Shown: in pieces, positions 1 to 56,765 of the stretch
Layout: every line of letters begins with the position of its first letter
How positions within the stretch are numbered: position 1 is the first letter of the stretch
Source: Candidatus Doudnabacteria bacterium CG10_big_fil_rev_8_21_14_0_10_41_10
GTDB lineage: Bacteria; Patescibacteriota; Doudnabacteria; UBA920; 2-01-FULL-50-11
Reading direction: 5' to 3'
Assembly: GCA_002773695.1 (NCBI GenBank)
Contig: PFAJ01000006.1
Span: forward strand, 1 to 56,765
DNA length: 56,765 nt
The notes under the pieces: model-generated
What the model saw: only the letters and a program-made list of their open reading frames with translations
The model's database searches: none
What the model was told of the DNA's origin: nothing
Position numbers and translations under genes: made by a program

Positions 1-195
1 CGAAGTCTTACAAGAACAATTAAGTAGTGCGCTAAATTCCTGAGTACAAATTGTGACCAAAAGCCATGCCACGAGGTCATTTAAACTCCCCCTCCATCGG
101 AGATCGTCGTCGGTTCTTACATCGAAATGCAGGACCGAGACAAACCCCTTCCCCTGGGAATGACGCACAAAGATATCAACCCTCTTTCTTCGCAT
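1..195 (-). CDS. hypothetical protein, N-terminal part only (gene runs off the left edge)
   Basis: Absent from the ORF track because no stop is reached. ATG at 193-195 (minus) follows AAAGGAGG (201-208) by 5 nt. The frame stays open for all 65 codons to base 1 (MRRKRVDIFVRHSQGKGFVSVLHFDVRTDDDLRW...). No family recognised. Confidence 0.4.
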   Translation of the reverse strand, partial: MRRKRVDIFVRHSQGKGFVSVLHFDVRTDDDLRWRGSLNDLVAWLLVTICTQEFSALLNCSCKTS

Positions 196-221
196 CACAG
201 CCTCCTTTGCTGAAACAATAT

Positions 222-248
222 ATTATAAATTTTTATACTGTTTGTCAA
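222..248 (-). promoter_or_regulatory. sigma70-like promoter candidate for the partial CDS at 1-195
   Basis: On the minus strand, TTGACA (248-243) is followed after 15 nt by TATAAT (227-222), or TAATAT with a 17-nt spacer. It lies about 25 nt upstream of the AAAGGAGG ribosome site. Confidence 0.4.
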
Positions 249-321
249 CCATATAGCCCACGGGTGTCAAAAACCGACAGCTAGCGCGATTGCGCAGACT
301 GCCGGTATTTTTTTCTGAATT

Positions 322-362
322 CTGGATCCCGGATATCCTCCTCAAGCGGATTCCGGGATGAC
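322..362. repeat. REP-like hairpin, CTGGATCCCGGAT...TCCGGGATGAC family
   Basis: ATCCCGGA / TCCGGGAT 8-bp inverted repeat. The same termini recur at 1449-1504, and a reversed partial copy is at 53345-53357. Confidence 0.6.
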
Positions 363-370
363 ATGAGTAT

Positions 371-401
371 AAACGGCTCACTTGAGCCGTTTGTATTTTT
401 T
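371..401 (+). terminator. hairpin plus T-run (terminator-like, possibly bidirectional)
   Basis: AAACGGCTCA ct TGAGCCGTTT followed by GTATTTTTTG on the + strand. It lies 20 nt beyond the stop of the minus-strand GT2 gene, where only an A-tract precedes it, so strand assignment is uncertain. Confidence 0.35.
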
Positions 402-420
402 GTAATATATTCAATAAATC

Positions 421-1398
421 TCAATTGCCGTGATAGCTGGTTTTGTCTTTGTCATTCATCCAGCCGCGGTAGTCATTTAAAATTTCCTTACGAACGAATT
501 TTGGACGATTTTTTACTTCCTCAAAAATCCTGGCAATGTATTCACCGATTATCGAAAGAGACAAAAGTTGGACCGAGCCTAAAAACAAAATCGCAACCAG
601 AGTCGTCATAAATCCGCGCGGGGCCGGGACAAAAAAATTCAAAATCACATAAAATATAATTGCGGCGGCAGACAACCCGGTAATAAACATCGCAAAAAAT
701 GAAATCATTTCAAGCGGTTTATAGGAAAAAGAAAATATCCCAAGCTTCGCCCAGTAAACGTTGCCCATAAAAGACAGGTTAGTTTCGCCTGAAAATCGCT
801 CTAAGCGCTTGTAAGGGATTCCTATTGTCTTGTAGCCGGTGTATGCCCTCATCCCCCGAATAAACCGGCCCTGCTCCGGCATAGCGTTTAGAGCGTTGAT
901 AACCTTACGGTCAGAAATCGCAAAGTCGGACGCATCTAGCGGCATTTTGACAACGGAAAGCGCCGCAAAAATTCGGTAGAAAATTTTATAAAAAATCCGG
1001 CGCACCAAACTTCCCTCGCGAGCGGTACGAGCGCCATAGACAATATCGTAGCCTTCCAGCCATTTTTTTACCAAATCCGGAAACATTTCCGGCGGATCTT
1101 GGATATCTCCATCCAAAGTAATCGCCGCGTCACCGGTGCAATAGGAAAGGCCGGAGGTGTAGGCGTTCTGGCCGCCAAAATTCCGCGGATGAGTGATAAC
1201 AACCAAGCGCTTGTCTTTTTCGGCAATTTCTTTTAACCGGTCGTACGCATCATCGGGACTAGCATCGTTTACATAAACCAGCTCCCAGTTGGGAGTTATT
1301 TTTTCCATCTGCTCGGTAACGCGACGGTACATTTCTTTTACCGACCCACCGTCGTTGTAGCAGATGACTACGACTGAAATTTTTTTATCTGTAAGCAT
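421..1398 (-). CDS. family 2 glycosyltransferase, polyprenyl-phosphate sugar transferase type (ArnC/DPM1-like)
   Basis: 325-aa ORF with an N-terminal GT-A fold (ISVVVICYNDG, DxD-type LDGDIQD) and two C-terminal TM helices. Confidence 0.85.
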   Translation of the reverse strand: MLTDKKISVVVICYNDGGSVKEMYRRVTEQMEKITPNWELVYVNDASPDDAYDRLKEIAEKDKRLVVITHPRNFGGQNAYTSGLSYCTGDAAITLDGDIQDPPEMFPDLVKKWLEGYDIVYGARTAREGSLVRRIFYKIFYRIFAALSVVKMPLDASDFAISDRKVINALNAMPEQGRFIRGMRAYTGYKTIGIPYKRLERFSGETNLSFMGNVYWAKLGIFSFSYKPLEMISFFAMFITGLSAAAIIFYVILNFFVPAPRGFMTTLVAILFLGSVQLLSLSIIGEYIARIFEEVKNRPKFVRKEILNDYRGWMNDKDKTSYHGN

Positions 1399-1519
1399 AT
1401 TCTTGTCATCCTGAACTTAATTCAGGATCCAGACTAATTTTTCAAAAACTGGATCCCGGATTACCCTCGTCCGTCTTAGGCGGACTCGTAGCTTCCGGGA
1501 TGACCCGCCGCGGCGGGTC
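1399..1519. repeat. intergenic cluster of four hairpins (REP-like)
   Basis: ATCCTGAA..TTCAGGAT; ATCCCGGA...TCCGGGAT enclosing GTCCG tcttagg CGGAC; GACCCGCC gc GGCGGGTC, which touches the stop codon of the ThDP gene. It shares its termini with 322-362. Confidence 0.6.
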
Positions 1520-3347
1520 AATTTATCTCTGCTGATTTATCTTTCCCTTCTTCGTCCAAGGGCTTTATAATCATATTCTTATAAAACTCATCCCTTGGTA
1601 ACAATGGTACCATATCTTCTATTGGTTTTGAAATATAGCGCTGCCCATCTTCTGATTTTACCGCGACTAGTTTTGGTATCAATTTCTGAGCAGTATCTAA
1701 TATCACATCGACTAGTACCGGGCCTTTTGTGTTCAAAACTTTATCCAATTTCTCCGGCAATTCGTCGTGGCTTCGAATTGTTTCAGTTTTAATGCCGTAC
1801 GCCTCCGCCACTTTTATAAAATCCGGCATACTGTACCCGGTTTCCGGAACAGTCCCTTCATAACGTCCCTCGAAATAAACTTCTTGGAATTGTTTAATTA
1901 TCCCATATGAATGATTATTTAAAATAAATATTTTTATCGGCAAACCGTAATGTTTGATGGTTTGGAGTTCTTGAATGTTCATCTGGAACCCTCCGTCACC
2001 ATCGATACAATAAATATTTTTATCTAAAGCGGCAAACGACGCGCCAATTGCGGCAGGGAGCGCGTATCCCATCGGAGAGTTGCCAAAAGCCGAAAATAGC
2101 ATTTGGTCTTTTTTTGTCTGGAACGCCTGAATCGTCCATGTTAAATTTCCTCCCTGGTCAGAAACCACGATATCGCCTTCTTTTAGTCTGTCAGATAAGG
2201 CCTTTATAAAAACGTATGAATTCACAGAACCACTTTGTTCACTATACTCTGGCAATACCGCAGGGTATTTTTTCTTCCAGTCAATTGTTTTTTTCACCCA
2301 CGAACCAAAATCAGGCGTGGCTTTTGAAGTAAAATTTTGATTAAGCGCGATTAAATAATCTTTCACGTTTGCCTCAACCGATAAATCGGCAACCACCCAA
2401 TTTTTATTTAGCTCTCCCGCATCAATATCACAAACGATTTTATAGGCTTCCCGAGCAAAAGTCTTTGGCTGTCCGCCGGTTTGGCGAGTATCAAGCCGCG
2501 ACCCAAGAGAAATAACAAGATCAGCGTTTTGAACGGCGAAATTGGCCGCTCGGCTTCCATAGACACCATACTGTCCGACAAGTAACGGATGTTCAAACGG
2601 TAAAATATCAATACCGCTCCAAGTGGACACAATCGGCGCTTTTAACTTTTCAATAAATTCGAAAAAATCTTTTTTCGCCCGTCCCAACTTGATTCCAGCG
2701 CCCACGATCATTACCGGTCGTTTGGCTTTTTTTATCGCTTCAAAAGTTTTCTTTATAACTTCTTTTTCAACAGTCAATTGTTTTTCACCAAGTTCTTTCG
2801 GGTCAAAACTTTCCAGTTTTTTTGGGTCAATCTCCGCGTGCTGAACATTCATCGGTAAATCTATCCAAGTCGGGCCGGGACGACCAGAGCGTGCCAAGTA
2901 TACTGCTTTATCCAAAAAATATTTTATTTTCTGTGGATCATCTACCATTACTGCAAATTTTGTAATCGGTCGGACAATATCTATAATATCAGTCTCCTGA
3001 AAACCAAACTGTCGGATTTTATGTTTACCTTTGGTTTCCCAAGTATTTACCTGTCCGGTTATAAAAAGCGAAGGAATCGAATCAAAATAAGAACACAATG
3101 TTCCGGTTATAAAATTGGTCGCGCCGGGACCCGAGGTTGCGACTCCAACAGCAAAATTATCCGTAACGCGAGAGTAGCCGTCCATAGCCATTGCAGCTGC
3201 CTGCTCATGTTGCATACAAATATAATTTATTTGTTTATTTTTCCCGAGCGAATCGACAATATGCGCAGCCGCTCCTCCGGTTACCAAAAATGGGTGCTTT
3301 ACACCCAAATCAGCTATATACTGCGCTAAATAATCTGTCAATTTCAT
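1518..3347 (-). CDS. thiamine-diphosphate-dependent enzyme, acetolactate-synthase large-subunit family (YerE-like context)
   Basis: 609-aa ORF with a three-domain ALS-like layout. ThDP motif GDGGFQMNIQELQT...ILNNHSYG. It sits adjacent to an RfbH-like sugar dehydratase. Confidence 0.8.
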   Translation of the reverse strand: MKLTDYLAQYIADLGVKHPFLVTGGAAAHIVDSLGKNKQINYICMQHEQAAAMAMDGYSRVTDNFAVGVATSGPGATNFITGTLCSYFDSIPSLFITGQVNTWETKGKHKIRQFGFQETDIIDIVRPITKFAVMVDDPQKIKYFLDKAVYLARSGRPGPTWIDLPMNVQHAEIDPKKLESFDPKELGEKQLTVEKEVIKKTFEAIKKAKRPVMIVGAGIKLGRAKKDFFEFIEKLKAPIVSTWSGIDILPFEHPLLVGQYGVYGSRAANFAVQNADLVISLGSRLDTRQTGGQPKTFAREAYKIVCDIDAGELNKNWVVADLSVEANVKDYLIALNQNFTSKATPDFGSWVKKTIDWKKKYPAVLPEYSEQSGSVNSYVFIKALSDRLKEGDIVVSDQGGNLTWTIQAFQTKKDQMLFSAFGNSPMGYALPAAIGASFAALDKNIYCIDGDGGFQMNIQELQTIKHYGLPIKIFILNNHSYGIIKQFQEVYFEGRYEGTVPETGYSMPDFIKVAEAYGIKTETIRSHDELPEKLDKVLNTKGPVLVDVILDTAQKLIPKLVAVKSEDGQRYISKPIEDMVPLLPRDEFYKNMIIKPLDEEGKDKSAEIN

Positions 3348-3428
3348 ATACCTATAAAATTTACTCTTTTTAAGACTTACGGGATTGAGCCAAGTTCAGA
3401 AACCCTCCCCCACAAAAGGGAAAAGAAT

Positions 3429-4718
3429 TTATTCTAACCGCATTATATTAATTACTCGATCAAACGATTGGTTGACTTCCTCACGCATCTTCTCTACCGC
3501 TTTTATGTTGGCCAATCGCAAATATTCTTCAAATTTTTCAATAACATAATCCACCATTTCGTCGCTCATTCCGTGATGACACCCGATAAGAAAACTATTC
3601 TTCATTATGTAATCAGAATTTTTTAAATCCCCAATCACTCTGCGATCGATATTTTTATAAGCTTTGTGTTTCAAAATATTCCCGGAAAATAACGGCCTAG
3701 TCTGAATTTTACTGTCTTCCAAATGTTTGACTAAGTCTTTTTTTATAACTGAGGAGTTTTCTTTGACAGTCAAAGGGAAAGCCAGCAAATAAACTTCTGC
3801 TTCGGGGTGCAATTCCGGAGTAATAAAATGATTTTTATGCTGAACAAAGAAATCTTGCAACCGCTGGATATTTTTTCTCCTTGTGAGATTGAAGCTTGGA
3901 AGTTTTTTAAGTTGCTCCAATCCGAACGCCGCCTGGATTTCTACCCCTTTAAAATTATGTGTTTGTTTAACATATGTAAATTTGCTATCAAACTCTACAT
4001 CGTCAACTTTTTCTGAAAATCGTCGCTCCAAATCTTCGTCATTTGATTCCGGCAACGCGCTTCCCCAATTGGTTAACATTCGAGCTTCTTTGATTTGCTC
4101 CAAATCATCAACCATTACCATACCCCCGCCGCCAGCCGCGGTCATGTTGTGCGCGGCATAAAAACTGGTGGTAACAATATCTGAAAATTCCCCTGTTGGC
4201 CTGCCTGCAAATCGGCAGCCGATCGTATCGCACGCGTCTTCTATTAAAATTAAATTATAGCGGTCACAAATCTGACGCAAACGTCGCATGTCGTTTACAT
4301 TCCCAATGGCATGCGAGATAAAAATTGCCTTGGTCTTATCTGATATCGCTTGCTCAATTTGACTGACATCAATGTTGTATGTCCCAATTTTCGAGTCAAC
4401 AAAAACCGGAACAAATCCTTTTTGCACTATTGGAGATAAAGTTGCGGGAAAAGTGCAGGCTTGGGTTATAACTTCAGAGCCTTTGGGAAGATTTGCGATA
4501 TCGAGTGCCAAAAAATTGGCGCTGGTTCCGGAGTTTACAAACAACCCATAATGCTTGCCAAACATCGCAGATACTTTTTTCTCGAATTCTTCGGTGTATT
4601 TAGCGGGACCCAGCCAGCCCTCACGCAAAGCGTTCGATACCGCGGTAATTTCTTCCTCGCCAAAAACGGCTCTCGCAAAGTAAACCCTGTCTATTCCCTT
4701 TCGAAATGGGTTATTCAT
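3429..4718 (-). CDS. RfbH/DdhC (E1)-like PLP/PMP-dependent 4-keto-6-deoxy-sugar 3-dehydratase, DegT family
   Basis: 429-aa ORF with DKTKAIFISHAIGN, YNLILIEDACDTIG and C-terminal RVIGDLKNSDYIMKNSFLIG. SFYAAHNMTAAGGGG carries His where DegT aminotransferases have the Schiff-base Lys. Confidence 0.75.
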   Translation of the reverse strand: MNNPFRKGIDRVYFARAVFGEEEITAVSNALREGWLGPAKYTEEFEKKVSAMFGKHYGLFVNSGTSANFLALDIANLPKGSEVITQACTFPATLSPIVQKGFVPVFVDSKIGTYNIDVSQIEQAISDKTKAIFISHAIGNVNDMRRLRQICDRYNLILIEDACDTIGCRFAGRPTGEFSDIVTTSFYAAHNMTAAGGGGMVMVDDLEQIKEARMLTNWGSALPESNDEDLERRFSEKVDDVEFDSKFTYVKQTHNFKGVEIQAAFGLEQLKKLPSFNLTRRKNIQRLQDFFVQHKNHFITPELHPEAEVYLLAFPLTVKENSSVIKKDLVKHLEDSKIQTRPLFSGNILKHKAYKNIDRRVIGDLKNSDYIMKNSFLIGCHHGMSDEMVDYVIEKFEEYLRLANIKAVEKMREEVNQSFDRVINIMRLE

Positions 4719-4769
4719 GAGATTTTATAAACTTACGTCTATTCATATTAACATGGAAATCTAAAGAGT

Positions 4770-5510
4770 TCAATCCTGATCTTTCTTCAAAAAACCGGTA
4801 GAAAAAGTAAACAAACGGTCTGGCAACAGAAGTGATAGTCGGAATAAAAACGTCGACAGGAAAGGAAAGAAAAATGTTCCCGACTTCTTTTGAAAAACCG
4901 AGATTATAAAATCAGCCGCTTCCCCTGCCGGGCGGATCAAAAACGATTTTGACCCGGCCCATAACCGAGTCCGAATCGGACCGAAATGCACTGTGTTAAA
5001 ATTTATCCCTTTGTTTGGATATTTGAGTCGCAAGCCACGAAAGGCCATAGACAACGCCGCTTTGCTAGCGGGATAGGCAACACTTTTTAGTCCGGGTCGA
5101 TAGGCAGATGTCGAAGATATCGCAATTATGCTTCCGGATTTACGAGTAAAAAAATTCGGTAGAAATTCTGAAACCCAAAACATCGCCCCTGTTACATTTA
5201 AATCAAACGTCTTTTCAAAAGCGTATAAATCCAGTCCGGCTTTGGTATCCTCGATATGATCTCCGGCGTTAAGAATAATAATATCCGGAATAAAATTTTC
5301 ATCCCGGAGTTTCTTTACGGTAGCAGCCATATCGCTTTTATCTAACAAATCGCACTCCGATACTTTTAATTTACCTCCAACTTCTTGTTTCAGTTTTTCG
5401 AGCAATTCTATACGGCGCGCGATTCCCCATACCTCGTGCCCTTGTCCAACCAGTTTCTTTGTAAGCTCTCTCCCGATACCGGAAGAAACCCCGGTTATAA
5501 ATATTTTCAT
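4770..5510 (-). CDS. short-chain dehydrogenase/reductase (SDR)
   Basis: 246-aa ORF with the TGVSSGIGRE dinucleotide motif and the YPASK (YxxxK) catalytic motif. The start overlaps the upstream stop (ATGA). Confidence 0.85.
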   Translation of the reverse strand: MKIFITGVSSGIGRELTKKLVGQGHEVWGIARRIELLEKLKQEVGGKLKVSECDLLDKSDMAATVKKLRDENFIPDIIILNAGDHIEDTKAGLDLYAFEKTFDLNVTGAMFWVSEFLPNFFTRKSGSIIAISSTSAYRPGLKSVAYPASKAALSMAFRGLRLKYPNKGINFNTVHFGPIRTRLWAGSKSFLIRPAGEAADFIISVFQKKSGTFFFPFLSTFLFRLSLLLPDRLFTFSTGFLKKDQD

Positions 5511-6838
5511 TTAGTTAAATTTCTCTGATTCAATAAATATAAAATTCCGAAGCTGAAAAACATTATGTAGAAAGGATAAATAGGCAAAGCGTATCTTGGG
5601 ATGCCATGGAGCGCTGAATAAACCGCGATCATATATACCAATATCGTGTAAATCGGAATCAACTCCCTCCAACTTCTCCTCGACTGTATAATAGCGTAAA
5701 TAACGATTCCAAAAAATACCCAGTAAGCTAGCCTGACCCCTAAAATAATTAGCGCTTTAACCGCTTCTGGCAAGTTTTGATATTTTGAAGGGTCTGAAAA
5801 CAACCCTTGAACACTGTTAAACGGAAAAATAGGTGCATGCATTTTTAAAAATTCTATTGGGGGGACCACTAGCAAGTATCGCAACGGAGCGTCTTTGATT
5901 TCATTCATTGCTATCCTTCCAACCTCGTCATTTATTTCCTGTTGGCTCAACCCAAAATTATCAAGCTCTGTTAGTTTTTGACCATAATCTCCTTCCTCTA
6001 TTTCAAATCGATTGTATTCACCAAACATTTTCTGTGCAAAATAGTCACCCAGGATGTTTGCGACAAATACTTTCGGTAGATCAGAATCTTTTATCCGCAA
6101 TCTTTGCACCGCGAAAAATATTGTGGGGCCGGACTGAGTTGAAATAGCAAATTCGTCAAAATGTTTTTTGTTTCTAATCATCCATGGCGCGACAACCGCT
6201 CCAAACACTAAAATAAATACCAATCCTCCCAATAAACTTTGTTTCAGTTTTTTTCTGCCAACAACCAAAATGACGACTATCAAAAAAATCGGTAAGTACA
6301 AAGTCACCGAACGAGTTAGCGTTGCCATGCCAAGAATTAATCCGGCTATGCCATACATCCACAATTTATCTGTTTTCAAACTTGAAACCAATAAGTGAAC
6401 AAAACCCAACAATAACAAGGTAAACAAAATTTCTGTAAATACCATGCCGGCATGCATAGCGAGCGGATAATAAAGCGCTACGATTATCGCTGTCAGACGA
6501 GCTAACAATTCTTTTTGAAATATAGCCTTTGCTAGAAAATAAGAAACCAAACAAATCCCAACAAAAAGTAAAATTTGGATTGTGTAAACAACATTTACAT
6601 TGGGCCCGAAGATAGTATAGATTGCGGCTAAAAAAAATGGATATCCAGGGTCACGACGGGAATTTAACTGGCCATTGTCGGAAAAAGTTCTGTCTTCCAC
6701 TAAAGAATTTGCTAAGTTGCTGTAATGGAGCCCGTCACCTAATAATTCTTGGTCCCAAAAGAATAACGAAAAAAAACCGGCCACTAAAAATGCGATAACA
6801 ATTAAAACTATTAAATAATTTTTTTGAGATAACGGCAT
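5507..6838 (-). CDS. GT-C type membrane glycosyltransferase (ArnT/PMT-like)
   Basis: 443-aa ORF with about 10 or more hydrophobic helices. A DPGYPFF-type motif follows the first helix, as in GT39/GT83 enzymes. Confidence 0.55.
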   Translation of the reverse strand: MPLSQKNYLIVLIVIAFLVAGFFSLFFWDQELLGDGLHYSNLANSLVEDRTFSDNGQLNSRRDPGYPFFLAAIYTIFGPNVNVVYTIQILLFVGICLVSYFLAKAIFQKELLARLTAIIVALYYPLAMHAGMVFTEILFTLLLLGFVHLLVSSLKTDKLWMYGIAGLILGMATLTRSVTLYLPIFLIVVILVVGRKKLKQSLLGGLVFILVFGAVVAPWMIRNKKHFDEFAISTQSGPTIFFAVQRLRIKDSDLPKVFVANILGDYFAQKMFGEYNRFEIEEGDYGQKLTELDNFGLSQQEINDEVGRIAMNEIKDAPLRYLLVVPPIEFLKMHAPIFPFNSVQGLFSDPSKYQNLPEAVKALIILGVRLAYWVFFGIVIYAIIQSRRSWRELIPIYTILVYMIAVYSALHGIPRYALPIYPFYIMFFSFGILYLLNQRNLTK

Positions 6839-6850
6839 AACTTACTCAAA

Positions 6851-7591
6851 TCAAACTTTCTTGGCGACAACCACAATATTAGCGCCCAATCGACGAAGAA
6901 TTGGAATCCTGCTTAAAATTTTATCAATGGCCAAACAGGTTGGATACACAATTGATTTAAAAGGTATATATTTTTGAAAATTAATAACGTCTGGGAAGCC
7001 AAAAAAAGTGTAGGCTAGATAGCCCATATATCGGACATCTACAATCTCCAAATCCTTTCCAACCAGATTCAGCATTTCAGATTTGGAAAAATTTTGGTGA
7101 GTTTCTGAAAAATGTTCGCTTTTTTTTCTCATCATCTCGCGAGGGATAGAAGTAACTATATTTTTTAAGGTATCCGCAAAAATAACTTTGCCGCCAGGCT
7201 TTAACACTCTAGCGACCTCTTTGACCGCCACCTCTGGATTCTGCAGGTGGTGCAAGAGACTACGGCAAAAAATAGTATCGAAGTGGCTATTATTAAATGG
7301 GAGAGACTCCGCGCTACCTTGATGAACCTCGGTTAGCCTTTTGGTTGCGTATTTTAACATCTTTTCTGACAAATCTAATCCAATAATTTTTTTATCTCTC
7401 AAAACCTCACCCAAATGACCACTGCCACAACCATTGTCTAAAATCAACCCTTCTGGCTTAACTAAATTCACTAGCTGTTTAAAAAACCAAAGTTGATAAC
7501 GACGAGAGTACGGCAAAGTAAACCTTACCCCTTCGTAAAAATCAGAAACGAAGTCTTGGATCTCTTGTTCTTTTGCTAATCTACTGTCCAT
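6851..7591 (-). CDS. class I SAM-dependent methyltransferase
   Basis: 246-aa ORF with ILDNGCGSGHLG (motif I) and VLKPGGKVIFAD. TAATG overlap with the upstream gene. Confidence 0.85.
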   Translation of the reverse strand: MDSRLAKEQEIQDFVSDFYEGVRFTLPYSRRYQLWFFKQLVNLVKPEGLILDNGCGSGHLGEVLRDKKIIGLDLSEKMLKYATKRLTEVHQGSAESLPFNNSHFDTIFCRSLLHHLQNPEVAVKEVARVLKPGGKVIFADTLKNIVTSIPREMMRKKSEHFSETHQNFSKSEMLNLVGKDLEIVDVRYMGYLAYTFFGFPDVINFQKYIPFKSIVYPTCLAIDKILSRIPILRRLGANIVVVAKKV

Positions 7592-8565
7592 TATTTAGAA
7601 AATTTTAATATCGCCGCCGAGATAACCGAAAAAATTATCTGCATTAATATAGTTAAAATATGCAATGCAACGCTGAGTGCCACTGCCAAATCTAAACCAA
7701 ATCCGAGAGCGCTCAATCCAAACACCCACCCGGCCTCTACCGTGCCAAAATTGCCAATGGTGCCGATTGGGATCAAAGACGCTATTGGCGGAAATGAGGT
7801 AATAAAAACTGCCGGCCAGTAATCAATGAAATATCCTAGCGAATTTAAAAACATTGCGGTAATGCCGTATAAAAGGGCCCAACTAACCATTGACACTAGC
7901 AAGGTCTTTCCAAAAACTTTCCAATCTTTTAAAACTAATAAGGAATCGGATAATTCTCGCCAACGCTGCAATATTTTTTCCGACAGCTCTTGCTTCCGTA
8001 TTAACAGGCGAGTAAAAAATTTAATCACCGAACCAATTTTTTCTGTGGCAAATAACAAGATTATCACCACTAAAAACAAAAAAAATAATACTGCAAAAGC
8101 GCTAACAACAATCGAGTCGAGTTCTTTTATTTTTTCGGGAAAGACAACCACCAGCGAAACAATTAAACTTATCACCACAGCGAAAAAATCCATTATCCTC
8201 GCCAACATTAAAGCAGAAATATTTTTAGAAATATGTGTTTTTCCGTCTTTGTTTATTAAATACACAAAGCTAAATTCCCCACTACGGAACGGTAAAATAC
8301 CACTTAGAAAAAAATGAATAAATCCGACATTAACAAGTCGAAAAAGCCCTACTGAACGCAAACCTAGCAACTGATATCGATAAGCGCGAAGTATAGTGCT
8401 TACTAAATACAACCCAATAACTGGTAAAAGCCAGACAAGGTTTATATTGTTGAAAAAATCCCTAAATGAAATGGTAGGAAACTGAATTACAACTAAATAA
8501 ACAAGCAGGGCGGTAATCCCCGCTGAAACAATCAATTTAAAAATTTTGTGTTTAAAAAAAATCAC
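7591..8565 (-). CDS. flippase-like / lysyl-PG-synthase-TM-region (UPF0104) family membrane protein
   Basis: 324-aa ORF with about 8 TM helices and no soluble domain. It sits between a GT2 and a methyltransferase, as in lipid-carrier glycan loci. Confidence 0.5.
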   Translation of the reverse strand: MIFFKHKIFKLIVSAGITALLVYLVVIQFPTISFRDFFNNINLVWLLPVIGLYLVSTILRAYRYQLLGLRSVGLFRLVNVGFIHFFLSGILPFRSGEFSFVYLINKDGKTHISKNISALMLARIMDFFAVVISLIVSLVVVFPEKIKELDSIVVSAFAVLFFLFLVVIILLFATEKIGSVIKFFTRLLIRKQELSEKILQRWRELSDSLLVLKDWKVFGKTLLVSMVSWALLYGITAMFLNSLGYFIDYWPAVFITSFPPIASLIPIGTIGNFGTVEAGWVFGLSALGFGLDLAVALSVALHILTILMQIIFSVISAAILKFSK

Positions 8566-8574
8566 TTTTGTATA

Positions 8575-9435
8575 CTACTCCGACCCTCGACGGTTAATCA
8601 AATCTGCCAATAAACCCAAAATCGCTACTTGCACAAACCCAATAAATAACATAATTGATTTATCGCCGACATTGTCTATCACAAAAATATCATAAGCCAA
8701 AGACATAATGCTTGCAAAAAAGAAAACACCTGCCAATGGAATGAAAATCTTTAAAGGATTATAAAATAAAATCATCCTCAAAACCAAAGTAAGATAATTG
8801 ATCGCGTCGGAAAAAGGTCGGACTTTAGATTTTCCGGCACGTTTATAATAGTCGATTGGAACATATTTTACACGGTACCCGTCTGATAAAAAAGCGAGAG
8901 TGATATTGCTAGTTAAAGAAAAACCATTCGGTAGCAATCTAAAATATTTTTTTGCCAGATCTTTTTTAAAAACTCGTAAACCTGAATTCAAGTCTGGAAT
9001 TTTATAATCAGCCAAATAATTAGCCAACATATGAATCGGCCATTTTACAAGGCGTTTTAAAAGACTGTGGTGAACAGTTTTTCCGTTACGCGCACCAACC
9101 ACCATATCATGGTGCTCCATATTATCTAAAAGCTCTGGAATTCTGTCGGCAGGATAAGTATTGTCAGCATCAATGATTAAAATATTTTCATAAATAGCTG
9201 ACTTTATCCCGGTTTTAATAGCCGCACCATACCCGCGGTTACTGTTATGGTTTATAATTTTGGCATACGAAAATTGTTTTAGTACCTCTTCGGTTTTATC
9301 AGTCGATCCGTCGTTTACCGTAATTATTTCCCACTGGCCCGGAATATTTTCCAAAACATGTTTAACTTGATCGATTCCTTTGGCTCCTCCTTTTTCTTCA
9401 TTGTAAACCGGGATTACTACCGAAATGTTAGACAT
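8575..9435 (-). CDS. family 2 glycosyltransferase, polyprenyl-phosphate sugar transferase type
   Basis: 286-aa ORF with SVVIPVYNEE, VNDGSTD and IIDADNTY (DxD), plus two C-terminal TM helices. Confidence 0.85.
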   Translation of the reverse strand: MSNISVVIPVYNEEKGGAKGIDQVKHVLENIPGQWEIITVNDGSTDKTEEVLKQFSYAKIINHNSNRGYGAAIKTGIKSAIYENILIIDADNTYPADRIPELLDNMEHHDMVVGARNGKTVHHSLLKRLVKWPIHMLANYLADYKIPDLNSGLRVFKKDLAKKYFRLLPNGFSLTSNITLAFLSDGYRVKYVPIDYYKRAGKSKVRPFSDAINYLTLVLRMILFYNPLKIFIPLAGVFFFASIMSLAYDIFVIDNVGDKSIMLFIGFVQVAILGLLADLINRRGSE

Positions 9436-9455
9436 TTTTTCGTGCTTACTAATAA

Positions 9456-11180
9456 CTATTCTTTATTATAACGATAAATTTCAAAATCGCCTATAATCAA
9501 AACCCGTTCGGCTTCCGACAAATTTTTTGGCGACCAAACATCTTTTTGTAAATCAATAACGATATAATCCAACTGGTATTTATTAAACAGTGCCGGGAGC
9601 CCATCCTCTAAATATTTTTGGTAATCCGACACAGCTTTTGTATACTCCTCTTCAGGAAAACAAGTACGGCAGCCATAAATTCTCCTTATAGAGAATCCCC
9701 CAAGCAGATCGGCCACTCTATTGGGATTGTCGCGGAAAAACTGTTCCGCGTTTTTTTCAGACACCCCTTCTAACATTACCTCCAAATAATGCATGTCGGC
9801 TAATCGCTCTTGTGGAGTGTTGGATAAAAACATAAAACTGGAAAAATAAGCGTTGTTATGGGTAAACGCTGTAATATTGTCGCCTTCATCCCTGTCAGCA
9901 ACCAAAACGACGGAATCTGTTGCTGTATTATCATTTAACCAGTCATAAACCACTCCATACCTCTGCCTTGCTTTATAATATTCCCCATAATGCGCGTAGG
10001 ATTTCTGTTGTTTTATAACGCCCGATGTGAATAAAAATCCAACCAAAATAATAACAATACCGAGTTTCAAAATTTTTCTCGATTCTAATTTGAAAATTTT
10101 GAAAAAAGCCATCAATCCAATCAACCCAAAAACCGGAGCAATAAAATACCAATGAAAATGCGCTGGGGTTAATTCTTGCCCGGTAAATACCTGCTGGTTG
10201 ACTGCGAAAAAACCACCCAACATTAAACTTGCAAACCAGATTTGTTTTTGTCGATCTTTAAACCACACTAAAATCGAGGCCGCCAATCCAACAATCGCGC
10301 TCCAGTTCATAAAAAAATTACGGCTCGAAAACATCCCTACGTGCAAACCCAGTTGCTCCCGGTTGGGAATACTGAAAAAAGCAAAGACATTAAATAGATA
10401 AGGGATGGCCACTAATAAAGCGGTTATATGCAACAAAACCAATTTCTTAAAATTTGTAAACGATTTCGTAAACAACCAGTACAGTCCCAAAAAACCATTC
10501 CCCGCTAAAACAAATGTCCAGGTATAAAAATAAATATAAACGCTAAACCCTAAAACAATCCCAGTGGAGTACAAAAATATATTGCGTTTTGTTTTTAACC
10601 ATTCCCAAAAAAGCGAAGCATACCCAAAGAAAAACAGCATTCCCATTTGTGGCGAGACGGGACGGGAAAAGACCACCGGGCTGGTATTGGGGAACTGAAA
10701 CTGTAAAAAGTTTAAAACCCCTTTAGGATTTTGCAATAAATCTATCCCGAAAAATATCAAAACCGCGCCCAACAACCCTTGGGCACGGGAACGAGTAAAA
10801 CGATAGATGAAAGTGTACACCGACAAAAACAACAAAAACGGCAACACTACTCTAGTAGCGAAAAATATCCGAAAAGCAACGTCACTAGAAAACGATAGAT
10901 AACCAAGCCCCGCTAAAATTATTTCTGGCAAAGGTGGTTGGATGTATGGCAAATTTTTGTACTCTGCCAAAAAAGCATTACTTGTTTTAAGGTTTCCATC
11001 ATATATATCATGAATTCTGCCGGCGTAGTATAACTCACTATCACTTCCTCCATAGTAAATGCCCTGGTAATCGGCCCCCGAATCATTCTTCAACCAAAAC
11101 TGGGGCAAATAGATCATTACTACTGCCGCTGCGGCAAATAGTATGGCGATATAGTGTTTTGTTAAAACCCCGGCCATCAA
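9456..11180 (-). CDS. large polytopic membrane protein with C-terminal soluble domain (possible GT-C-like)
   Basis: 574-aa ORF with at least 10 TM helices followed by about 170 soluble residues. ATGA overlap with the GT4 gene upstream. No motif recognised. Confidence 0.4.
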   Translation of the reverse strand: MMAGVLTKHYIAILFAAAAVVMIYLPQFWLKNDSGADYQGIYYGGSDSELYYAGRIHDIYDGNLKTSNAFLAEYKNLPYIQPPLPEIILAGLGYLSFSSDVAFRIFFATRVVLPFLLFLSVYTFIYRFTRSRAQGLLGAVLIFFGIDLLQNPKGVLNFLQFQFPNTSPVVFSRPVSPQMGMLFFFGYASLFWEWLKTKRNIFLYSTGIVLGFSVYIYFYTWTFVLAGNGFLGLYWLFTKSFTNFKKLVLLHITALLVAIPYLFNVFAFFSIPNREQLGLHVGMFSSRNFFMNWSAIVGLAASILVWFKDRQKQIWFASLMLGGFFAVNQQVFTGQELTPAHFHWYFIAPVFGLIGLMAFFKIFKLESRKILKLGIVIILVGFLFTSGVIKQQKSYAHYGEYYKARQRYGVVYDWLNDNTATDSVVLVADRDEGDNITAFTHNNAYFSSFMFLSNTPQERLADMHYLEVMLEGVSEKNAEQFFRDNPNRVADLLGGFSIRRIYGCRTCFPEEEYTKAVSDYQKYLEDGLPALFNKYQLDYIVIDLQKDVWSPKNLSEAERVLIIGDFEIYRYNKE

Positions 11181-12334
11181 CGATTCAATTTAGAATTTAA
11201 AAAACTCAAAATCTTTTTAGCGCGGGCTTGCCAGCTATACTTTTGAACTTCTTGAAAGGCGTTACTGACAATCCTTTCTGTTGGCACCTCTTCTGCTAAA
11301 ACCGCCTTTATTTTTTTTGACAAATCCAATGGATCATCCGGTGTAAAAAATATAGCCGTAGATTTATCCAAAACATCTAACAAGCTAGGAATTTTGGAAG
11401 CTATTACAGGACGACGAGATGCCATATACTCAAAAAGTTTTAGCGGGGATGTATAATATTTACTAATATCTTTTTTTGCGGAATTCGGCAAAACAAAAAC
11501 ATCAGCTGATGCTAGATATAGTGGGACCTCTGATGGCGAGACGCGTCCTAATAATTTAATTTTTTTTAATCGAAACTTTTCTAAAAACTCCTTAAATTTC
11601 GAAGTATCTTTATCTGTCCCTCCAATAATATATACTGTTGCGTTATCATCTAAATACTCTGCGGCATGCGCTAGGGTGTGAACACCTTTCCAATCGTATA
11701 AATGTCCCATGTACAAAACAATTTTTTTGTTTCCGGGCATACCAAGAGCCTGTCGCGCTTTTTGTTTGGTAATCAAAACGCCAAATTTTTCCATATCAAC
11801 ACCGTCATGTGCCACTATAATTTTGTCTTCTAACAGATATTTTTCCAATTGCTTGGCCAAATTTCCATTTATAGCCACAACCCCACGGGATTTTTCAAAA
11901 ACCTTCAACAATAACTTGCCAGGGTTTATTTTGGTAGTATGAATTTCGTAAAAATATCGATATTTAGCCTGAATCACAGGAACTAAAGGATAAGTGTCTC
12001 GACTGTAAAATATAGCGTCTTTATAGTCGCCTCTCCGCAACTCTTGCTTGATTGAATTTGCAAACGTTTTTGACTGGATATAAAAACCGACGCCTGGTAA
12101 AAAATTTAACTTACCGATCATATCAAGACAAAAAAACTTTCGCACTCTAAACCTTTTTTTCACTTCGTAGAATTCAAATATATCCTTTTCTTCAAAATCG
12201 GGATTATTTCTTCTAGGAAGCCACAATTCCAAATCGACACCTTGCCCCACCAAGGCTTCACAGGTTTTCATAATTTGAATCCCATGAGCTTTTTCAGTTG
12301 GAATACGTGCGTTGGCAATATAAATCAATTTCAT
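11177..12334 (-). CDS. family 4 (GT-B) glycosyltransferase
   Basis: 385-aa ORF with the EX7E region PLKLFEYMASRRPVIAS. Confidence 0.85.
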   Translation of the reverse strand: MKLIYIANARIPTEKAHGIQIMKTCEALVGQGVDLELWLPRRNNPDFEEKDIFEFYEVKKRFRVRKFFCLDMIGKLNFLPGVGFYIQSKTFANSIKQELRRGDYKDAIFYSRDTYPLVPVIQAKYRYFYEIHTTKINPGKLLLKVFEKSRGVVAINGNLAKQLEKYLLEDKIIVAHDGVDMEKFGVLITKQKARQALGMPGNKKIVLYMGHLYDWKGVHTLAHAAEYLDDNATVYIIGGTDKDTSKFKEFLEKFRLKKIKLLGRVSPSEVPLYLASADVFVLPNSAKKDISKYYTSPLKLFEYMASRRPVIASKIPSLLDVLDKSTAIFFTPDDPLDLSKKIKAVLAEEVPTERIVSNAFQEVQKYSWQARAKKILSFLNSKLNR

Positions 12335-13965
12335 CGTAGTTTATAAATAAAAATTTTTGGACCCAAATTTTGAATGGCGAAAATATCAGTTATTGGAGCC
12401 TCCAGATTGCCGTTTATATCTACTGCCTTTTCTTTATTAAAACTTTTTACTATTTCTGACCCCTCACTTATTGCAGAAACTGCCACAGGAATTTGATCCT
12501 CATTAAAATACTCTACGACCAAGTAATCATAATTATTTGCCGCTCCCTTTTCTTGATCAATCCCAAACCCGACCACAGACAAGTCATTAAAATTCAAAAC
12601 ATTATACGCAGGCACTGGATATCGATTAAAAGAAATATTTTCTAAAACTTGATGTTTTGTTCTTATCGCCTCCGGAAAATTATTTTTTAAAATCTCTATT
12701 GCCTCTGGATTTGGAGTTAACTCTAAGGTCCGAGTATATATCGCTATAGAAGAATCAGCGGGAATATTTTCTTCAATCCACTCCTTTGCCTGCTCCCGGG
12801 AATCAGGTTTCGTGAGTAAATAATCATAATAAATGCTGACTGAAAACGACAAAAGCAAAATAAATATCACAACTACTTTTTGCAAATGATTGCTGAAAGG
12901 AATTTCCCAAAGCTGAAGCATAGTAAGCCCTCCTAAAACCGCAAACCATGGAACCAGTAGCAAATTATACCGGGGTTCGAAATGGAAAAAGAAATATAAG
13001 ATAATCCAATAAATTAATGGAAAACTAACAAACAAAGCAAAAAGCCTCTTTTGAGTTATTCCAAGAATTATTAGACCCAAAACTCCAGCGACAACCAAAA
13101 CCGGCTCATGCTGGAAAAATGAAAAAAAACTTGTTCCGACAGCGGTTAACATTCCCAAAAAACTTTTCGGATTTGTAAATGTTGAATCTTCGCCAAACAC
13201 AATGCGATGGAATTCGGGATAATTTAACAATGTAAATATTGCTCCGATAAAAGTAAACAACAAATTAAATATCCAAATTTTAGCGCCGATAAATTTCTCC
13301 TTCAAAGAACTTTGTTTGTTTAAAAAATGCGCGAGTAAAAACACCACTACCCCAATACCTGTTATATAACTTGCTCCAAATGCGATACCAGAAACAGCCC
13401 CCGCCCACAAATAAGTTGCCCTTTCTGGTTTAAAATATACAAGCACCGCGGCCGCAATAATAAGATAAGTAAAAAATCCGGCAGGCGCCCAATGGCGAGC
13501 AAAATGAGAAAGCTGGACAGAAAAAAAACTCCCTGCCACAAACACCGAAGCAAACAGACCTAATTTTTTCCCAAAAACCCTATTGCCGATAGTATATGTA
13601 AGATAAACAGTCAAAGTCCCCAAAACCGCCGTAACTACTCTGCTAACCATCCAAACCGGGGTCGGATTTAAAACAATCGTCTCTTTTAATAAATTAAAAT
13701 CTGTTCCGCTGAAAATAAATTTTAAAAATAAAACTGGGACAATAAAAATCAAATATAAATACGACATCAAAGGTGGGTAGTAAAGCAAACGAAAATCTTC
13801 TGGATGAAAAGCGGGCACCAAAATGCGCAACTCAAGCATTTTCAGAGAAGCGCCAGTAATACTTACCTCGTCAGATACCAAAAACATCGGCAAACCGTAA
13901 TCGATACCGATTATTCGGAGAATAAAGGCGGCTACTATAATAATAAATAATATTTTTTTCATCAA
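12331..13965 (-). CDS. GT-C type membrane glycosyltransferase (ArnT/GT39-like)
   Basis: 544-aa ORF with about 12 TM helices. First loop has VSDEVSITG and YYPPLMSYLY motifs typical of ArnT/PMT-like enzymes, followed by a C-terminal soluble domain. Confidence 0.6.
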   Translation of the reverse strand: MMKKILFIIIVAAFILRIIGIDYGLPMFLVSDEVSITGASLKMLELRILVPAFHPEDFRLLYYPPLMSYLYLIFIVPVLFLKFIFSGTDFNLLKETIVLNPTPVWMVSRVVTAVLGTLTVYLTYTIGNRVFGKKLGLFASVFVAGSFFSVQLSHFARHWAPAGFFTYLIIAAAVLVYFKPERATYLWAGAVSGIAFGASYITGIGVVVFLLAHFLNKQSSLKEKFIGAKIWIFNLLFTFIGAIFTLLNYPEFHRIVFGEDSTFTNPKSFLGMLTAVGTSFFSFFQHEPVLVVAGVLGLIILGITQKRLFALFVSFPLIYWIILYFFFHFEPRYNLLLVPWFAVLGGLTMLQLWEIPFSNHLQKVVVIFILLLSFSVSIYYDYLLTKPDSREQAKEWIEENIPADSSIAIYTRTLELTPNPEAIEILKNNFPEAIRTKHQVLENISFNRYPVPAYNVLNFNDLSVVGFGIDQEKGAANNYDYLVVEYFNEDQIPVAVSAISEGSEIVKSFNKEKAVDINGNLEAPITDIFAIQNLGPKIFIYKLR

Positions 13966-13991
13966 AAAATTTAAATTCGTAAATTAAAATT

Positions 13992-14981
13992 TTAAATTTT
14001 CACTCCTGTCCCTCTCCAACTATTTTTATTCCTCCAAGTAATAACCACCTCGGAAAGCCTTGCTTCGTCAAACCATGTCTGAAATTCATCACGGGGGATA
14101 TAAAAAGCGGTTGGGGCGACTAAATGATCAAAAACTATAGAATAATTTTCCTGGAAAGAATAACCTGAAATTGAATATAAATAATCATTATAAAACAAAA
14201 ATTTTTTCAGCGGGTTAACATATTTATTTATCGGCCGATAAATAACTTTTAGCGCCAATTGCAATGGCGCAGTAATTATAAAAGCTATAAATTTTGTTAT
14301 AATCTTTGGTAACTTGGAAGTAATACCAATTCGAATCGGGTTGATTATTTTTTCAATCCACCAGTTGCCTTCACGTCCGTACACCCAAGCGGAAATACTG
14401 CCACCCGGCTTTAAATGGCTCGTAAGTGTCAAAAAACCCCGTTTTGGGTCCGGTAGGTGATGTAACACTCCGATGCTGTATATATAGTCAAAAACTTGCT
14501 TAAAAGGCAAATTATAAATATCGGCCTGGATCAAATGTACATTTGAAAACTTACGAGTATTTAAAAAAGCGACATCAATAGCTTCCGATAAATCTATTCC
14601 TATCACATCCCTGGCTCCAAACTCCGCTGCTAAATAAACATGCCTCCCTTTGCCACATCCGCCATCTAACACCACTTTGTCTTTAAAAAAATCGCTGGTT
14701 ATTGGTTTGATCCAGCTTAAAAACTGATCCCTGTATTTATCTGTTAAATGAGTAAATTTTCTCCATTCATACCCAAATGCCTCCGCCGTCTGTTTTTTAT
14801 CTTCCGACAAACTGGCAGGCAACATCCTTAACACTCCTCCACGTATCGAAAAATTGTCACCGCAAGGTTCGCAACAGACACTACCTTCCATTATTTCCGC
14901 GCCATCTTGTTTATAAACTTTCAGTTCAAATTTTCCATCGCACTTTTTACAAGTCAAATATTCTAGTAATTTTGATTTCAT
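13992..14981 (-). CDS. SAM-dependent methyltransferase with N-terminal Trm112-like zinc ribbon
   Basis: 329-aa ORF with CKKCDG...CCEPCG...IRGGVLRML, then VLDGGCGKGRH and LKPGGSISAWV. Confidence 0.8.
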   Translation of the reverse strand: MKSKLLEYLTCKKCDGKFELKVYKQDGAEIMEGSVCCEPCGDNFSIRGGVLRMLPASLSEDKKQTAEAFGYEWRKFTHLTDKYRDQFLSWIKPITSDFFKDKVVLDGGCGKGRHVYLAAEFGARDVIGIDLSEAIDVAFLNTRKFSNVHLIQADIYNLPFKQVFDYIYSIGVLHHLPDPKRGFLTLTSHLKPGGSISAWVYGREGNWWIEKIINPIRIGITSKLPKIITKFIAFIITAPLQLALKVIYRPINKYVNPLKKFLFYNDYLYSISGYSFQENYSIVFDHLVAPTAFYIPRDEFQTWFDEARLSEVVITWRNKNSWRGTGVKI

Positions 14982-14982
14982 T

Positions 14983-16974
14983 TTACAACCACTTTTCCTT
15001 CCACATTTGGAAAACCATTAATGTCCAAAGAGCCTTGCGATTATCTTTCTTTCTTGCTGTATGTTCACTTACCAGTTTTTGAACATAGTTGGAGTTAAAG
15101 TATCCTTCTCTTTTAATTCTATCTGAGTTTAGGAGTTCATGCAAAAGTGGGTTTAGCGAACCGACAAGCCAATTTGCCATTGGGATGCCGAAACCTTTCT
15201 TTTTGCGGTTTACTATCTCTCGTGGAAGATATTTACCCATAACTTGTTTTAAAAGATATTTAGTAGTGAGACCGCGCATTTTGTATTTAACCGGTAAAGA
15301 ATTGATAAATTCCGCCAGCTCAACCGCTAAAAACGGGGCCCTGGTTTCCAGTGACACCATCATTGACGCCCGGTCGGATTTGGTCAGAATATTATCCTGC
15401 AAATACAATTTTAAATAAAGATAAATAATTTTGTTAAAACTGGAAGCATTTGGAACCTCATTGAGATAGCGCGCGATGTCGGAGAAGACGGGTATAAAAA
15501 AATTATCGTTCGAGCTTGTCGAGAAACTCTTTCTCGACTCCGCTTCTCTTTGCTCGAAGAATAATTGTTTGCATAGTTCTTCATTCAAAAGCCCTCCCTG
15601 CTCATGCGGGGCAAAAGAGTTAATCCAAACAAAATCACGATAAAGATTTGGATATCGCTTGCTTAAAGCAACTCTTTTCAATCCATACTCCCAGGTAATA
15701 TTATTAAAAGATGTTGGTAATGCATCTACCAAAGACTTCGGGATTAAATCTAGTAACCATAAAAACTTTCTTACCTGCATTGTCGGATACCCTCCCAGCA
15801 ACTCATCCGAACCATCACCGTCAAGCGCTACTGTAACTTTTTTCCGAGTGAATTTGGACAACAGATAAGTAGGTAGCATTGAAGCATCTGAAAATGGTTC
15901 GTCCAGTTTATCAAAAACTTCGGGGATCACCCCTTGTGTGTCTTTGCTTGAAAATATGTGCTCCGTGTGTTCCGTCCCTAAAATACCGGCGACTTTTTTT
16001 GCGTACGTAGATTCGTCAAAAGATTTGTCCTCAAACCCAATAGAAAAAGTTTTTACTTTCCGGGCACTGTTTTTTTGCGCAAAATACGCAATCGTTGAAG
16101 AATCCAGCCCTCCCGAAAGAAATACTCCCAAAGGAACATCGGAAACCAAGCGAGATTTTACCGCGCGCTCAAGTATGTGTTCGAGCTGAGCAGAAGCATT
16201 GGCAAGGGAAATATCAGATTCTTTGAAGGACATGCTCCAATATTTTGAAATTGTCCAGCCGTGTGATTCGCCGTCTGCCTCTCCCGGCCTCCGGCCACCC
16301 TCCCCGACTTCGGGGAGGGGTTGGGGGAGAGGCTTGGAACTTTGCCGATAAGCTACGGGATATTCCAAATAACTTGCCGGCTCCAGTTTATAAATCCCTT
16401 TAAAGATAGATAAAGGCGCGGGAACATAATCAAAAGTTAAATATTTTGAAAATGCCTCAAAATCCAGCTCTTTTTTTACAGCGGGGTGAGAAAGTATCGC
16501 CTTCAGCTCCGATCCAAAAATAAACACCCCATCAAAAGTTCCATAGTACAGAGGCTTTTCCCCAAACCGGTCTCGAGCCAGAATCAACTGATTATTTTTT
16601 TCATCCCAAACAGCCAATCCAAACATCCCGTCGAGTTTGTTAAAAACTTCGACCCCCCACTGCTCGTATCCGCGAATGATTACTTCGGTATCAGAATCGC
16701 TAGAAAAAGTTTGCCCCAATTTTGCAAGCTCAATTTTTAACTGGTGGTAATTGTAAATTTCACCATTGAAAACAATCGCAGACATTTTATCACCAGAAAA
16801 CATCGGCTGCTTCCCGCCCGCAAGATCAATAATCCGCAACCGACGCATACCAAGGGATACCCGGTTATTAACAAAATAACCTTCTTCATCCGGACCCCGA
16901 TGAACAAGGCTACGCGTCATTTTTTTTACAATGTTTTCGTTGGGCTTTCCAACAAAACCGGCAATTCCACACAT
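14983..16974 (-). CDS. asnB: asparagine synthase (glutamine-hydrolysing) family amidotransferase, glycan-cluster type (WbpS-like)
   Basis: 663-aa ORF with N-terminal nucleophile MCGIAGF and PP-loop SGGLDSS. It contains two in-frame palindromic insertions (see repeats at 15509 and 16277). Confidence 0.85.
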   Translation of the reverse strand: MCGIAGFVGKPNENIVKKMTRSLVHRGPDEEGYFVNNRVSLGMRRLRIIDLAGGKQPMFSGDKMSAIVFNGEIYNYHQLKIELAKLGQTFSSDSDTEVIIRGYEQWGVEVFNKLDGMFGLAVWDEKNNQLILARDRFGEKPLYYGTFDGVFIFGSELKAILSHPAVKKELDFEAFSKYLTFDYVPAPLSIFKGIYKLEPASYLEYPVAYRQSSKPLPQPLPEVGEGGRRPGEADGESHGWTISKYWSMSFKESDISLANASAQLEHILERAVKSRLVSDVPLGVFLSGGLDSSTIAYFAQKNSARKVKTFSIGFEDKSFDESTYAKKVAGILGTEHTEHIFSSKDTQGVIPEVFDKLDEPFSDASMLPTYLLSKFTRKKVTVALDGDGSDELLGGYPTMQVRKFLWLLDLIPKSLVDALPTSFNNITWEYGLKRVALSKRYPNLYRDFVWINSFAPHEQGGLLNEELCKQLFFEQREAESRKSFSTSSNDNFFIPVFSDIARYLNEVPNASSFNKIIYLYLKLYLQDNILTKSDRASMMVSLETRAPFLAVELAEFINSLPVKYKMRGLTTKYLLKQVMGKYLPREIVNRKKKGFGIPMANWLVGSLNPLLHELLNSDRIKREGYFNSNYVQKLVSEHTARKKDNRKALWTLMVFQMWKEKWL
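15509..15558. repeat. nested palindrome inside the asnB-like CDS (MITE-core module)
   Basis: TTCGAGC tt GTCGAGAAA ctc TTTCTCGAC ...GCTCGAA, translated in frame as FFEQREAESRKSF. The same CTTCGAGC..GTCGAGAA module occurs in the 35746/39120/46273 elements and at 31326-31411. Confidence 0.65.
16277..16333. repeat. GC-rich nested palindrome inside the asnB-like CDS
   Basis: GCCTCTCCC...CCCTCCCCG actt CGGGGAGGG...GGGAGAGGC, with perfect 9-bp outer and 9-bp inner stems. Translated in frame as KPLPQPLPEVGEGGRRPGEA. Confidence 0.7.
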
Positions 16975-16998
16975 AATACAGTAATTATAGCTGATTTA

Positions 16999-17027
16999 AT
17001 AAAAAAAGGCAGTCCTTGATGACTGCC
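16999..17027 (-). terminator. rho-independent terminator after the 17078-17812 gene
   Basis: On the minus strand, GGCAGTC atcaag GACTGCC is followed by TTTTTTT. Confidence 0.7.
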
Positions 17028-17077
17028 CATTTGAAACATAATATATTACGTAATTTCAGTCCTTGGCTGATATGCTA

Positions 17078-17812
17078 TTATAATCCTTTTGTGTGTACTT
17101 CAGCCGAACTTGTTACTTTAACCGGCGGAGTGGTTTTTACGCGGATTAAAGACTTTTTAAAAAATTTAATCGGTGGCGCCGATAATCGAAAAACTATTAC
17201 CAAGATACCTAAAATAGACGCGATTAAACTTGGGGGGAGGAGCAAAGATTCCGACACTCCTTCAAACCATGCCGACCATAGCGGTCCGTCAAGTAAAATA
17301 GCGCGAGGGATAAATACTATATAAATCAAATACCCTAATCGTAAAGAATTTCTCCAAAGTTTTGGGCTGATCAATACTGGCACTTTCTCGTGAGAAATTA
17401 CCGTCATAAAAGTCAAAATCAACATTGCTATTGCTCCGAGTTGTTGGTCTTGGGTTATTATCCCTTTCAAAACCGGGTTTACAAAATTTTCTTGCGGATG
17501 GAGGGCTGCCAATAAAGAAACGTGAAGCATGGCATACCAATATCCAACTAATCCAAAATATTTTCTATAGGCGAGTTTTGTGTCAAGGAAATCCGTGTAA
17601 AAAGTAAATGTCCCAAACGCGAATGAAATCGCGATCATTACAGCGGAGATTCCCGCCAGCGCATTTATAAAACTTCCAAAATTGTAAAATCCTTGCCAGA
17701 AGTAATAATAAATCGACCACAAGGTCAAAAACCCCAGGCTCCAATAAAAACTATTTTTCCAAAACCTTATTTTTATTTCTTTAGGAAGCATGCCTATCCC
17801 ATTATACCACAC
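17078..17812 (-). CDS. ferric-reductase-like / MsrQ(YedZ)-like heme-b membrane protein
   Basis: 244-aa ORF with 6 TM helices. YRKYFGLVGYWYAMLHV resembles the His-bearing helix of MsrQ-type domains. Confidence 0.45.
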   Translation of the reverse strand: MWYNGIGMLPKEIKIRFWKNSFYWSLGFLTLWSIYYYFWQGFYNFGSFINALAGISAVMIAISFAFGTFTFYTDFLDTKLAYRKYFGLVGYWYAMLHVSLLAALHPQENFVNPVLKGIITQDQQLGAIAMLILTFMTVISHEKVPVLISPKLWRNSLRLGYLIYIVFIPRAILLDGPLWSAWFEGVSESLLLPPSLIASILGILVIVFRLSAPPIKFFKKSLIRVKTTPPVKVTSSAEVHTKGL

Positions 17813-17830
17813 TCAAATATATTCAGGGAG

Positions 17831-18781
17831 TTAAAAATTTATTTTTTCTTTTATTTCGTAAGTTCGTTTCTTTTGTGACTCATGATAAGTCCGTACCAAA
17901 ATCTCTGCGAGCAAGCCCATTAAAATAAACAGTACTCCAACAATTATAAATAACGCCATAATCATTGGTAGTGGCGTAGAAATAAAATCTTTTTGATGAA
18001 CAGTTGAAAATTTATAATAAATCGATGCCATTGCGGCAATACAACCGATAAAAATTGAAACCAACCCTGCGCCGCCAAAAAAATGCATTGGTCTATGAAA
18101 ATATCTAGTTAGAAACTTTAAAGCGATTAAATCCAGAATAACTTTAAATACGCGGTTTACTCCATAATTCGATTTCCCGAACTTCCTGGGAGTGTAACCT
18201 ATCGGCATTTCAAAAATTTTAGCGCCGTGCCACGAAAGATACGCTGCGATAAACCGATGCATATCTCCATAAAGCCGAATACCTTTTAACACAGAGACAC
18301 GATACACCTTTAAGGTGCTGCCATGATCATGGAGGCGAATCCCCGAAATAAAAGATATCAGCCGACTTGCCACGTCCGAAGGAATCCGTCTTGTAAAAGT
18401 TTGATTTTGCCAGCGGTTTATACGCCAGCCCGCCACAATGTCATATCCTTCATTTAACTTCGCGATCATTTTTGGAATGTCTTCCGGATGATTTTCCAAA
18501 TCGGAGTCAATCGGAACTATCACTTCACCACTGGCATGCTCGATGCCGGCGGCTAGTGCCGAGGTTTGCCCAAAATTTCTAGTAAAACTGATTATTTTTA
18601 CTTTTGGGTCTTCTTTGGTTAGATTGTTAAGAACTTCACGACTTTTATCACATGAACCGTCGTTAATAAAAATCACCTCGTAGTCATAATTTTGAGACGA
18701 CAAAACCTCCCGAAGGCGATGCGCCAATTCTGGTAAAGATTCTGCTTCATTAAAAACCGGAACAATAATCGTAGCTTTCAT
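17831..18781 (-). CDS. family 2 glycosyltransferase, polyprenyl-phosphate sugar transferase type
   Basis: The ORF track starts at a TTG (18823). The ATG at 18781 gives the canonical N-terminus MKATIIVPVFNE. Also INDGSCD, PIDSDLENHPED (DxD) and two C-terminal TM helices. Confidence 0.85.
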   Translation of the reverse strand: MKATIIVPVFNEAESLPELAHRLREVLSSQNYDYEVIFINDGSCDKSREVLNNLTKEDPKVKIISFTRNFGQTSALAAGIEHASGEVIVPIDSDLENHPEDIPKMIAKLNEGYDIVAGWRINRWQNQTFTRRIPSDVASRLISFISGIRLHDHGSTLKVYRVSVLKGIRLYGDMHRFIAAYLSWHGAKIFEMPIGYTPRKFGKSNYGVNRVFKVILDLIALKFLTRYFHRPMHFFGGAGLVSIFIGCIAAMASIYYKFSTVHQKDFISTPLPMIMALFIIVGVLFILMGLLAEILVRTYHESQKKRTYEIKEKINF

Positions 18782-18889
18782 GCAATTACTGCCTATTTTA
18801 TCAGAAATCGCGCAAAAAATCAATTTGTATTTTGGTTGCCCTTAGGGCACGGCTGTGATATCCTTTTTAAGTAATAATAAACATTTTTT

Positions 18890-19711
18890 ATGAAAGCAGT
18901 TATTGTCTGCCATCTAGAAAACGACCTTCGAAATAATTTTGGTGAAGCAAAAAAAATTCCTCTCGAAAAACAGACATTTGAACATGTCCCGAAACTTTTG
19001 AATTGGATAGGAACTTTAAAAATCCCGATTACAGTTTCTGTAATGGCAGGTGGTCAGGTGGGCAACCGACTACTTTTAGCACTGAAAGAAAAAAATGTTA
19101 AAATTCCAAACAACATCAACTTAGGGATTCATTTTCACGCAGAAAACTTTACCAATTCAAAATGGCAATACGAAAAACCATTAGAGCTCCCGGCCTATGA
19201 AAACTATTACAACCAATTTGTCCAAAGTCTTTCAATAAAACCGAAAACAGTGGTCTTTGGAAAATGGAAAGTCGACCGACAAGCTTACCCGCTTTTCGCG
19301 AAACTAGGCATTACTCATGACGCTTCAAATATTTTACCTCGGGGAATTATCAATCCCCCGGCTAACATAAACGGCTTAATTACAGTCCCAGGACTAAGCT
19401 ATAACGGCCAACCGGTAAACCCTCTGACACGACTCAGCGATTTTTTACTGACTAAAAAAATAATCTCGCGGTATCATAACAAAAACTTGCTTTTACACCT
19501 TGCTTTCCACTCCTATGATTTTTTTTCACCCCAAAACCCCACACACTGGCGCGGAATTAAAAAAATAATCTTTACAGACATTCTTTCACAACTGAAAAAG
19601 CATAATGTAGAGATTGTAAATTTGGAAAATGTGAATTCAGGAAAAAACGAAACTTTAGAAAAAATGCCTGTTCCTTTGCTAGGACGTCTTTTCCAACTAA
19701 TCGGCCACTAA
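18890..19711 (+). CDS. hypothetical protein (possible deacetylase/hydrolase-like)
   Basis: 273-aa ORF, one of only three plus-strand genes. The His pairs HFHAENF and HLAFHSYDF are the only hint at function. Confidence 0.3.
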   Translation: MKAVIVCHLENDLRNNFGEAKKIPLEKQTFEHVPKLLNWIGTLKIPITVSVMAGGQVGNRLLLALKEKNVKIPNNINLGIHFHAENFTNSKWQYEKPLELPAYENYYNQFVQSLSIKPKTVVFGKWKVDRQAYPLFAKLGITHDASNILPRGIINPPANINGLITVPGLSYNGQPVNPLTRLSDFLLTKKIISRYHNKNLLLHLAFHSYDFFSPQNPTHWRGIKKIIFTDILSQLKKHNVEIVNLENVNSGKNETLEKMPVPLLGRLFQLIGH

Positions 19712-19717
19712 AATACT

Positions 19718-20308
19718 ATGAAATCCCAAAATAAATTTTTTGAAAAAAAACTGAAACTTCTTTCTGAACGGGGAAAAATTTTGGATGTGGGAAGCGGTAA
19801 ACCTTGGCAAAAAGAAATGGCTCAGTATAAGGATTGGTTCAAAAATACAACTTATGAAACTCTGGATACTGACCCGCAATCGCAAGCAACGCATATCGCC
19901 GATGTTCAAAAAATACCTTTGCCGGACGAGTCTTACGACGCTATAATCTGCAAGGCCGTTTTACAGCATGTTCCCTTCCCTTATAATGCCATACAACAAA
20001 TGCATCGGGTTTTAAAACCCGGAGGTTTACTGCTTGTCTATGTCCCTTTCATCTATCCTTACCATGCCAAAAAAAATCTTTACAAAGACTATTGGCGGTT
20101 TTCGAAAGATGGGATTGAAAGATTGTTCAGGGATTTTCAAGGCTTGGAGATTTCTCCGGTTGATGGATATTTCACCACTATGTTAAATTTTTTTCCAGTT
20201 TCAATTTTACGAAAAACTTTTAAGCCAATTACAATACTTGTTGATAAACTTTTTCAAACAAAAAAACGCTCAAGCGTTTCGGGTTACTACATATTTGCAA
20301 AAAAATAA
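19718..20308 (+). CDS. class I SAM-dependent methyltransferase
   Basis: 196-aa ORF with ILDVGSGKPW and LKPGGLLLVYVPF. Confidence 0.8.
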   Translation: MKSQNKFFEKKLKLLSERGKILDVGSGKPWQKEMAQYKDWFKNTTYETLDTDPQSQATHIADVQKIPLPDESYDAIICKAVLQHVPFPYNAIQQMHRVLKPGGLLLVYVPFIYPYHAKKNLYKDYWRFSKDGIERLFRDFQGLEISPVDGYFTTMLNFFPVSILRKTFKPITILVDKLFQTKKRSSVSGYYIFAKK

Positions 20309-20354
20309 CGATCCCTGCGTCAAGTCGCAAGGGTATTCTACCAGAAATAATAAT

Positions 20355-21500
20355 CTAAAAAGCTGATACAATCTTTTCCGCTAACTTATCAAGACTGTGA
20401 TCCGTAACGACAATATTCCTCAAGTTCGCAGTTAAAGTTTCTTTATCTGCTTTTTTTAATTCTATTATTTGCGAGATCTTCTTTGACAGCGACGATGAAT
20501 CATTTGATTGGGTAACAACCAAATCTTCATACGATCTTAGCATTTCAAAAAAAGCTTCGTTTGAAGTGATAATCGGGCATTCACAAGCCATTGCCTCCAA
20601 AACCGCCTTGTCCAGACTTCCGGTTTGAGAAAGGTTTACACACAAATCGGCGTTCTGATAAATCTCTGGCAATCTTGAATGCGGCACCGACCCTTTAAAA
20701 CTAATATAATCCTCGAGTTGTGATTTACCGACAATTTGTTCGAGGGATTGAAGATAGTTTTTATGCTCTGTTAATCCAACTCCGCCGATTATATCCAAAT
20801 GTACGTTTTCCACTTTTCTCTCCCTCACCAAGTTTCTCACCGCAAGGATTAGGGTTTCTAAATCCTTTACAGGTGAAATACGGCCGACGCTAACTATTTT
20901 AAACTTACGAATTTCCTCATCTTCACTTGAGCCGTAAATTCCAGATGTAACGGAGGCCTTTAGGCCTCCACGTGGAAGGTGAAAGCCTTCCGCCACATTA
21001 TCCGCCAGCCGTGGGCGAGTAAACTTCTCCACATCTATTCCATGTCCGGTAATTTGAACCTTTGGTGATCTGATACGAAAACTTTTTTCTGATGCTGTCA
21101 GTACTTTGTCAGAGACGACGAGCATCAGCCGAGACCTCCAAGTAATCGCTTTATGTGTGTACCAACTGACCAATTTTTTTCGATATAGAAATGTCCAAGG
21201 CGAAACCCATAGTGCGTATTCCGGATTTTGGTGAGCAAAAACCCCATCAACCTCTTTGACTAGTTTTGCAGCTAATCTCTGAAATTTCCAGAACCTTTTC
21301 CATCGTGAATTCCCCAACTCTTTCCCAAGTGAGTAAACTTCCGCGTCTAATCCTTCCGTATTACCCTTCTCCAAACAAATAATTTTCAATTTTGCATTTT
21401 TAGTTTTCAGCTGTTCGCTTATATTTTTTGCCCACTCGTAAGAATGCCCGGCAAGCCAGTCATCTTTGTCAATTTTTCGAGTTATCATTAAAAGGTTCAT
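20355..21500 (-). CDS. family 4 (GT-B) glycosyltransferase
   Basis: The ATG at 21500 (MNLLMITRK) gives an ATGA overlap with the upstream stop; the ORF track starts 7 codons earlier. C-terminal region LEAMACECPIITSNE. Confidence 0.8.
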   Translation of the reverse strand: MNLLMITRKIDKDDWLAGHSYEWAKNISEQLKTKNAKLKIICLEKGNTEGLDAEVYSLGKELGNSRWKRFWKFQRLAAKLVKEVDGVFAHQNPEYALWVSPWTFLYRKKLVSWYTHKAITWRSRLMLVVSDKVLTASEKSFRIRSPKVQITGHGIDVEKFTRPRLADNVAEGFHLPRGGLKASVTSGIYGSSEDEEIRKFKIVSVGRISPVKDLETLILAVRNLVRERKVENVHLDIIGGVGLTEHKNYLQSLEQIVGKSQLEDYISFKGSVPHSRLPEIYQNADLCVNLSQTGSLDKAVLEAMACECPIITSNEAFFEMLRSYEDLVVTQSNDSSSLSKKISQIIELKKADKETLTANLRNIVVTDHSLDKLAEKIVSAF

Positions 21501-22573
21501 TTGTTTATGATTTTTTTCCAAAATTCAACAACTTTTTCTACCCCTTCCTCGCTATCGTAATTCTTGATCATCTGTCGCGCGTTCACAGCTAAGTTATTTC
21601 TGAGATTTTTGTCGGTAATTAATCGTTCTAAACTATCCTCCAGTTTTATTTCGTCACCAACGTCTATCAAAATACCGCGATCATTTTTTATTAAATTCAT
21701 AGCCCCCGCGGTCTTGGTGGCTATAATGGCACACCCGGCGGCGGCGGCCTGAAGCAAGACCACGCCGTAACTTTCAGTATCAGAAGGTAAAACAAAAATA
21801 TCAGCTTGTTTAAAATATTCTGCCAGCTCCGGCAAACGCTTTCCTCCCACAAATTTAATATTTTTCGCTCCCTTTGATAAATTTTCCAACTTTTTTCTTT
21901 CGTCCCCCTCACCTACTATCGTTAAGTCAAATGGCAGTTGAATCTTTCTCGCGACCCGAATAAGCATTGCAAGATTTTTCTCCCGGGATAACCGACCTAC
22001 AAATAAAATTTTTAAAATTTCATTGTGGGGTTTTTCTTCTGTTTTGAAACCCTCAATATTTGCAGGTGTAGGTTGAATTAAAACCGGATTTTTTATACCC
22101 CAAGTAAAAAGTTTTTCTTTTGTCGTTTGATTATTGGCCTTGAATCCGTCAGCAAGATACAAAGACTTTTTTATTTCCCTAAGCAACAACCATTTAATAG
22201 GATTAAAACCAATCCACCGGCCGGAAAAAAACATTCCGTGGATTGTGACTATCCAAGGTAGGCCGTATTTTTGCTTGATTTTTTTTCCGACAGGAGCCGC
22301 GAAATCTTGTGTGACTATTAAATCGTAGAAATTTTGTGTTTGAAGATTTTTAAACACTTCGAATGCTTTTTTATAATGGGTGGTTCGAGAAGAGCGGGTC
22401 GAAAAAACACGGAAATTTTTTTTCCATTGTCTATTTTGAAATTTTTCTGACGCGAACACCAAAACATCCAAAGACCCGGCGAGATCCGCGTATTTTTGAT
22501 GACGCTCCACCACATCACCGGAAAAACCGCCTCCGAACATGCCGCGGTCTAAACTAATCATTAAAACTTTCAT
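21497..22573 (-). CDS. family 4 (GT-B) glycosyltransferase
   Basis: 358-aa ORF with PSDTESYGVVLLQAAAAGCAIIATKTAG (EX7E-type region). Confidence 0.85.
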   Translation of the reverse strand: MKVLMISLDRGMFGGGFSGDVVERHQKYADLAGSLDVLVFASEKFQNRQWKKNFRVFSTRSSRTTHYKKAFEVFKNLQTQNFYDLIVTQDFAAPVGKKIKQKYGLPWIVTIHGMFFSGRWIGFNPIKWLLLREIKKSLYLADGFKANNQTTKEKLFTWGIKNPVLIQPTPANIEGFKTEEKPHNEILKILFVGRLSREKNLAMLIRVARKIQLPFDLTIVGEGDERKKLENLSKGAKNIKFVGGKRLPELAEYFKQADIFVLPSDTESYGVVLLQAAAAGCAIIATKTAGAMNLIKNDRGILIDVGDEIKLEDSLERLITDKNLRNNLAVNARQMIKNYDSEEGVEKVVEFWKKIINK

Positions 22574-24834
22574 AAAATATTCTCGAAAACTTTAATATGC
22601 TCCGTTACCACGCTGTCCCATGTCTGTTTATATTTCAAGCGCCGAAGCTTGCTTTCATATTTTTGATAATTCTTTTTATCCAAAAAAAACTCCAGCTTCT
22701 CAAATAACTCTGACTCGCTCAATGGGTTAAATAATTGCAGTTCATCTTTAACTTCTCTAGGCAGCCCGTTTTCTTTGGTTAAAAGCACGGGAGTTCCCAC
22801 ACTTAATGCTTCTAAAGCGACGTTTGGATTCAGCTCTGTTAATGTAGGGATAACGACCAAAGAATTTTTTTGCATTATTTCAAATACTCGCACTCTGGGA
22901 ACGGCTTTTTTGAATTGAACCCGGTCTCTTAGAGAAAGTTTTTCAACCAATCTTTCCAGCCGGATCCTTCCCGGTCCCTCTCCCACTAATACCAATTTCT
23001 TTTTTGTTTTTAGACGTCCAAAAGCTTTGATTAAAACTTTTAGATTTTTCACTTTAATAAATCTTCCAAAGTAAACTATGTCACCATCAAAAACAGCCCG
23101 ACTGGTTTTCGCTTTTTTACTTATGGGATTAAAAACAATTTTTTGAAAGTTTATATTTTTTCCAAACACCTGGTTGTACAACTCCGGTTGGTAAGAATTG
23201 TTAAAAATAATCAATTCAGCCCTCTTTAGGACAAACCGATAGATCGCCAGATACAGCTTCTCAACAAAACTTTTTGGTAAAGTGTAATATTCTTTTAAAG
23301 TACAATTGACCTTGCCACGTTCAACCATTTGTTCCCACAAAAAATCCCCGCCTAATCTGATTATTAATTTCTTTCCTGAAAATAAACTCACCAGAGCGGC
23401 AGGGAAACCAGAACTAACAAGATCTTGGGCGTAAATTAGATCAGATTTTTTTACTGTTTTTCGTAAAGCTAAAAAATATTTTAAATACCGAAGCAGGAAA
23501 CCGCCCGACCTTGACACCAACTGAACCGGAAAAGGATTTCTTTCAATGCTACCGGTCTTACCATAAGCCAAAACCGAAACCTGAAAACCTTTAAGAGTCA
23601 AGCCTCCGGCGATTTTTTTGACAAAAGTTGCCATCCCTCCGATTTCTGGAGAATAAGTCCCGGAAGCGAATACTATTTTTGGTTTTTCGTCAGCTATCAA
23701 CTCAGTAAAAACTCCTTTCATGTGAAGCGCGATCAACCCCCAGGAATATCTTTCACGAACCAATTTTCTACTCTGAAAAATTATTTTATTACGGAGCTCG
23801 TCGTTTTCTGAAAGTTTTCGAATCTTACTCGCCAAATCTTCCGGGTCATCGACTTTACAAAATAATCCGGTCTCTCCGTCTTTTAAAAAGTCTGGGATAC
23901 CACCCTGTTTAGTTCCTACAACCGGCACCCCCACGGCCATCGCTTCCAAAAATGAATTACCCAGACCCTCTGATCGAGAGGGACGAGAAAACACCGAGGA
24001 GATGGCTAAATATTCAAAAAGTTCACTTTGAGGGACTTGGCCTAAAAATAATACCTGCTCTTCAATATCCAATTCTTCAGCAAGATTTTTCAACTGTTCT
24101 TCTTGGACTCCTGTCCCCGCAACCAACAAAACATAAGAAGGTCCTAAAAATTTTAAAGATCGTATCAAAATATCCACGGCATTTTTGGTAACCAGTCGAG
24201 AGGAAGTCATTATGACTTTATCTGAATCTAAAAGATTTAAAAATTTTCTGGTCTTTTCTCGATCTCTTTCGTTTGAGATCTTGTCAAAGTTTGCAAGCGC
24301 CACTCCGTTTGGAATAATCGCGATTTTTTGTCTCGCTCCCTGCTTGACTGCGTAATCAGCCAAATACGCGCTGATTGCCTGGATATAATTGGCTTTTTTT
24401 AACATCCTTCTCCACCAAAAACCAAGTAAGCCCAACTTGCCTCGCTTTAGGTGTCTTTCCGAGTCTCCTTCTTGCAAGGTTAACAAAAACGGTAAATTGG
24501 GTTTTAATATTTTGAGTAAATAAGCGCCGATCGAAGCATAAGACACCATCATTCCCCAAAGTAAATCAACTTTTTCATGTTTAAAAATTTCTCGACCCTT
24601 AAGATACGCTAAAAAAGGGAACAAAAAAAACCGATCCAACTTTGTTCCGTAACCCAGACGATGGACCTTGACTCCATCAATCATTTCGGTCTCCGGATGT
24701 TCTTTGTTAAAACGATAGGTTATTAAAGTAAAATTGAAATCCGCAGAAAGCCGCTTGGTAATTTCCGTAAGCGCAACCTCGGCGCCACCCACAAAAGGCA
24801 AATACGCGGATGAGAAAATTAAAATATTTTTCAT
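22570..24834 (-). CDS. fusion of two family 4 glycosyltransferase modules
   Basis: About 754 aa from the ATG at 24834 (MKNILIFSS). It has two complete GT-B units, each with its own EX7E region (RSEGLGNSFLEAMAVGVPVVGT and TELNPNVALEALSVGTPVLLT). Confidence 0.8.
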   Translation of the reverse strand: MKNILIFSSAYLPFVGGAEVALTEITKRLSADFNFTLITYRFNKEHPETEMIDGVKVHRLGYGTKLDRFFLFPFLAYLKGREIFKHEKVDLLWGMMVSYASIGAYLLKILKPNLPFLLTLQEGDSERHLKRGKLGLLGFWWRRMLKKANYIQAISAYLADYAVKQGARQKIAIIPNGVALANFDKISNERDREKTRKFLNLLDSDKVIMTSSRLVTKNAVDILIRSLKFLGPSYVLLVAGTGVQEEQLKNLAEELDIEEQVLFLGQVPQSELFEYLAISSVFSRPSRSEGLGNSFLEAMAVGVPVVGTKQGGIPDFLKDGETGLFCKVDDPEDLASKIRKLSENDELRNKIIFQSRKLVRERYSWGLIALHMKGVFTELIADEKPKIVFASGTYSPEIGGMATFVKKIAGGLTLKGFQVSVLAYGKTGSIERNPFPVQLVSRSGGFLLRYLKYFLALRKTVKKSDLIYAQDLVSSGFPAALVSLFSGKKLIIRLGGDFLWEQMVERGKVNCTLKEYYTLPKSFVEKLYLAIYRFVLKRAELIIFNNSYQPELYNQVFGKNINFQKIVFNPISKKAKTSRAVFDGDIVYFGRFIKVKNLKVLIKAFGRLKTKKKLVLVGEGPGRIRLERLVEKLSLRDRVQFKKAVPRVRVFEIMQKNSLVVIPTLTELNPNVALEALSVGTPVLLTKENGLPREVKDELQLFNPLSESELFEKLEFFLDKKNYQKYESKLRRLKYKQTWDSVVTEHIKVFENIL

Positions 24835-24836
24835 AT

Positions 24837-24900
24837 GTAGTTGCCCCATTCATGGGGCCTTGTAAGCCATCGAATTAGCCCGATAAAATCGGGCAACTAC
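24837..24900. repeat. 64-nt structured inverted-repeat element in the 5' leader of the double-GT gene
   Basis: A perfect 10-bp outer stem, GTAGTTGCCC...GGGCAACTAC, encloses two hairpins: CCCCAT tc ATGGGG and CCCGAT aaa ATCGGG. Confidence 0.6.
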
Positions 24901-24952
24901 AGCAAACGTGCGTTTTAAAAACTTTTGAATAGCATTATTATAGCTTTTTTTG

Positions 24953-24984
24953 CCCAAAAGAAAAAGCCCGGAAAAACCGGGCCT
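24953..24984 (-). terminator. rho-independent terminator after the epimerase gene
   Basis: On the minus strand, GCCCGG ttttt CCGGGC is followed by TTTTTCTTTTGGG. Confidence 0.75.
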
Positions 24985-25008
24985 ACAACAGTGAAACTAT
25001 CAGCGAAA

Positions 25009-25983
25009 TTACATATCAGCCAAACCAAGCTCGTCTGAATAAGTTTTGTACCAGCTAACGAAACGATCCACGCCCTCGGCGATACTGATTTTTGGGTTAA
25101 AGCCTAACATTTTTTTAGCTTTGGAAATATCCGCGGAGGTTGCGACTACGTCGCCTTGCTGCATTGGTAAATTGTTCTTTTGCGCCTTTACGCCCAAACT
25201 CTTTTCTAACGCCTCAACATAAGTCCCCAGTTTCTGAGTTTCTCCCCGCCCTAAATTAAAAATCTCGTATGGATAATTTTTTTCTATGGAAGCAACCACT
25301 CCGTCTACAATATCATCAATATACGTAAAATCTCGAGACATCTCTCCAGAATTAAACATTTTAATCGGCTGATTTTTTGTGATGCTTTTTATAAATAAAA
25401 ATAATGCCATATCCGGCCGCCCCCAAGGACCATAAACTGTAAAAAATCTAAGCCCGGTACAATGAATACCGTACAAATGATGATAGGTGTGCGCTAAAAG
25501 TTCATTGTATCTTTTCGAAGCCGCGTAAATACTAATCGGGGTGTCAACCTTTGCTTCTTCAGAAAATGGCAACTGTTTATTCAGGCCGTAAATACTGCTT
25601 GAACTTGCGTATATAAAATTATTAACTTTATATTTTTTACAAAGTTCCAATAAATTTAAAGTTCCCAAATTATTAGATCGTTCGTAGACAAAAGGATCTT
25701 TCAAGGAATGTCTAACCCCAGCCTGTGCCGCCAGGTGACAAATCTTATCAAGCTTATGTTTCTCAAAAATTGCCTCCATTGCTGGATAATCCGCAATATC
25801 AACTTGGTAAAACGTGAATTTTAATCTTTCAAGTAAATTATCAAGACGGGATTGTTTAAGTTTGACGCTATAATAGTCGTTTAAATTATCGACGATTACA
25901 ACCTCATCCCCTTTTTCAAGAAGTTTTTTTGCTACATGTGAACCAATAAACCCCGCTCCACCTGTAACTAATATTTTACTCAT
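25009..25983 (-). CDS. NAD-dependent sugar epimerase, UDP-glucuronate 4-epimerase-like
   Basis: 324-aa ORF with VTGGAGFIGSH, DNLNDYYSVKLKQSRL (characteristic of the GAE/Cap1J group) and YAASK. Confidence 0.75.
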   Translation of the reverse strand: MSKILVTGGAGFIGSHVAKKLLEKGDEVVIVDNLNDYYSVKLKQSRLDNLLERLKFTFYQVDIADYPAMEAIFEKHKLDKICHLAAQAGVRHSLKDPFVYERSNNLGTLNLLELCKKYKVNNFIYASSSSIYGLNKQLPFSEEAKVDTPISIYAASKRYNELLAHTYHHLYGIHCTGLRFFTVYGPWGRPDMALFLFIKSITKNQPIKMFNSGEMSRDFTYIDDIVDGVVASIEKNYPYEIFNLGRGETQKLGTYVEALEKSLGVKAQKNNLPMQQGDVVATSADISKAKKMLGFNPKISIAEGVDRFVSWYKTYSDELGLADM

Positions 25984-26789
25984 AATCCCTTGTCAACTCC
26001 ACCGGTTAGTTCTTTATTTATTTCTTCAGCGGCTTTTAATAATTTCATGTCGACTCCCAATTTGTCCGCATAGGCAATAATCGCTCTCACATCTTTTGGC
26101 AGGCACTTTCCGCCGTAACCGCGATATCCGTCGTGATCCACTTTCAAATGGGAGGTTCCGGTCATCCTGCGGTCGGCGCTGGCACATTCCATAACCCGGT
26201 TATAGTCCACCCCGATTTTTTGACAAACATCATAAAACTGGTTGGCAAAAGTCACCTTGACCGCAAACCATGTGTTGTTGAAATATTTTACTGTTTCGGC
26301 GTCAATCGCCGGAATAATCCGTTCAAACGGAGCAAGTGGTAAAAATTTCAAAATATCTCCCGCAATATTATAACTTTCTTTGGTAAACCCAAGTATTTGA
26401 CGATCCGGAAACTGAAAATCCTGCACCGCCGTTCTCTCGGTTAAAAATTCCGGATTGAATAAAATCCTCAAATCGGAATACTGCTTCTGGTACTTGTCGG
26501 TTGTTCCTGGAATTATCGTGGATTTGATAATCACCGGCTTTCCTTTTTCCGCCTTGGCAGCATTGGCCATTGCGTCATCCATTGCTTCAAGATCAATCCC
26601 CATATTCTCCTTATGAGGAGTTGGAACGGCAATAATGATATAATCTTGTTGTATGACATCTTCTACTGGATCACTGTCTTTAAATTTATCGTAAACTTTT
26701 ACTTCGTGTCCATTGTTTTTATAGTAATTAGCAATAGCACTTCCCACAAATCCACCACCAATGATACCGAGAGATTTCTTTTTCATCAC
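25980..26789 (-). CDS. UDP-glucose/GDP-mannose dehydrogenase family protein, short form lacking the C-terminal UDP-binding domain
   Basis: 269-aa ORF with GIIGGGFVGS, AVPTP, NPEFLTE and the catalytic-Cys motif GGKCLPKD about 40 residues from the C-terminus. ATGA overlap with the epimerase gene. Confidence 0.7.
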   Translation of the reverse strand: MMKKKSLGIIGGGFVGSAIANYYKNNGHEVKVYDKFKDSDPVEDVIQQDYIIIAVPTPHKENMGIDLEAMDDAMANAAKAEKGKPVIIKSTIIPGTTDKYQKQYSDLRILFNPEFLTERTAVQDFQFPDRQILGFTKESYNIAGDILKFLPLAPFERIIPAIDAETVKYFNNTWFAVKVTFANQFYDVCQKIGVDYNRVMECASADRRMTGTSHLKVDHDGYRGYGGKCLPKDVRAIIAYADKLGVDMKLLKAAEEINKELTGGVDKGL

Positions 26790-26843
26790 TTTTATATCTA
26801 ATTCTTAGTTGATTAATTGTTGTATGATAAGTATTATAACGTT

Positions 26844-27977
26844 ATGAATACAAGCGGTCAACAAATCAAAATCCTATATATTGTCACCCAAGGCAACTGG
26901 GGAGGGGCGCAAAAGTATGTTTTTGATATGAGCAAATCGGTTAGCGTAGATTATTCAGTTGTAGTTGCTTCTGGTATTGAAAACGATACTTTGGGTAAAA
27001 AAATTACAGACCAAGGAATAAAATACGTCGGATTAAAACATTTAGTCAGAAATATTAATCCTATAAAAGATTTTAAAGCAATAAAAGAAATCGCCAATCT
27101 AATAAAAAAAGAAAGACCAGATGTCGTCCATCTAAACAGCTCCAAAGCGGGAGTCTTGGGTAGTATTGCGGCACAATCAGCAGATGTCAAAAAAGTAATA
27201 TTCACAATGCACGGATTAGTGCTCAACGAACCGCTTAATCCTGTTAAAAAATTAATATATTTAATTGCGGAACGATTATCTGCCCGTTTTACTGACGAAT
27301 TGATAGCGGTTTCGGAAAAAGATAAACAATCAGCGATTAAATATGCGGTAAAATCCGCAAAACATATTTCCGTCATCCATATTGGAATCGGTTTAAAATC
27401 TCTTGAATTTTTTCCAAAAGATAAAGCGCGACTTGAACTTGGTCTTGATCCTAATAAAACAATTGTCGGCACAATCGCCGACTTTTATCCGGCCAAAGGT
27501 TTACCATATTTGATTGATGCGGCAAAGAAGCTGATTGCGGAAAAACCTGACTTACAATTCGTGCTGATTGGAAGATCAGGACCGGACAAGAAAAAGATTA
27601 AACTGCTCGCGGAAAAACTCGGCGACAAATTTATTATTCGAGAAAATCTTGACCAAGCTTCCCAATATTTGAAAGCTTTCGATATTTTTGTCTTGCCAAG
27701 TGTCAAAGAAGGACTACCTTATACCATCCTGGAGGCTATGGCAGCTGGTTTACCGATTGTGGCCACCAAAGTCAGCGGTGTGCCGGATGTTTTGGAACAC
27801 GAGCGATCAGCTTTACTGGTAGAACCTGCGAATTCAGACAAACTAGTCGATTCTATTCATCTTCTGCTCTCTTCTGAACAACTTATAAACACTCTTTCCA
27901 CAAACGCAAAAAACCGGGTTGCCGACTTCAGCTTAGATAAAATGGTTGCGGAAACGAAAAATATATACCATCCCTAG
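26844..27977 (+). CDS. family 4 (GT-B) glycosyltransferase
   Basis: The ORF track starts at TTG 26817; the ATG at 26844 (MNTSGQQIKILYIV) is more likely. PSVKEGLPYTILEAMAAGLPIVATKVSG. Confidence 0.8.
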   Translation: MNTSGQQIKILYIVTQGNWGGAQKYVFDMSKSVSVDYSVVVASGIENDTLGKKITDQGIKYVGLKHLVRNINPIKDFKAIKEIANLIKKERPDVVHLNSSKAGVLGSIAAQSADVKKVIFTMHGLVLNEPLNPVKKLIYLIAERLSARFTDELIAVSEKDKQSAIKYAVKSAKHISVIHIGIGLKSLEFFPKDKARLELGLDPNKTIVGTIADFYPAKGLPYLIDAAKKLIAEKPDLQFVLIGRSGPDKKKIKLLAEKLGDKFIIRENLDQASQYLKAFDIFVLPSVKEGLPYTILEAMAAGLPIVATKVSGVPDVLEHERSALLVEPANSDKLVDSIHLLLSSEQLINTLSTNAKNRVADFSLDKMVAETKNIYHP

Positions 27978-28032
27978 CGGGCACTAAAAAACACCTTGAG
28001 TTCATCGAAAGGTATTTTGTGTTTACTAGATT

Positions 28033-30366
28033 TTATTTCAAAGGATTCTTTTCGTAAAAACCAGAATTGACGTTTTCAATAAAAGCTTCAGCTTCGGCAA
28101 TATAATTTCCACCAAATCCTTTAATAACATCCGCGATTGCGATCGCTTCTGCCCGTTCACCCCTATAAGCGTACGACAGCGCGAAATCGATCCATGCATC
28201 AACATTGTCTGGTTCGACTTTTGTCAATTCTTCGGTAAAAAATGAAATCCAATCGAAATCCCTGGCGGTTTTGGCTAGTCCCAACATCCTGGTTAAATGC
28301 TTTGCCTGTTTGTAATTTGCGCCGGCAATTTCCATTTCATCGATCAAATCTGCAATTTCGCCATTCCTTCCTTGCATGAAATACAGCCTTACCAGATTAA
28401 TATAAGACTCAACCACCTCGGAGTTTAACTCAATAGTCTTTAGAAAAAACTCTTCTGCCAGTTTTGCGGAATCCTCGGCCTGCTTTGCGTCTCCCGCTTC
28501 TTTGTAATCTTCATATAGATAAAGATAAGAATAACCGGCTTCTTGAGGACCATGCGGTCTGGTCGGAGTCAGCTCTTGCAGTTTTGGGATGTAACTCAAA
28601 GCTCTCTCGATCCGAATTTTTTCCTCGCCAGGAACCGCGTCGCGGGTAGTATTGTAAAACCGCGCGGCCAAAAGATAATTTTTAGCATCATCCGGCTTTT
28701 CAGAAATCAATTTTTCCAGTTGTTCCTCGGCATAAGTTACGATAGTAAAAACTTCCGGATTAATAGGTCCTTGCTCGCCTAGCTGCGTCCCGATAAAATC
28801 TATAAACTGGATTCGGTATTCGTTTTGGCCGTAGTTTTCTTTTTCCAAGACATCTTTAAACCGATCAAAGATTACATAAAAATTATCTTCCACCGGGTTT
28901 GATCGCAGGGCAACAGCGGCGGCCAAGTTTATTTTGGCAGGCTCCAAGGTTCCCTTCCACATTATCGGCCCTAGAAGCAGCAAGTACACAGCCAGCGCCC
29001 CCAGCCATAACTTCTTCGAGGTTAGTATTTTTGGCACATCGAATTTTGGTAAAAAATTACTTGCCATAAACGCCCAAGCAAAAAACAGGAAAACATAAGT
29101 CCCGATGCTTTCAAAAACAAATAAATCCTGGACAAAGTATGCCGCCGCAAGGGAGATAAAAATGATTGCCGGAACCTGCTTTTCTTCGTTCCCTCGCAGA
29201 CGCTTGAGCATATAGTACGCGGGATAAAAAATAAATCCAAGATATAAAAGCAATCCGACTATGCCGGTAGTTACCGCTCTATCAACAACTACATTGTGCG
29301 CGCGGTCAAACCAAACCACAGATCCTTCATCTTTATAAATAATCGGCGGAAAATTTTTATTAAAAACAATATTATAATTTTCTAAACCATAACCAAAAAT
29401 CGGCTTATCCTTCCAACCTTCTATTCCCGCCCTCCAGGCCGCGATACGCGTCTCGGTTGTTCTGTCAGTAAAACTAAAAACAGTGAGCTTGTTTAGCATT
29501 GGTGAATTTTTTACAAACGGTCGATCGCGGAAAACAATCAATAACCCGACTGCGGCCACCACTAATATAATAGCCCCGAGGGCAGATTTTCTAATTATTG
29601 GAATATGCCGCTTTGTCCAAACCAAGAGCAGGCTGGAAAACACTATTGATCCGACCAAGGCCACCAAAGCGCCTCTGGTTTGGGTGGCAAAAATCACCCA
29701 AATAAAAAGCGCCGCAAGCGTGCCGTAATAGATTCTCGCGATTTTAGAATTTCTTTTCCAAAAAAGATACGCGGCAAACGCTATCTGAAACAATATATAA
29801 CCGGCCAAAAAAGACGCGTTCCCAAATGTCGCGTCCGCGCGGTCCCCGGAAGTAGCCAGCACCGACTCAAGTTTCAATGATTGCGCGACCGCGAACAAAG
29901 AAACCAACAACGCTACAACTAAAGATATATCAAAAAATCTCGCCCAAGTTTTTTCCGTTTTTATAACCGACGTTAAAATAACAAAAAAAGCTGCTAAATG
30001 CAGTAGTAAAAACAATCCATCACTTCGTTCCATATCGCCCCAAAAACTGCCATAAAAATTGACCCCTAAAAAGGACGATATAAAAGCTCCAATGATAAAT
30101 AATCCTAAAATTATCGTTAAGATGTTTCTTTTGGGACGATACTGCTCATCGACTAGCGCCAAATACAAAAAGGCCAATAACATTATCTCGACAACTATCC
30201 GGAAAAGAAAAGCTTTGGTGGCAATAAATGGAAAAAAGAAACTATTGTTAACGAAAAGGGGGGCGGCAAGTGCCAGCGCGGCGCCCGCATAAATAATCCA
30301 AAGAGAAATTTTTTTTAGTGTTTGCATGATGATCTTGGCTAAAAATCCAGATGTCAAAATCCCCAC
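28033..30366 (-). CDS. O-antigen ligase/Wzy_C-domain membrane protein with C-terminal TPR repeats (candidate O-oligosaccharyltransferase)
   Basis: 777-aa ORF with about 12 TM helices. Motifs TQTRGALVALVGS, RIAAWRAGIEGWKDKPIFGYGLENY and AHNVVVDRAVTTGIVG, then about 300 aa of TPR-like helices. An alternative ATG is at 30327. Confidence 0.75.
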   Translation of the reverse strand: MGILTSGFLAKIIMQTLKKISLWIIYAGAALALAAPLFVNNSFFFPFIATKAFLFRIVVEIMLLAFLYLALVDEQYRPKRNILTIILGLFIIGAFISSFLGVNFYGSFWGDMERSDGLFLLLHLAAFFVILTSVIKTEKTWARFFDISLVVALLVSLFAVAQSLKLESVLATSGDRADATFGNASFLAGYILFQIAFAAYLFWKRNSKIARIYYGTLAALFIWVIFATQTRGALVALVGSIVFSSLLLVWTKRHIPIIRKSALGAIILVVAAVGLLIVFRDRPFVKNSPMLNKLTVFSFTDRTTETRIAAWRAGIEGWKDKPIFGYGLENYNIVFNKNFPPIIYKDEGSVVWFDRAHNVVVDRAVTTGIVGLLLYLGFIFYPAYYMLKRLRGNEEKQVPAIIFISLAAAYFVQDLFVFESIGTYVFLFFAWAFMASNFLPKFDVPKILTSKKLWLGALAVYLLLLGPIMWKGTLEPAKINLAAAVALRSNPVEDNFYVIFDRFKDVLEKENYGQNEYRIQFIDFIGTQLGEQGPINPEVFTIVTYAEEQLEKLISEKPDDAKNYLLAARFYNTTRDAVPGEEKIRIERALSYIPKLQELTPTRPHGPQEAGYSYLYLYEDYKEAGDAKQAEDSAKLAEEFFLKTIELNSEVVESYINLVRLYFMQGRNGEIADLIDEMEIAGANYKQAKHLTRMLGLAKTARDFDWISFFTEELTKVEPDNVDAWIDFALSYAYRGERAEAIAIADVIKGFGGNYIAEAEAFIENVNSGFYEKNPLK

Positions 30367-30576
30367 CTGCCTAAGCCTGTTATATCAGGTAAGACATGTT
30401 AAGAATAAATGAGTTGAAATAAAGGATTTGTAGGAATATCATATGGCGGCAAATGGCGGGCAGGCAAATTACAAATCAATGATTAAAGCTCAAAATCCAA
30501 AATAATAATTCTTTTGTCATTTGGATTTTAGGACTTGATTTGACATTTGATATTTAGATTTTGGATTTCTTTCTTC

Positions 30577-31311
30577 TTATCTAAGTTCTAGATAATTTTG
30601 TCTAAATTCCTCCGCTGAATCCGGTTTTAAAGTTTCCAACCGGGAAAGATAATTCTTGGCCTTCACAAAATCTTCTTGATCTATAAAAAAGTTGGTTAAA
30701 GCTGAATAATAACTGGCGGCGTTGGAAACGTCGGTTTCAATCGCCATAAGCATTGTCGGCTCAAACATGTCCTGCTTTTCTTTCAGATTAAACAGGTACA
30801 AATCCATAAGCCCTTGATAGGCCGGGGTATAATCGGGGCGCAAATCAAGCGCCATTAGATAGTAATTTTCGGCCTTTAGAAAATCCTTTAGAAAATACTG
30901 GTAGTTGGTAGCGATATTGTGAGCGGCGGCAAAGTTTAGCGGTTGCAATTCCAAAACCTTTTCCCAAGCCCTAATCGCTCCTTCGTGATCGTTTAAAAAT
31001 TCTTTTATGTTTCCAAATAACATCCACTGACTGGAATCTTCTGGGGTTTCAATAACAACATCTTTTTGCGCGTACAAACTATCAATTTTTGCCTGATAAG
31101 CCTCTTCCGGTAATCCTTCGGCAGGCGAAAACTTCGATTCGTCAATTTGTAAGATTTTTTTAACATCTCTCTCTTCAGAAGTTGGAAAAACTTTAATAAA
31201 TCCCTGGCTTTGGAAATACCATAGAATAACTAAAATAATTATAACTATTCCAACTGCAATGCCTATTTTTTTGGATGTGAACATATTGTTTTCTAAACTC
31301 TTAATTTCCAA
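30577..31311 (-). CDS. membrane-anchored TPR-repeat protein
   Basis: 244-aa ORF with one N-terminal TM helix, then TPR-like repeats (AIRAWEKVLELQP, AENYYLMALDLRPDY, AKNYLSRLETLKPD). Confidence 0.7.
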   Translation of the reverse strand: MEIKSLENNMFTSKKIGIAVGIVIIILVILWYFQSQGFIKVFPTSEERDVKKILQIDESKFSPAEGLPEEAYQAKIDSLYAQKDVVIETPEDSSQWMLFGNIKEFLNDHEGAIRAWEKVLELQPLNFAAAHNIATNYQYFLKDFLKAENYYLMALDLRPDYTPAYQGLMDLYLFNLKEKQDMFEPTMLMAIETDVSNAASYYSALTNFFIDQEDFVKAKNYLSRLETLKPDSAEEFRQNYLELR

Positions 31312-31325
31312 TGTTCATTTTTCAC

Positions 31326-31411
31326 TTCTCGACTCCTCCGCCTGCCTAGACGAACTGGTTCGCTCGAAGAATAAATTATTGTTCGGGCCTGCCGGCAGGC
31401 GAAGTCGAGAG
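31326..31411. repeat. palindromic core fragment related to the MITE-like elements
   Basis: TTCTCGACTCCTCCGCCTGCC...CGCTCGAAGAATAA...GGCAGGCGAAGTCGAGAG. It is homologous to the TTCTCGACTTCCTCCCTAGGCGGACAAGTCGCTCGAACAATAA core of the copies at 35746 and 39120. No terminal repeats were seen. Confidence 0.55.
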
Positions 31412-31471
31412 CTCAACGAAAACCGTGAACTGAAAACTTATTAAACGCCTAATTATTGTATCCAAAAATAG

Positions 31472-31516
31472 GGTAAAAAGCAACCCAGCCCTTTCCAAAG
31501 AAAGAGCTGGGTGCTT
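31472..31516 (-). terminator. rho-independent terminator after the giant surface-protein gene
   Basis: On the minus strand, ACCCAGC t CTTTC tttg GAAAG g GCTGGGT is followed by TGCTTTTTACCCTATTTTT. Confidence 0.65.
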
Positions 31517-31567
31517 TTTCTAGCTTTAGATCAGCTAGATTAGATTACGTAAATCGTGACTATACAA

Positions 31568-34500
31568 TTAGTCGCTAATTGTAATCGCGGTTGAAGTGGC
31601 AGCTCCACCCAAGCCAGCGACCAAGTAACCGTTGTACCACTGCTTGCTCGTTAGAGAAGCGGCGGCTTGACTCTCGTCAAGATTTAGGTCAGACCACACA
31701 AAGTTACCTTGGTTGTTGACTGTGTAAACAGCCGCTGGATCACCACCGGTATCGTTGGTTGTGGTCGCGGTGTCACCAAGCAAGCTGGTAGACACTGCGT
31801 CAGAGCTGGTTGTAAAGCCAGTCACAGTCATCATCAAATCGACTACAGCGGTGGAACCAGAACCTACTGGTAACCATCGTTTGCCGTGAGATTGACTGGA
31901 TGAGATCGCCAAGTTCCAGGTTTCTGTGCCGTCAACCAGGTAATCACCGTCAGCGTCCAAGTCAGACAACTGGCTGCCTGTGGTAATGCTTCCGCAACTG
32001 CCGGTACAAGACTGCAGTTTGGTGTAAGCATTAGTCAAGACTAGTCCAGATGTTGAGGCTGTGGCGTAAGCTAGACGGTAGACACCGATCTGGCCACCAA
32101 CCGCGGAAATCTTCGTGCGGTGCAAGGTAGCAGACGGGGTCAAGCTGGTTCCCGGGTTCTCGACAACGACTGAAGGTACAGCCTTGTGCAAGATAATCGC
32201 GGAACCAGTGGAGTCGGTGTAGGTAATGGTTGCGGCTGTGTTCGAGCCGGAGCCAGTGGCAGTCCAACCAGTGGTTGTATTGCCATAGGCGCCCAAACCT
32301 ACTTTGATGTCGGCATTGGCAGTACCAGGTTGGTTTGTGCCAATATCAACAATGTCTCCAATTACGCTTAACTTGATAGATGTAGCATCTCCGCCTTCAG
32401 GAACAGACAATGCTCCCTTAGTTAGGTTTATTGTTGTGATGGCGGCGCTTAGGTTGTAACCGGAAGCGTTACCAATAACTACACCGTCAACTTTCAAGAA
32501 CATTTTTTCAACTTGATCATATGCTCCTGCGGCAGTGCCGGTTAAAGCACCATCGACAACGTTAACGGTTAGTTTGGTAATATCTACATTTTCGTTATCA
32601 GCTTTCAATTTAACTTCAGACAAGACAACACCGCTGGTGCCGTGGACCACTAACCGTGACGCGGGGTTGTCACCGTGCACGTTAACGGTCAAGGTTCCGG
32701 CAGCGGCAATGGTCAGAAGAGCGCCGTCGGAAGCAGTCAAAGTGACTGTAGCGCGGTTTCCGGTATCAACTCCGTAAGCAACGACAGAAGCGTTAGTCGC
32801 GGAAGTTGTGTCGGTTAGACCAAAGGCCGATACTTCGCCCGCGTTGGAGTTAGAGCCAATGTCAGTGTACAAATTCAAAGATACCGAGGTCCCTTTGGTA
32901 ACAACCAAAGGAGAACTCAAGGCAAATGAAGAAGTGGCGGCAGCGCCAGAAGTTGGCGCGGCGTTAATTGGATCTAGCGCAACGCCATCGGCTTTCAAGG
33001 TAAGATTGTTCAACTTACCGGTTGAAGAAGCGCGAATGGCGATAGTGGTGATTCGAATGTCTTCACCAGAATCAGTGGCATCCAAAGTCCAAGCGCCGGA
33101 CAACACGCCGGTGTCATTGGTGACAACGGTCTTGTTGGTTGGCACGGAATCTTTGGTTACTGTCAAGATCGCGGCTTTTACCGTCTGAGTTGAAGCGGAA
33201 ATGCTTGAGCTCGGGGTTGGAGTAATTGTTTGACCAGTTACTTCACCTTTGGCGGTAATGGCTGAACTTGGAGTAAAGCTTACTGTAATGGTGTCGTTGG
33301 TTGCCCAACCACCGCTTGTCGGAACAGTACCGATAACTTGGTAGTGGGAGACTCCTACCGGAACGGTAAAGGAATCGGTTAACGCAACGGTCAAAGCAAG
33401 AGCGACATCTACCGGACCGGCAACAGTGGCGCCGTTAGCATCTACCAATCTGACTGATTCTAACCTCTGTCCATTTGTAGTGGAAGAAGCTGTGGTCAAA
33501 GTCAAAGCGGTGATTTCAACCGGCTCACCTTTTGCTTCGAATTCGAATGCGCCCAAGACTTGGTTATCACCAACGGTGATATTTTCAGCACCAACGGTGC
33601 TGGACCTCCCTACGCGCAAACTTCCGGTAGAAATTGTGAATTGGTTGTCAGACAATACTGGGTTGGAGTTTACGGCCGCGCTTTCCCCGGTATAAGTTGG
33701 GGTAATGTTGGCGCCATAGGTTTGACCAGTGACCAAAAGATCAGTGGTTCTCCAGATACCCAAGTCAATGGTTCGAGCGGAACCGTCAACAACATCGGAT
33801 TTTACCAAATATTGGCTGGTCTGACCTTTCTTGATCAACTCGGCTGGGAAAGCAAAGCTAACAAAACTATTGTTAACAGTCCCATCAGCCAAGAAGGTAC
33901 CATCTCGGTACAACTTAAGGTTTGCAAGATCAGAAGACAAAGACGCGCTACCCTGTTGGTAAACCTTCACTTGAGAGAAGGTTACGTCTTCCGCGGATCC
34001 TGCAGCTACCTGGAATGAGAAGAAGGTATAAGCGGTCTTTCCTACTTCAATAGAGGTAGAAGTGGCATTGGTATAAGAACCGCGAGATACGGTTGCTGTA
34101 CCAATTACGATAGAAGTGTTGATAGTCATTTTATTACCAACAACCGGGAAACTGCCGTTTACCGAACCGCCTTTTAGAGTGATTGAGTTTAGGGCTAACG
34201 TTGGCTCTTCACCGGCACCAGGAGATGTCGCCATATTTCCCGCTAACATAACCGATTTGGTTGTGCCGTTTGGAATGGTCAAGTCATCTGTGAAGTTGGC
34301 TGTGTGTGAAGAGTTGAGTGTCTTTCCAGAGTCATTGATAGCCGCGTTGGTTGAGAGATCGATAATATCGAGACTGGAGAAAGAAGAGTCCTGGGAAATC
34401 CCGGCTCTCTCTACTACCCAGTTGTCGATAACAACATCACCACCAGTGGCGGTAAGGTTGACTTTAGTAAACGGAACCCGAGCCGCAGACTTTATAGCAA

Positions 34501-35395
34501 TGCCTGAAGCCGGGGTGTCGGAAGCAAGTGACACGGTCAAAGTACCGGTAGAAGATACTGGTGGAGTACCAGGATCACCCGCGACACATAGATTGTCACC
34601 AGCAGTGTAACCAGAGGTAGTACCGTCAACGACGGCGACCCACTGATAACCTGAATCCAAGAAACAACTGGCTGAAGGAAAACCTTGCTTCATTGTTTCG
34701 GATGTAATTGCCCAGACTGTGCCGTTGTCGTTCACGACAGAGCCTACGCGATAACCCAAATTCGCGCCAGCAGCAAGTGCCATATCGGCCGCGTTTGCTG
34801 GAACGACTTTCGCAAAATCAAAACCCCAGGAGTTGAAAACTGCCATAGTGGCAATTCCGGACTTCCCTGTGATTGTAACTTTGTAAATAGTTCCATTGTC
34901 ATTTACCAAAGATCCGGCCGGGTGAGCAGCGGTAGCACTGTCGATGTTTTCTCCCTGGGGTACCCCCGAAAGATCACCGGTCAATGCCATGTCAAAGCTG
35001 TAACCCAAACCGAAAAATACAGAAGGGGTGGTGAATCCGCGTTTTTGACCTTCGGAAACCATAAAAATGGTTCCGTTGTCATTTACCAAACTTCCATCAG
35101 CAAACATAACGTTTGCTCCTTGCGGAAGCGCAAGGTCGGCGGAATTGGCTGGAACTACTTGGTTCCAGTCATATCCGTGAGAGAAAAAAGTGTTGGCAGT
35201 TGGGTATCCTAGTCGCTGTCCGTCCATGATTTTAAAAACCGTGGAACCGGAAAGAACCAAAGTACCGTTTGGATGTGCGTCTACGGCTTGCGCAGGCACA
35301 ACCAACAAAACGCCGAATGTCCACACCACTACAGAAATCGCTAACCCAAATGCAAGAACCTTGTGCAAGGTGCTTGCAGTGTAAGGTGTATTCAT
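31568..35395 (-). CDS. giant secreted cell-surface protein (S-layer/adhesin-like), Thr/Ser/Gly/Ala/Val-rich
   Basis: 1275-aa ORF with an N-terminal signal/anchor ending VVPAQA|VDA. Four tandem repeats of about 57 aa are followed by about 1000 aa of beta-type low-complexity sequence. A terminator lies downstream. Confidence 0.85.
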   Translation of the reverse strand: MNTPYTASTLHKVLAFGLAISVVVWTFGVLLVVPAQAVDAHPNGTLVLSGSTVFKIMDGQRLGYPTANTFFSHGYDWNQVVPANSADLALPQGANVMFADGSLVNDNGTIFMVSEGQKRGFTTPSVFFGLGYSFDMALTGDLSGVPQGENIDSATAAHPAGSLVNDNGTIYKVTITGKSGIATMAVFNSWGFDFAKVVPANAADMALAAGANLGYRVGSVVNDNGTVWAITSETMKQGFPSASCFLDSGYQWVAVVDGTTSGYTAGDNLCVAGDPGTPPVSSTGTLTVSLASDTPASGIAIKSAARVPFTKVNLTATGGDVVIDNWVVERAGISQDSSFSSLDIIDLSTNAAINDSGKTLNSSHTANFTDDLTIPNGTTKSVMLAGNMATSPGAGEEPTLALNSITLKGGSVNGSFPVVGNKMTINTSIVIGTATVSRGSYTNATSTSIEVGKTAYTFFSFQVAAGSAEDVTFSQVKVYQQGSASLSSDLANLKLYRDGTFLADGTVNNSFVSFAFPAELIKKGQTSQYLVKSDVVDGSARTIDLGIWRTTDLLVTGQTYGANITPTYTGESAAVNSNPVLSDNQFTISTGSLRVGRSSTVGAENITVGDNQVLGAFEFEAKGEPVEITALTLTTASSTTNGQRLESVRLVDANGATVAGPVDVALALTVALTDSFTVPVGVSHYQVIGTVPTSGGWATNDTITVSFTPSSAITAKGEVTGQTITPTPSSSISASTQTVKAAILTVTKDSVPTNKTVVTNDTGVLSGAWTLDATDSGEDIRITTIAIRASSTGKLNNLTLKADGVALDPINAAPTSGAAATSSFALSSPLVVTKGTSVSLNLYTDIGSNSNAGEVSAFGLTDTTSATNASVVAYGVDTGNRATVTLTASDGALLTIAAAGTLTVNVHGDNPASRLVVHGTSGVVLSEVKLKADNENVDITKLTVNVVDGALTGTAAGAYDQVEKMFLKVDGVVIGNASGYNLSAAITTINLTKGALSVPEGGDATSIKLSVIGDIVDIGTNQPGTANADIKVGLGAYGNTTTGWTATGSGSNTAATITYTDSTGSAIILHKAVPSVVVENPGTSLTPSATLHRTKISAVGGQIGVYRLAYATASTSGLVLTNAYTKLQSCTGSCGSITTGSQLSDLDADGDYLVDGTETWNLAISSSQSHGKRWLPVGSGSTAVVDLMMTVTGFTTSSDAVSTSLLGDTATTTNDTGGDPAAVYTVNNQGNFVWSDLNLDESQAAASLTSKQWYNGYLVAGLGGAATSTAITISD
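34586..35275 (-). repeat. four tandem ~57-aa coding repeats at the N-terminus of the surface protein
   Basis: Residues 41-270. Each unit reads xxGSLVNDNGT(I/V)(F/Y/W)x(V/I)...G(F/Y)(P/T)(T/S)xxxFxSxG(Y/F)x(W/F)xxVVPANxADxALxxGxN. Confidence 0.75.
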
Positions 35396-35745
35396 TGTTC
35401 TTTTAATATTCCTTTCTTTGATTCCCTATCTTCGCTTTTGGTAAAACGATTCATTGTTCAATTGATACAATTAATCCGTTTAACCATCAACTATTTTAAA
35501 GAATCGAAGTTTTATTTAATTGATTTTCTTTAATCTAGTTTTTCCACATTTTGAAAGCTTTCTTTAAACATGTCGACCGATTATTAATCCCGACTTAAAT
35601 CGGGAGAGATATTTAAGTGCTTCCAAAAATAATTACTTATTGAGGAAAGCACTAGTTAAAGACGAAATAATGGGCGTTTCTTGCAATGCTGGAACAACAG
35701 TTAAAAATAACAAGGTTCTTAAACATTTACAGATCAGGAACCTTA

Positions 35746-35983
35746 GAATTACGAACCTCCAATTTCATGTCGTTGCGAGGATCCTTGGCGAAAATCCTGG
35801 GAAGATGTCGTTAATATTCTTCGAGCGAGGCGCTAGCCGAGTCGAGAAAATCCGAACAATATAATTCTCGACTTCCTCCCTAGGCGGACAAGTCGCTCGA
35901 ACAATAATATTCAGATTACCACGCGCTTTGCCACAGGCTCCTAGCAATGACACTAACGGTTTGAGAAAAAAATTCCGTAATTC
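35746..35983. mobile_element. MITE-like inverted-repeat element, copy 1 (divergent)
   Basis: Ends are GAATTACGAACCT...ATTCCGTAATTC. The internal CTTCGAGCGAGGCGCTAGCCGAGTCGAGAA and TAGGCGGACAAGTCGCTCGAACAATAATATT blocks are shared with copies 2 and 4. Confidence 0.65.
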
Positions 35984-36103
35984 ATAGTAGAACGGTATTT
36001 TGTATAAATGAACAGACGGAGGAGAATTCAGGCCGTTACATTGAGTTTTTTGGAGTTATCCACAGACTTATAAATAGTTTTCTGTAATATCTGTGAATAT
36101 CTG

Positions 36104-36134
36104 TTAAAAAAGCCAAAATATGAATTTTTTGGCT
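36104..36134 (-). terminator. rho-independent terminator downstream of the minor-pilin operon
   Basis: On the minus strand, AGCCAAAA aattcata TTTTGGCT is followed by TTTTTTAACAG. Confidence 0.55.
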
Positions 36135-36369
36135 CTTATATATGAATAATTATAAAATTTTGGTTAATTTTGGTCAATCGAGTTATCCAGATAGATATAC
36201 ATATAATTTTTGGCTTAAATTACGTAAAAAAAACGATATTTTGTGTGATCTTTATATATATTGATCTGCATTTTGTTTTTATGTCGTAAACTAACGAAAA
36301 ATATCTTAATATGTATATTATACCAGATATTTAACAATTTTGCAACCAAATAACCAAAAATTCTACCTT

Positions 36370-37122
36370 TTACCTCAAAATAACCTCTATCTTCCTTCTT
36401 AAATTATCAGAAATTCCTGTACTTTGTATTGTTGGAGATTCAGAGGGGATACCTGTTATCCCGCCTCCTGGAGATCCGGTTACAGAACCATTAACTGTCT
36501 TTGGCCCCCCGGTCTCAAGGGGGTCTGGATCTAAAAATATCGCGTAACTTTTACCAGGATCCAACCCACCTAAAACACGAGTGGTCCCATCTACTGCCAC
36601 CAAAACTCCATCTATCGCCGGCGGGTCATCTGGCGCGTTTATATCGTACGCGGAAACTGAAAAATTCACCGTCGTGCCAGAAGTTGCCGTGACGCTTATG
36701 GAGTTATATCCCGCGGCGGAATTTGTCTCATCGAAAGGATCATATAGAAGGATCGCTTTAACCTCATCAGTGAAAGTATTAAAATATAAAGGATCATCAT
36801 ACAAATCATTACAGACATTATAAGTTGCTCCCGAAGGAAGCTCCCCAAAATCCGTGAAAGGACAAATCTGTTCATTCTGACTAAGACCGCGAATCCGATA
36901 AAACAATGTTATTTCAGCGCCAGCCTCCGCTGAACTATAAGCCGGCTCGGACAGCGCTAACTGTCTGGACAATCTAAGCTCTCTTAACACTAAAGATCCT
37001 AGACTAAAACTGATCAAAGAAATTGCGGACAAGACGATAATCGCAATCAATAAAGTAATCCCCTGATCATATGATCTGGTGATTTTTTTTATTTTTCTAA
37101 ATTGTAAATAATCAAATCTCAT
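36370..37122 (-). CDS. PilX/GspK-like minor pilin (no Glu5)
   Basis: 250-aa ORF. The N-terminal helix follows DQG|ITLLIAIIVLSAISL and lacks the conserved Glu at +5, as in PilX/GspK-type subunits. It is the last gene of the pseudopilin block. Confidence 0.55.
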   Translation of the reverse strand: MRFDYLQFRKIKKITRSYDQGITLLIAIIVLSAISLISFSLGSLVLRELRLSRQLALSEPAYSSAEAGAEITLFYRIRGLSQNEQICPFTDFGELPSGATYNVCNDLYDDPLYFNTFTDEVKAILLYDPFDETNSAAGYNSISVTATSGTTVNFSVSAYDINAPDDPPAIDGVLVAVDGTTRVLGGLDPGKSYAIFLDPDPLETGGPKTVNGSVTGSPGGGITGIPSESPTIQSTGISDNLRRKIEVILR

Positions 37123-37138
37123 GATCTAAAAACAAAAC

Positions 37139-37747
37139 TTAATTTGAATATTGTCGCGATGAAACTGTCCCTTGTAATTTAATAGTTGTCTGATCAGTTG
37201 GACGAACATTTGTATTGGATGTTAAAGTCATTACAAAAGTCACCCTCGGTTGATCGTTTGGACAAGGGTCTGGACAAAACGGCAGACTAAGCGGATAAAT
37301 ATAAAAATCCACGTCTGAAACTATAATATCTGAATTTGATAATTCCGAACTGCCGACCCCCACCTTACTAAGCTGTAAAACCCCGTCGGAAAGACTAATC
37401 GTTATCATCTCCCCTGCTGAATTAATCAAATGTAATTCGTCTTCCGGTTGGGATATTCCGTACGCCACGTAAGATCCATAATCAATACTGCCGTTTCTCA
37501 CCTCCCTGGTTAAATATTCTGTAATAAATCTCGCGTTTTGTTCAACTACTCGAATAGCCCGACTCTTCTCGTTAATTCTTAGAACCGCCAAAAAAGAACC
37601 GATAATCGCGGTCATTGCCAAACTAAAAATCGCCACGGAAACTAATGATTCAACCAGGGTAAACCCTCTTTGTTTTCGTGAGGTTTCGCCAAATTTATTT
37701 GGCGTGAGGGTAAACCTTTTATTAATTTTTTTGCGCCAATTTTTCAT
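37139..37747 (-). CDS. prepilin-type N-terminal cleavage/methylation domain protein (minor pilin)
   Basis: 202-aa ORF with QRG|FTLVESLVSVAIFSLAM. Confidence 0.75.
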   Translation of the reverse strand: MKNWRKKINKRFTLTPNKFGETSRKQRGFTLVESLVSVAIFSLAMTAIIGSFLAVLRINEKSRAIRVVEQNARFITEYLTREVRNGSIDYGSYVAYGISQPEDELHLINSAGEMITISLSDGVLQLSKVGVGSSELSNSDIIVSDVDFYIYPLSLPFCPDPCPNDQPRVTFVMTLTSNTNVRPTDQTTIKLQGTVSSRQYSN

Positions 37748-37792
37748 ATTTTTTATCTATATGCCTGCCAAATTTTTTGAGTAAAGCTAACT

Positions 37793-38431
37793 TTAATAAT
37801 TTCTCCAGTTGGTCAAGTACTCTTCAATAACAACCTTACAGCGAGTTTCTGGCGGGCTATCGGTTGCGGCACAATTCTTCCCTTTCCACCACACCGTAGA
37901 CTTAACCAGCAACCGAGTGGCAGACTCTCTGGTGATTACTACCAGTCGGGAATATTTCCAATTTCCATTATCAACATGATTATAAGAACCGTCAGACTGC
38001 AAATACAGTCGAACATTCTGTCCGCCGGTTGATGTTAGAATTTGCCAAGAATTTCCATATGTAGAAAACTGCAATATGTATTTTTTTCCGCTAGGATTAC
38101 CTGAAATATTATAAACTTGGCTATCCCAATCCGCGTAACACTCCTGTCCTACCCCTATATCTGATGAACAGTCGCTTAGGCCGTCTGCGTCCTCCGCCTC
38201 CAACCAATTGGTGTCACGCATATTTCTTACAACCTCAACCCCCTCCCTGGCCAGATTTGTAGCCACAATTTGATTCACTGTCACATCCGATGCCCCTAAA
38301 GCAAATATTGCCAATGATAAACCGCCAATAATCCCGGTGGTAAGCAAAAAAATCGCGACTAAGGTTTCAATCAAAGTCTGTCCGTTTTCTTTTCCAAATA
38401 ATTCTATTATATTTTTTTGTTTTCTATTCAT
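37793..38431 (-). CDS. prepilin-type minor pilin (PilV-like)
   Basis: The ATG at 38431 (MNRKQKN) is preferred over the ORF-track start at 38485. NG|QTLIETLVAIFLLTTGI. Confidence 0.7.
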   Translation of the reverse strand: MNRKQKNIIELFGKENGQTLIETLVAIFLLTTGIIGGLSLAIFALGASDVTVNQIVATNLAREGVEVVRNMRDTNWLEAEDADGLSDCSSDIGVGQECYADWDSQVYNISGNPSGKKYILQFSTYGNSWQILTSTGGQNVRLYLQSDGSYNHVDNGNWKYSRLVVITRESATRLLVKSTVWWKGKNCAATDSPPETRCKVVIEEYLTNWRNY

Positions 38432-38527
38432 TATCGTTGAGATTTTCCAAAGGTCTATGACTGAAACACTAGAATATAAAAGCAATTAATCTTTTTTATA
38501 CTTTTATGATTTAGTAAATTCAAATCT

Positions 38528-39100
38528 CTACCTCACCTCAATTTTTCCCGTTATTCCATCAACTTCCACTTGTTTTGTAATTATATTGCCACTTCCCGCA
38601 TCCAATCGCAAATCAAAAAGGACGCCAACATTTTCTGCCTGATTATAGCTTGTACCAACGCCGGTAATCTTTATCCTCCCGAAAGGAGGAAAAAATCTTA
38701 CTTCTATTTTGCTAGCTGAAACTCCTTCAACCGTAAGATTGGTGGCTGTTACACCAGAGGCAAAAGTTACTGTTTCAAGGTTGGTTCTATTTGGGGTTGG
38801 GCTGTTGTTGTCTTCAACAAAAGTAGTGTAAGACTGCCCGTTATTACTTATTTCAAATCCAAAATCCTGGGCCACCTCGGTGGCGCTATACTCCAATCCA
38901 AACAATATATTACCCTGCATCTGTCTAAGGGCGCTCTGAACACTATCAGCGGCAACATTTAATCGTTGGATCCTTTCTCCTCGATTAAAATTAACAATAA
39001 CCGCCGCGCTTAAAAGCACAAGTATGGTTACAACCACCGTTAGCTCAACTAAAGAATACCCACCCTGCCTCTTTTGTTTACTATTTGTTTTATATTTCAT
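38528..39100 (-). CDS. prepilin-type minor pilin (FimT/GspH-like)
   Basis: 190-aa ORF with QGG|YSLVELTVVVTILVLL. Confidence 0.75.
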   Translation of the reverse strand: MKYKTNSKQKRQGGYSLVELTVVVTILVLLSAAVIVNFNRGERIQRLNVAADSVQSALRQMQGNILFGLEYSATEVAQDFGFEISNNGQSYTTFVEDNNSPTPNRTNLETVTFASGVTATNLTVEGVSASKIEVRFFPPFGRIKITGVGTSYNQAENVGVLFDLRLDAGSGNIITKQVEVDGITGKIEVR

Positions 39101-39119
39101 TGATTATTGTTCTATCCCT

Positions 39120-39364
39120 TGAATTACAAAACTCCGATTTCATGTCATTACAAGGATCCTTGGGTGTTGTTAATATCCTTCGAGCGAGGCGCTAGCCGAT
39201 TCGAGAAGTCGCAGATTTCGAGCCGAGTCGAGAAAATCCCACAACGCAGTCCTCGACTTCCTCCCTAGGCGGACAAGCCTCTCGAACAATAATATTTATC
39301 TTGCCCCCCAATCCAGTCCGGGGTGCAATGACACTAGGGGGTTTTCAAAAAGTTTCGTAATTCA
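39120..39364. mobile_element. MITE-like inverted-repeat element, copy 2 (full length)
   Basis: Ends are TGAATTACAAAACT...AGTTTCGTAATTCA, with sub-terminal GTCATTACAA...TGCAATGAC. It aligns end to end with the reverse complement of copy 4 and ends 20 nt upstream of the 39100 start codon. Confidence 0.75.
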
Positions 39365-39384
39365 TATTCTATCAACAGTTTAGC

Positions 39385-40170
39385 TTAAAAATAAGCTAAA
39401 TACCAATTTAAAATTTGTTCACCCCATAAAAACACCGCGACCGTTGAAGCGGTTAGAAAAGTGCCAAAAGGTAAAACACCTTTCATCGTTTTTTTCTTAA
39501 ATAACACCAATACAACCGCCACTACCGCTCCTCCGACATAAGCCATCCCCAACATTAAAACCGATAAAGAAAAACCAAGCATTAATCCCAAAAAAACTCC
39601 CAACTTTACATCTCCAAAACCAATCCACCGTCCTTGGGACACTAAAAATAAAATCCCAAAAAAACCAACCAAAACCAGCATACCGTACAAACCGCTTTTC
39701 AAAGATATTTCAGGAATAGTCAATCGATAAACCATGGCAAGGATTGTGCCCAAAATTATCGCGATATCAGGGATTAAGTAATATCGAAAGTCAAAAACAA
39801 AAATAATAATTAAGACCGAAACAAAAATCAAACCAAACCCTAATCCCAATAAATTTGAGGCTGATAAATCCAGGCTACCACCTAAAAATAAAATTTGACG
39901 CGCTAAAATAGTGAATATTGTCGCGGTTCCCAACTCAACTAAAGGATATTGCCAGGAAATTTTCTTTTTACAATAACGGCAACGACCACCTAACCAAAGA
40001 AAACTAAAAAGCGGCAGCAAATCCTTTGGAAACAAGCGATGAGAGCAACGCGGACAAGCGGAAAAACCCATCAGGGTCTTGTTTTTATACAGTCGATAAA
40101 TTACGGCATTTAAAAAACTGCCGACGATTAACCCAAAAATAAAAATGAGAATCGAAACCAAAAATTCCAT
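39385..40170 (-). CDS. pilD: prepilin peptidase (A24 family)
   Basis: 261-aa ORF with GSFLNAVIYRL, zinc-ribbon Cys pairs CPRCSH...CRYCKKK and the catalytic GFGDVKL. Confidence 0.9.
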   Translation of the reverse strand: MEFLVSILIFIFGLIVGSFLNAVIYRLYKNKTLMGFSACPRCSHRLFPKDLLPLFSFLWLGGRCRYCKKKISWQYPLVELGTATIFTILARQILFLGGSLDLSASNLLGLGFGLIFVSVLIIIFVFDFRYYLIPDIAIILGTILAMVYRLTIPEISLKSGLYGMLVLVGFFGILFLVSQGRWIGFGDVKLGVFLGLMLGFSLSVLMLGMAYVGGAVVAVVLVLFKKKTMKGVLPFGTFLTASTVAVFLWGEQILNWYLAYF

Positions 40171-40185
40171 AAACCCGTAAGTCCT

Positions 40186-40249
40186 ATTTTAAAAAACAAT
40201 AAGTAGCATATCCGAAGTTTACGCTATAGCGCAAGCTTTACTGCTACTC
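40186..40249 (-). terminator. hairpin plus T-run between pilin and pilD genes (terminator/attenuator)
   Basis: On the minus strand, GAGTAGCA...(inner CGCTATAGCG palindrome)...TGCTACTT is followed by ATTGTTTTTTAAAA. Confidence 0.5.
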
Positions 40250-40276
40250 ATTAATTTCAAACTTTTTTAGTTCAGT

Positions 40277-40747
40277 TTATAAATCCGGCAATGGGGGTGT
40301 AACAGTACCATCTTGATTCATTGTGTATAACACTCCGGTTTTTTCAAGTGTAAAGCTTACGGTATAGTTGGGACGCAAATCAGTTTGCCCTGAACAACCG
40401 GTCATATTTGCCCCGGTTACTGAATAAACATAGTTGTAGGTAGGAGCCAATGGATCGACGGGAACTCGCAATACTTGTTCCGCGCCGCAACTTATAGTGG
40501 AAGCGGCCACAAATTGAGAGGCGGGAGGATACGCGTCCGCGAAACTAAAGTAAACATCCATTCCCAGTCGAATCTGGTTAATATCGGAAACTCTTTTTGT
40601 ATCACGGGCTTTAACCCTGGCATTGCTCAAACTGGTGGTAATAATCGAAGCCAAAAGACCAATTATGGCAATAACCACTAAAAGTTCGATCAAGGTAAAT
40701 CCAACAATGGTTTTTTTCTTATTCCCAATTCCCGATTCGTTCTTCAT
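40277..40747 (-). CDS. type IV pilin (major-pilin candidate 2)
   Basis: 156-aa ORF with VG|FTLIELLVVIAIIGLLASI, the class III signal with Glu5. Confidence 0.85.
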   Translation of the reverse strand: MKNESGIGNKKKTIVGFTLIELLVVIAIIGLLASIITTSLSNARVKARDTKRVSDINQIRLGMDVYFSFADAYPPASQFVAASTISCGAEQVLRVPVDPLAPTYNYVYSVTGANMTGCSGQTDLRPNYTVSFTLEKTGVLYTMNQDGTVTPPLPDL

Positions 40748-40834
40748 ATTTCTATTGTTAATTTAAGCCCACAAGACTTCCCCCATAAGCAACTCTACTT
40801 AGGGGGAAGAGCTTTCAGACTTAAATGTTTTTTA

Positions 40835-41317
40835 CTACATACCGCCTTGTGTAGCAGTATGCACACCCGCTGTTAACCCGCCGGTTGCCGCGCCCAAACA
40901 AAAACTTATGCCATAAGTGCTGGCTGTTCCGGTGTACATATAAGTATTATTACCAGCCGGACTAGCCGTACATGTACCATCGTTAGGGTTAGGAGCAATC
41001 GGGGTACGAGACAAGATAATGCCGCCGGATGGAGATGCTTCAAAGTTGTTGCATCCATCGTCCAGCCCTTCGTTACCATCCAATGCTATGGCGGTTGCCG
41101 CGATTGGGTAACTACTGCAATCGTTAAAGTAAAGCTCCAACGCGGTTTGCAGTTGTCGGACATCTGCCACTCGTTTTGCGTCTCTGGATTTTGCTCGAGC
41201 GGAATTTAAAGACACTAAAACCACAGAAGCCAAAATACCGATGATGGCAATTACCACCAACAATTCGATAAGTGTAAACCCTTTTGATTTACTCCTTAAT
41301 TTTGATATAGTTTTCAC
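40835..41317 (-). CDS. type IV pilin (major-pilin candidate 1)
   Basis: 160-aa ORF with a GTG start preceded by GGGGGTGA. KG|FTLIELLVVIAIIGILASV. The 8-bp hairpin CTTCCCCC...GGGGGAAG (40777-40809) lies downstream. Confidence 0.85.
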   Translation of the reverse strand: MKTISKLRSKSKGFTLIELLVVIAIIGILASVVLVSLNSARAKSRDAKRVADVRQLQTALELYFNDCSSYPIAATAIALDGNEGLDDGCNNFEASPSGGIILSRTPIAPNPNDGTCTASPAGNNTYMYTGTASTYGISFCLGAATGGLTAGVHTATQGGM

Positions 41318-41447
41318 TCTTTAAACTCACCCCCTCTCGGTTTAGTGAATTTTATAGTTCTAAAACTCCAAAAAATAAAATCAGTATGTGTCAAAATCTT
41401 TTGTTGTGTCTTTTAGTTTCTAAAAACGAGACGGGGATATCTTCCGC

Positions 41448-42659
41448 CTAAAACGTACTAGCTAAATTATATATCGGAAGTAAAATTCCTGCAACCATTA
41501 TACCCACAGCCAAGCCCAAAATAACCATAATGACAGGCTCTATCAGGGTAGTCATTGTCGATATGGTATTTTCCAGCTGTTTATCGTAAAATTCGGACAA
41601 TTTCCTCAAAATTCCCGGTAAATCGCCGGTTTCTTCACCAACCGCGACCATTTGCGCCACCAACGGCGGGATTTCAGATGAATTTTCAAAGATTTTGTTT
41701 AACTGCTTTCCGGTCTGAACTTCTTTTGACGCATCCAAAAATAAATCTCTATAAACCCAATTACCCGTGATTCCAGCCACCAACTGCAAAGATTTTACGA
41801 TATTTATTCCCCCGTCCAAAAGATTCGCGATATGATGAGAAAAACGATAAATATAAATCGTTTGCAAAAATTTACCTACAATCGGAAGTTTAATGATAAT
41901 CCGATCTACCACGTAACGTCCTTTTTCAGTATGAACCATATATCGAAAACCAAAAATAGCGGTTACCATAAGAATTAACACTACCCACCAATATCCGGTA
42001 ACAAAATTGGTTGCCCCTATAATTATCTTGGTCGCGAAAGGCAACTCTGCTCCCGCTTCCAACAGCACCCCGGTCATTTGAGGCAAAACGAAGAAAAACA
42101 TTAGTCCGCCAACCGCAAATAATAATAAAATAATAAAAGCCGGATAGGCCAAGGCCCCGCGAATTTTCGATTTTAAATCATAATCCTTCTCTATTTGATC
42201 AGCTAAATAAATCAAAGTTTTATCCAAAGATCCGGAGGCCTCTCCGGCGCGAACTAAACTTGTATACAATTCCGGAAAAATATCCGGGTTGATCGCAAAC
42301 GCGTCCGATAAACTTTTTCCACCCTCGACTTCAAGGGATGTTTTTTCAATTATAATTTTAAATTTTGGCGAATTAACTTGTTTAACTAAAATCTGCAATG
42401 CTTTTACTATTCGAACTTGCGCGCCTACCAATGTCGAAAGTTGCCTGAAAAACATCACCATTTCTTTGGCTGAAACCGAAGAAAACTTTTTTAAAAGTTC
42501 GTCCAAACTGTCGATCCCGCCCGAAGATATTTCAAATTTAAGAGGCGACAAACCATGCTCTTCCAAAATTTCCGCGGCCTGAACCTCGGAGTCCGCCTCA
42601 ACTCTTCCTGCGACGATCGAGCCTTTCGCATCTTTACTTTTATATCGATATAAAACCAT
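41448..42659 (-). CDS. pilC: type IV pilus platform protein (T2SS F family)
   Basis: 403-aa ORF with two GspF-type repeats and 3 TM helices, located between pilT and the pilins. Confidence 0.9.
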   Translation of the reverse strand: MVLYRYKSKDAKGSIVAGRVEADSEVQAAEILEEHGLSPLKFEISSGGIDSLDELLKKFSSVSAKEMVMFFRQLSTLVGAQVRIVKALQILVKQVNSPKFKIIIEKTSLEVEGGKSLSDAFAINPDIFPELYTSLVRAGEASGSLDKTLIYLADQIEKDYDLKSKIRGALAYPAFIILLLFAVGGLMFFFVLPQMTGVLLEAGAELPFATKIIIGATNFVTGYWWVVLILMVTAIFGFRYMVHTEKGRYVVDRIIIKLPIVGKFLQTIYIYRFSHHIANLLDGGINIVKSLQLVAGITGNWVYRDLFLDASKEVQTGKQLNKIFENSSEIPPLVAQMVAVGEETGDLPGILRKLSEFYDKQLENTISTMTTLIEPVIMVILGLAVGIMVAGILLPIYNLASTF

Positions 42660-42678
42660 GACTTGTTTTTTTCAATCT

Positions 42679-43773
42679 TTAACGACTAACTAGCGAACTA
42701 AAAATTTCATTATCCAATGAATACGCTTGCGCGTCATCAAAGGTCACCAAGCCTTTTTTAACTAACTCGGACAAATAACGATCCAAAGAAACCATCCCTT
42801 TTGCTCCGGAGCTATGAATAATATTGTAAATTTCATAAGCCCGATTGTCCCGAATAACATTTCTAACAGCCGAATCCGCGAACAGAAGCTCGGTTGCCGG
42901 GATCAACCCCCCGCCAATTTTTGGCAACAACCGAATTGAAACTATTCCAAGCAGGATACTCGACAATTGATTGCGAATCTGTTGTTGTTGATGTGGAGGA
43001 AAAACATCCACTAAACGATCAATCGATTGTGCCGCGTCATTGGTGTGGAGGGTGGCAAAAACCAAGTGGCCGGTCTCGGCAACAGTCACCGTTGCCGCGA
43101 TTGATTCAAAATCGCGCATCTCTCCAACCATAACGACGTTAGGATCTTCCCTTAAAACCGACCGTAACCCTGATTGAAAAGAAACGGTATCTTCAAGCAC
43201 TTCTCGTTGACTGATAATGCTTTTGTCCGGCACAAACACATACTCAATCGGGTCTTCGAATGTTACGATATGCTCTGCTCGCTCATGGTTTATCTTGTCT
43301 ATTATGGAGGCTATCGCGGTCGATTTACCGTGTCCGGTCGGACCGGAAACAATGACTAATCCTTGTTTAACTTTGGTAAATTTTTCCAAAGCTTTTGGTA
43401 AATTTAACTCCTGAAGACTTTTGATTTTATTTGGAATCATCCTGATAGAAACCGCCAAAGTACTTTTCTGATAATAAGCATTCACCCGCAACCGGTGATT
43501 TTCTTTAAAAGGATACGAAAAATCTGTTTGTCTTATTTTTTCCAGCATATCTTTTTTTTGTTTCGGCACCAAAACACTACACAGACTTTCAATATTTTCC
43601 GGGGTCAAAACGTCATGATCTTTCAACTCAAGTAACACCGAGTGCACTCTATAGATTGGCGGTTTTCCGGCGAGTAAATGCAAATCCGACGCGTCTTTTT
43701 CCAACATGTTACTCAAAAGCTTATTGAGAGCTAATTCACTATTTTTGTACATACCGAGGGAATGAAACTTCAA
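42679..43773 (-). CDS. pilT: type IV pilus retraction ATPase
   Basis: 364-aa ORF with Walker A GPTGHGKST and VMVGEMRD. The His box is HLVFATLHTNDAAQSIDRL, typical of PilT. Confidence 0.85.
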   Translation of the reverse strand: MKFHSLGMYKNSELALNKLLSNMLEKDASDLHLLAGKPPIYRVHSVLLELKDHDVLTPENIESLCSVLVPKQKKDMLEKIRQTDFSYPFKENHRLRVNAYYQKSTLAVSIRMIPNKIKSLQELNLPKALEKFTKVKQGLVIVSGPTGHGKSTAIASIIDKINHERAEHIVTFEDPIEYVFVPDKSIISQREVLEDTVSFQSGLRSVLREDPNVVMVGEMRDFESIAATVTVAETGHLVFATLHTNDAAQSIDRLVDVFPPHQQQQIRNQLSSILLGIVSIRLLPKIGGGLIPATELLFADSAVRNVIRDNRAYEIYNIIHSSGAKGMVSLDRYLSELVKKGLVTFDDAQAYSLDNEIFSSLVSR

Positions 43774-43873
43774 ATCGTTATAAAACCAACGGTTTCGTAA
43801 CTTTCAAAGTATTAATTATTGCTATCAAATGACAATAGGATATCTTAATTTAACCCCTAACAATGCCCGACTA

Positions 43874-43993
43874 TGAATTACGAAACTCTCAAGCCGCTAG
43901 TGTCATTGCGACCCCGGACTGGATTGGGGGGCAAGATGAATATTATCGTTCGAGCGACTTGTCCGCCTAAGGAGGAAGTCAAAAACTGCATTC
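43874..43993. mobile_element. MITE-like element, copy 3 (half copy, truncated)
   Basis: TGAATTACGAAACTCTC...GTGTCATTGCGACCCCGGACTGGATTGGGGGG...CGACTTGTCCGCCTAAGGAGGAAGTCAAAAACTGC matches the first half of copy 4. Similarity stops about 20 nt before the stop codon of the receiver gene. Confidence 0.65.
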
Positions 43994-44012
43994 TGCCGGG
44001 CATATTTTATTT

Positions 44013-44369
44013 TTAAACAAATCCAGTAATTACTAATGCTATGTCACGATCACTGCTTTGAAATTTATTTAAATAACTATTCACTCCGCAATTGAGACAA
44101 TTTTCCACGGAAAATCGGTCCTGCCTTTTGGATAAAACGACAATTGGTAAAGAGGACAATTCGTGCCGCAACCGAATAGTTTTTACCAAATCTATTCCAT
44201 CCATATCCGGGAGATCAAGTTCTGTCACAATTACAGAAATAGGAAATTTTACAAACACATCCAAAGCGCGCTTCCCCAAAGAACAATGAGTGACCTCAAT
44301 TCCGGGTGGGCTTATCTTTTCAATAAATATTTCCTTCCAAATTGTATCGGGATCAACAAGTAGAATCAT
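44013..44369 (-). CDS. stand-alone response-regulator receiver domain (CheY/PilH-like)
   Basis: 118-aa ORF with ILLVDPD, VTELDLPDMDG (phospho-acceptor Asp), VVLSKR and YLNKF. There is no output domain. Confidence 0.8.
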   Translation of the reverse strand: MILLVDPDTIWKEIFIEKISPPGIEVTHCSLGKRALDVFVKFPISVIVTELDLPDMDGIDLVKTIRLRHELSSLPIVVLSKRQDRFSVENCLNCGVNSYLNKFQSSDRDIALVITGFV

Positions 44370-44373
44370 GGCT

Positions 44374-44461
44374 GGCTACAAAATTACGAATCTATACGAA
44401 AATACAAAAAGTTGTGGCCACGAAAATTCGTACTTTCGTAACTTTTCGTAAGTTCGTAGCC
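44374..44461. repeat. palindromic array of TACGAA/TTCGTA hexamers between pilB and the receiver gene
   Basis: GGCTAC...TACGAA (44385), TACGAA (44395)...TTCGTA (44427, 44435, 44445, 44453)...GTAGCC. The hexamer is the core of the MITE terminal repeat GAATTACGAAACT. Confidence 0.55.
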
Positions 44462-44462
44462 A

Positions 44463-46238
44463 CTAGACCTTGGTTACTCTCAAAACCTCTTCTAAACTAG
44501 TCACGCCAAGTAAAACCTTAATATACCCATCCTGCTTCATCGTAACCATCCCCTCTTTCAAAGCTTGATCCAAAATTTTACTTACCGGTTCTTTGTCCGC
44601 AACCAAAGCTTGAATCGATTTAGACATTGACAGTGCCTCAAAAATTCCAATTCTTCCTTTATAACCACTGCTACCACAAGCATTGCATCCCTCTCCGCGC
44701 CATAGACTAATATTGTTTAAATCCACATCCTTCATTTCATCTTTCGGTACATTTTTAAGCTCCTCCAGAATATCTTTTTTAATATCTTCTAAAACCGGAA
44801 CCTTTTTTTTGCACTCCGGGCACAATTTTCTAACCAAACGTTGCGCGAGAACCAAATTTAGAGAAGCCACCAACAAAAAATTATCAACTCCCATATCTAC
44901 CAATCGAGGAACGGCCCCGACCGCGTCGTTGGTGTGTAAAGTGGAAAATACCAAATGTCCGGTCAGCGCGGCGTGAACTGCCAATTCCGCGGTTTCAGAG
45001 TCTCGAATCTCTCCAACCATTACCACGTTCGGGTCTTGACGCAAAATGGAACGCAACCCCGAAGCGAAAGTCAAACCAATTTCCGGTTTTACTTGCGCTT
45101 GGTTTACACCTTCTAGAAAATATTCTACCGGGTCTTCCAAGGTCACAATATTAATCCCAACTTTGTTTAACTTGCTCAAAACCGAAGACAAAGTGGTAGA
45201 TTTTCCACTCCCGGTTGGCCCGGTTACCAAAACCATACCATGAGGTTTTTTCAAATTTTCTTCTACCTTTGCTTTTTGTCTGTTCCAAATACCCAAATCA
45301 TCCAATGTCGGCACGCCGGCGGTTTTATCCAAAATACGCAATACGATTTTTTCACCATTTACCGTCGGCAAAGTAGAAACGCGAAAATCAACCGAAATTT
45401 TACCAAATTGCATGTGGAAACGACCATCTTGCGGTAATCTGGTTTCATCGATTTTTAAATTTGAAAGAATTTTAATTCTGGATATAATCGCCGGATGAAC
45501 TGATTTAGGAATAATTAAAGAGCTTTGCAAAACACCGTCAACCCTGTAGCGCACTCTCAAATCGTGCTCGCTTGGTTCTATATGGATATCGGATGCCCTG
45601 GCCTCAATCGCGTGCTTAATCATCACGTCAACTATTTTTGATATTGGGGCTTCGGTGATTAACTGCGCGGCCTTGTCAGTTTTTATCCTTTGTTCCTGCT
45701 GACGCGCTGAAATTTCTTTTTCTTTTTTTGCAATATCTTCCAGCGCGGTTCGAACTTCTAAGCTAATATCTTTGTTTTGGGAAATCGAATTTTTAAAACT
45801 CGTAATGGATGATAAATAAATTTCAACTATAAAATGTTTTTTTTGAGCAAGAAATTCCAAAGCTTCTAAAGAGGTTAAATCCGCGGGATCGGTGATGGCT
45901 ACTTTTAAAACCTTCCCGTCAAAACCAAAAGGCACAAACTTGTACATCGCAATCGCGCTCTGCGGGATAGTAGCTACCATCTCCTTGGTGATTTTGAAAT
46001 TTTTTAAATCTATATACGGAAGCCTATAGTATTCCGCTCGCAACTGGGTCAACTCTTCTTCGTTAATTATTTTATTTTGCAGAAGCGACTCAATAAAATA
46101 CTGTCCCGAGCCGCGAGATTTTATGGATAGTTGGGAAAGTTTTTTATTATCAATCTTTCCTGAATGCAATAAAAATTCCTCAAAACCAAACATGGCGTTA
46201 GAAGAATTTATTACCTGCTGCTTTACTGGATCCATCAT
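44463..46238 (-). CDS. pilB: type IV pilus assembly ATPase (GspE/PilB family)
   Basis: 591-aa ORF with an N-terminal GSPII_E-type domain, Walker A GPTGSGKST, HLVFSTLHTNDA and the tetra-Cys motif CPECKK...CNACGSSGYKGR. Confidence 0.9.
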   Translation of the reverse strand: MMDPVKQQVINSSNAMFGFEEFLLHSGKIDNKKLSQLSIKSRGSGQYFIESLLQNKIINEEELTQLRAEYYRLPYIDLKNFKITKEMVATIPQSAIAMYKFVPFGFDGKVLKVAITDPADLTSLEALEFLAQKKHFIVEIYLSSITSFKNSISQNKDISLEVRTALEDIAKKEKEISARQQEQRIKTDKAAQLITEAPISKIVDVMIKHAIEARASDIHIEPSEHDLRVRYRVDGVLQSSLIIPKSVHPAIISRIKILSNLKIDETRLPQDGRFHMQFGKISVDFRVSTLPTVNGEKIVLRILDKTAGVPTLDDLGIWNRQKAKVEENLKKPHGMVLVTGPTGSGKSTTLSSVLSKLNKVGINIVTLEDPVEYFLEGVNQAQVKPEIGLTFASGLRSILRQDPNVVMVGEIRDSETAELAVHAALTGHLVFSTLHTNDAVGAVPRLVDMGVDNFLLVASLNLVLAQRLVRKLCPECKKKVPVLEDIKKDILEELKNVPKDEMKDVDLNNISLWRGEGCNACGSSGYKGRIGIFEALSMSKSIQALVADKEPVSKILDQALKEGMVTMKQDGYIKVLLGVTSLEEVLRVTKV

Positions 46239-46272
46239 AAATAAATTTACATTAGAACTTACTCATTCACTA

Positions 46273-46519
46273 TGAATTACGAAACTCTCTGAAAACCCCC
46301 TTAGTGTCATTGCGACCACGGACTGGATTTGGGGGACAATCTGAATATTATTATTCGAGCGACTTGTCCGCCCAAGGAGGAAATCAAAAACTGCGTTGTG
46401 GGATCTTCTCGACTCGGCTCGAAATCTGCGACTTCTCGACTCGGCTAACGCCTCGCTCGAAGGATATTAACGATGCCAAGGATCCTCGCAATGAGATTAA
46501 ATTGGAGTTTCGTAATTCA
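46273..46519. mobile_element. MITE-like inverted-repeat element, copy 4 (full length, opposite orientation to copies 1-2)
   Basis: Perfect ends TGAATTACGAAACT...AGTTTCGTAATTCA, each flanked by TA. Sub-terminal pair GTCATTGCGA...TCGCAATGAG. Two TTCTCGACTCGGCT modules. Confidence 0.75.
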
Positions 46520-46597
46520 TAAAATCCGCCTCTGACGAACCTTACGCCATTTAATTTCGTGTCAAACTTGGTCAAATAAAAAAGCTCTATAAAAATA

Positions 46598-46960
46598 CTA
46601 TTCCGAAATTTCTTCTGATGCTATCACTCCCTCTTCAACTAGCCCTGTCTCAAAAGAAAATGGATTTTCCACACCTAATTCTTCCGGGTCGACAGTCAGT
46701 TCTAAAGAAGGAATAAGCTCTAAATATCGCGAATCAGAAAATATACTAGTGTCAATTTCTTCACCAAAAGGCAACACTCCTTTTTGTCCGGAATACATGC
46801 CACCTATAACAGCCTGTTCAGAAAGTCTCGCTATCACTTCCGCGCTTGGTGGGGGGGAGCTATTTCTACCACTCAATAAAATCCATCCATTCGCAATGGC
46901 AATAACCACGATTAAACCAATATAAAAGGTTTTTTTTGTTTTACTTTGAATTTGCGTCAT
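46598..46960 (-). CDS. small membrane-anchored protein of the pilMNO block (PilP-position)
   Basis: 120-aa ORF with one N-terminal TM helix and an acidic C-terminus. The call rests on position only. Confidence 0.45.
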   Translation of the reverse strand: MTQIQSKTKKTFYIGLIVVIAIANGWILLSGRNSSPPPSAEVIARLSEQAVIGGMYSGQKGVLPFGEEIDTSIFSDSRYLELIPSLELTVDPEELGVENPFSFETGLVEEGVIASEEISE

Positions 46961-46966
46961 ATGACT

Positions 46967-47575
46967 CTATTGTTTCTGATAATATGTTTCAATTACCATA
47001 TCGAACATCGGAATTTCTTCTCCATCTCCAATTTCGATATTTAAAATCTTCACCTCAAGTAATCTTAAATTTTTCTCTATTGACTCTAAAAAATTAACGA
47101 ATTGATCCGCTGTCCCAACCACTGCCAAATCTATCTTCAAAGTAACCAACTTGGGTTTAACGAATGCCCCACTGGGATCTTCCTGTATAATTTCGTCCTG
47201 ACTGCTTTTCGGTTGAGCTCCTCCGGTGGGATCTACCACTTCGGTTACGCTCAATTTGCTAATCGACATGGTATTTAAAAACACCAATTCTTCCAGATCA
47301 GCGATTAAATCAGGGACCGATGGGGTTGTTGGCAGGGCTTCTTTCAAATCTGCCAATCTTGCTTCTTCGCCTTCATAATTCGACATTAAGAGATCTATTT
47401 GATCTAGGGTTACGTTCTTTTCAATCAATTTAATCTGCGTCGCCGTTAAACCGGCTTTGGCATTTTTATAGTCCTTAAATGCCGGCCATAATACAACCCA
47501 AGCTATCGCCAGGACCGAGATAAGCATAACTAATGCAATCAGCTGGTTTCGAGTTTGTGACTTTCTTATAGCCAT
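46967..47575 (-). CDS. pilO: PilO-like pilus assembly protein
   Basis: 202-aa ORF with a single N-terminal TM helix, a coiled-coil segment and an alpha/beta domain. Its position after pilN is the main evidence. Confidence 0.55.
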   Translation of the reverse strand: MAIRKSQTRNQLIALVMLISVLAIAWVVLWPAFKDYKNAKAGLTATQIKLIEKNVTLDQIDLLMSNYEGEEARLADLKEALPTTPSVPDLIADLEELVFLNTMSISKLSVTEVVDPTGGAQPKSSQDEIIQEDPSGAFVKPKLVTLKIDLAVVGTADQFVNFLESIEKNLRLLEVKILNIEIGDGEEIPMFDMVIETYYQKQ

Positions 47576-47592
47576 AAATCTTTAAACTAACT

Positions 47593-48168
47593 TTATGTAG
47601 AAGCTGAATTTAATAACAAAGAATTATTCATCTCAACTAAAATTTCAAATTTTACCATACCCGAATCTTCTTCCGGAGTTGAATCCAAAAGTTCCACTCT
47701 TAAAAAATTGGGTGAATTTTCTAAGCCCAACATAACCTTGCCCAGTTCGGTAAAATTTATCGCATAACCGCCAACTACAAATTTACCATCATCTGACACC
47801 GATTGCATAGTGGTAAAACGAACAGTTTTCAAAGTCACTTTAGAAAGTTCGTCCCAAGCCTTGGTCCATCGCATATGTTTATCTAAAAGTGTGGTAAAAT
47901 TATCCAAAGTAAACTGCGCGCCAATCGCGACATTTATCTCTTCCATTCTGTCGTTTATTCGCGACTCCATTTCAGAAGCTTCTATTTTTAAACTTTCTTG
48001 AGTCCTGTTGACAACTGAACTTAAAAAATAAAAAGTCCCAAACACCGCCGCTTCCAACACCAAAATCACCACGACTATCCATATAAAGACCGCTTTGGTG
48101 TCTGCGTTTGAAGATTCAGACTGTTTGGATAAACGAGCCCCACCCAATAAATTTGTAGCTGATCCCAT
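47593..48168 (-). CDS. pilN: PilN-like pilus assembly protein
   Basis: 191-aa ORF with a single TM helix after a short cytoplasmic N-terminus. It lies immediately downstream of pilM. Confidence 0.55.
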   Translation of the reverse strand: MGSATNLLGGARLSKQSESSNADTKAVFIWIVVVILVLEAAVFGTFYFLSSVVNRTQESLKIEASEMESRINDRMEEINVAIGAQFTLDNFTTLLDKHMRWTKAWDELSKVTLKTVRFTTMQSVSDDGKFVVGGYAINFTELGKVMLGLENSPNFLRVELLDSTPEEDSGMVKFEILVEMNNSLLLNSAST

Positions 48169-48174
48169 ACAATT

Positions 48175-49272
48175 TTAGTGTTCCGTCCTTAAAGCCAACC
48201 CAACCCCAACTGTTAATTGTGAAGATAAGGCAGAAAGTTTAGCCTCGACTTTTGGGTCATATATTATTTTTGCCAAAGGGTTCCCTCGGGTCACTTTTGG
48301 TCCCAATAGAATAAATTCTTGATCTATATTTTCCAGCTCCGACCCCCCACCGGTTAAAATTATTTCTGAAACTTTTTTTCCTTGGCTGGTCATAATTTTC
48401 ATCAACTGCTCACACTCGGACTTGATTATTTCTATTACTGTTCCCGCGACCTGTAGTGTTGGAGTGACGGTTTGTTTTTGAAAAGAAGATCTTTTTATTT
48501 CTTCAGCGCGATCAAAACTAACTCCAAAAGCCGAAGCGATGCTGTCTGTTATAGAATCACCGCCAACTGTCAAATGCCTTGACCCGTACAAATATCCTCG
48601 GTCAACCAAAGTTAAATTTGTTGTTTTAGCGCCAATATCGACTATTAAAACCCCGTTTGGAGTTTGAGGGCCAACCAGCGCCCGAATTTGAGATAAAGTT
48701 TCTACCTCCAGCGCCACAGGCTCTAACCCGGCCGCGTCAATTATATGTAAATAATTATTAACAACGTTTTTGGCAAGTGCTGTCAACAAAACATCTACTC
48801 CTTGATCTTGTTTTGGCGCTACAGGCTCTTCACCTTCTATATCTTCTTTATCTTCTTTCTTTTTTAAAATCGGTACCTTCAAAGCCTTTTCTTGCCGTAT
48901 AATTTGCCAGCTCAAATTTACATCTTGTAAAGGCAATGGAATATATTTTTGCGCCTTATATTCGATAGAGCTCTGTATGTCCTTTTCCGGAATCGAAGGT
49001 AAATTCAAAATTGAAACAAATACCATATTAGCAGGCATGGAAACAACGACTTTTTTGGTCGTAAAATTCGATCGTTTGTACAAATCACTCAAAACTTCCG
49101 CGGTTTGATCTAATATGTTAAATTTTCCCTCGCCTCCAGCCGGATATACCACATGAACCATCCCATAACTTTCAAGTATGGCTGTTCCTTTTTCTTGTTT
49201 TATCTGAACCGCCTTTATATAAGAGGTCCCTATGTCAATCCCCAGTACACTTTTACTCCTTGAAAAAAGCAT
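48175..49272 (-). CDS. pilM: type IV pilus assembly protein PilM (actin-like ATPase fold)
   Basis: 365-aa ORF with VLGIDIGTSYIKAV, IVDIGAKTTNL and ILTGGGSE phosphate-binding motifs. Confidence 0.85.
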   Translation of the reverse strand: MLFSRSKSVLGIDIGTSYIKAVQIKQEKGTAILESYGMVHVVYPAGGEGKFNILDQTAEVLSDLYKRSNFTTKKVVVSMPANMVFVSILNLPSIPEKDIQSSIEYKAQKYIPLPLQDVNLSWQIIRQEKALKVPILKKKEDKEDIEGEEPVAPKQDQGVDVLLTALAKNVVNNYLHIIDAAGLEPVALEVETLSQIRALVGPQTPNGVLIVDIGAKTTNLTLVDRGYLYGSRHLTVGGDSITDSIASAFGVSFDRAEEIKRSSFQKQTVTPTLQVAGTVIEIIKSECEQLMKIMTSQGKKVSEIILTGGGSELENIDQEFILLGPKVTRGNPLAKIIYDPKVEAKLSALSSQLTVGVGLALRTEH

Positions 49273-49368
49273 AAATTTTTATTTATCTTTCAGTCTTCTT
49301 TTTAATTTAATGTTTTTGTGTCAGATACTTCAAGAAAATTGGACAATAAATTGCCTTTCATTAAAAAA

Positions 49369-49398
49369 ATTATAACACGTGGATAACATTTTTGTCAA
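49369..49398 (-). promoter_or_regulatory. near-consensus sigma70 promoter for the pilM operon
   Basis: On the minus strand, TTGACA (49398-49393) is followed after 18 nt by TATAAT (49374-49369), about 95 nt upstream of the pilM ATG. It lies 22 nt from the IS end. Confidence 0.5.
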
Positions 49399-49419
49399 AA
49401 TTATTTCTTCCGTAGCTAC

Positions 49420-50658
49420 ACTGATAGTACACAACTAATCGCCAGCCGTTTGCCCTGGTTTTACCTGGCTAAAAGCCTTTGGAACAAGGCAAGGAAGCGG
49501 CCTAAAATAATGGTAAAGTCTTCACACCTAACCATCAACCTTAAAGACATCGCTTCCTTAGTATGGTCAATATACAACAGAGTTATCAAGAGCTCAAAAT
49601 CCGCTTTGGGCCCAAGACAGCCAGGGAATTGCTGCAGGATTGCCTAAAGCAAAACGACAATAATATATCAAAGGCTGCCAGAAAGCTAAAATGCAACAGA
49701 AGGACGGTTATGAAAGCGCTGGTTAAAAAAGAACAAAACAATCTAATGGACGCAAAGCACATACCTAACAGTCAGCCCAGGCAGACTAAACCGGAAATTG
49801 AGGCTCTTGTCCTTAAGTGGCGGGAACAGACCAAACGTGGCAAAAAACGACTACGTAAAATCTTTTTAGACGAAGAAAAAATCACTCTGCCGATATCCAC
49901 CATAGGAAAAATTCTGAAAAGGAACAATGTTAAACTGCGGTACAAGAAACGGAAACACAGAAGCAGTAATCCGCAGGCTTATAATTTTTCCAGCCTCATG
50001 CCATTTGAGAAGTTCCAGTATGACACAAAAGATTACCTTGATAAACAGGCCTTAAAGTAGGAAGCTTACAATCATGTCATCACGCGCGGCCTGCCCCATT
50101 ACCAGTGGACCTTTATTGATGTTAAAAACAGAATCAGATTTCTGGCCTGGTCGTACGAGCTGACCCGAAACTGCGGCATGGCCTTTGAATTGTTGGCTAA
50201 GAGCTGGCTTACTGCCCACGGATTAGCATAAGACCAAATCGAGGCGCGAAGCGATGGCGGAGGAGAAGTTGGGGTTTTAAGGAAAAGCTTTTTTGAAAGA
50301 AACAACCAGCTCTGGTGGCAACTTTTAGGCATAAAGCGCAAAATTATCAGAAAAGGGCATCCGGAGGACGACAGCTTTGTCGAACGATCGCATTTGACTG
50401 ACGATGAAAAATTTTATCTGCCTTTTTTAAGCCAAATTAATTCTGAACAGGAATTATTACAGCGTGGTATGTGGTGGCAGGACTATTACAACCGGCTGAG
50501 AGGACACCAGAGTCTGAATGACCTATCGCCCTACCAGTACTTATAATCTAAAAATTATATCCTACCCGAATCTTTTTGCCGTTTCCCTTCCGTTATCTTG
50601 GACACTATTTGCGTGCAGCCAGAGGTTATTGACTGGTCAAAAGTTGTGTATGATCAGT
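49420..50658 (+). mobile_element. insertion sequence with rve (DDE integrase-core) transposase, IS481-like, decayed
   Basis: The terminal inverted repeats are ACTGATAGTACACAACT (49420-49436) and AGTTGTGTATGATCAGT (50642-50658). They enclose a single transposase reading frame. Confidence 0.7.
49563..50546 (+). pseudogene. rve-family transposase interrupted by two in-frame stop codons
   Basis: One continuous frame: HTH N-terminus (ISKAARKLKCNRRTVMKAL), FQYDTKDY (D), TAG at 50058, YQWTFIDVKNRIRFLA, TAA at 50229, EARSDGGGEV (D), DDSFVERSHLTDDE (E). No frameshift. Confidence 0.7.
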
Positions 50659-50694
50659 TTGACCATGACCATTTAGAAGTGGATAACATTGGAT

Positions 50695-50731
50695 AAAATA
50701 ATAAAAAATAAACCGGTAATCCGATTTATTT
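50695..50731 (-). terminator. rho-independent terminator after the DUF1905 gene
   Basis: On the minus strand, AAATAAATCGG atta CCGGTTTATTT is followed by TTTTATTATTTT. Confidence 0.55.
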
Positions 50732-50748
50732 TCGTCTATAAAATTCGA

Positions 50749-51051
50749 CTAAACCCGAATCTCGATTGAATAAGAAATCTTCTGTCCAGCGACGATCCCT
50801 TTTTTCTTCCGAATTTCTGCTTTTAGCGGTAAAAGATACTTCCCGGATTTTTTATCTGGAAAAATTGAAGTATTCCAGCTGATTTTATCCACCCCCACCT
50901 TTACCGGAAGCGATCCCCAACCTCCGGCCATCTCCCCAAACAATTTTTTAATCTCTTGTGACTGCTTTTTGGAAACATTTACAAAATGCCATGCTGTCTT
51001 GCCAGGGTAAATCCAAACCTTTCCTCGAATCTGATACAAAGGATTCTTCAT
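50749..51051 (-). CDS. DUF1905 domain protein
   Basis: The ATG at 51051 (MKNPLYQIRGKVWIYPGKTAWHFVNV...) avoids the overlap with the VIT1 gene that the longer ORF-track version creates. WGSLPVKV...SIFPDKKSGKYLLPLK matches DUF1905 as I recall it. Confidence 0.6.
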   Translation of the reverse strand: MKNPLYQIRGKVWIYPGKTAWHFVNVSKKQSQEIKKLFGEMAGGWGSLPVKVGVDKISWNTSIFPDKKSGKYLLPLKAEIRKKKGIVAGQKISYSIEIRV

Positions 51052-51100
51052 AATTTTCTTGGTTTTGAACCCTCCACGCACGCTAATAATTTTTAAAAAA

Positions 51101-51799
51101 TTAGCTAAATTTCGCCGCAATTCCTCCGACAATATAACCAACCACCAGGGCAACTGTCCCAAGTGATAAGATTCGTCCACCAGCTTTAAACCAAGATCCT
51201 TTTGTATACTTGGTTGTTGCCACGCCTAGCGCAAACAAACCTGCCAGGGTGACAACGATAGAAACAGGCGTAGCGCGAGGCACTGACAAAATAAAATAAG
51301 CAAATAACGGAACCATTCCGCCAACAATATACGACGCATACATAAATATCGCTTTTTTAAGAGGACCGGTTGAAGGATCTTGGGCAATGCTCAACTCGCG
51401 GTAGGCCATCTCTTTGAGCATAAGTTTTTTATTTTCTGACGCGACTCGTGACATTTCTTGCACGATTTTATTGGGCCACCCGTCTTTAACAAATAAATTT
51501 TTCAGCTCTTCTTTTTCTTCTTTGGGATATTGTTGGATTTCCTCTTTTTCCTCCAAAAGCCTTCTTTGATTGACATCTTGTTCCGAGCGATTCGCCAGAT
51601 ACGAACCAATACCCATAGAAATTGATTCAACCGCGATGATAACCGTTCCCGCCAAAATAACCGTAAAATGATCCTGGCTCCCGATTGCTATACCGGTGAT
51701 TGCTCCAAGGGTCGAAACCATTCCGTCTTCAACGCCGAAAACAACCTCTCGAATAGTCGAACTGCTGGTTGTGTTATGTTGGTGATTATATTTTATCAT
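51101..51799 (-). CDS. VIT1/CCC1-family iron/manganese transporter
   Basis: 232-aa ORF with VFGVEDGMVSTLGAITGIA, an acidic cytoplasmic loop (EEKEEIQQYPKEEKEE) and 5 TM helices. Confidence 0.75.
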   Translation of the reverse strand: MIKYNHQHNTTSSSTIREVVFGVEDGMVSTLGAITGIAIGSQDHFTVILAGTVIIAVESISMGIGSYLANRSEQDVNQRRLLEEKEEIQQYPKEEKEELKNLFVKDGWPNKIVQEMSRVASENKKLMLKEMAYRELSIAQDPSTGPLKKAIFMYASYIVGGMVPLFAYFILSVPRATPVSIVVTLAGLFALGVATTKYTKGSWFKAGGRILSLGTVALVVGYIVGGIAAKFS

Positions 51800-52108
51800 C
51801 AGCTCTAATTAATCAAGTATAAAGAAAATTCTCAAAAATATTTCAATTGTGTAGTGGAACGGTATTTATCTGGAAAAAATTTTTTACCATCGCTCCCCAT
51901 TTTTTGAGTATATTTATAAAAACACCAAAGAGACTTACCCGGAGAAATCCAAACTTTTTTTAATTTGTAAATCGTTTTTTTAGAGTCTTAAACACGCAAG
52001 ATTGTTACCTATTTAAATTATAACATAAAAAAAGATACGACAAATTGCGTAGCTTCTTGCGAGCCGGGCTTCGCCCGGCAAAAGACGGCAAGTGCGTAAG
52101 CCCTAAAC

Positions 52109-53209
52109 TTATCTCACAACCTCATACAACTCCACCGGCCCATCAGACCTTTCCACATTAAATTTTACCCGGCCCAGGGTTTGACCGCGTTGGGTTTTTA
52201 TATACACCCGCCAGGATCCGGGCGGTAAAACGGTTTTTAAAGAATACCCTCGGAAACCCTCACGCCGGCCGCCGATTAAATTAAAAGACAATCTATCTTT
52301 GACAATCCACTTGCCCTGCTGTTCATCGTAATATTGCCATTCATGAACAATCGCGGTGTTCAGTTCTTTGGGCGCGTAAATAGAGCTGAAAACATAGGCG
52401 GGTTGGCCCGGTCGCAGATGAATGCTTCGACCCGGAATTATTTTTTCCAAAAAACTTTCCCGCTCGCCGCGCAAAATATACTGCCCACCGCTTTTCGCGA
52501 TACTATGGTAAACACCGATCTCGCGCATTGCCAGAGGCACGGGAGGAAGAAGGTTGGTAAAATAAAATAAGTTGATAATCAGTAAAATAGACGCGACGGA
52601 AATAGTTAAATATGAACCGTTAAATTTTTCCGCACCCGCGTTTTTTTTCAGAAGCCATGAAAATAACGCGATGTATACTGAGGTTATAGCCCCGGACAAA
52701 ACAAACAATAATGGACTTAGGGAATTGAAGATAAAAGGCAGACTAACAGAAAATATGGAAAGGGTGGCAAAAAAATAAACGCTTAACTGTACTGTGGGCC
52801 GCGCAAAGTGATGCCTCAAAGCGTCATTTGAAATCATGAGCGCTACAAAAGCCAAAATAAACGGCCAACTTACCCAGACGCTTCCGGAAAACCAATAAAA
52901 AATAAAAGAGTTGCTTAACATCCCTCCAAAGGTAAACTGCACCACCAGCGGGATAAACAGCCGGACATATTTGAACCTTTCCGGTAGTTTACCGGCATCA
53001 AACGCGTAAATAAAAATAATAGCGGAAGCGCAAATTACCCAGTAAATAAAAAGGATAATAATGGCGGTGTTGACTTGAATGTTAACAAAGGTAATATAGT
53101 CGCCCAAAAAACCGAAAGCCAAAGTCACCGGCATCAGCCAGCGTTCATATTTGGCGTAAAATTCTTTGACTTTTTGATAATGAAATTTGAAAGCAAAAAC
53201 CCTGCGCAT
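52109..53209 (-). CDS. membrane protein with C-terminal DUF2914-like domain
   Basis: 366-aa ORF with about 7 TM helices, then a beta-rich domain (HEWQYYDEQQGKWIV...GGRREGFRGYS...GSWRVYIKT). The first ~105 nt are duplicated at 54778-54882. Confidence 0.55.
   Translation of the reverse strand: MRRVFAFKFHYQKVKEFYAKYERWLMPVTLAFGFLGDYITFVNIQVNTAIIILFIYWVICASAIIFIYAFDAGKLPERFKYVRLFIPLVVQFTFGGMLSNSFIFYWFSGSVWVSWPFILAFVALMISNDALRHHFARPTVQLSVYFFATLSIFSVSLPFIFNSLSPLLFVLSGAITSVYIALFSWLLKKNAGAEKFNGSYLTISVASILLIINLFYFTNLLPPVPLAMREIGVYHSIAKSGGQYILRGERESFLEKIIPGRSIHLRPGQPAYVFSSIYAPKELNTAIVHEWQYYDEQQGKWIVKDRLSFNLIGGRREGFRGYSLKTVLPPGSWRVYIKTQRGQTLGRVKFNVERSDGPVELYEVVR
53097..53201. repeat. 105-bp direct repeat, copy A (5' end of the DUF2914 gene)
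   Basis: Matches 54778-54882 with only 3 mismatches by eye (TAGTCG[CC/GC][C/T]AAAAAACCGAAAGCCAAAGTCACCGGCATCAGCCAGCGTTCATATTTGGCG...). Confidence 0.85.
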
Positions 53210-53530
53210 ATATTCTCTGTATACCCCGTGAAGATGCGGAGCATATTCTACCAGAGTCGCCCCGCAAAAGCCCCTTCATTAGCCTCTCCTTTAGTGAGGG
53301 GAGATGTCCCGAGCGGAGTCGAGGGGTAGAGACCTTAAAGGGTGATCCGGGATCCAGATGCTATCTTAAAATTTTATTCTTCAAGCTTGCCTGCCTTCCG
53401 TAGCTTTTTGTGAAGGATGGGTCAAGAAACACTTTAAAGTAAGTATAGACTTATTTTACCCATAAAAAAACTCGCTGACTGAAAAAGCCAAACGAGTGCG
53501 GACCCAGCTGGTGGATCGTCTGAGCTGTGA

Positions 53531-54535
53531 CTAGGTGGGGGCAAGGAAGGTAATGACCGCCTTTTCGAACTTCTGGTTCGTGAAGGTGAGCTGTCTGGCA
53601 AAATGTGTAAGCGGCGCAAAAACCAGACTGTAACTGAATGCTTCGCCTGGTAACAGTCCTCTGCTGTAATGATTAGAGCAACCGTTACTCCCCCAGAAAC
53701 TAAAGTCGCCGTCATTCGATCGCAGTTTCAGCCCTTCTCCTTCGTCAGAGACCATGTAGGTATCTTCGCTTTCGGGCTCGGATAGGCAAATCAACTTTCC
53801 CGTACAGCCGTTTCTGTACTCAACCCGGAGCACAAGAGCATTCGTGCCGAGCCGCATACCAACAATCCTCATGGTGGCGCAGCCTTCTAGAGTCTCATAC
53901 ATTAGATGCTGCCAGCTGAATACTTCAATGTAGCTCTTGCTAAGTTGCGGCTCCACGGTGTATTGGAAACCCGCGGAACCGGGCGGCGGAGGGGGCTCTG
54001 CCCGGGGAAACGAGCTGGCGCCAATATCGCTTGGGTGCAGCTCTGCAAACCGCTGGATCTTGTCAGCGTACTGCTTGACCGCTTCCCTGGTAAGGGACTG
54101 CATCTCCTCGCCCGTAACCGGGTGATACTTGTACCCCAGCGGCTGGAGGTCGATTTCCCCGTTAGAGAGAACGATGTAAACATAGCGCGGCTGGCCTGTA
54201 ACGGGGTTAAAATACTCGCCTGCGCCGGGCAGCGAAACAACGTACATCAGAAGCATCCATCCGGTAATAGCGGCGCCGAAGATGAGTGTTCCCTGTTCGG
54301 TGCGCCGGAGTATGAACTTCCAGATCAAGTGTCGCAGGAGCAAAGCGGCGATGGTCATCATCGCCACACTCATCGCGTTCACTAGATAGTCGTTAGTCAC
54401 GCCGACGCCGCGAAAAGTGGACGCGAATTTGCTGAAAAGACCCCACAACATCAACAGGTCCAGAAGCCGCATGCCCGCCAAAACCACCAAAGCGGCAGTG
54501 ACGAGTTTACCCCAATTCTTCGATAGCAAGTTCAT
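53531..54535 (-). CDS. hypothetical membrane protein (4 TM helices plus a ~190-aa Cys-containing beta-rich domain), GC-rich
   Basis: 334-aa ORF. Its ATG overlaps the TGA of the upstream small ORF (ATGA). Composition is clearly GC-richer than the flanks. No family recognised. Confidence 0.7.
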   Translation of the reverse strand: MNLLSKNWGKLVTAALVVLAGMRLLDLLMLWGLFSKFASTFRGVGVTNDYLVNAMSVAMMTIAALLLRHLIWKFILRRTEQGTLIFGAAITGWMLLMYVVSLPGAGEYFNPVTGQPRYVYIVLSNGEIDLQPLGYKYHPVTGEEMQSLTREAVKQYADKIQRFAELHPSDIGASSFPRAEPPPPPGSAGFQYTVEPQLSKSYIEVFSWQHLMYETLEGCATMRIVGMRLGTNALVLRVEYRNGCTGKLICLSEPESEDTYMVSDEGEGLKLRSNDGDFSFWGSNGCSNHYSRGLLPGEAFSYSLVFAPLTHFARQLTFTNQKFEKAVITFLAPT

Positions 54536-54705
54536 CGTTTCTTCCTCTTCTTCTGGATGCCGAGAGCGGCCGCAACGGCGAGAACGCTAAGAAATGTCCC
54601 CGCCAGAAACCATCGGTAAGGGTCACGGTTTTGCTTCTTCGCCCAGAAGGCTAGAGCAAAACCCATCCCCAAGGACAAAAATACAGCCATCACATAGCTG
54701 TTCAT
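54532..54705 (-). CDS. small two-TM membrane protein (57 aa), translationally coupled to 53531-54535
   Basis: Below the ORF-track size cutoff. ATG at 54705 with AGGAGG (54716-54711) 5 nt upstream. MNSYVMAVFLSLGMGFALAFWAKKQNRDPYRWFLAGTFLSVLAVAAALGIQKKRKKR. Confidence 0.6.
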   Translation of the reverse strand: MNSYVMAVFLSLGMGFALAFWAKKQNRDPYRWFLAGTFLSVLAVAAALGIQKKRKKR

Positions 54706-54742
54706 TATAACCTCCTAGAGGCTGGAATGTTCGATTAAACGT

Positions 54743-54771
54743 ATTATAACGAATGTTGATAATCCGGGCAA
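54743..54771 (-). promoter_or_regulatory. sigma70-like promoter for the two-gene GC-rich cassette
   Basis: On the minus strand, TTGCCC (54771-54766) is followed after 17 nt by TATAAT (54748-54743), about 38 nt upstream of the 54705 ATG. Confidence 0.5.
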
Positions 54772-54893
54772 TAACAGTAGTCGGCTAAAAAACCGAAAGC
54801 CAAAGTCACCGGCATCAGCCAGCGTTCATATTTGGCGTAAAATTCTTTGACTTTTTGATAATGAGATTTGAAAGCAAAAACCTTCCTGACGGA
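54744..54893 (-). pseudogene. 5' fragment duplicate of the DUF2914 membrane-protein gene
   Basis: Encodes ...RKVFAFKSHYQKVKEFYAKYERWLMPVTLAFGFLADY, against MRRVFAFKFHYQKVKEFYAKYERWLMPVTLAFGFLGDY in the intact gene. It then diverges and stops at 54744. Confidence 0.7.
54778..54882. repeat. 105-bp direct repeat, copy B
   Basis: See 53097-53201. Confidence 0.85.
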
Positions 54894-54928
54894 AATCCTG
54901 GATTTTTTAACTATCACATCTGACATTT

Positions 54929-55573
54929 TTATTCTCCTACCTGATAACAACCTTTCCATTCGTCAAAAGCCCGCGTGTAACCGTTTTTTTTGAAAATTGG
55001 TCTGATTGTAATAAAAAGGTTATGAAAGATACTGATCTTGTTTTTATCTAAAAGGTCATCGAGTTTTTTTATAAGTTCACCCTTTTTCCACGGAAATTTA
55101 GTTAATGGATATTTGTTTAGCTCCCATTCTAAATATTTATTATAGGGTCTGACTCTGCCTTCCAAAGCAAAAATCGCTTCCAAAAAAAATGGTATTCCTT
55201 CTATAACTTCGAGTTTTGCGGCTTTTTTAAACCCATCCCTCAGATTTTTTTCAACCCTAAAAACCTGATTTATAAAAGCTCCTAAAGCATTGCTAATAAT
55301 CACCTTCTGTTTTTTCTTTGGCATTCTTGCTTTTTCCCGCATAATTTTTTTAATCTTACCCGTCCTGTCAAACAAGGGTTTAAGATGCGCGAAATTATAC
55401 CTATCCCAAACCATTTTTGTGCCATACTCTGCGTGTTTTTTTAATCCGTCTAAAGTAAAAACCCCAATCTCGATTTGAGACTTCTCCCTGTTCCCATACT
55501 TTCGCCTATATAACTGTAAAACTTTATCTTTAACAATCATTTTGGCATCGTAATCCGAGTATTTAGTTTCCAT
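54929..55573 (-). CDS. nucleotidyltransferase-domain protein (KNTase/MNT-like) with helical C-terminal domain; 5' end unresolved
   Basis: The 214-aa ORF starts at METKYSDYD. However, the in-frame upstream codons (to 55678) read NKFQKIIAEVKKDKNVLAFWVDGSRGKK, which is the GS-x-G ... D-x-D nucleotidyltransferase motif, so the real N-terminus lies upstream of the annotated ATG. Confidence 0.6.
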   Translation of the reverse strand: METKYSDYDAKMIVKDKVLQLYRRKYGNREKSQIEIGVFTLDGLKKHAEYGTKMVWDRYNFAHLKPLFDRTGKIKKIMREKARMPKKKQKVIISNALGAFINQVFRVEKNLRDGFKKAAKLEVIEGIPFFLEAIFALEGRVRPYNKYLEWELNKYPLTKFPWKKGELIKKLDDLLDKNKISIFHNLFITIRPIFKKNGYTRAFDEWKGCYQVGE

Positions 55574-55959
55574 CTTCTTACCTCTACTACCATCAACCCA
55601 AAAAGCGAGAACATTTTTGTCCTTTTTTACTTCCGCGATAATTTTCTGAAATTTATTATCTGTGTTTATGATTTTGATTTATACATACTTTTATTATACA
55701 CCCCATCTTTTTTCTAAATCCATAACACTTGAATAATTAAAAAAATTCTTTTCCCAAAATGCAGAATCGCCAACTGCTTTTTTCGCCCAAGTTTCCTTAC
55801 GATTTGGTCGCCGACCTTGCCTCGCCGGAAGGCGGGACGAGCGAGGCGACTGCCTCTTGCTTGCAATTTCCTGTTTGATGGTTTCTGCCGGGCTTCCGCC
55901 AAAGGCGGACAGGCGAACCTGAATTCTATTTATATAGAAACAAAAAATGTCAACTTCTT

Positions 55960-56030
55960 TGGACCTAGGGAGAATCGAACTCCCCTCTCCGCCTTGCAAA
56001 GGCGGCGTCGTACCACTAGACCATAGGCCC
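55960..56030 (-). tRNA. tRNA-Ala (anticodon UGC)
   Basis: Hand-folded. Acceptor GGGCCTA/TAGGTCC with the G3:U70 alanine identity pair. Anticodon arm CCGCC TTTGCAA GGCGG. T arm GGGAG TTCGATT CTCCC. No encoded CCA. Confidence 0.9.
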
Positions 56031-56119
56031 TTAATAATTTAGCGGACCAAATGCTTGTCCACCGAATCCGCCATAGGCGGAGAAGGAGGAAGCTAAGGGC
56101 CCATAGTGGAAAAGCTTTT

Positions 56120-56317
56120 TTAGAAATATCCGAAAAGATGCAAAATTGAACCAATAATAAGTGCCACTCCAAAAAGTTTTAAAAATGTAAACGTCCCACC
56201 CCCGCCAAGATATTTTTCTGCGTCCGGGTCTTGTCCCATAAACCGATAAATCGCGGGCGTATACTTCAAAATTATAAATCCGAGAATTATTACCAGTATG
56301 CTATTGAATATTCCCAT
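56120..56317 (-). CDS. small two-TM membrane protein
   Basis: 65-aa ORF with two hydrophobic helices flanking GQDPDAEKYLGGGG. It lies between the two tRNA genes and has a weak ribosome site. Confidence 0.45.
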   Translation of the reverse strand: MGIFNSILVIILGFIILKYTPAIYRFMGQDPDAEKYLGGGGTFTFLKLFGVALIIGSILHLFGYF

Positions 56318-56507
56318 ATTTTTAATTTTAATTTTTTAGACTTTCCGATGGGTGTGAGAGGACTCGAATCTAAAAATACAATTTTGATACGATTCGCTTA
56401 ATCTTAATAAGGAATCGATGTTGATTTCCCAAACATACCCCCGACCTTAAGTAGCAAATGCTTCGCATGGCGACAGGAGTATAACTCTTCATTATAATTT
56501 AGTCTCT

Positions 56508-56585
56508 TGGTGGGCACGGATGGATTTGAACCATCGACCTTCTCATTATCAGTGAGATGCTCTAACCGGGCTGAGCTACGTGCCC
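56508..56585 (-). tRNA. tRNA-Ile (anticodon GAU), CCA encoded
   Basis: Hand-folded. GGGCACG TA GCTC AGCCCGGTTA GAGC A TCTCA CTGATAA TGAGA AGGTC GATGG TTCAAAT CCATC CGTGCCC A CCA. Confidence 0.9.
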
Positions 56586-56607
56586 AAAATTTTTAACCAA
56601 CTGCCTG

Positions 56608-56647
56608 CCCTCCTTAGTCCTCGATGTAAAATCGAGATGAAGGAGGG
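56608..56647. repeat. 40-nt nested hairpin upstream of tRNA-Ile
   Basis: CCCTCCTT agtc CTCGAT gtaaa ATCGAG atg AAGGAGGG. Confidence 0.6.
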
Positions 56648-56765
56648 AACTACACACCCCAGACTTTCCATACTTTAACAGGTTTTTTAAAACAAGTCAA
56701 AGCAAACGTACTGTGCCACTACCTTGGAAACACTTAGGGTATTCTTAAGATGAGTAATTAAAGAA

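Follow-up and report, generated by a model that had tools for sequence, protein, structure and literature searches.

Probable MITE-type repeats with a mosaic, palindromic interior in the pilus operon of a Candidatus Doudnabacteria genome

The window, by which we mean the whole 56,765-nt stretch of Candidatus Doudnabacteria DNA that was analysed, contains a type IV pilus operon whose spacers hold three full copies (~240 bp) and one half copy of a short repeat, all found where an earlier note on this DNA had placed them. Copy c1 (35741..35987, plus strand; CCTTaGAATTAC...CCGTAATTCA-TAG), which is full-length and the most diverged, is located in the spacer separating the last minor-pilin gene from the gene for a 1275-aa protein; in the copy alignment it lacks a 26-nt duplication and carries a 16-nt insertion. 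Copy c2 (39117..39366, plus strand; CCT-TGAATTACAAAACT...AGTTTCGTAATTCA-TA), also full-length, separates pilD from the first minor-pilin gene, its start lying 19 nt away from the initiation codon of the 38528-39100 gene, and is bracketed by the 7-bp direct repeat TTCTATC (39110-39116 and 39367-39373); its pre-insertion spacer was reconstructed as 27 nt. The half copy c3 (43871..43995, minus strand), located between the response-regulator gene and pilT, runs from the core loop to the right end (CTA-TGAATTAC on the plus strand) and is surrounded by a 7-nt inverted repeat, ATGCCCG (43863-43869) and CGGGCAT (43997-44003). Copy c4 (46270..46522, minus strand), a full-length copy whose 14-nt inverted repeat is perfect and whose outer ends are both of the TA type (CTA...TAA), separates a 120-aa gene from pilB.

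The four widest intergenic gaps of the pilus locus (974, 284, 239-260, and 359-362 nt) are those occupied by the copies, every other gap being at most 130 nt, which bears out the earlier remark that they take up its only sizeable gaps. Within this one operon, the orientation is antisense for c1 and c2 and sense for c3 and c4. The alignment of c2 with c4 in opposite orientation, estimated previously by eye at 85-90%, extends over 248 nt with 87.1% identity, and the identical 27-nt block GTCGCAGATTTCGAGCCGAGTCGAGAA was recovered at 39208-39234 (c2) and 46407-46433 (c4). In several samples, the metagenome assemblies are interrupted within c1, c2, and c4. All four copies fall within a single operon of 14 kb, and the remaining 43 kb of the window is free of them, a clustering that exceeds random insertion (rough post-hoc p of ~0.004 by length and ~0.01 by gene junctions) and that counts against a simple MITE explanation.

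The ends of the element are a 14- to 17-nt inverted repeat, (CCT or CTA)TGAATTACGAAACT, and the element reaches 3 nt past TGAATTAC at either side, beyond the boundaries drawn earlier. With up to two mismatches, TGAATTACGAAACT occurs seven times in the window, always at a copy end, against a shuffle expectation of 0.94, and none of 100 shuffles reached seven; the 14-nt inverted-repeat ends first noticed by inspection are thus real and far above chance. In several copies the inverted repeat lengthens to CCTTGAATTACGAAA / TTTCGTAATTCAAGG. The sub-terminal inverted pair GTCATTGCGA/TCGCAATGAC described previously was likewise found; inside the ends, the pair GTCATTGCGAGG / CCTCGCAATGAC is followed by a variable linker and, at the centre, by a GC-rich core hairpin of ~110 nt (TTCGAGCGA-GGCGYTAGCCGA-GTCGAGAA, loop, TTCTCGAC-TTCCTCCCTAGGCGGACAAG-TCGCTCGAA), whose 29-nt pattern occurs four times in the window versus zero expected. 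Complete copies measure 217-327 bp (n = 10 complete elements). The copies differ by 16- and 26-nt indels, for which reason we consider the element non-coding; the ORFs overlapping the copies encode 62-74 aa. The outer ends are asymmetric in many copies, where CCT at one end is paired with TAG at the opposite one, an asymmetry that we list against the MITE reading.

Exact flanking direct repeats were detected in 4 of the 10 complete elements (7, 6, 6, and 5 bp: TTCTATC, CTGCCG, TGTTTA, and TCGTA), lying 3-4 nt outside the TGAATTAC core, or 2 nt at one end of c2. Among 90 mismatched-flank control pairs, none shared a repeat of 6 bp or more and one shared 5 bp. The remaining six complete elements, c1 and c4 included, have no clear target duplication, which tells against the MITE reading, as does the 5- to 7-bp spread of the clear ones. 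An empty site was also recovered: the sequence GGGTATTCTGCCGGAAATAATAAA is split by the copy at locus L005 and stands uninterrupted twice at locus L010, giving an exact 6-bp duplication, CTGCCG. The flanking repeats together with this one paralogous empty site show transposition with a target duplication of ~6 bp. Most right ends carry TA(G) irrespective of the flanking sequence, and TA is part of the element's own CTA/TAG variant of a CCT/AGG outer end. The TA target duplication proposed in the earlier note therefore did not hold, the actual duplications being 5-7 bp long and outside the 3-nt outer end. Affiliation with Tc1/IS630 was rejected on the same grounds, since a TA that lies within the element's own end leaves such an origin unsupported.

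A search of the window, the other loci inspected, and viral, plasmid, and phage collections yielded no transposase with matching ends, in line with what had been noted for the window, and no IS630-type transposase was found; the missing partner counts against the MITE reading. The insertion sequence at 49420-50658 is an rve_3-type pseudogene with conserved ends (GGCTAC|ACTGATAGTGCACAACT) that differ from those of the element, as had been claimed. We found no published description of the element.

The family extends well beyond the pilus operon. A search with the core pattern returned 11 metagenome loci that have only the element in common with the window, a count that excludes two further loci from an unrelated high-GC organism; the exact core 29-mer occurs in this organism as well, which counts against the MITE reading. 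Proteins encoded at the other loci carry the locus-tag prefix COT91_, the same as the window proteins. The element is present on at least five further contigs of the same Candidatus Doudnabacteria MAG beside unrelated housekeeping genes, its neighbours including dnaE, prfA/rpmE, rpsB, and fur-like genes, so that the whole-genome copy check proposed earlier did reveal copies in unrelated contexts; the census stands at 15 or more units on six contigs of one MAG. The pilus copies belong to different sub-types and hence arose mostly by independent insertions. Exchange between copies nevertheless occurred, as shown by the 27-nt duplication that c2 and c4 share and that is missing from the copy 98% identical to c4 on another contig of the same genome (locus L006). 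The same ends, with the sub-terminal pair, surround a different interior in elements of 125-149 bp from a Parcubacteria MAG; the ends behave as an independent functional unit. With its ends around another interior there and its core also found alone and in tandem, the unit is a mosaic.

The pilus operon was further compared, at the species level only, with those of three other Doudnabacteria species whose PilB is 68-70% identical. Gene order is the same in all three, and none has a copy or an inverted-repeat match. The c4 junction measures 17 or 128 nt in the relatives versus 362 nt here, the c3 junction 6-10 nt versus 260 nt, and the c2 junction is a 4-nt gene overlap or 85 nt versus 284 nt; against two of the relatives, c1 appears as a single clean gap of ~277 columns in an otherwise alignable spacer. 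Conservation at orthologous pilus positions, which the earlier note had named as evidence for a locus-specific regulator, was thus checked, and the copies are absent. Because the relatives maintain an identical operon without copies, these are dispensable for pilus function.

Taken together, we assign a probability of roughly 0.8 to the repeats being MITEs, non-autonomous DNA transposon copies whose interior is mosaic and palindromic, in agreement with the original MITE-like call of a short, non-coding, multicopy element bounded by inverted repeats. A transposase encoded elsewhere would bind the inverted repeats, and staggered cuts ~6 bp apart on insertion would produce the ~6-bp duplication. 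With no promoter or terminator signal between the genes, the polycistronic pilus mRNA would include the copies, folded into hairpins of about -75 to -82 kcal/mol.

Cut-and-paste movement of an inverted-repeat-bounded unit does not explain the core units that lack inverted repeats, which are found singly, as tandem arrays, in permuted form, and in frame within asnB. One such unit (31325..31413, plus strand), between the gene for the 1275-aa protein and a TPR-protein gene, is a diverged core without inverted-repeat ends in which the 3' arm is followed by AATAAATTATT and then by the 5' arm. It folds at -41.8 kcal/mol (z -4.7) and is missed by the core covariance model, as expected given the permutation; the core-only fragment reported earlier at 31326-31411 is therefore core-derived, with its structure refined to a permuted one. 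A short-type core hairpin inside asnB (15494..15571, minus strand; covariance-model hit of 20.7 bits, E ~0.009) is read in frame as (L)FFEQREAESRKSFSTSSNDNFF and adds ~20 aa missing from 11 of 12 aligned homologues, as supported by the sequence, its translation, a protein alignment, and a DNA alignment with short-type cores. The same asnB loops in relatives hold other palindromic in-frame inserts. Because cores of these several kinds stand outside the inverted-repeat frame, the core may have spread independently of it, and the core hairpin could then be a palindromic module that moves on its own in CPR bacteria, a counterpart of the Rickettsia palindromic elements (RPE), that sits inside MITE frames and whose accumulation in the pilus operon reflects retention. 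Such retention would be explained by hairpins that uncouple or tune the expression of pilus genes tightly coupled in the relatives; we consider this reading unlikely.

A role as RNA modules, raised in the earlier note, is improbable. The copies would be domesticated, with hairpins serving as processing sites (e.g., for RNase III), stabilisers, or attenuators that set the proportions of pilus proteins. In favour, the four copies all lie inside this one co-directional operon and would be co-transcribed by read-through, and promoter or terminator signals did not exceed background. Folding is strong, as the long-hairpin claim of the earlier note had anticipated: c1 RNA forms a single long hairpin at -81.9 kcal/mol (z -4.3) and c4 RNA folds at -80.3 kcal/mol (z -4.0), whereas c2 is weaker (z -1.3) because of its 26-nt internal duplication. 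By eye, 10 of 12 distinct genome copies lie on the same strand relative to the nearest co-directional gene, and the second helix of the core has G-U pairs in 5 of 9 sequences, which are A-C mismatches on the opposite strand. A 90-nt hairpin of TACGAA/TTCGTA units (44373..44462, minus strand; ends TGGCTAC...GTAGCCA) adds to this case: lying between pilB and the response-regulator gene, 5 nt before the regulator start codon, it has a folding energy of -37.9 kcal/mol (z -7.75) in the mRNA sense versus -28.8 in the other, a difference of 9 kcal/mol. It shares AATTACGAA with the inverted repeat of the element, is the sole such cluster in the window and the other loci examined, and is absent from the relatives' pilus loci; the array described earlier at 44374-44461 is thus present, as a separate hairpin and not as a demonstrably decayed copy. 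Against RNA modules speak the relatives' identical operon without any copy, the antisense position of c1 and c2 alongside sense c3 and c4, the lack of a consistent strand preference in the folding energies of the copies, a compensatory change in only 1 of 30 core pairs, the lack of promoter or terminator signals above background, and the unrelated genes adjoining most copies. Moreover, the Rfam 15 covariance models gave no match to the elements at the gathering threshold, nor to positions 35600-46700 even at E up to 5, and the MITE-like reading was accordingly not refuted by this check.

We regard as very improbable that the repeats are REP/REPIN- or RPE-like palindromes spreading as single-stranded hairpins or via recombination, for example by a Y1 (RAYT-type) enzyme, with the frame incidental. 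In its favour, the ~19-nt building block TTCGAGCGnnGTCGAGAAG and its reverse complement form inverted pairs, the block is also found singly, as tandem or permuted units, and in a second CPR genome, and the mosaic composition recalls BIMEs; the unit in frame within asnB and the inserts in the relatives' asnB loops fit as well. However, complete elements have defined inverted repeats and 5- to 7-bp duplications, whereas insertion of the REP/RAYT and IS200/IS605 types produces no flanking duplications. A look through the ORFs and gene calls of the window and the loci inspected turned up no RAYT or TnpA(Y1) gene, and the core-only copies could be truncated or decayed remnants. Membership in the REP/REPIN-RAYT group was rejected on account of the duplications and of the RAYT result. 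Finally, a pilus-specific cis-regulatory element, i.e., a conserved leader or intergenic RNA or a protein-binding site duplicated in the operon, is scarcely credible even though the pilus locus holds all four copies of the 57-kb window, as they are missing from the orthologous junctions of three relatives, recur elsewhere in this genome at dnaE, prfA, rpsB, and fur-like loci, and are flanked by target duplications.

Among known systems, the Correia elements (NEMIS) of Neisseria are likewise short, non-coding, multicopy, and bounded by inverted repeats; they too insert between genes, are co-transcribed (as would be the case here), and form long mRNA hairpins. RNase III acts on Correia hairpins, which can also change the expression of neighbouring genes. 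Unlike the element described here (217-327 bp, 14- to 17-nt inverted repeats, ~6-bp duplication, a separable GC-rich core, and a CPR host), they are ~100-155 bp long, have inverted repeats of 26 bp, and duplicate TA, and the two have no sequence similarity. RPEs are also palindromic selfish repeats that occur in frame in genes without destroying them, a likeness that here consists of the asnB core (~20 aa) and is one of behaviour, not of sequence membership; the element has a single in-frame case, mostly intergenic copies, inverted repeats with target duplications, a host of a different phylum, and no sequence relationship to RPEs. The REP/BIME/REPIN repeats of Gammaproteobacteria are similarly mosaics of a few short palindromic motifs, with inverted-pair hairpins, located between operon genes. 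REPINs, in contrast to the element with its inverted repeats, ~6-bp duplication, and no RAYT seen, lack both transposon-type terminal inverted repeats and a target duplication, and they are linked to a RAYT gene. IS630/Tc1-derived MITEs such as RUP of Streptococcus pneumoniae are comparable as non-autonomous, inverted-repeat-bounded elements mobilised in trans but are defined by a TA duplication that the element lacks.

Under the preferred MITE reading, the element constitutes a new family within a familiar class of selfish DNA and is no conserved regulator of the pilus. The comparisons show that this family multiplied inside one groundwater CPR genome (Candidatus Doudnabacteria) and that four copies entered the short spacers of its pilus operon after the lineage split from its nearest sampled relatives. 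Any influence of the copies on pilus expression would be a side effect and not the reason for their presence.

Within the type IV pilus operon of the window, whose genes all lie on the minus strand, full copies of the ~240-bp inverted-repeat element occupy positions 35746-35983 (c1), 39120-39364 (c2) and 46273-46519 (c4), and a half copy lies at 43874-43995 (c3); c1 and c2 share one orientation, and c4 and c3 have the opposite one. Direct reading of the sequence, a repeat finder and a four-way alignment all bore out these three full copies and one half copy, which the earlier note had described as filling the gaps of the locus, and the copies indeed make up its four largest spacers. The identity of c2 and c4 in opposite orientation, put by eye at about 85-90%, was measured as 87.1% over 248 nt, with the identical 27-nt block present. 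The proposed 14-nt inverted ends were also recovered, since the pattern TGAATTACGAAACT (≤2 mismatches) occurs seven times in the window, every time as a copy end, compared with an expectation of 0.94; two core patterns occur 4 and 3 times vs 0 expected. At the RNA level, the predicted structure of c1 is one long hairpin (-81.9 kcal/mol, z -4.3); the fold of c4 reaches -80.3 kcal/mol (z -4.0), and that of c2 is weaker (z -1.3) because of a 26-nt internal duplication carried by c2 and c4. A 7-nt inverted repeat, ATGCCCG (43863-43869) and CGGGCAT (43997-44003), encloses the truncated copy c3 and closes a stem around it in the predicted fold.

An exact-sequence look-up placed the window proteins (locus tags COT91_00360-00560) in one NCBI MAG with proteins PIR96740-PIR97630, and the PilB homologues bear Candidatus Doudnabacteria names. 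A 29-nt pattern from the core, the GC-rich hairpin at the element's centre, was scanned against 241 million metagenome records and matched 13 loci, 11 of them with clear element copies and with nothing in common with the window besides the element at the DNA or translated level. The proteins of these loci carry COT91_ or PIR96-97xxx identifiers, like those of the window, and the genome-wide copies for which the earlier note proposed to look are therefore present on five other contigs of the same MAG, in unrelated contexts. Their neighbours include dnaE, prfA/rpmE/prmC, rpsB/tsf, a fur-like gene, dusB-like genes and large surface proteins. The total, variants from a core covariance model included, is at least 15 units, with six in the window and five on one 40.7-kb contig. 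The core pattern had zero matches in 185,579 species-representative genomes; the element family, or at minimum this MAG, is absent from that set.

In several other samples, contigs match the window at 100% identity and end inside c1, c2 or c4, as assemblies typically do at multicopy repeats; this offers a practical reason for the assembly breaks of this organism at the copies. A c2-c4 inversion that could act as a switch was ruled out, as these contigs are all collinear with the window and merely end inside copies; none was seen in any assembly compared. Two copies in the one genome, c4 and that at locus L006, are 98% identical, which shows recent activity of the family; an origin of this near-identical copy by horizontal transfer from another species was ruled out because all the loci come from one MAG.

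The pilus genes of three relatives (PilB 68-70% identical) follow precisely the order seen in the window, namely pilM-N-O, a small gene, pilB, a small gene, pilT, pilC, two pilins, pilD, four minor pilins and a ~1280-aa protein; the small gene between pilB and pilT encodes a receiver-domain regulator in two of the three. No element copy and no inverted-repeat match was found in their pilus loci. The junction from the small gene to pilB measures 362 nt in the window vs 17 or 128 nt in the relatives, that from the regulator to pilT 260 nt vs 10 or 6 nt, and that from pilD to the first minor pilin 284 nt vs a 4-nt overlap or 85 nt. Upstream of the 1275-aa gene, the long spacer is alignable between species, with c1 as a single clean gap of ~277 columns. 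The copies are thus insertions and not conserved parts of the locus, and the element has split pilus junctions that range from overlapping to 128 nt in relatives. The earlier note had named two findings that would speak against mobile DNA, namely a lack of copies elsewhere combined with conservation in relatives, or an Rfam match; neither was obtained. The same long spacer holds a perfect DnaA-box-like motif, TTATCCACA (36056-36064), and a block, AATAATCGGTCGACA, both kept in three species (spacers of the relatives' loci L021 and L023). Similar motifs, GTGGATAAC, flank the IS of the window at about 49372 and 50683; cumulative GC skew is monotonic across the window, so the region is not an obvious replication origin.

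Scans for promoters and terminators revealed no excess over shuffles and the operon is co-directional, from which we infer that the pilus mRNA includes the copies and that they form long hairpins in it. A regulatory role at the RNA level is possible but unsupported. An orientation bias (10/12 copies, judged by eye), G-U pairs on one strand of the core and a neighbouring 90-nt TACGAA hairpin, which is stabler on the mRNA strand and abuts the start codon of the regulator, are weak hints of such a role. However, the relatives manage without any copy, both copy orientations are present within one operon, both strands fold about equally well with no strand preference, and the Rfam comparison suggested earlier identified no family on the elements at either the gathering threshold or permissive E-values. 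The 90-nt hairpin itself (44373-44462), a near-perfect array of TACGAA/TTCGTA units between pilB and the response-regulator gene, is 9 kcal/mol stabler on the mRNA strand and stops 5 nt short of the start codon of the regulator; no second example was seen in any of the DNA fetched, and the relatives lack it. Four element copies of different sub-types lie within 14 kb of the pilus locus, and the five units on the 40.7-kb contig form a similar cluster; local hopping, regional tolerance and retention are all possible causes.

As insertions, the copies were further assessed by comparing the sequences that flank ten complete elements, of which this genome contributed six and a second MAG four. Directly outside the 3-4-nt outer end (2 nt at the right end of c2) lie perfect direct repeats, reading TTCTATC at c2, CTGCCG at L005 (another contig of this genome), TGTTTA at L002b and TCGTA at L012. 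The 90 mismatched-flank control pairs included a single 5-bp match and nothing of 6 bp or more. The sequence into which the L005 copy is inserted is found uninterrupted twice in L010, a further contig of the same genome, and L005 minus the element and minus one CTGCCG equals the L010 sequence exactly. The interrupted sequence belongs to a second repeat family of this genome, GCAAGCCGCGTGGGTATTCTGCCGGAAATAATAAA, in which an AT-rich tail follows a small GC hairpin. Members of this family are intact at about 4540-4590 and about 5450-5500 of L010, and these two provide the paralogous empty site for the interrupted member in L005. The flanking repeats and this empty site therefore indicate a target duplication of ~6 bp. 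The element in fact ends in CCT-TGAATTAC...GTAATTCA-AGG, and a CTA/TAG variant of these ends is frequent (the inverted-repeat end is also written CCTTGAATTACGAAACT). The TA that had been taken for a target duplication of Tc1/IS630 type is this CTA/TAG variant of the element's own end, and that affiliation finds no support. The pre-insertion spacer between pilD and the minor pilin, the c2 site, reconstructs to 27 nt, gctaaactgttgatagaacaataatca; the flanks of c1 and c4 revealed no clear target duplication.

The element is built as a mosaic. Its ends and sub-terminal pair, GTCATTGCGAGG/CGCAATGAC, are shared by 125-149-bp elements that enclose a different interior and belong to another MAG, whose record is labelled Gammaproteobacteria but whose proteins (MBI2633579, MBI2633656) are identical to NCBI Parcubacteria-group entries, so that it too belongs to the CPR. 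Conversely, the core occurs without the ends: alone (L011), as a short type lacking TTCCTCCCTAGGCGGACAAG (L014), in tandem (L014/L015), in the Parcubacteria MAG, and at 31325-31413 of the window, where the core-only fragment placed by the earlier note at 31326-31411 is present but in permuted arrangement. The linker between core and sub-terminal pair exists in four or more versions. Apart from a nested 107-nt hairpin module, which is flanked by a 13-nt direct repeat, the copy in L006 matches c4 (98%), and the 27-nt duplication shared by c2 and c4, though c4 is otherwise much nearer L006, points to exchange between copies. The predicted consensus fold of the core is a three-way junction of 30 pairs, with a compensatory change in 1/30 among these closely related copies. 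At L002 1383-2943 of the Parcubacteria MAG, a 1.3-kb segment with two ORFs (168 and 132 aa, neither matching Pfam) lies between two small elements that share the ends of this family, perhaps as a composite unit flanked by MITEs. The exact 29-mer of the core, TTCCTCCATAGGCGGACAAGCCCCTCGAA, was found in an unrelated organism of 59% GC, in a spacer downstream of nrdR (L004 7699-7727, L008 5268-5296), where an Rfam scan identified no family; a chance match over its 25 specified bases is very unlikely.

A short-type core hairpin lies in frame in asnB (15494-15571, minus strand; ORF 14983-16974), adding ~20 aa (FEQREAESRKSFSTSSNDNF) that are missing from 11 of 12 aligned homologues, one instance of behaviour like that of Rickettsia palindromic elements. 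A second, unrelated GC-rich palindrome, gcctctcccccaacccctccccgaagtcggggagggtggccggaggccgggagaggc, translated as KPLPQPLPEVGEGGRRPGE, is in frame at ~16265-16330 (minus strand, codons ~207-240). At the same two loops, two relatives (L029, L030) have in-frame inserts that differ from these but also form hairpins (-37.9 and -39.8 kcal/mol); palindromic DNA has landed in these loops repeatedly.

In the sole IS of the window (49420-50658), the gene for an HTH_8 + rve_3 (integrase-type) transposase is a pseudogene interrupted by three in-frame stops; other metagenome contigs carry homologues that are intact (370-381 aa, 65-81% identity). The ends common to three fetched intact homologues, GGCTAC|ACTGATAGTGCACAACT with the right end inside the 3' end of the gene, differ from those of the element, which confirms the earlier view that they are unrelated and excludes this IS as the partner; a loose likeness, TGA..TAC..AACT, was judged insufficient. 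Four patterns had no match in viral contigs, nor did BLAST against plasmid and phage collections return any. Elsewhere in the window, a 105-nt direct repeat (97% identity) lies at 53097-53201 and 54778-54882, one copy at the 5' end of a 366-aa membrane-protein ORF and the other in the spacer upstream of a 334-aa ORF.

The element agrees with five of the six MITE features tested, no partner element having been found in the window, the loci fetched or the viral, plasmid and phage collections, and works like a Correia element or other bacterial MITE. IS630-type MITEs and REP/RAYT elements differ from it in a defining property, and integron attC sites and CRISPR were dismissed on anatomy (no integrase, no regular spacing). 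Based on these results, we concluded that it is a new family of a known kind of mobile DNA, whose defined ends and target-duplication length serve as handles for finding the missing transposase. CPR (Patescibacteria) genomes are small and generally thought poor in mobile elements. Full-text literature searches on CPR/Patescibacteria with MITE or palindromic-element terms, and on an element motif, returned nothing relevant, and we found no described example of such an element in the phylum. The type IV pilus is thought central to episymbiont attachment and DNA uptake, and the copies present a natural experiment on the tolerance of a reduced genome for long hairpins within an operon that looks essential.

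Follow-up and report, generated by a model that had tools for sequence, protein, structure and literature searches.

The locus under study lies in a window of 56,765 nucleotides, which is the whole stretch of Candidatus Doudnabacteria DNA that was analysed, and all genes and features at the locus are read on the minus strand. In the direction of transcription, a 214-aa gene with unassigned product (54929..55573) is followed by a dead open reading frame (ORF; full span 54744-54959), a two-gene cassette and an intact gene for a DUF2914 membrane protein (52109..53209; 366 aa, start MRRVFAFKF; Pfam PF11141, E = 6e-13). The cassette is bracketed by a 105-nt direct repeat, copy B (54778..54882) forming the left junction of the insert and copy A (53097..53201) the right junction. 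The unique part of the insert (53202..54777) measures 1,576 bp and, together with one repeat copy, makes up a unit of 1,681 bp.

The cassette consists of a 57-aa gene (54532..54705) and a 334-aa gene (53531..54535), which overlap by 4 nt (ATGA) and are thus as tightly coupled as an earlier sequence-only reading of this DNA had stated. The perfect AGGAGG Shine-Dalgarno sequence described in that reading stands at 54711..54716, 5 nt ahead of the ATG of the 57-aa gene. The TTGCCC-17-TATAAT motif that it had called a promoter is also present (54743..54771, starting 7 nt past the end of copy B), but it is no more than a consensus match, because eight promoter-like sites were found in the region against 5.7 expected. 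At a distance of 34 nt past the stop codon of the 334-aa gene, an MFE fold (spacer nt 34-68) showed a terminator-like hairpin followed by U7 (53463..53497), which was absent from the output of a simple terminator scan. With a promoter-like site, a strong Shine-Dalgarno sequence, ATGA translational coupling and the hairpin with U7, the cargo is a self-contained operon. Antisense ORFs in the cassette, among them one of 159 aa on the plus strand, were taken as by-products of high GC content, because their length varies among homologues while the sense ORF is full length in most. A structured RNA in the 320-nt spacer downstream of the cassette was dropped as a candidate (no Rfam match; fold z = -0.95). 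The part of the spacer beyond the hairpin (53210..53462; GC 0.46), arriving with the insert, contains an extended -10-like element, TGGTAGAAT (53253-53245), and has a 20-nt exact match to an intergenic region of another Doudnabacteria genome. It ends in the start ATG CGC AGG (53209-53201) now used by DUF2914, the final base of which is the first base of copy A.

The claim that the insert differs in composition from its flanks was borne out. The peak 1-kb GC content of the whole window falls in the insert (0.549; window mean 0.403, SD 0.037), and 53531-53590 contains 32 G+C. GC3 is 0.663 in the 334-aa gene and 0.621 in the 57-aa gene, compared to 0.30-0.51 in the other 46 ORFs of the window, showing that the composition of the insert is foreign at the codon level.

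The two repeat copies, spaced 1681 nt apart, are near-identical, as had been claimed (97% identity), and the three mismatches counted by eye were confirmed at 53103C/54784G, 53105C/54786T and 53184A/54865G. They share an identical core of 78 nt (53106-53183), and no other repeat in 50000-56765 exceeds 40 nt. Both represent codons 4-38 of DUF2914 in the 366-aa numbering. Their proposed roles were also upheld: the 366-aa ORF begins in copy A, which is now the 5′ end of the intact gene, and copy B sits in the dead ORF, where 60 aa can be read from the ATG at 54926 (54744..54926): the native start MSDVIVKKSRISVRK is followed by copy B, 11 out-of-context codons and a stop. Two direct copies of a host segment bracket the insert, one running into the intact gene and the other truncated. 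The edges of homology are sharp, as the 80 nt past each end align no better than shuffles (p = 0.33 and 0.45), and decayed homology beyond the repeat, hinted at by MAFFT, was dropped for this lack of significance. The end of copy B meets the cassette in an abrupt, non-homologous join, and no clear microhomology was seen exactly at either junction.

Search of the insert for known mobility functions revealed no recombinase, its only genes being the 57-aa and 334-aa genes, neither of which gave a Pfam, NCBIfam or PHROG recombinase match. No terminal inverted repeats were found at its ends and no attC-like pair within it, the sole core-site match falling in the 334-aa coding region. An insertion sequence or transposon was rejected (no inverted repeats at the ends, no transposase, a duplication of 105 bp), as were an integron gene cassette (no attC at the cassette end, no integrase in the ORFs scanned, its own promoter-like site), a diversity-generating retroelement (no reverse transcriptase, a repeat at the 5′ end of the gene, mismatches of the types C/G, C/T and A/G) and an integrase-bearing element such as a genomic island, ICE or prophage (only the two genes in the insert).

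The arrangement could also arise from a contig misjoined through a repeat common to two genomes, and several short-k assemblies do break within the repeat (contigs L003, L022 and L024). However, a graph with k = 60/61 or k = 31 has to branch at the 78-nt core, and the breaks coincide exactly with these points; two megahit contigs built with k = 141, which exceeds the repeat length, span both 105-nt copies in two assemblies. The path from the left flank through copy B into the cassette is crossed at 100% identity by 10 contigs from at least eight assemblies made with several assemblers. Furthermore, an independent NCBI MAG carries the 60-aa, 334-aa and DUF2914 genes consecutively (COT91_00595/00590/00585). 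On these grounds an assembly chimera was rejected as extremely improbable. Pattern scans for the empty site and for the repeat core gave no hits in the metagenome_contigs collection, which carries no weight, as the repeat-core pattern does occur in two JGI contigs, L003 and L021, from samples outside that collection. L003 (1,723 bp, with 42-nt overlapping ends) was rejected as evidence of a circular element: each of its ends is exactly a 61-mer that reaches the first variant base outside the core, and because the contig coincides exactly with the unitig that this core delimits in a k = 60/61 graph, it is uninformative on a circular form either way.

The second of these contigs, L021 (JGI sample 3300004208), joins 55961..54778 straight to 53201..52015. 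Precisely 1,681 bp of the window are missing from it, and its two flanks of about 1.08 kb each are 100% identical to the window. A cassette-free site with a single DUF2914 5′ end was found in this sister sample. The 1,681-bp unit is accordingly a presence/absence polymorphism within one Candidatus Doudnabacteria population, the empty allele being known from one 2.3-kb contig, which is also the only contig with the 378-aa form of the protein described below. The single repeat of L021 is a hybrid: it has the base of copy B at 54865 and those of copy A at 53103/53105, so that copy A differs from it only at 53184/54865 and copy B only at the two positions near 53103-53105. Such a hybrid would be expected of the partner of a crossover within the 78-nt core.

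In L021, the 214-aa gene is likewise the upstream neighbour, and the native DUF2914 start opens an intact protein of 378 aa. The last codons of the 214-aa gene hold a GGAG (54937-54934) that serves the native start at 54926; in L021 this start has AGGAG with a 7-nt spacer, overlaps the stop of the upstream gene and has a much better ribosome-binding site than the copy-A start. In the occupied allele, the native ribosome-binding site and start remain with copy B, whose reading frame continues into the insert and terminates after 60 codons. Copy A has acquired the upstream region of the insert with its ATG-CGC-AGG start, and the DUF2914 gene is therefore still intact, with 366 aa in place of 378 aa. 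The arrangement suggests that the insertion restores the gene it enters. Among the 15 DUF2914 orthologues examined, the length is 363-369 aa and most start with M-[KRHYQ]-[RHK]-[VIL]-[FL]. This consensus agrees with the copy-A start, not with the native start, which is 12 residues longer, so that the incoming 5′ end has the look of a genuine DUF2914 start picked up at another site. These data support the view that the native start is the one upstream of copy B and that the present start, upstream of copy A, arrived with the insert. A search for functional literature on DUF2914 found none.

The same observations bear on the polarity of the event, since L021 could be a secondary loop-out deletion instead of the ancestral state. 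If the occupied allele were the older one and the MRR start ancestral, L021 would be a derived deletion between the repeats, that is, a loss and not a gain. The fit of the copy-A start to the orthologue consensus, with the L021 start 12 residues longer, would be in keeping with this order, as would the recovery of the occupied allele from at least eight assemblies and of the empty allele from a single contig, and a deletion through the core yields exactly the hybrid repeat of L021. Nevertheless, an earlier duplication of codons 4-38 would still be needed, so that only the timing of the event would be altered and not its nature; L021 has the better ribosome-binding site at its native start, and three mismatches between the copies fit a foreign copy of 97% identity. 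Loss is accordingly regarded as a possible but rather unlikely account.

No characterised family was found for either cargo protein in Pfam, NCBIfam, PADLOC, PHROGs, PDB sequences or by Foldseek, in keeping with the sequence-only reading, which had recognised none. The 57-aa protein has two hydrophobic segments and a KKRKKR tail, and shares 63-71% identity with four other protein clusters. In the 334-aa protein, Kyte-Doolittle analysis and AlphaFold2 showed three transmembrane (TM) helices (8-44, 49-76 and 80-101), not the four that had been counted; the Pro-rich linker and Cys residues described earlier are both present. The AlphaFold2 model was built from 57 sequences (pLDDT 85.6), an earlier one from 7 sequences being too poor to use (pLDDT 54.6). 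The helices are followed at about 105-166 by a conserved module, YFNPVTGQP...GYKYHPVTGEEM plus a helix, then by a disordered Pro-rich linker (167-190), with a beta-sandwich at 192-330. The positive-inside rule predicts an outward-facing C-terminal part of ~230 residues, made up of the conserved juxtamembrane module and a fast-diverging Ig-like beta-sandwich. Foldseek matches of the 334-aa protein were weak, with TM-scores <0.5 and E = 6e-3 for the best match in the PDB and 6e-4 for the best viral one. Residues 192-330 gave no Pfam match and similarly weak Foldseek hits (E = 6e-4 to 3e-2, TM-scores 0.2-0.45). A viral origin of the cassette was dropped, as no relative was found in viral contigs and the large protein had no PHROG match. 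The juxtamembrane module is common to about 200 uncharacterised clusters with the 3-TM + 'YFNPxTG...HPxTGE' architecture, and larger proteins contain 3-5 copies of its motif. The Doudnabacteria members of this 3-TM + YFNPxTG family carry a hypervariable domain, predicted to face outward, and have a dedicated small partner. The cargo might perhaps form an accessory envelope or surface complex for contact with host cells or phages.

The co-occurrence of the 57-aa and 334-aa pair was also found elsewhere, in four other genomes of the candidate phyla radiation (CPR) with different flanks. The pair is GC-rich in all four (GC3 0.56-0.62 in the large gene, 0.50-0.68 in the small gene), and a 56-60-aa counterpart precedes the large gene in contigs L005, L009, L018, L019 and L026. 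The cargo has six homologues among 5.8 billion clustered proteins, and those with a named source come mostly from other CPR bacteria. In L005, L009, L018 and L019 the pair lies in unrelated, variable neighbourhoods, next to toxin-antitoxin, restriction-modification, RadC, DUF3800 or DinB genes, and one copy adjoins tRNA-Glu. The toxin-antitoxin and restriction-modification neighbours are the sole link to defence, and neither protein matched any PADLOC anti-phage model at E ≤ 1. With the empty site in L021 and these differing neighbourhoods, the cassette is not fixed with the same flanks in relatives. No flanking repeats were found around the pair in the two copies checked (L005 and L009), implying that the repeat is a feature of the present event and not of the cassette family. 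Taken together, codon composition, polymorphism and patchy, non-syntenic cargo indicate that the insert is a horizontally acquired islet.

The structure of the locus points to homologous recombination through about 100 bp, without a mobile-element enzyme. On balance, we lean towards the unit being a recent, Campbell-type insertion in the DUF2914 5′ end that is still polymorphic in the population. Host homologous recombination would have made a single reciprocal crossover between codons 4-38 of the chromosomal gene and a 97%-identical copy of these codons on a circularised fragment of a related strain's DNA. In this donor the two-gene operon would have directly preceded a DUF2914 gene that begins with M-R-R, as is usual in the family. 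The Campbell-type integration put forward in the sequence-only reading is thus supported and fits every structural detail, with circle and donor inferred; no circular form of the 1,681-bp unit was seen, and no cassette upstream of DUF2914 was found in another strain. At 105 bp, the repeat is short as a RecA crossover substrate, which counts against a single crossover. Two studies report that Patescibacteria are naturally competent, keep homologous-recombination genes and exchange genes mostly among themselves (PMC10187176; PMC12455944). A type IV pilus cluster is encoded in the window.

These competence-type pilus genes would fit natural transformation with a linear donor, in which one DUF2914-anchored end recombined and the other end was joined illegitimately, by homology-facilitated illegitimate recombination or a replication template switch, leaving the anchor duplicated. 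The abrupt join between copy B and the cassette is consistent with such an event, and a donor segment of 97% identity is as expected of a related strain. However, homology-facilitated illegitimate events usually delete recipient DNA and seldom duplicate the anchor, neither junction has clear microhomology exactly at its site, and a circle with one crossover gives the duplication in a single step, making this route improbable.

A similarly low probability is given to an integrase-less islet moved in trans, in which the repeats would be attL and attR of a site-specific, tyrosine-type recombinase encoded at another place in the genome or on a helper element and the replacement 5′ end would be carried by the element. 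The position of the direct repeats, where a conserved gene begins, and the restoration of that gene by a start borne on the element are suggestive of this. In other Doudnabacteria, moreover, the DNA directly upstream of DUF2914 differs in every case and is frequently mobile: in one genome it encodes a 672-aa large serine recombinase together with Y1 and IS1595 transposases, and in others a NERD-domain protein or a MutH/methylase/Cas4-like block. Yet no partial DUF2914 5′ copies were found bounding this variable DNA in other genomes, no recombinase was found in the insert, in the gene tables for 11 kb downstream or in 20 further ORFs scanned, and the two other cassette copies checked are without repeats. 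Large serine recombinases are, in addition, not known to leave 105-bp repeats.

Extending the single-crossover insertion to a general mode of spread, the unit would be a minimal recombinase-free mobile cassette, with a 'homing' 5′ copy and a replacement start and promoter, hopping as a RecA-driven circle between competent CPR strains while sparing its target, its cargo forming a surface complex specific to CPR bacteria, with an outward-facing domain that diversifies rapidly, for episymbiont-host or phage interactions; we consider this very unlikely. CPR gene flow is mostly inferred from composition or phylogeny, and here both alleles of one small event are available at nucleotide resolution in one natural population. 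The event, a recent gain or loss of genes through recombination, is of an ordinary kind but cleanly documented; it does not overturn current ideas and is a useful worked example and no new kind of system. The cassette also flags an uncharacterised membrane-protein family worth study.

Regarding the cargo, the confidently predicted beta-sandwich (192-330) may be of the DUF4352/DUF5067/MPT63 type, an Ig-like domain of secreted proteins and lipoproteins, some of them encoded by phages; its best Foldseek matches, though weak, are 1lmi (MPT63), 4eae and phage DUF5067 and DUF4352 proteins. It differs from that type in having three TM helices as its anchor and no lipobox, and there is no sequence match. 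As for the event itself, the two direct copies of a host segment, one of them truncated, and the hybrid empty site are like Campbell integration, as in the lambda model and in non-replicating plasmids with one homology arm, but the arm here is 105 bp, no replicon, recombinase or circle was seen, and the donor is conjectural. SXT/R391 ICEs enter prfC at its 5′ end and bring with them a new promoter and a new start of the coding sequence; similarly, the present insertion lies in the 5′ end of a conserved gene that remains functional through a start and upstream region carried by the element. However, SXT is about 100 kb long with its own tyrosine integrase and a ~17-bp recombination core, whereas this insert has 1.6 kb, no integrase and a 105-bp repeat. 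Cis-mobilisable elements and integrase-less islets are small cargo-only islands bounded by att repeats, and the insert is likewise a small cargo-only island between direct repeats at a gene end; unlike them, it has no helper or cognate integrase that could be found, and the two other copies of its cargo that were checked lack repeats. For the genomic islands and single-gene transfers of groundwater Patescibacteria, competence and homologous recombination are the proposed route (PMC12455944). The insert resembles those islands as compositionally distinct accessory DNA with CPR homologues in a CPR genome, but it is far smaller than typical predicted islands, and both of its alleles were recovered at nucleotide resolution.

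The locus lies entirely on the minus strand and is described here in transcription order. A 214-aa gene (55573-54929) comes first. Downstream of it are a short ORF with its ATG at 54926 and its stop at 54744, the genes for proteins of 57 aa (54705-54532) and 334 aa (54535-53531) and, beyond a 320-nt spacer, a DUF2914 gene of 366 aa (53209-52109; PF11141, E=6e-13). The two middle genes form a cassette bracketed by a 105-nt direct repeat (copy A, 53097-53201; copy B, 54778-54882; spacing 1,681 nt), and the last 6.7 kb of the window contain no other long repeat. The repeat corresponds to DUF2914 codons 4-38; copy A is part of the intact gene, and copy B is contained in the short ORF, where the DUF2914 frame context is lost past GFLADY and a stop follows 11 codons on. 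The copies have three mismatches (53103C/54784G, 53105C/54786T and 53184A/54865G) and an identical core of 78 nt, and their likeness drops off sharply at both ends. The AGGAGG 5 nt ahead of the 57-aa ATG and the ATGA overlap of the cassette genes, both reported in a sequence-only reading of this DNA, are present. The TTGCCC-17-TATAAT promoter claimed there also exists, at 54771-54743, but only as a consensus match, eight such sites being found against 5.7 expected. The NCBI locus tags for proteins of the window are COT91_00585, COT91_00590 and COT91_00595; the 57-aa gene appears to be unannotated in the NCBI MAG, since the tags of the 334-aa and 60-aa proteins (COT91_00590 and COT91_00595) are consecutive, and other gene predictors called it on several contigs.

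Exact look-up of the 214-aa neighbour recovered L021, a 2,266-bp contig (JGI 3300004208) in which 55961..54778 runs directly into 53201..52015. As the sequence-only reading had envisaged for relatives, the cassette is missing and a single DUF2914 5' end is present, although this empty allele is represented by one contig; it differs from the occupied allele by exactly 1,681 bp. The one repeat of L021 has the copy B variant at the 54865 site and the copy A variants at the two positions close to 53103-53105, and beyond the repeat the contig is 100% identical to the window. Its DUF2914 gene is intact (378 aa, start MSDVIVKKSRISVRKVFAFKS) and is preceded at 7 nt by an AGGAG overlapping the stop of the 214-aa gene, which marks the start upstream of copy B as the native DUF2914 start. 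The sister assemblies JGI 3300004106 and 3300004209 resolve the same core in the occupied configuration, making an assembler shortcut in L021 less likely. Alternatively, in the opposite polarity, L021 could have arisen from the occupied allele by loop-out deletion.

An assembly artefact through the repeat, which would make the occupied allele chimeric, was rejected. Megahit assembled the window, at k=141, as a contig of a Candidatus Doudnabacteria MAG (ENA ERZ27293400), and L002, from a second k=141 assembly, has an identical structure; with k longer than the 105-nt repeat, each copy plus both its flanks is bridged by real 141-mers. Ten contigs, which come from at least eight assemblies (megahit and JGI among them) and include a SPAdes-style NODE contig, run from the left flank through copy B into the cassette at 100% identity. 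Three other contigs of the locus, L003, L022 and L024, break inside the repeat, exactly at forced de Bruijn graph branch points: L003 begins 61 nt ahead of the first variant base on the downstream side of the core, and its end lies 61 nt beyond the variant base on the upstream side. The overlapping ends of L003, considered as a sign of a circle, are thus graph branch points and no evidence for one. The independently assembled L002 and L021 share end points at window positions ~52015/52016 and 55961, that is, 94 nt beyond the DUF2914 stop and at the tRNA-Ala 3' end, suggesting further strain-variable junctions on both sides of the DUF2914 locus.

The GC content of the window is 40.4%, and its highest 1-kb value (0.549, about 3.9 sd over the mean) belongs to the segment starting at 53501. 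GC3 is 0.663 and 0.621 in the two cassette genes compared to 0.30-0.51 in the other 46 ORFs, indicating that the cassette differs in codon usage and not in amino-acid content. Windowed GC and GC3 thereby bear out the GC-richness claimed for the cassette, and the hand count of 32 G+C in the 60 nt of 53531-53590 was correct. The cassette-distal spacer (53210-53462) has a GC of 0.46, inside the host intergenic range. A second compositional outlier of the window is a 1,275-aa ORF (31568-35395, minus; GC 0.49, GC2 0.51), which has a weak K1-lyase_N match under the Pfam cut-off, adjoins Wzy_C and TPR genes and probably encodes a large surface protein.

Comparison with 15 DUF2914 orthologues (363-369 aa, most of them 61-73% identical) showed that most begin with M-[KRHYQ]-[RHK]-[VIL]-[FL]. 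The start of this type is the MRRVF upstream of copy A and not the native start, which is 12 residues longer; judged by this pattern, the incoming DNA carried a seemingly genuine DUF2914 start and some upstream region. It is 97% identical over codons 4-38 and unrelated further upstream. The region upstream of the copy A start carries an extended -10-like element, TGGTAGAAT. Around this element, a 20-nt exact match, GTAGAATATGCTCCGCATCT, links window positions 53232-53251 (minus) with positions 3922-3941 of L005, a contig of another Doudnabacteria genome, where it is intergenic and upstream of a MazE-like gene. The match (22 nt with flanking identities; blast E=6e-5 in about 0.25 Mb) includes a TAGAAT -10-like box and does not occur in viral_contigs, and it suggests a promoter or leader common to both genomes. 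In the simplest history that we infer, the donor would have been a related strain with the two-gene operon just upstream of DUF2914; a fragment reaching from the operon through the spacer to codon 38 would have circularised, and the circle would have recombined once with the resident DUF2914 gene. Neither the donor arrangement nor the circle was found.

The DNA directly upstream of DUF2914 is different in every Doudnabacteria genome examined (L012, L014, L015/L016 and L009). It often has a mobile or defence-like character, examples being a large serine recombinase of 672 aa together with Y1 and IS1595 transposases, a NERD-domain protein and a MutH/methylase/Cas4-like block. The 5' side of DUF2914 may therefore be a recurrent recombination hot spot. 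In L015 (also L016), 37-nt palindromic repeats (ATAATAACATCCTTATAATCTYRAGATTATAAGGATG; 3358-3394 and 5947-5983) surround a 2.6-kb block with Y1 (IS200/IS605-type) and IS1595 transposases, which ends 18 nt ahead of the DUF2914 start.

Neither Pfam nor PDB contains a match for the 334-aa protein, in keeping with the earlier failure to recognise a family. In a set of 5.8 billion clustered proteins it has six homologues (48-60% identity); a source is named for two of them, both Doudnabacteria MAGs. The gene occurs at three loci in GTDB representative genomes. Among 1.84 billion representatives, a profile search matched 199 clusters, one named member of which is from an Acidobacteriaceae MAG; they have in common N-terminal TM helices and a 'YFNPxTGxP...G[YF]xxHPxTGE' module, itself without a Pfam or PDB match, and their C-termini are various. 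The module motif occurs 3-5 times in proteins of 500-900 aa. An AlphaFold2 model of the 334-aa protein (57-sequence alignment, pLDDT 85.6) comprises three long helices, two short hairpins plus a helix, a disordered Pro-rich linker and a beta-sandwich. The linker had been noted before; the four TM helices proposed earlier were not confirmed, three hydrophobic helices being counted. The Foldseek matches were Ig-like and all weak (MPT63, Listeria 4eae, phage DUF5067 and DUF4352 lipoproteins). An outward-facing position of the C-terminal ~230 residues is predicted from the positive-inside rule (K6, K10; K73, R77, R78). Mean identity among homologues is 76% over residues 1-160 and only 36% over residues 201-334. 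Taken together, the conservation of the membrane part, the dedicated small partner and the fast evolution of the outward domain suggest a putative accessory envelope complex that would interact with the outside (host cell, phage).

The expectation that the two genes would recur together was borne out: a 56-60-aa partner precedes and overlaps the large gene in the loci reaching upstream, with 63-71% identity where measured. In four other genomes, GC3 is 0.56-0.62 for the large gene and 0.50-0.68 for the small gene, the large gene being GC-rich in all four; the pair contrasts sharply with its flanks in L005 and belongs to a larger GC-rich block in L009, another CPR genome. The neighbourhood is different in every other genome: in one the pair adjoins tRNA-Glu, RadC, Phd/ParE, MazE, DUF3800 and a restriction system, in another it comes after NUDIX and restriction-modification genes, and elsewhere it adjoins DinB, ArsR-type HTH and GIY-YIG genes. 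No flanking repeats surround it in L005 and L009, the two copies checked. A hairpin motif, GATTCCCGCCTRCGCGGGAATGACA, is common to intergenic DNA of these two contigs (L005 3880-3905; L009 9078-9103, just after the cassette). At 60% identity, L027 22-738 encodes the closest relative of the 334-aa protein; it breaks off at 238 aa, within the beta-sandwich region, and may be a decaying copy.

Elsewhere in the window, intergenic repeats of about 85-250 nt at 39120-39366, 43911-43995 and 46271-46519 form a family with 87-89% identity; the copy near 39.2 kb has the opposite orientation to the others. All copies are located between genes of the type IV pilus (pilins, prepilin peptidase, T2SSE ATPase). 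The family has no Rfam match; a MITE-like element is one possibility, a shared region with a regulatory or small-RNA role another. Near the contig end, tRNA-Ile(GAT) and tRNA-Ala(TGC) (55960-56030 and 56508-56585, minus) stand in the order typical of an rRNA spacer, with a 65-aa hydrophobic ORF (56120-56317) between them; no 23S gene follows, and the contig ends just beyond.

Within the insert, no recombinase or transposase (gene calls; Pfam, NCBIfam, PHROG), terminal inverted repeats, attC-like site, RNA family match, significant fold or viral relatives (PHROG, viral_contigs) were found. The gene tables of the neighbouring 11 kb and 20 further ORFs list surface-polysaccharide genes, a type IV pilus cluster, VIT1 and DUF1905 and no integrase. 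An integrase-bearing island, an IS element and an integron cassette were rejected, as was a DGR, which the mismatch pattern and position exclude. The testable features agree with a Campbell-type integration product and a horizontally acquired islet, supporting the acquired-DNA interpretation of the sequence-only reading. The insert also fits what two reports describe for Patescibacteria, namely natural competence, retention of recombination genes and frequent transfer within the group (PMC10187176; PMC12455944). The finding is real and of an already known kind; what makes it valuable is that both alleles are cleanly resolved and that it points to an unstudied membrane-protein family. SXT-type elements restore the 5' end of their target gene, and the insert does likewise, but it lacks all of the SXT-type machinery.
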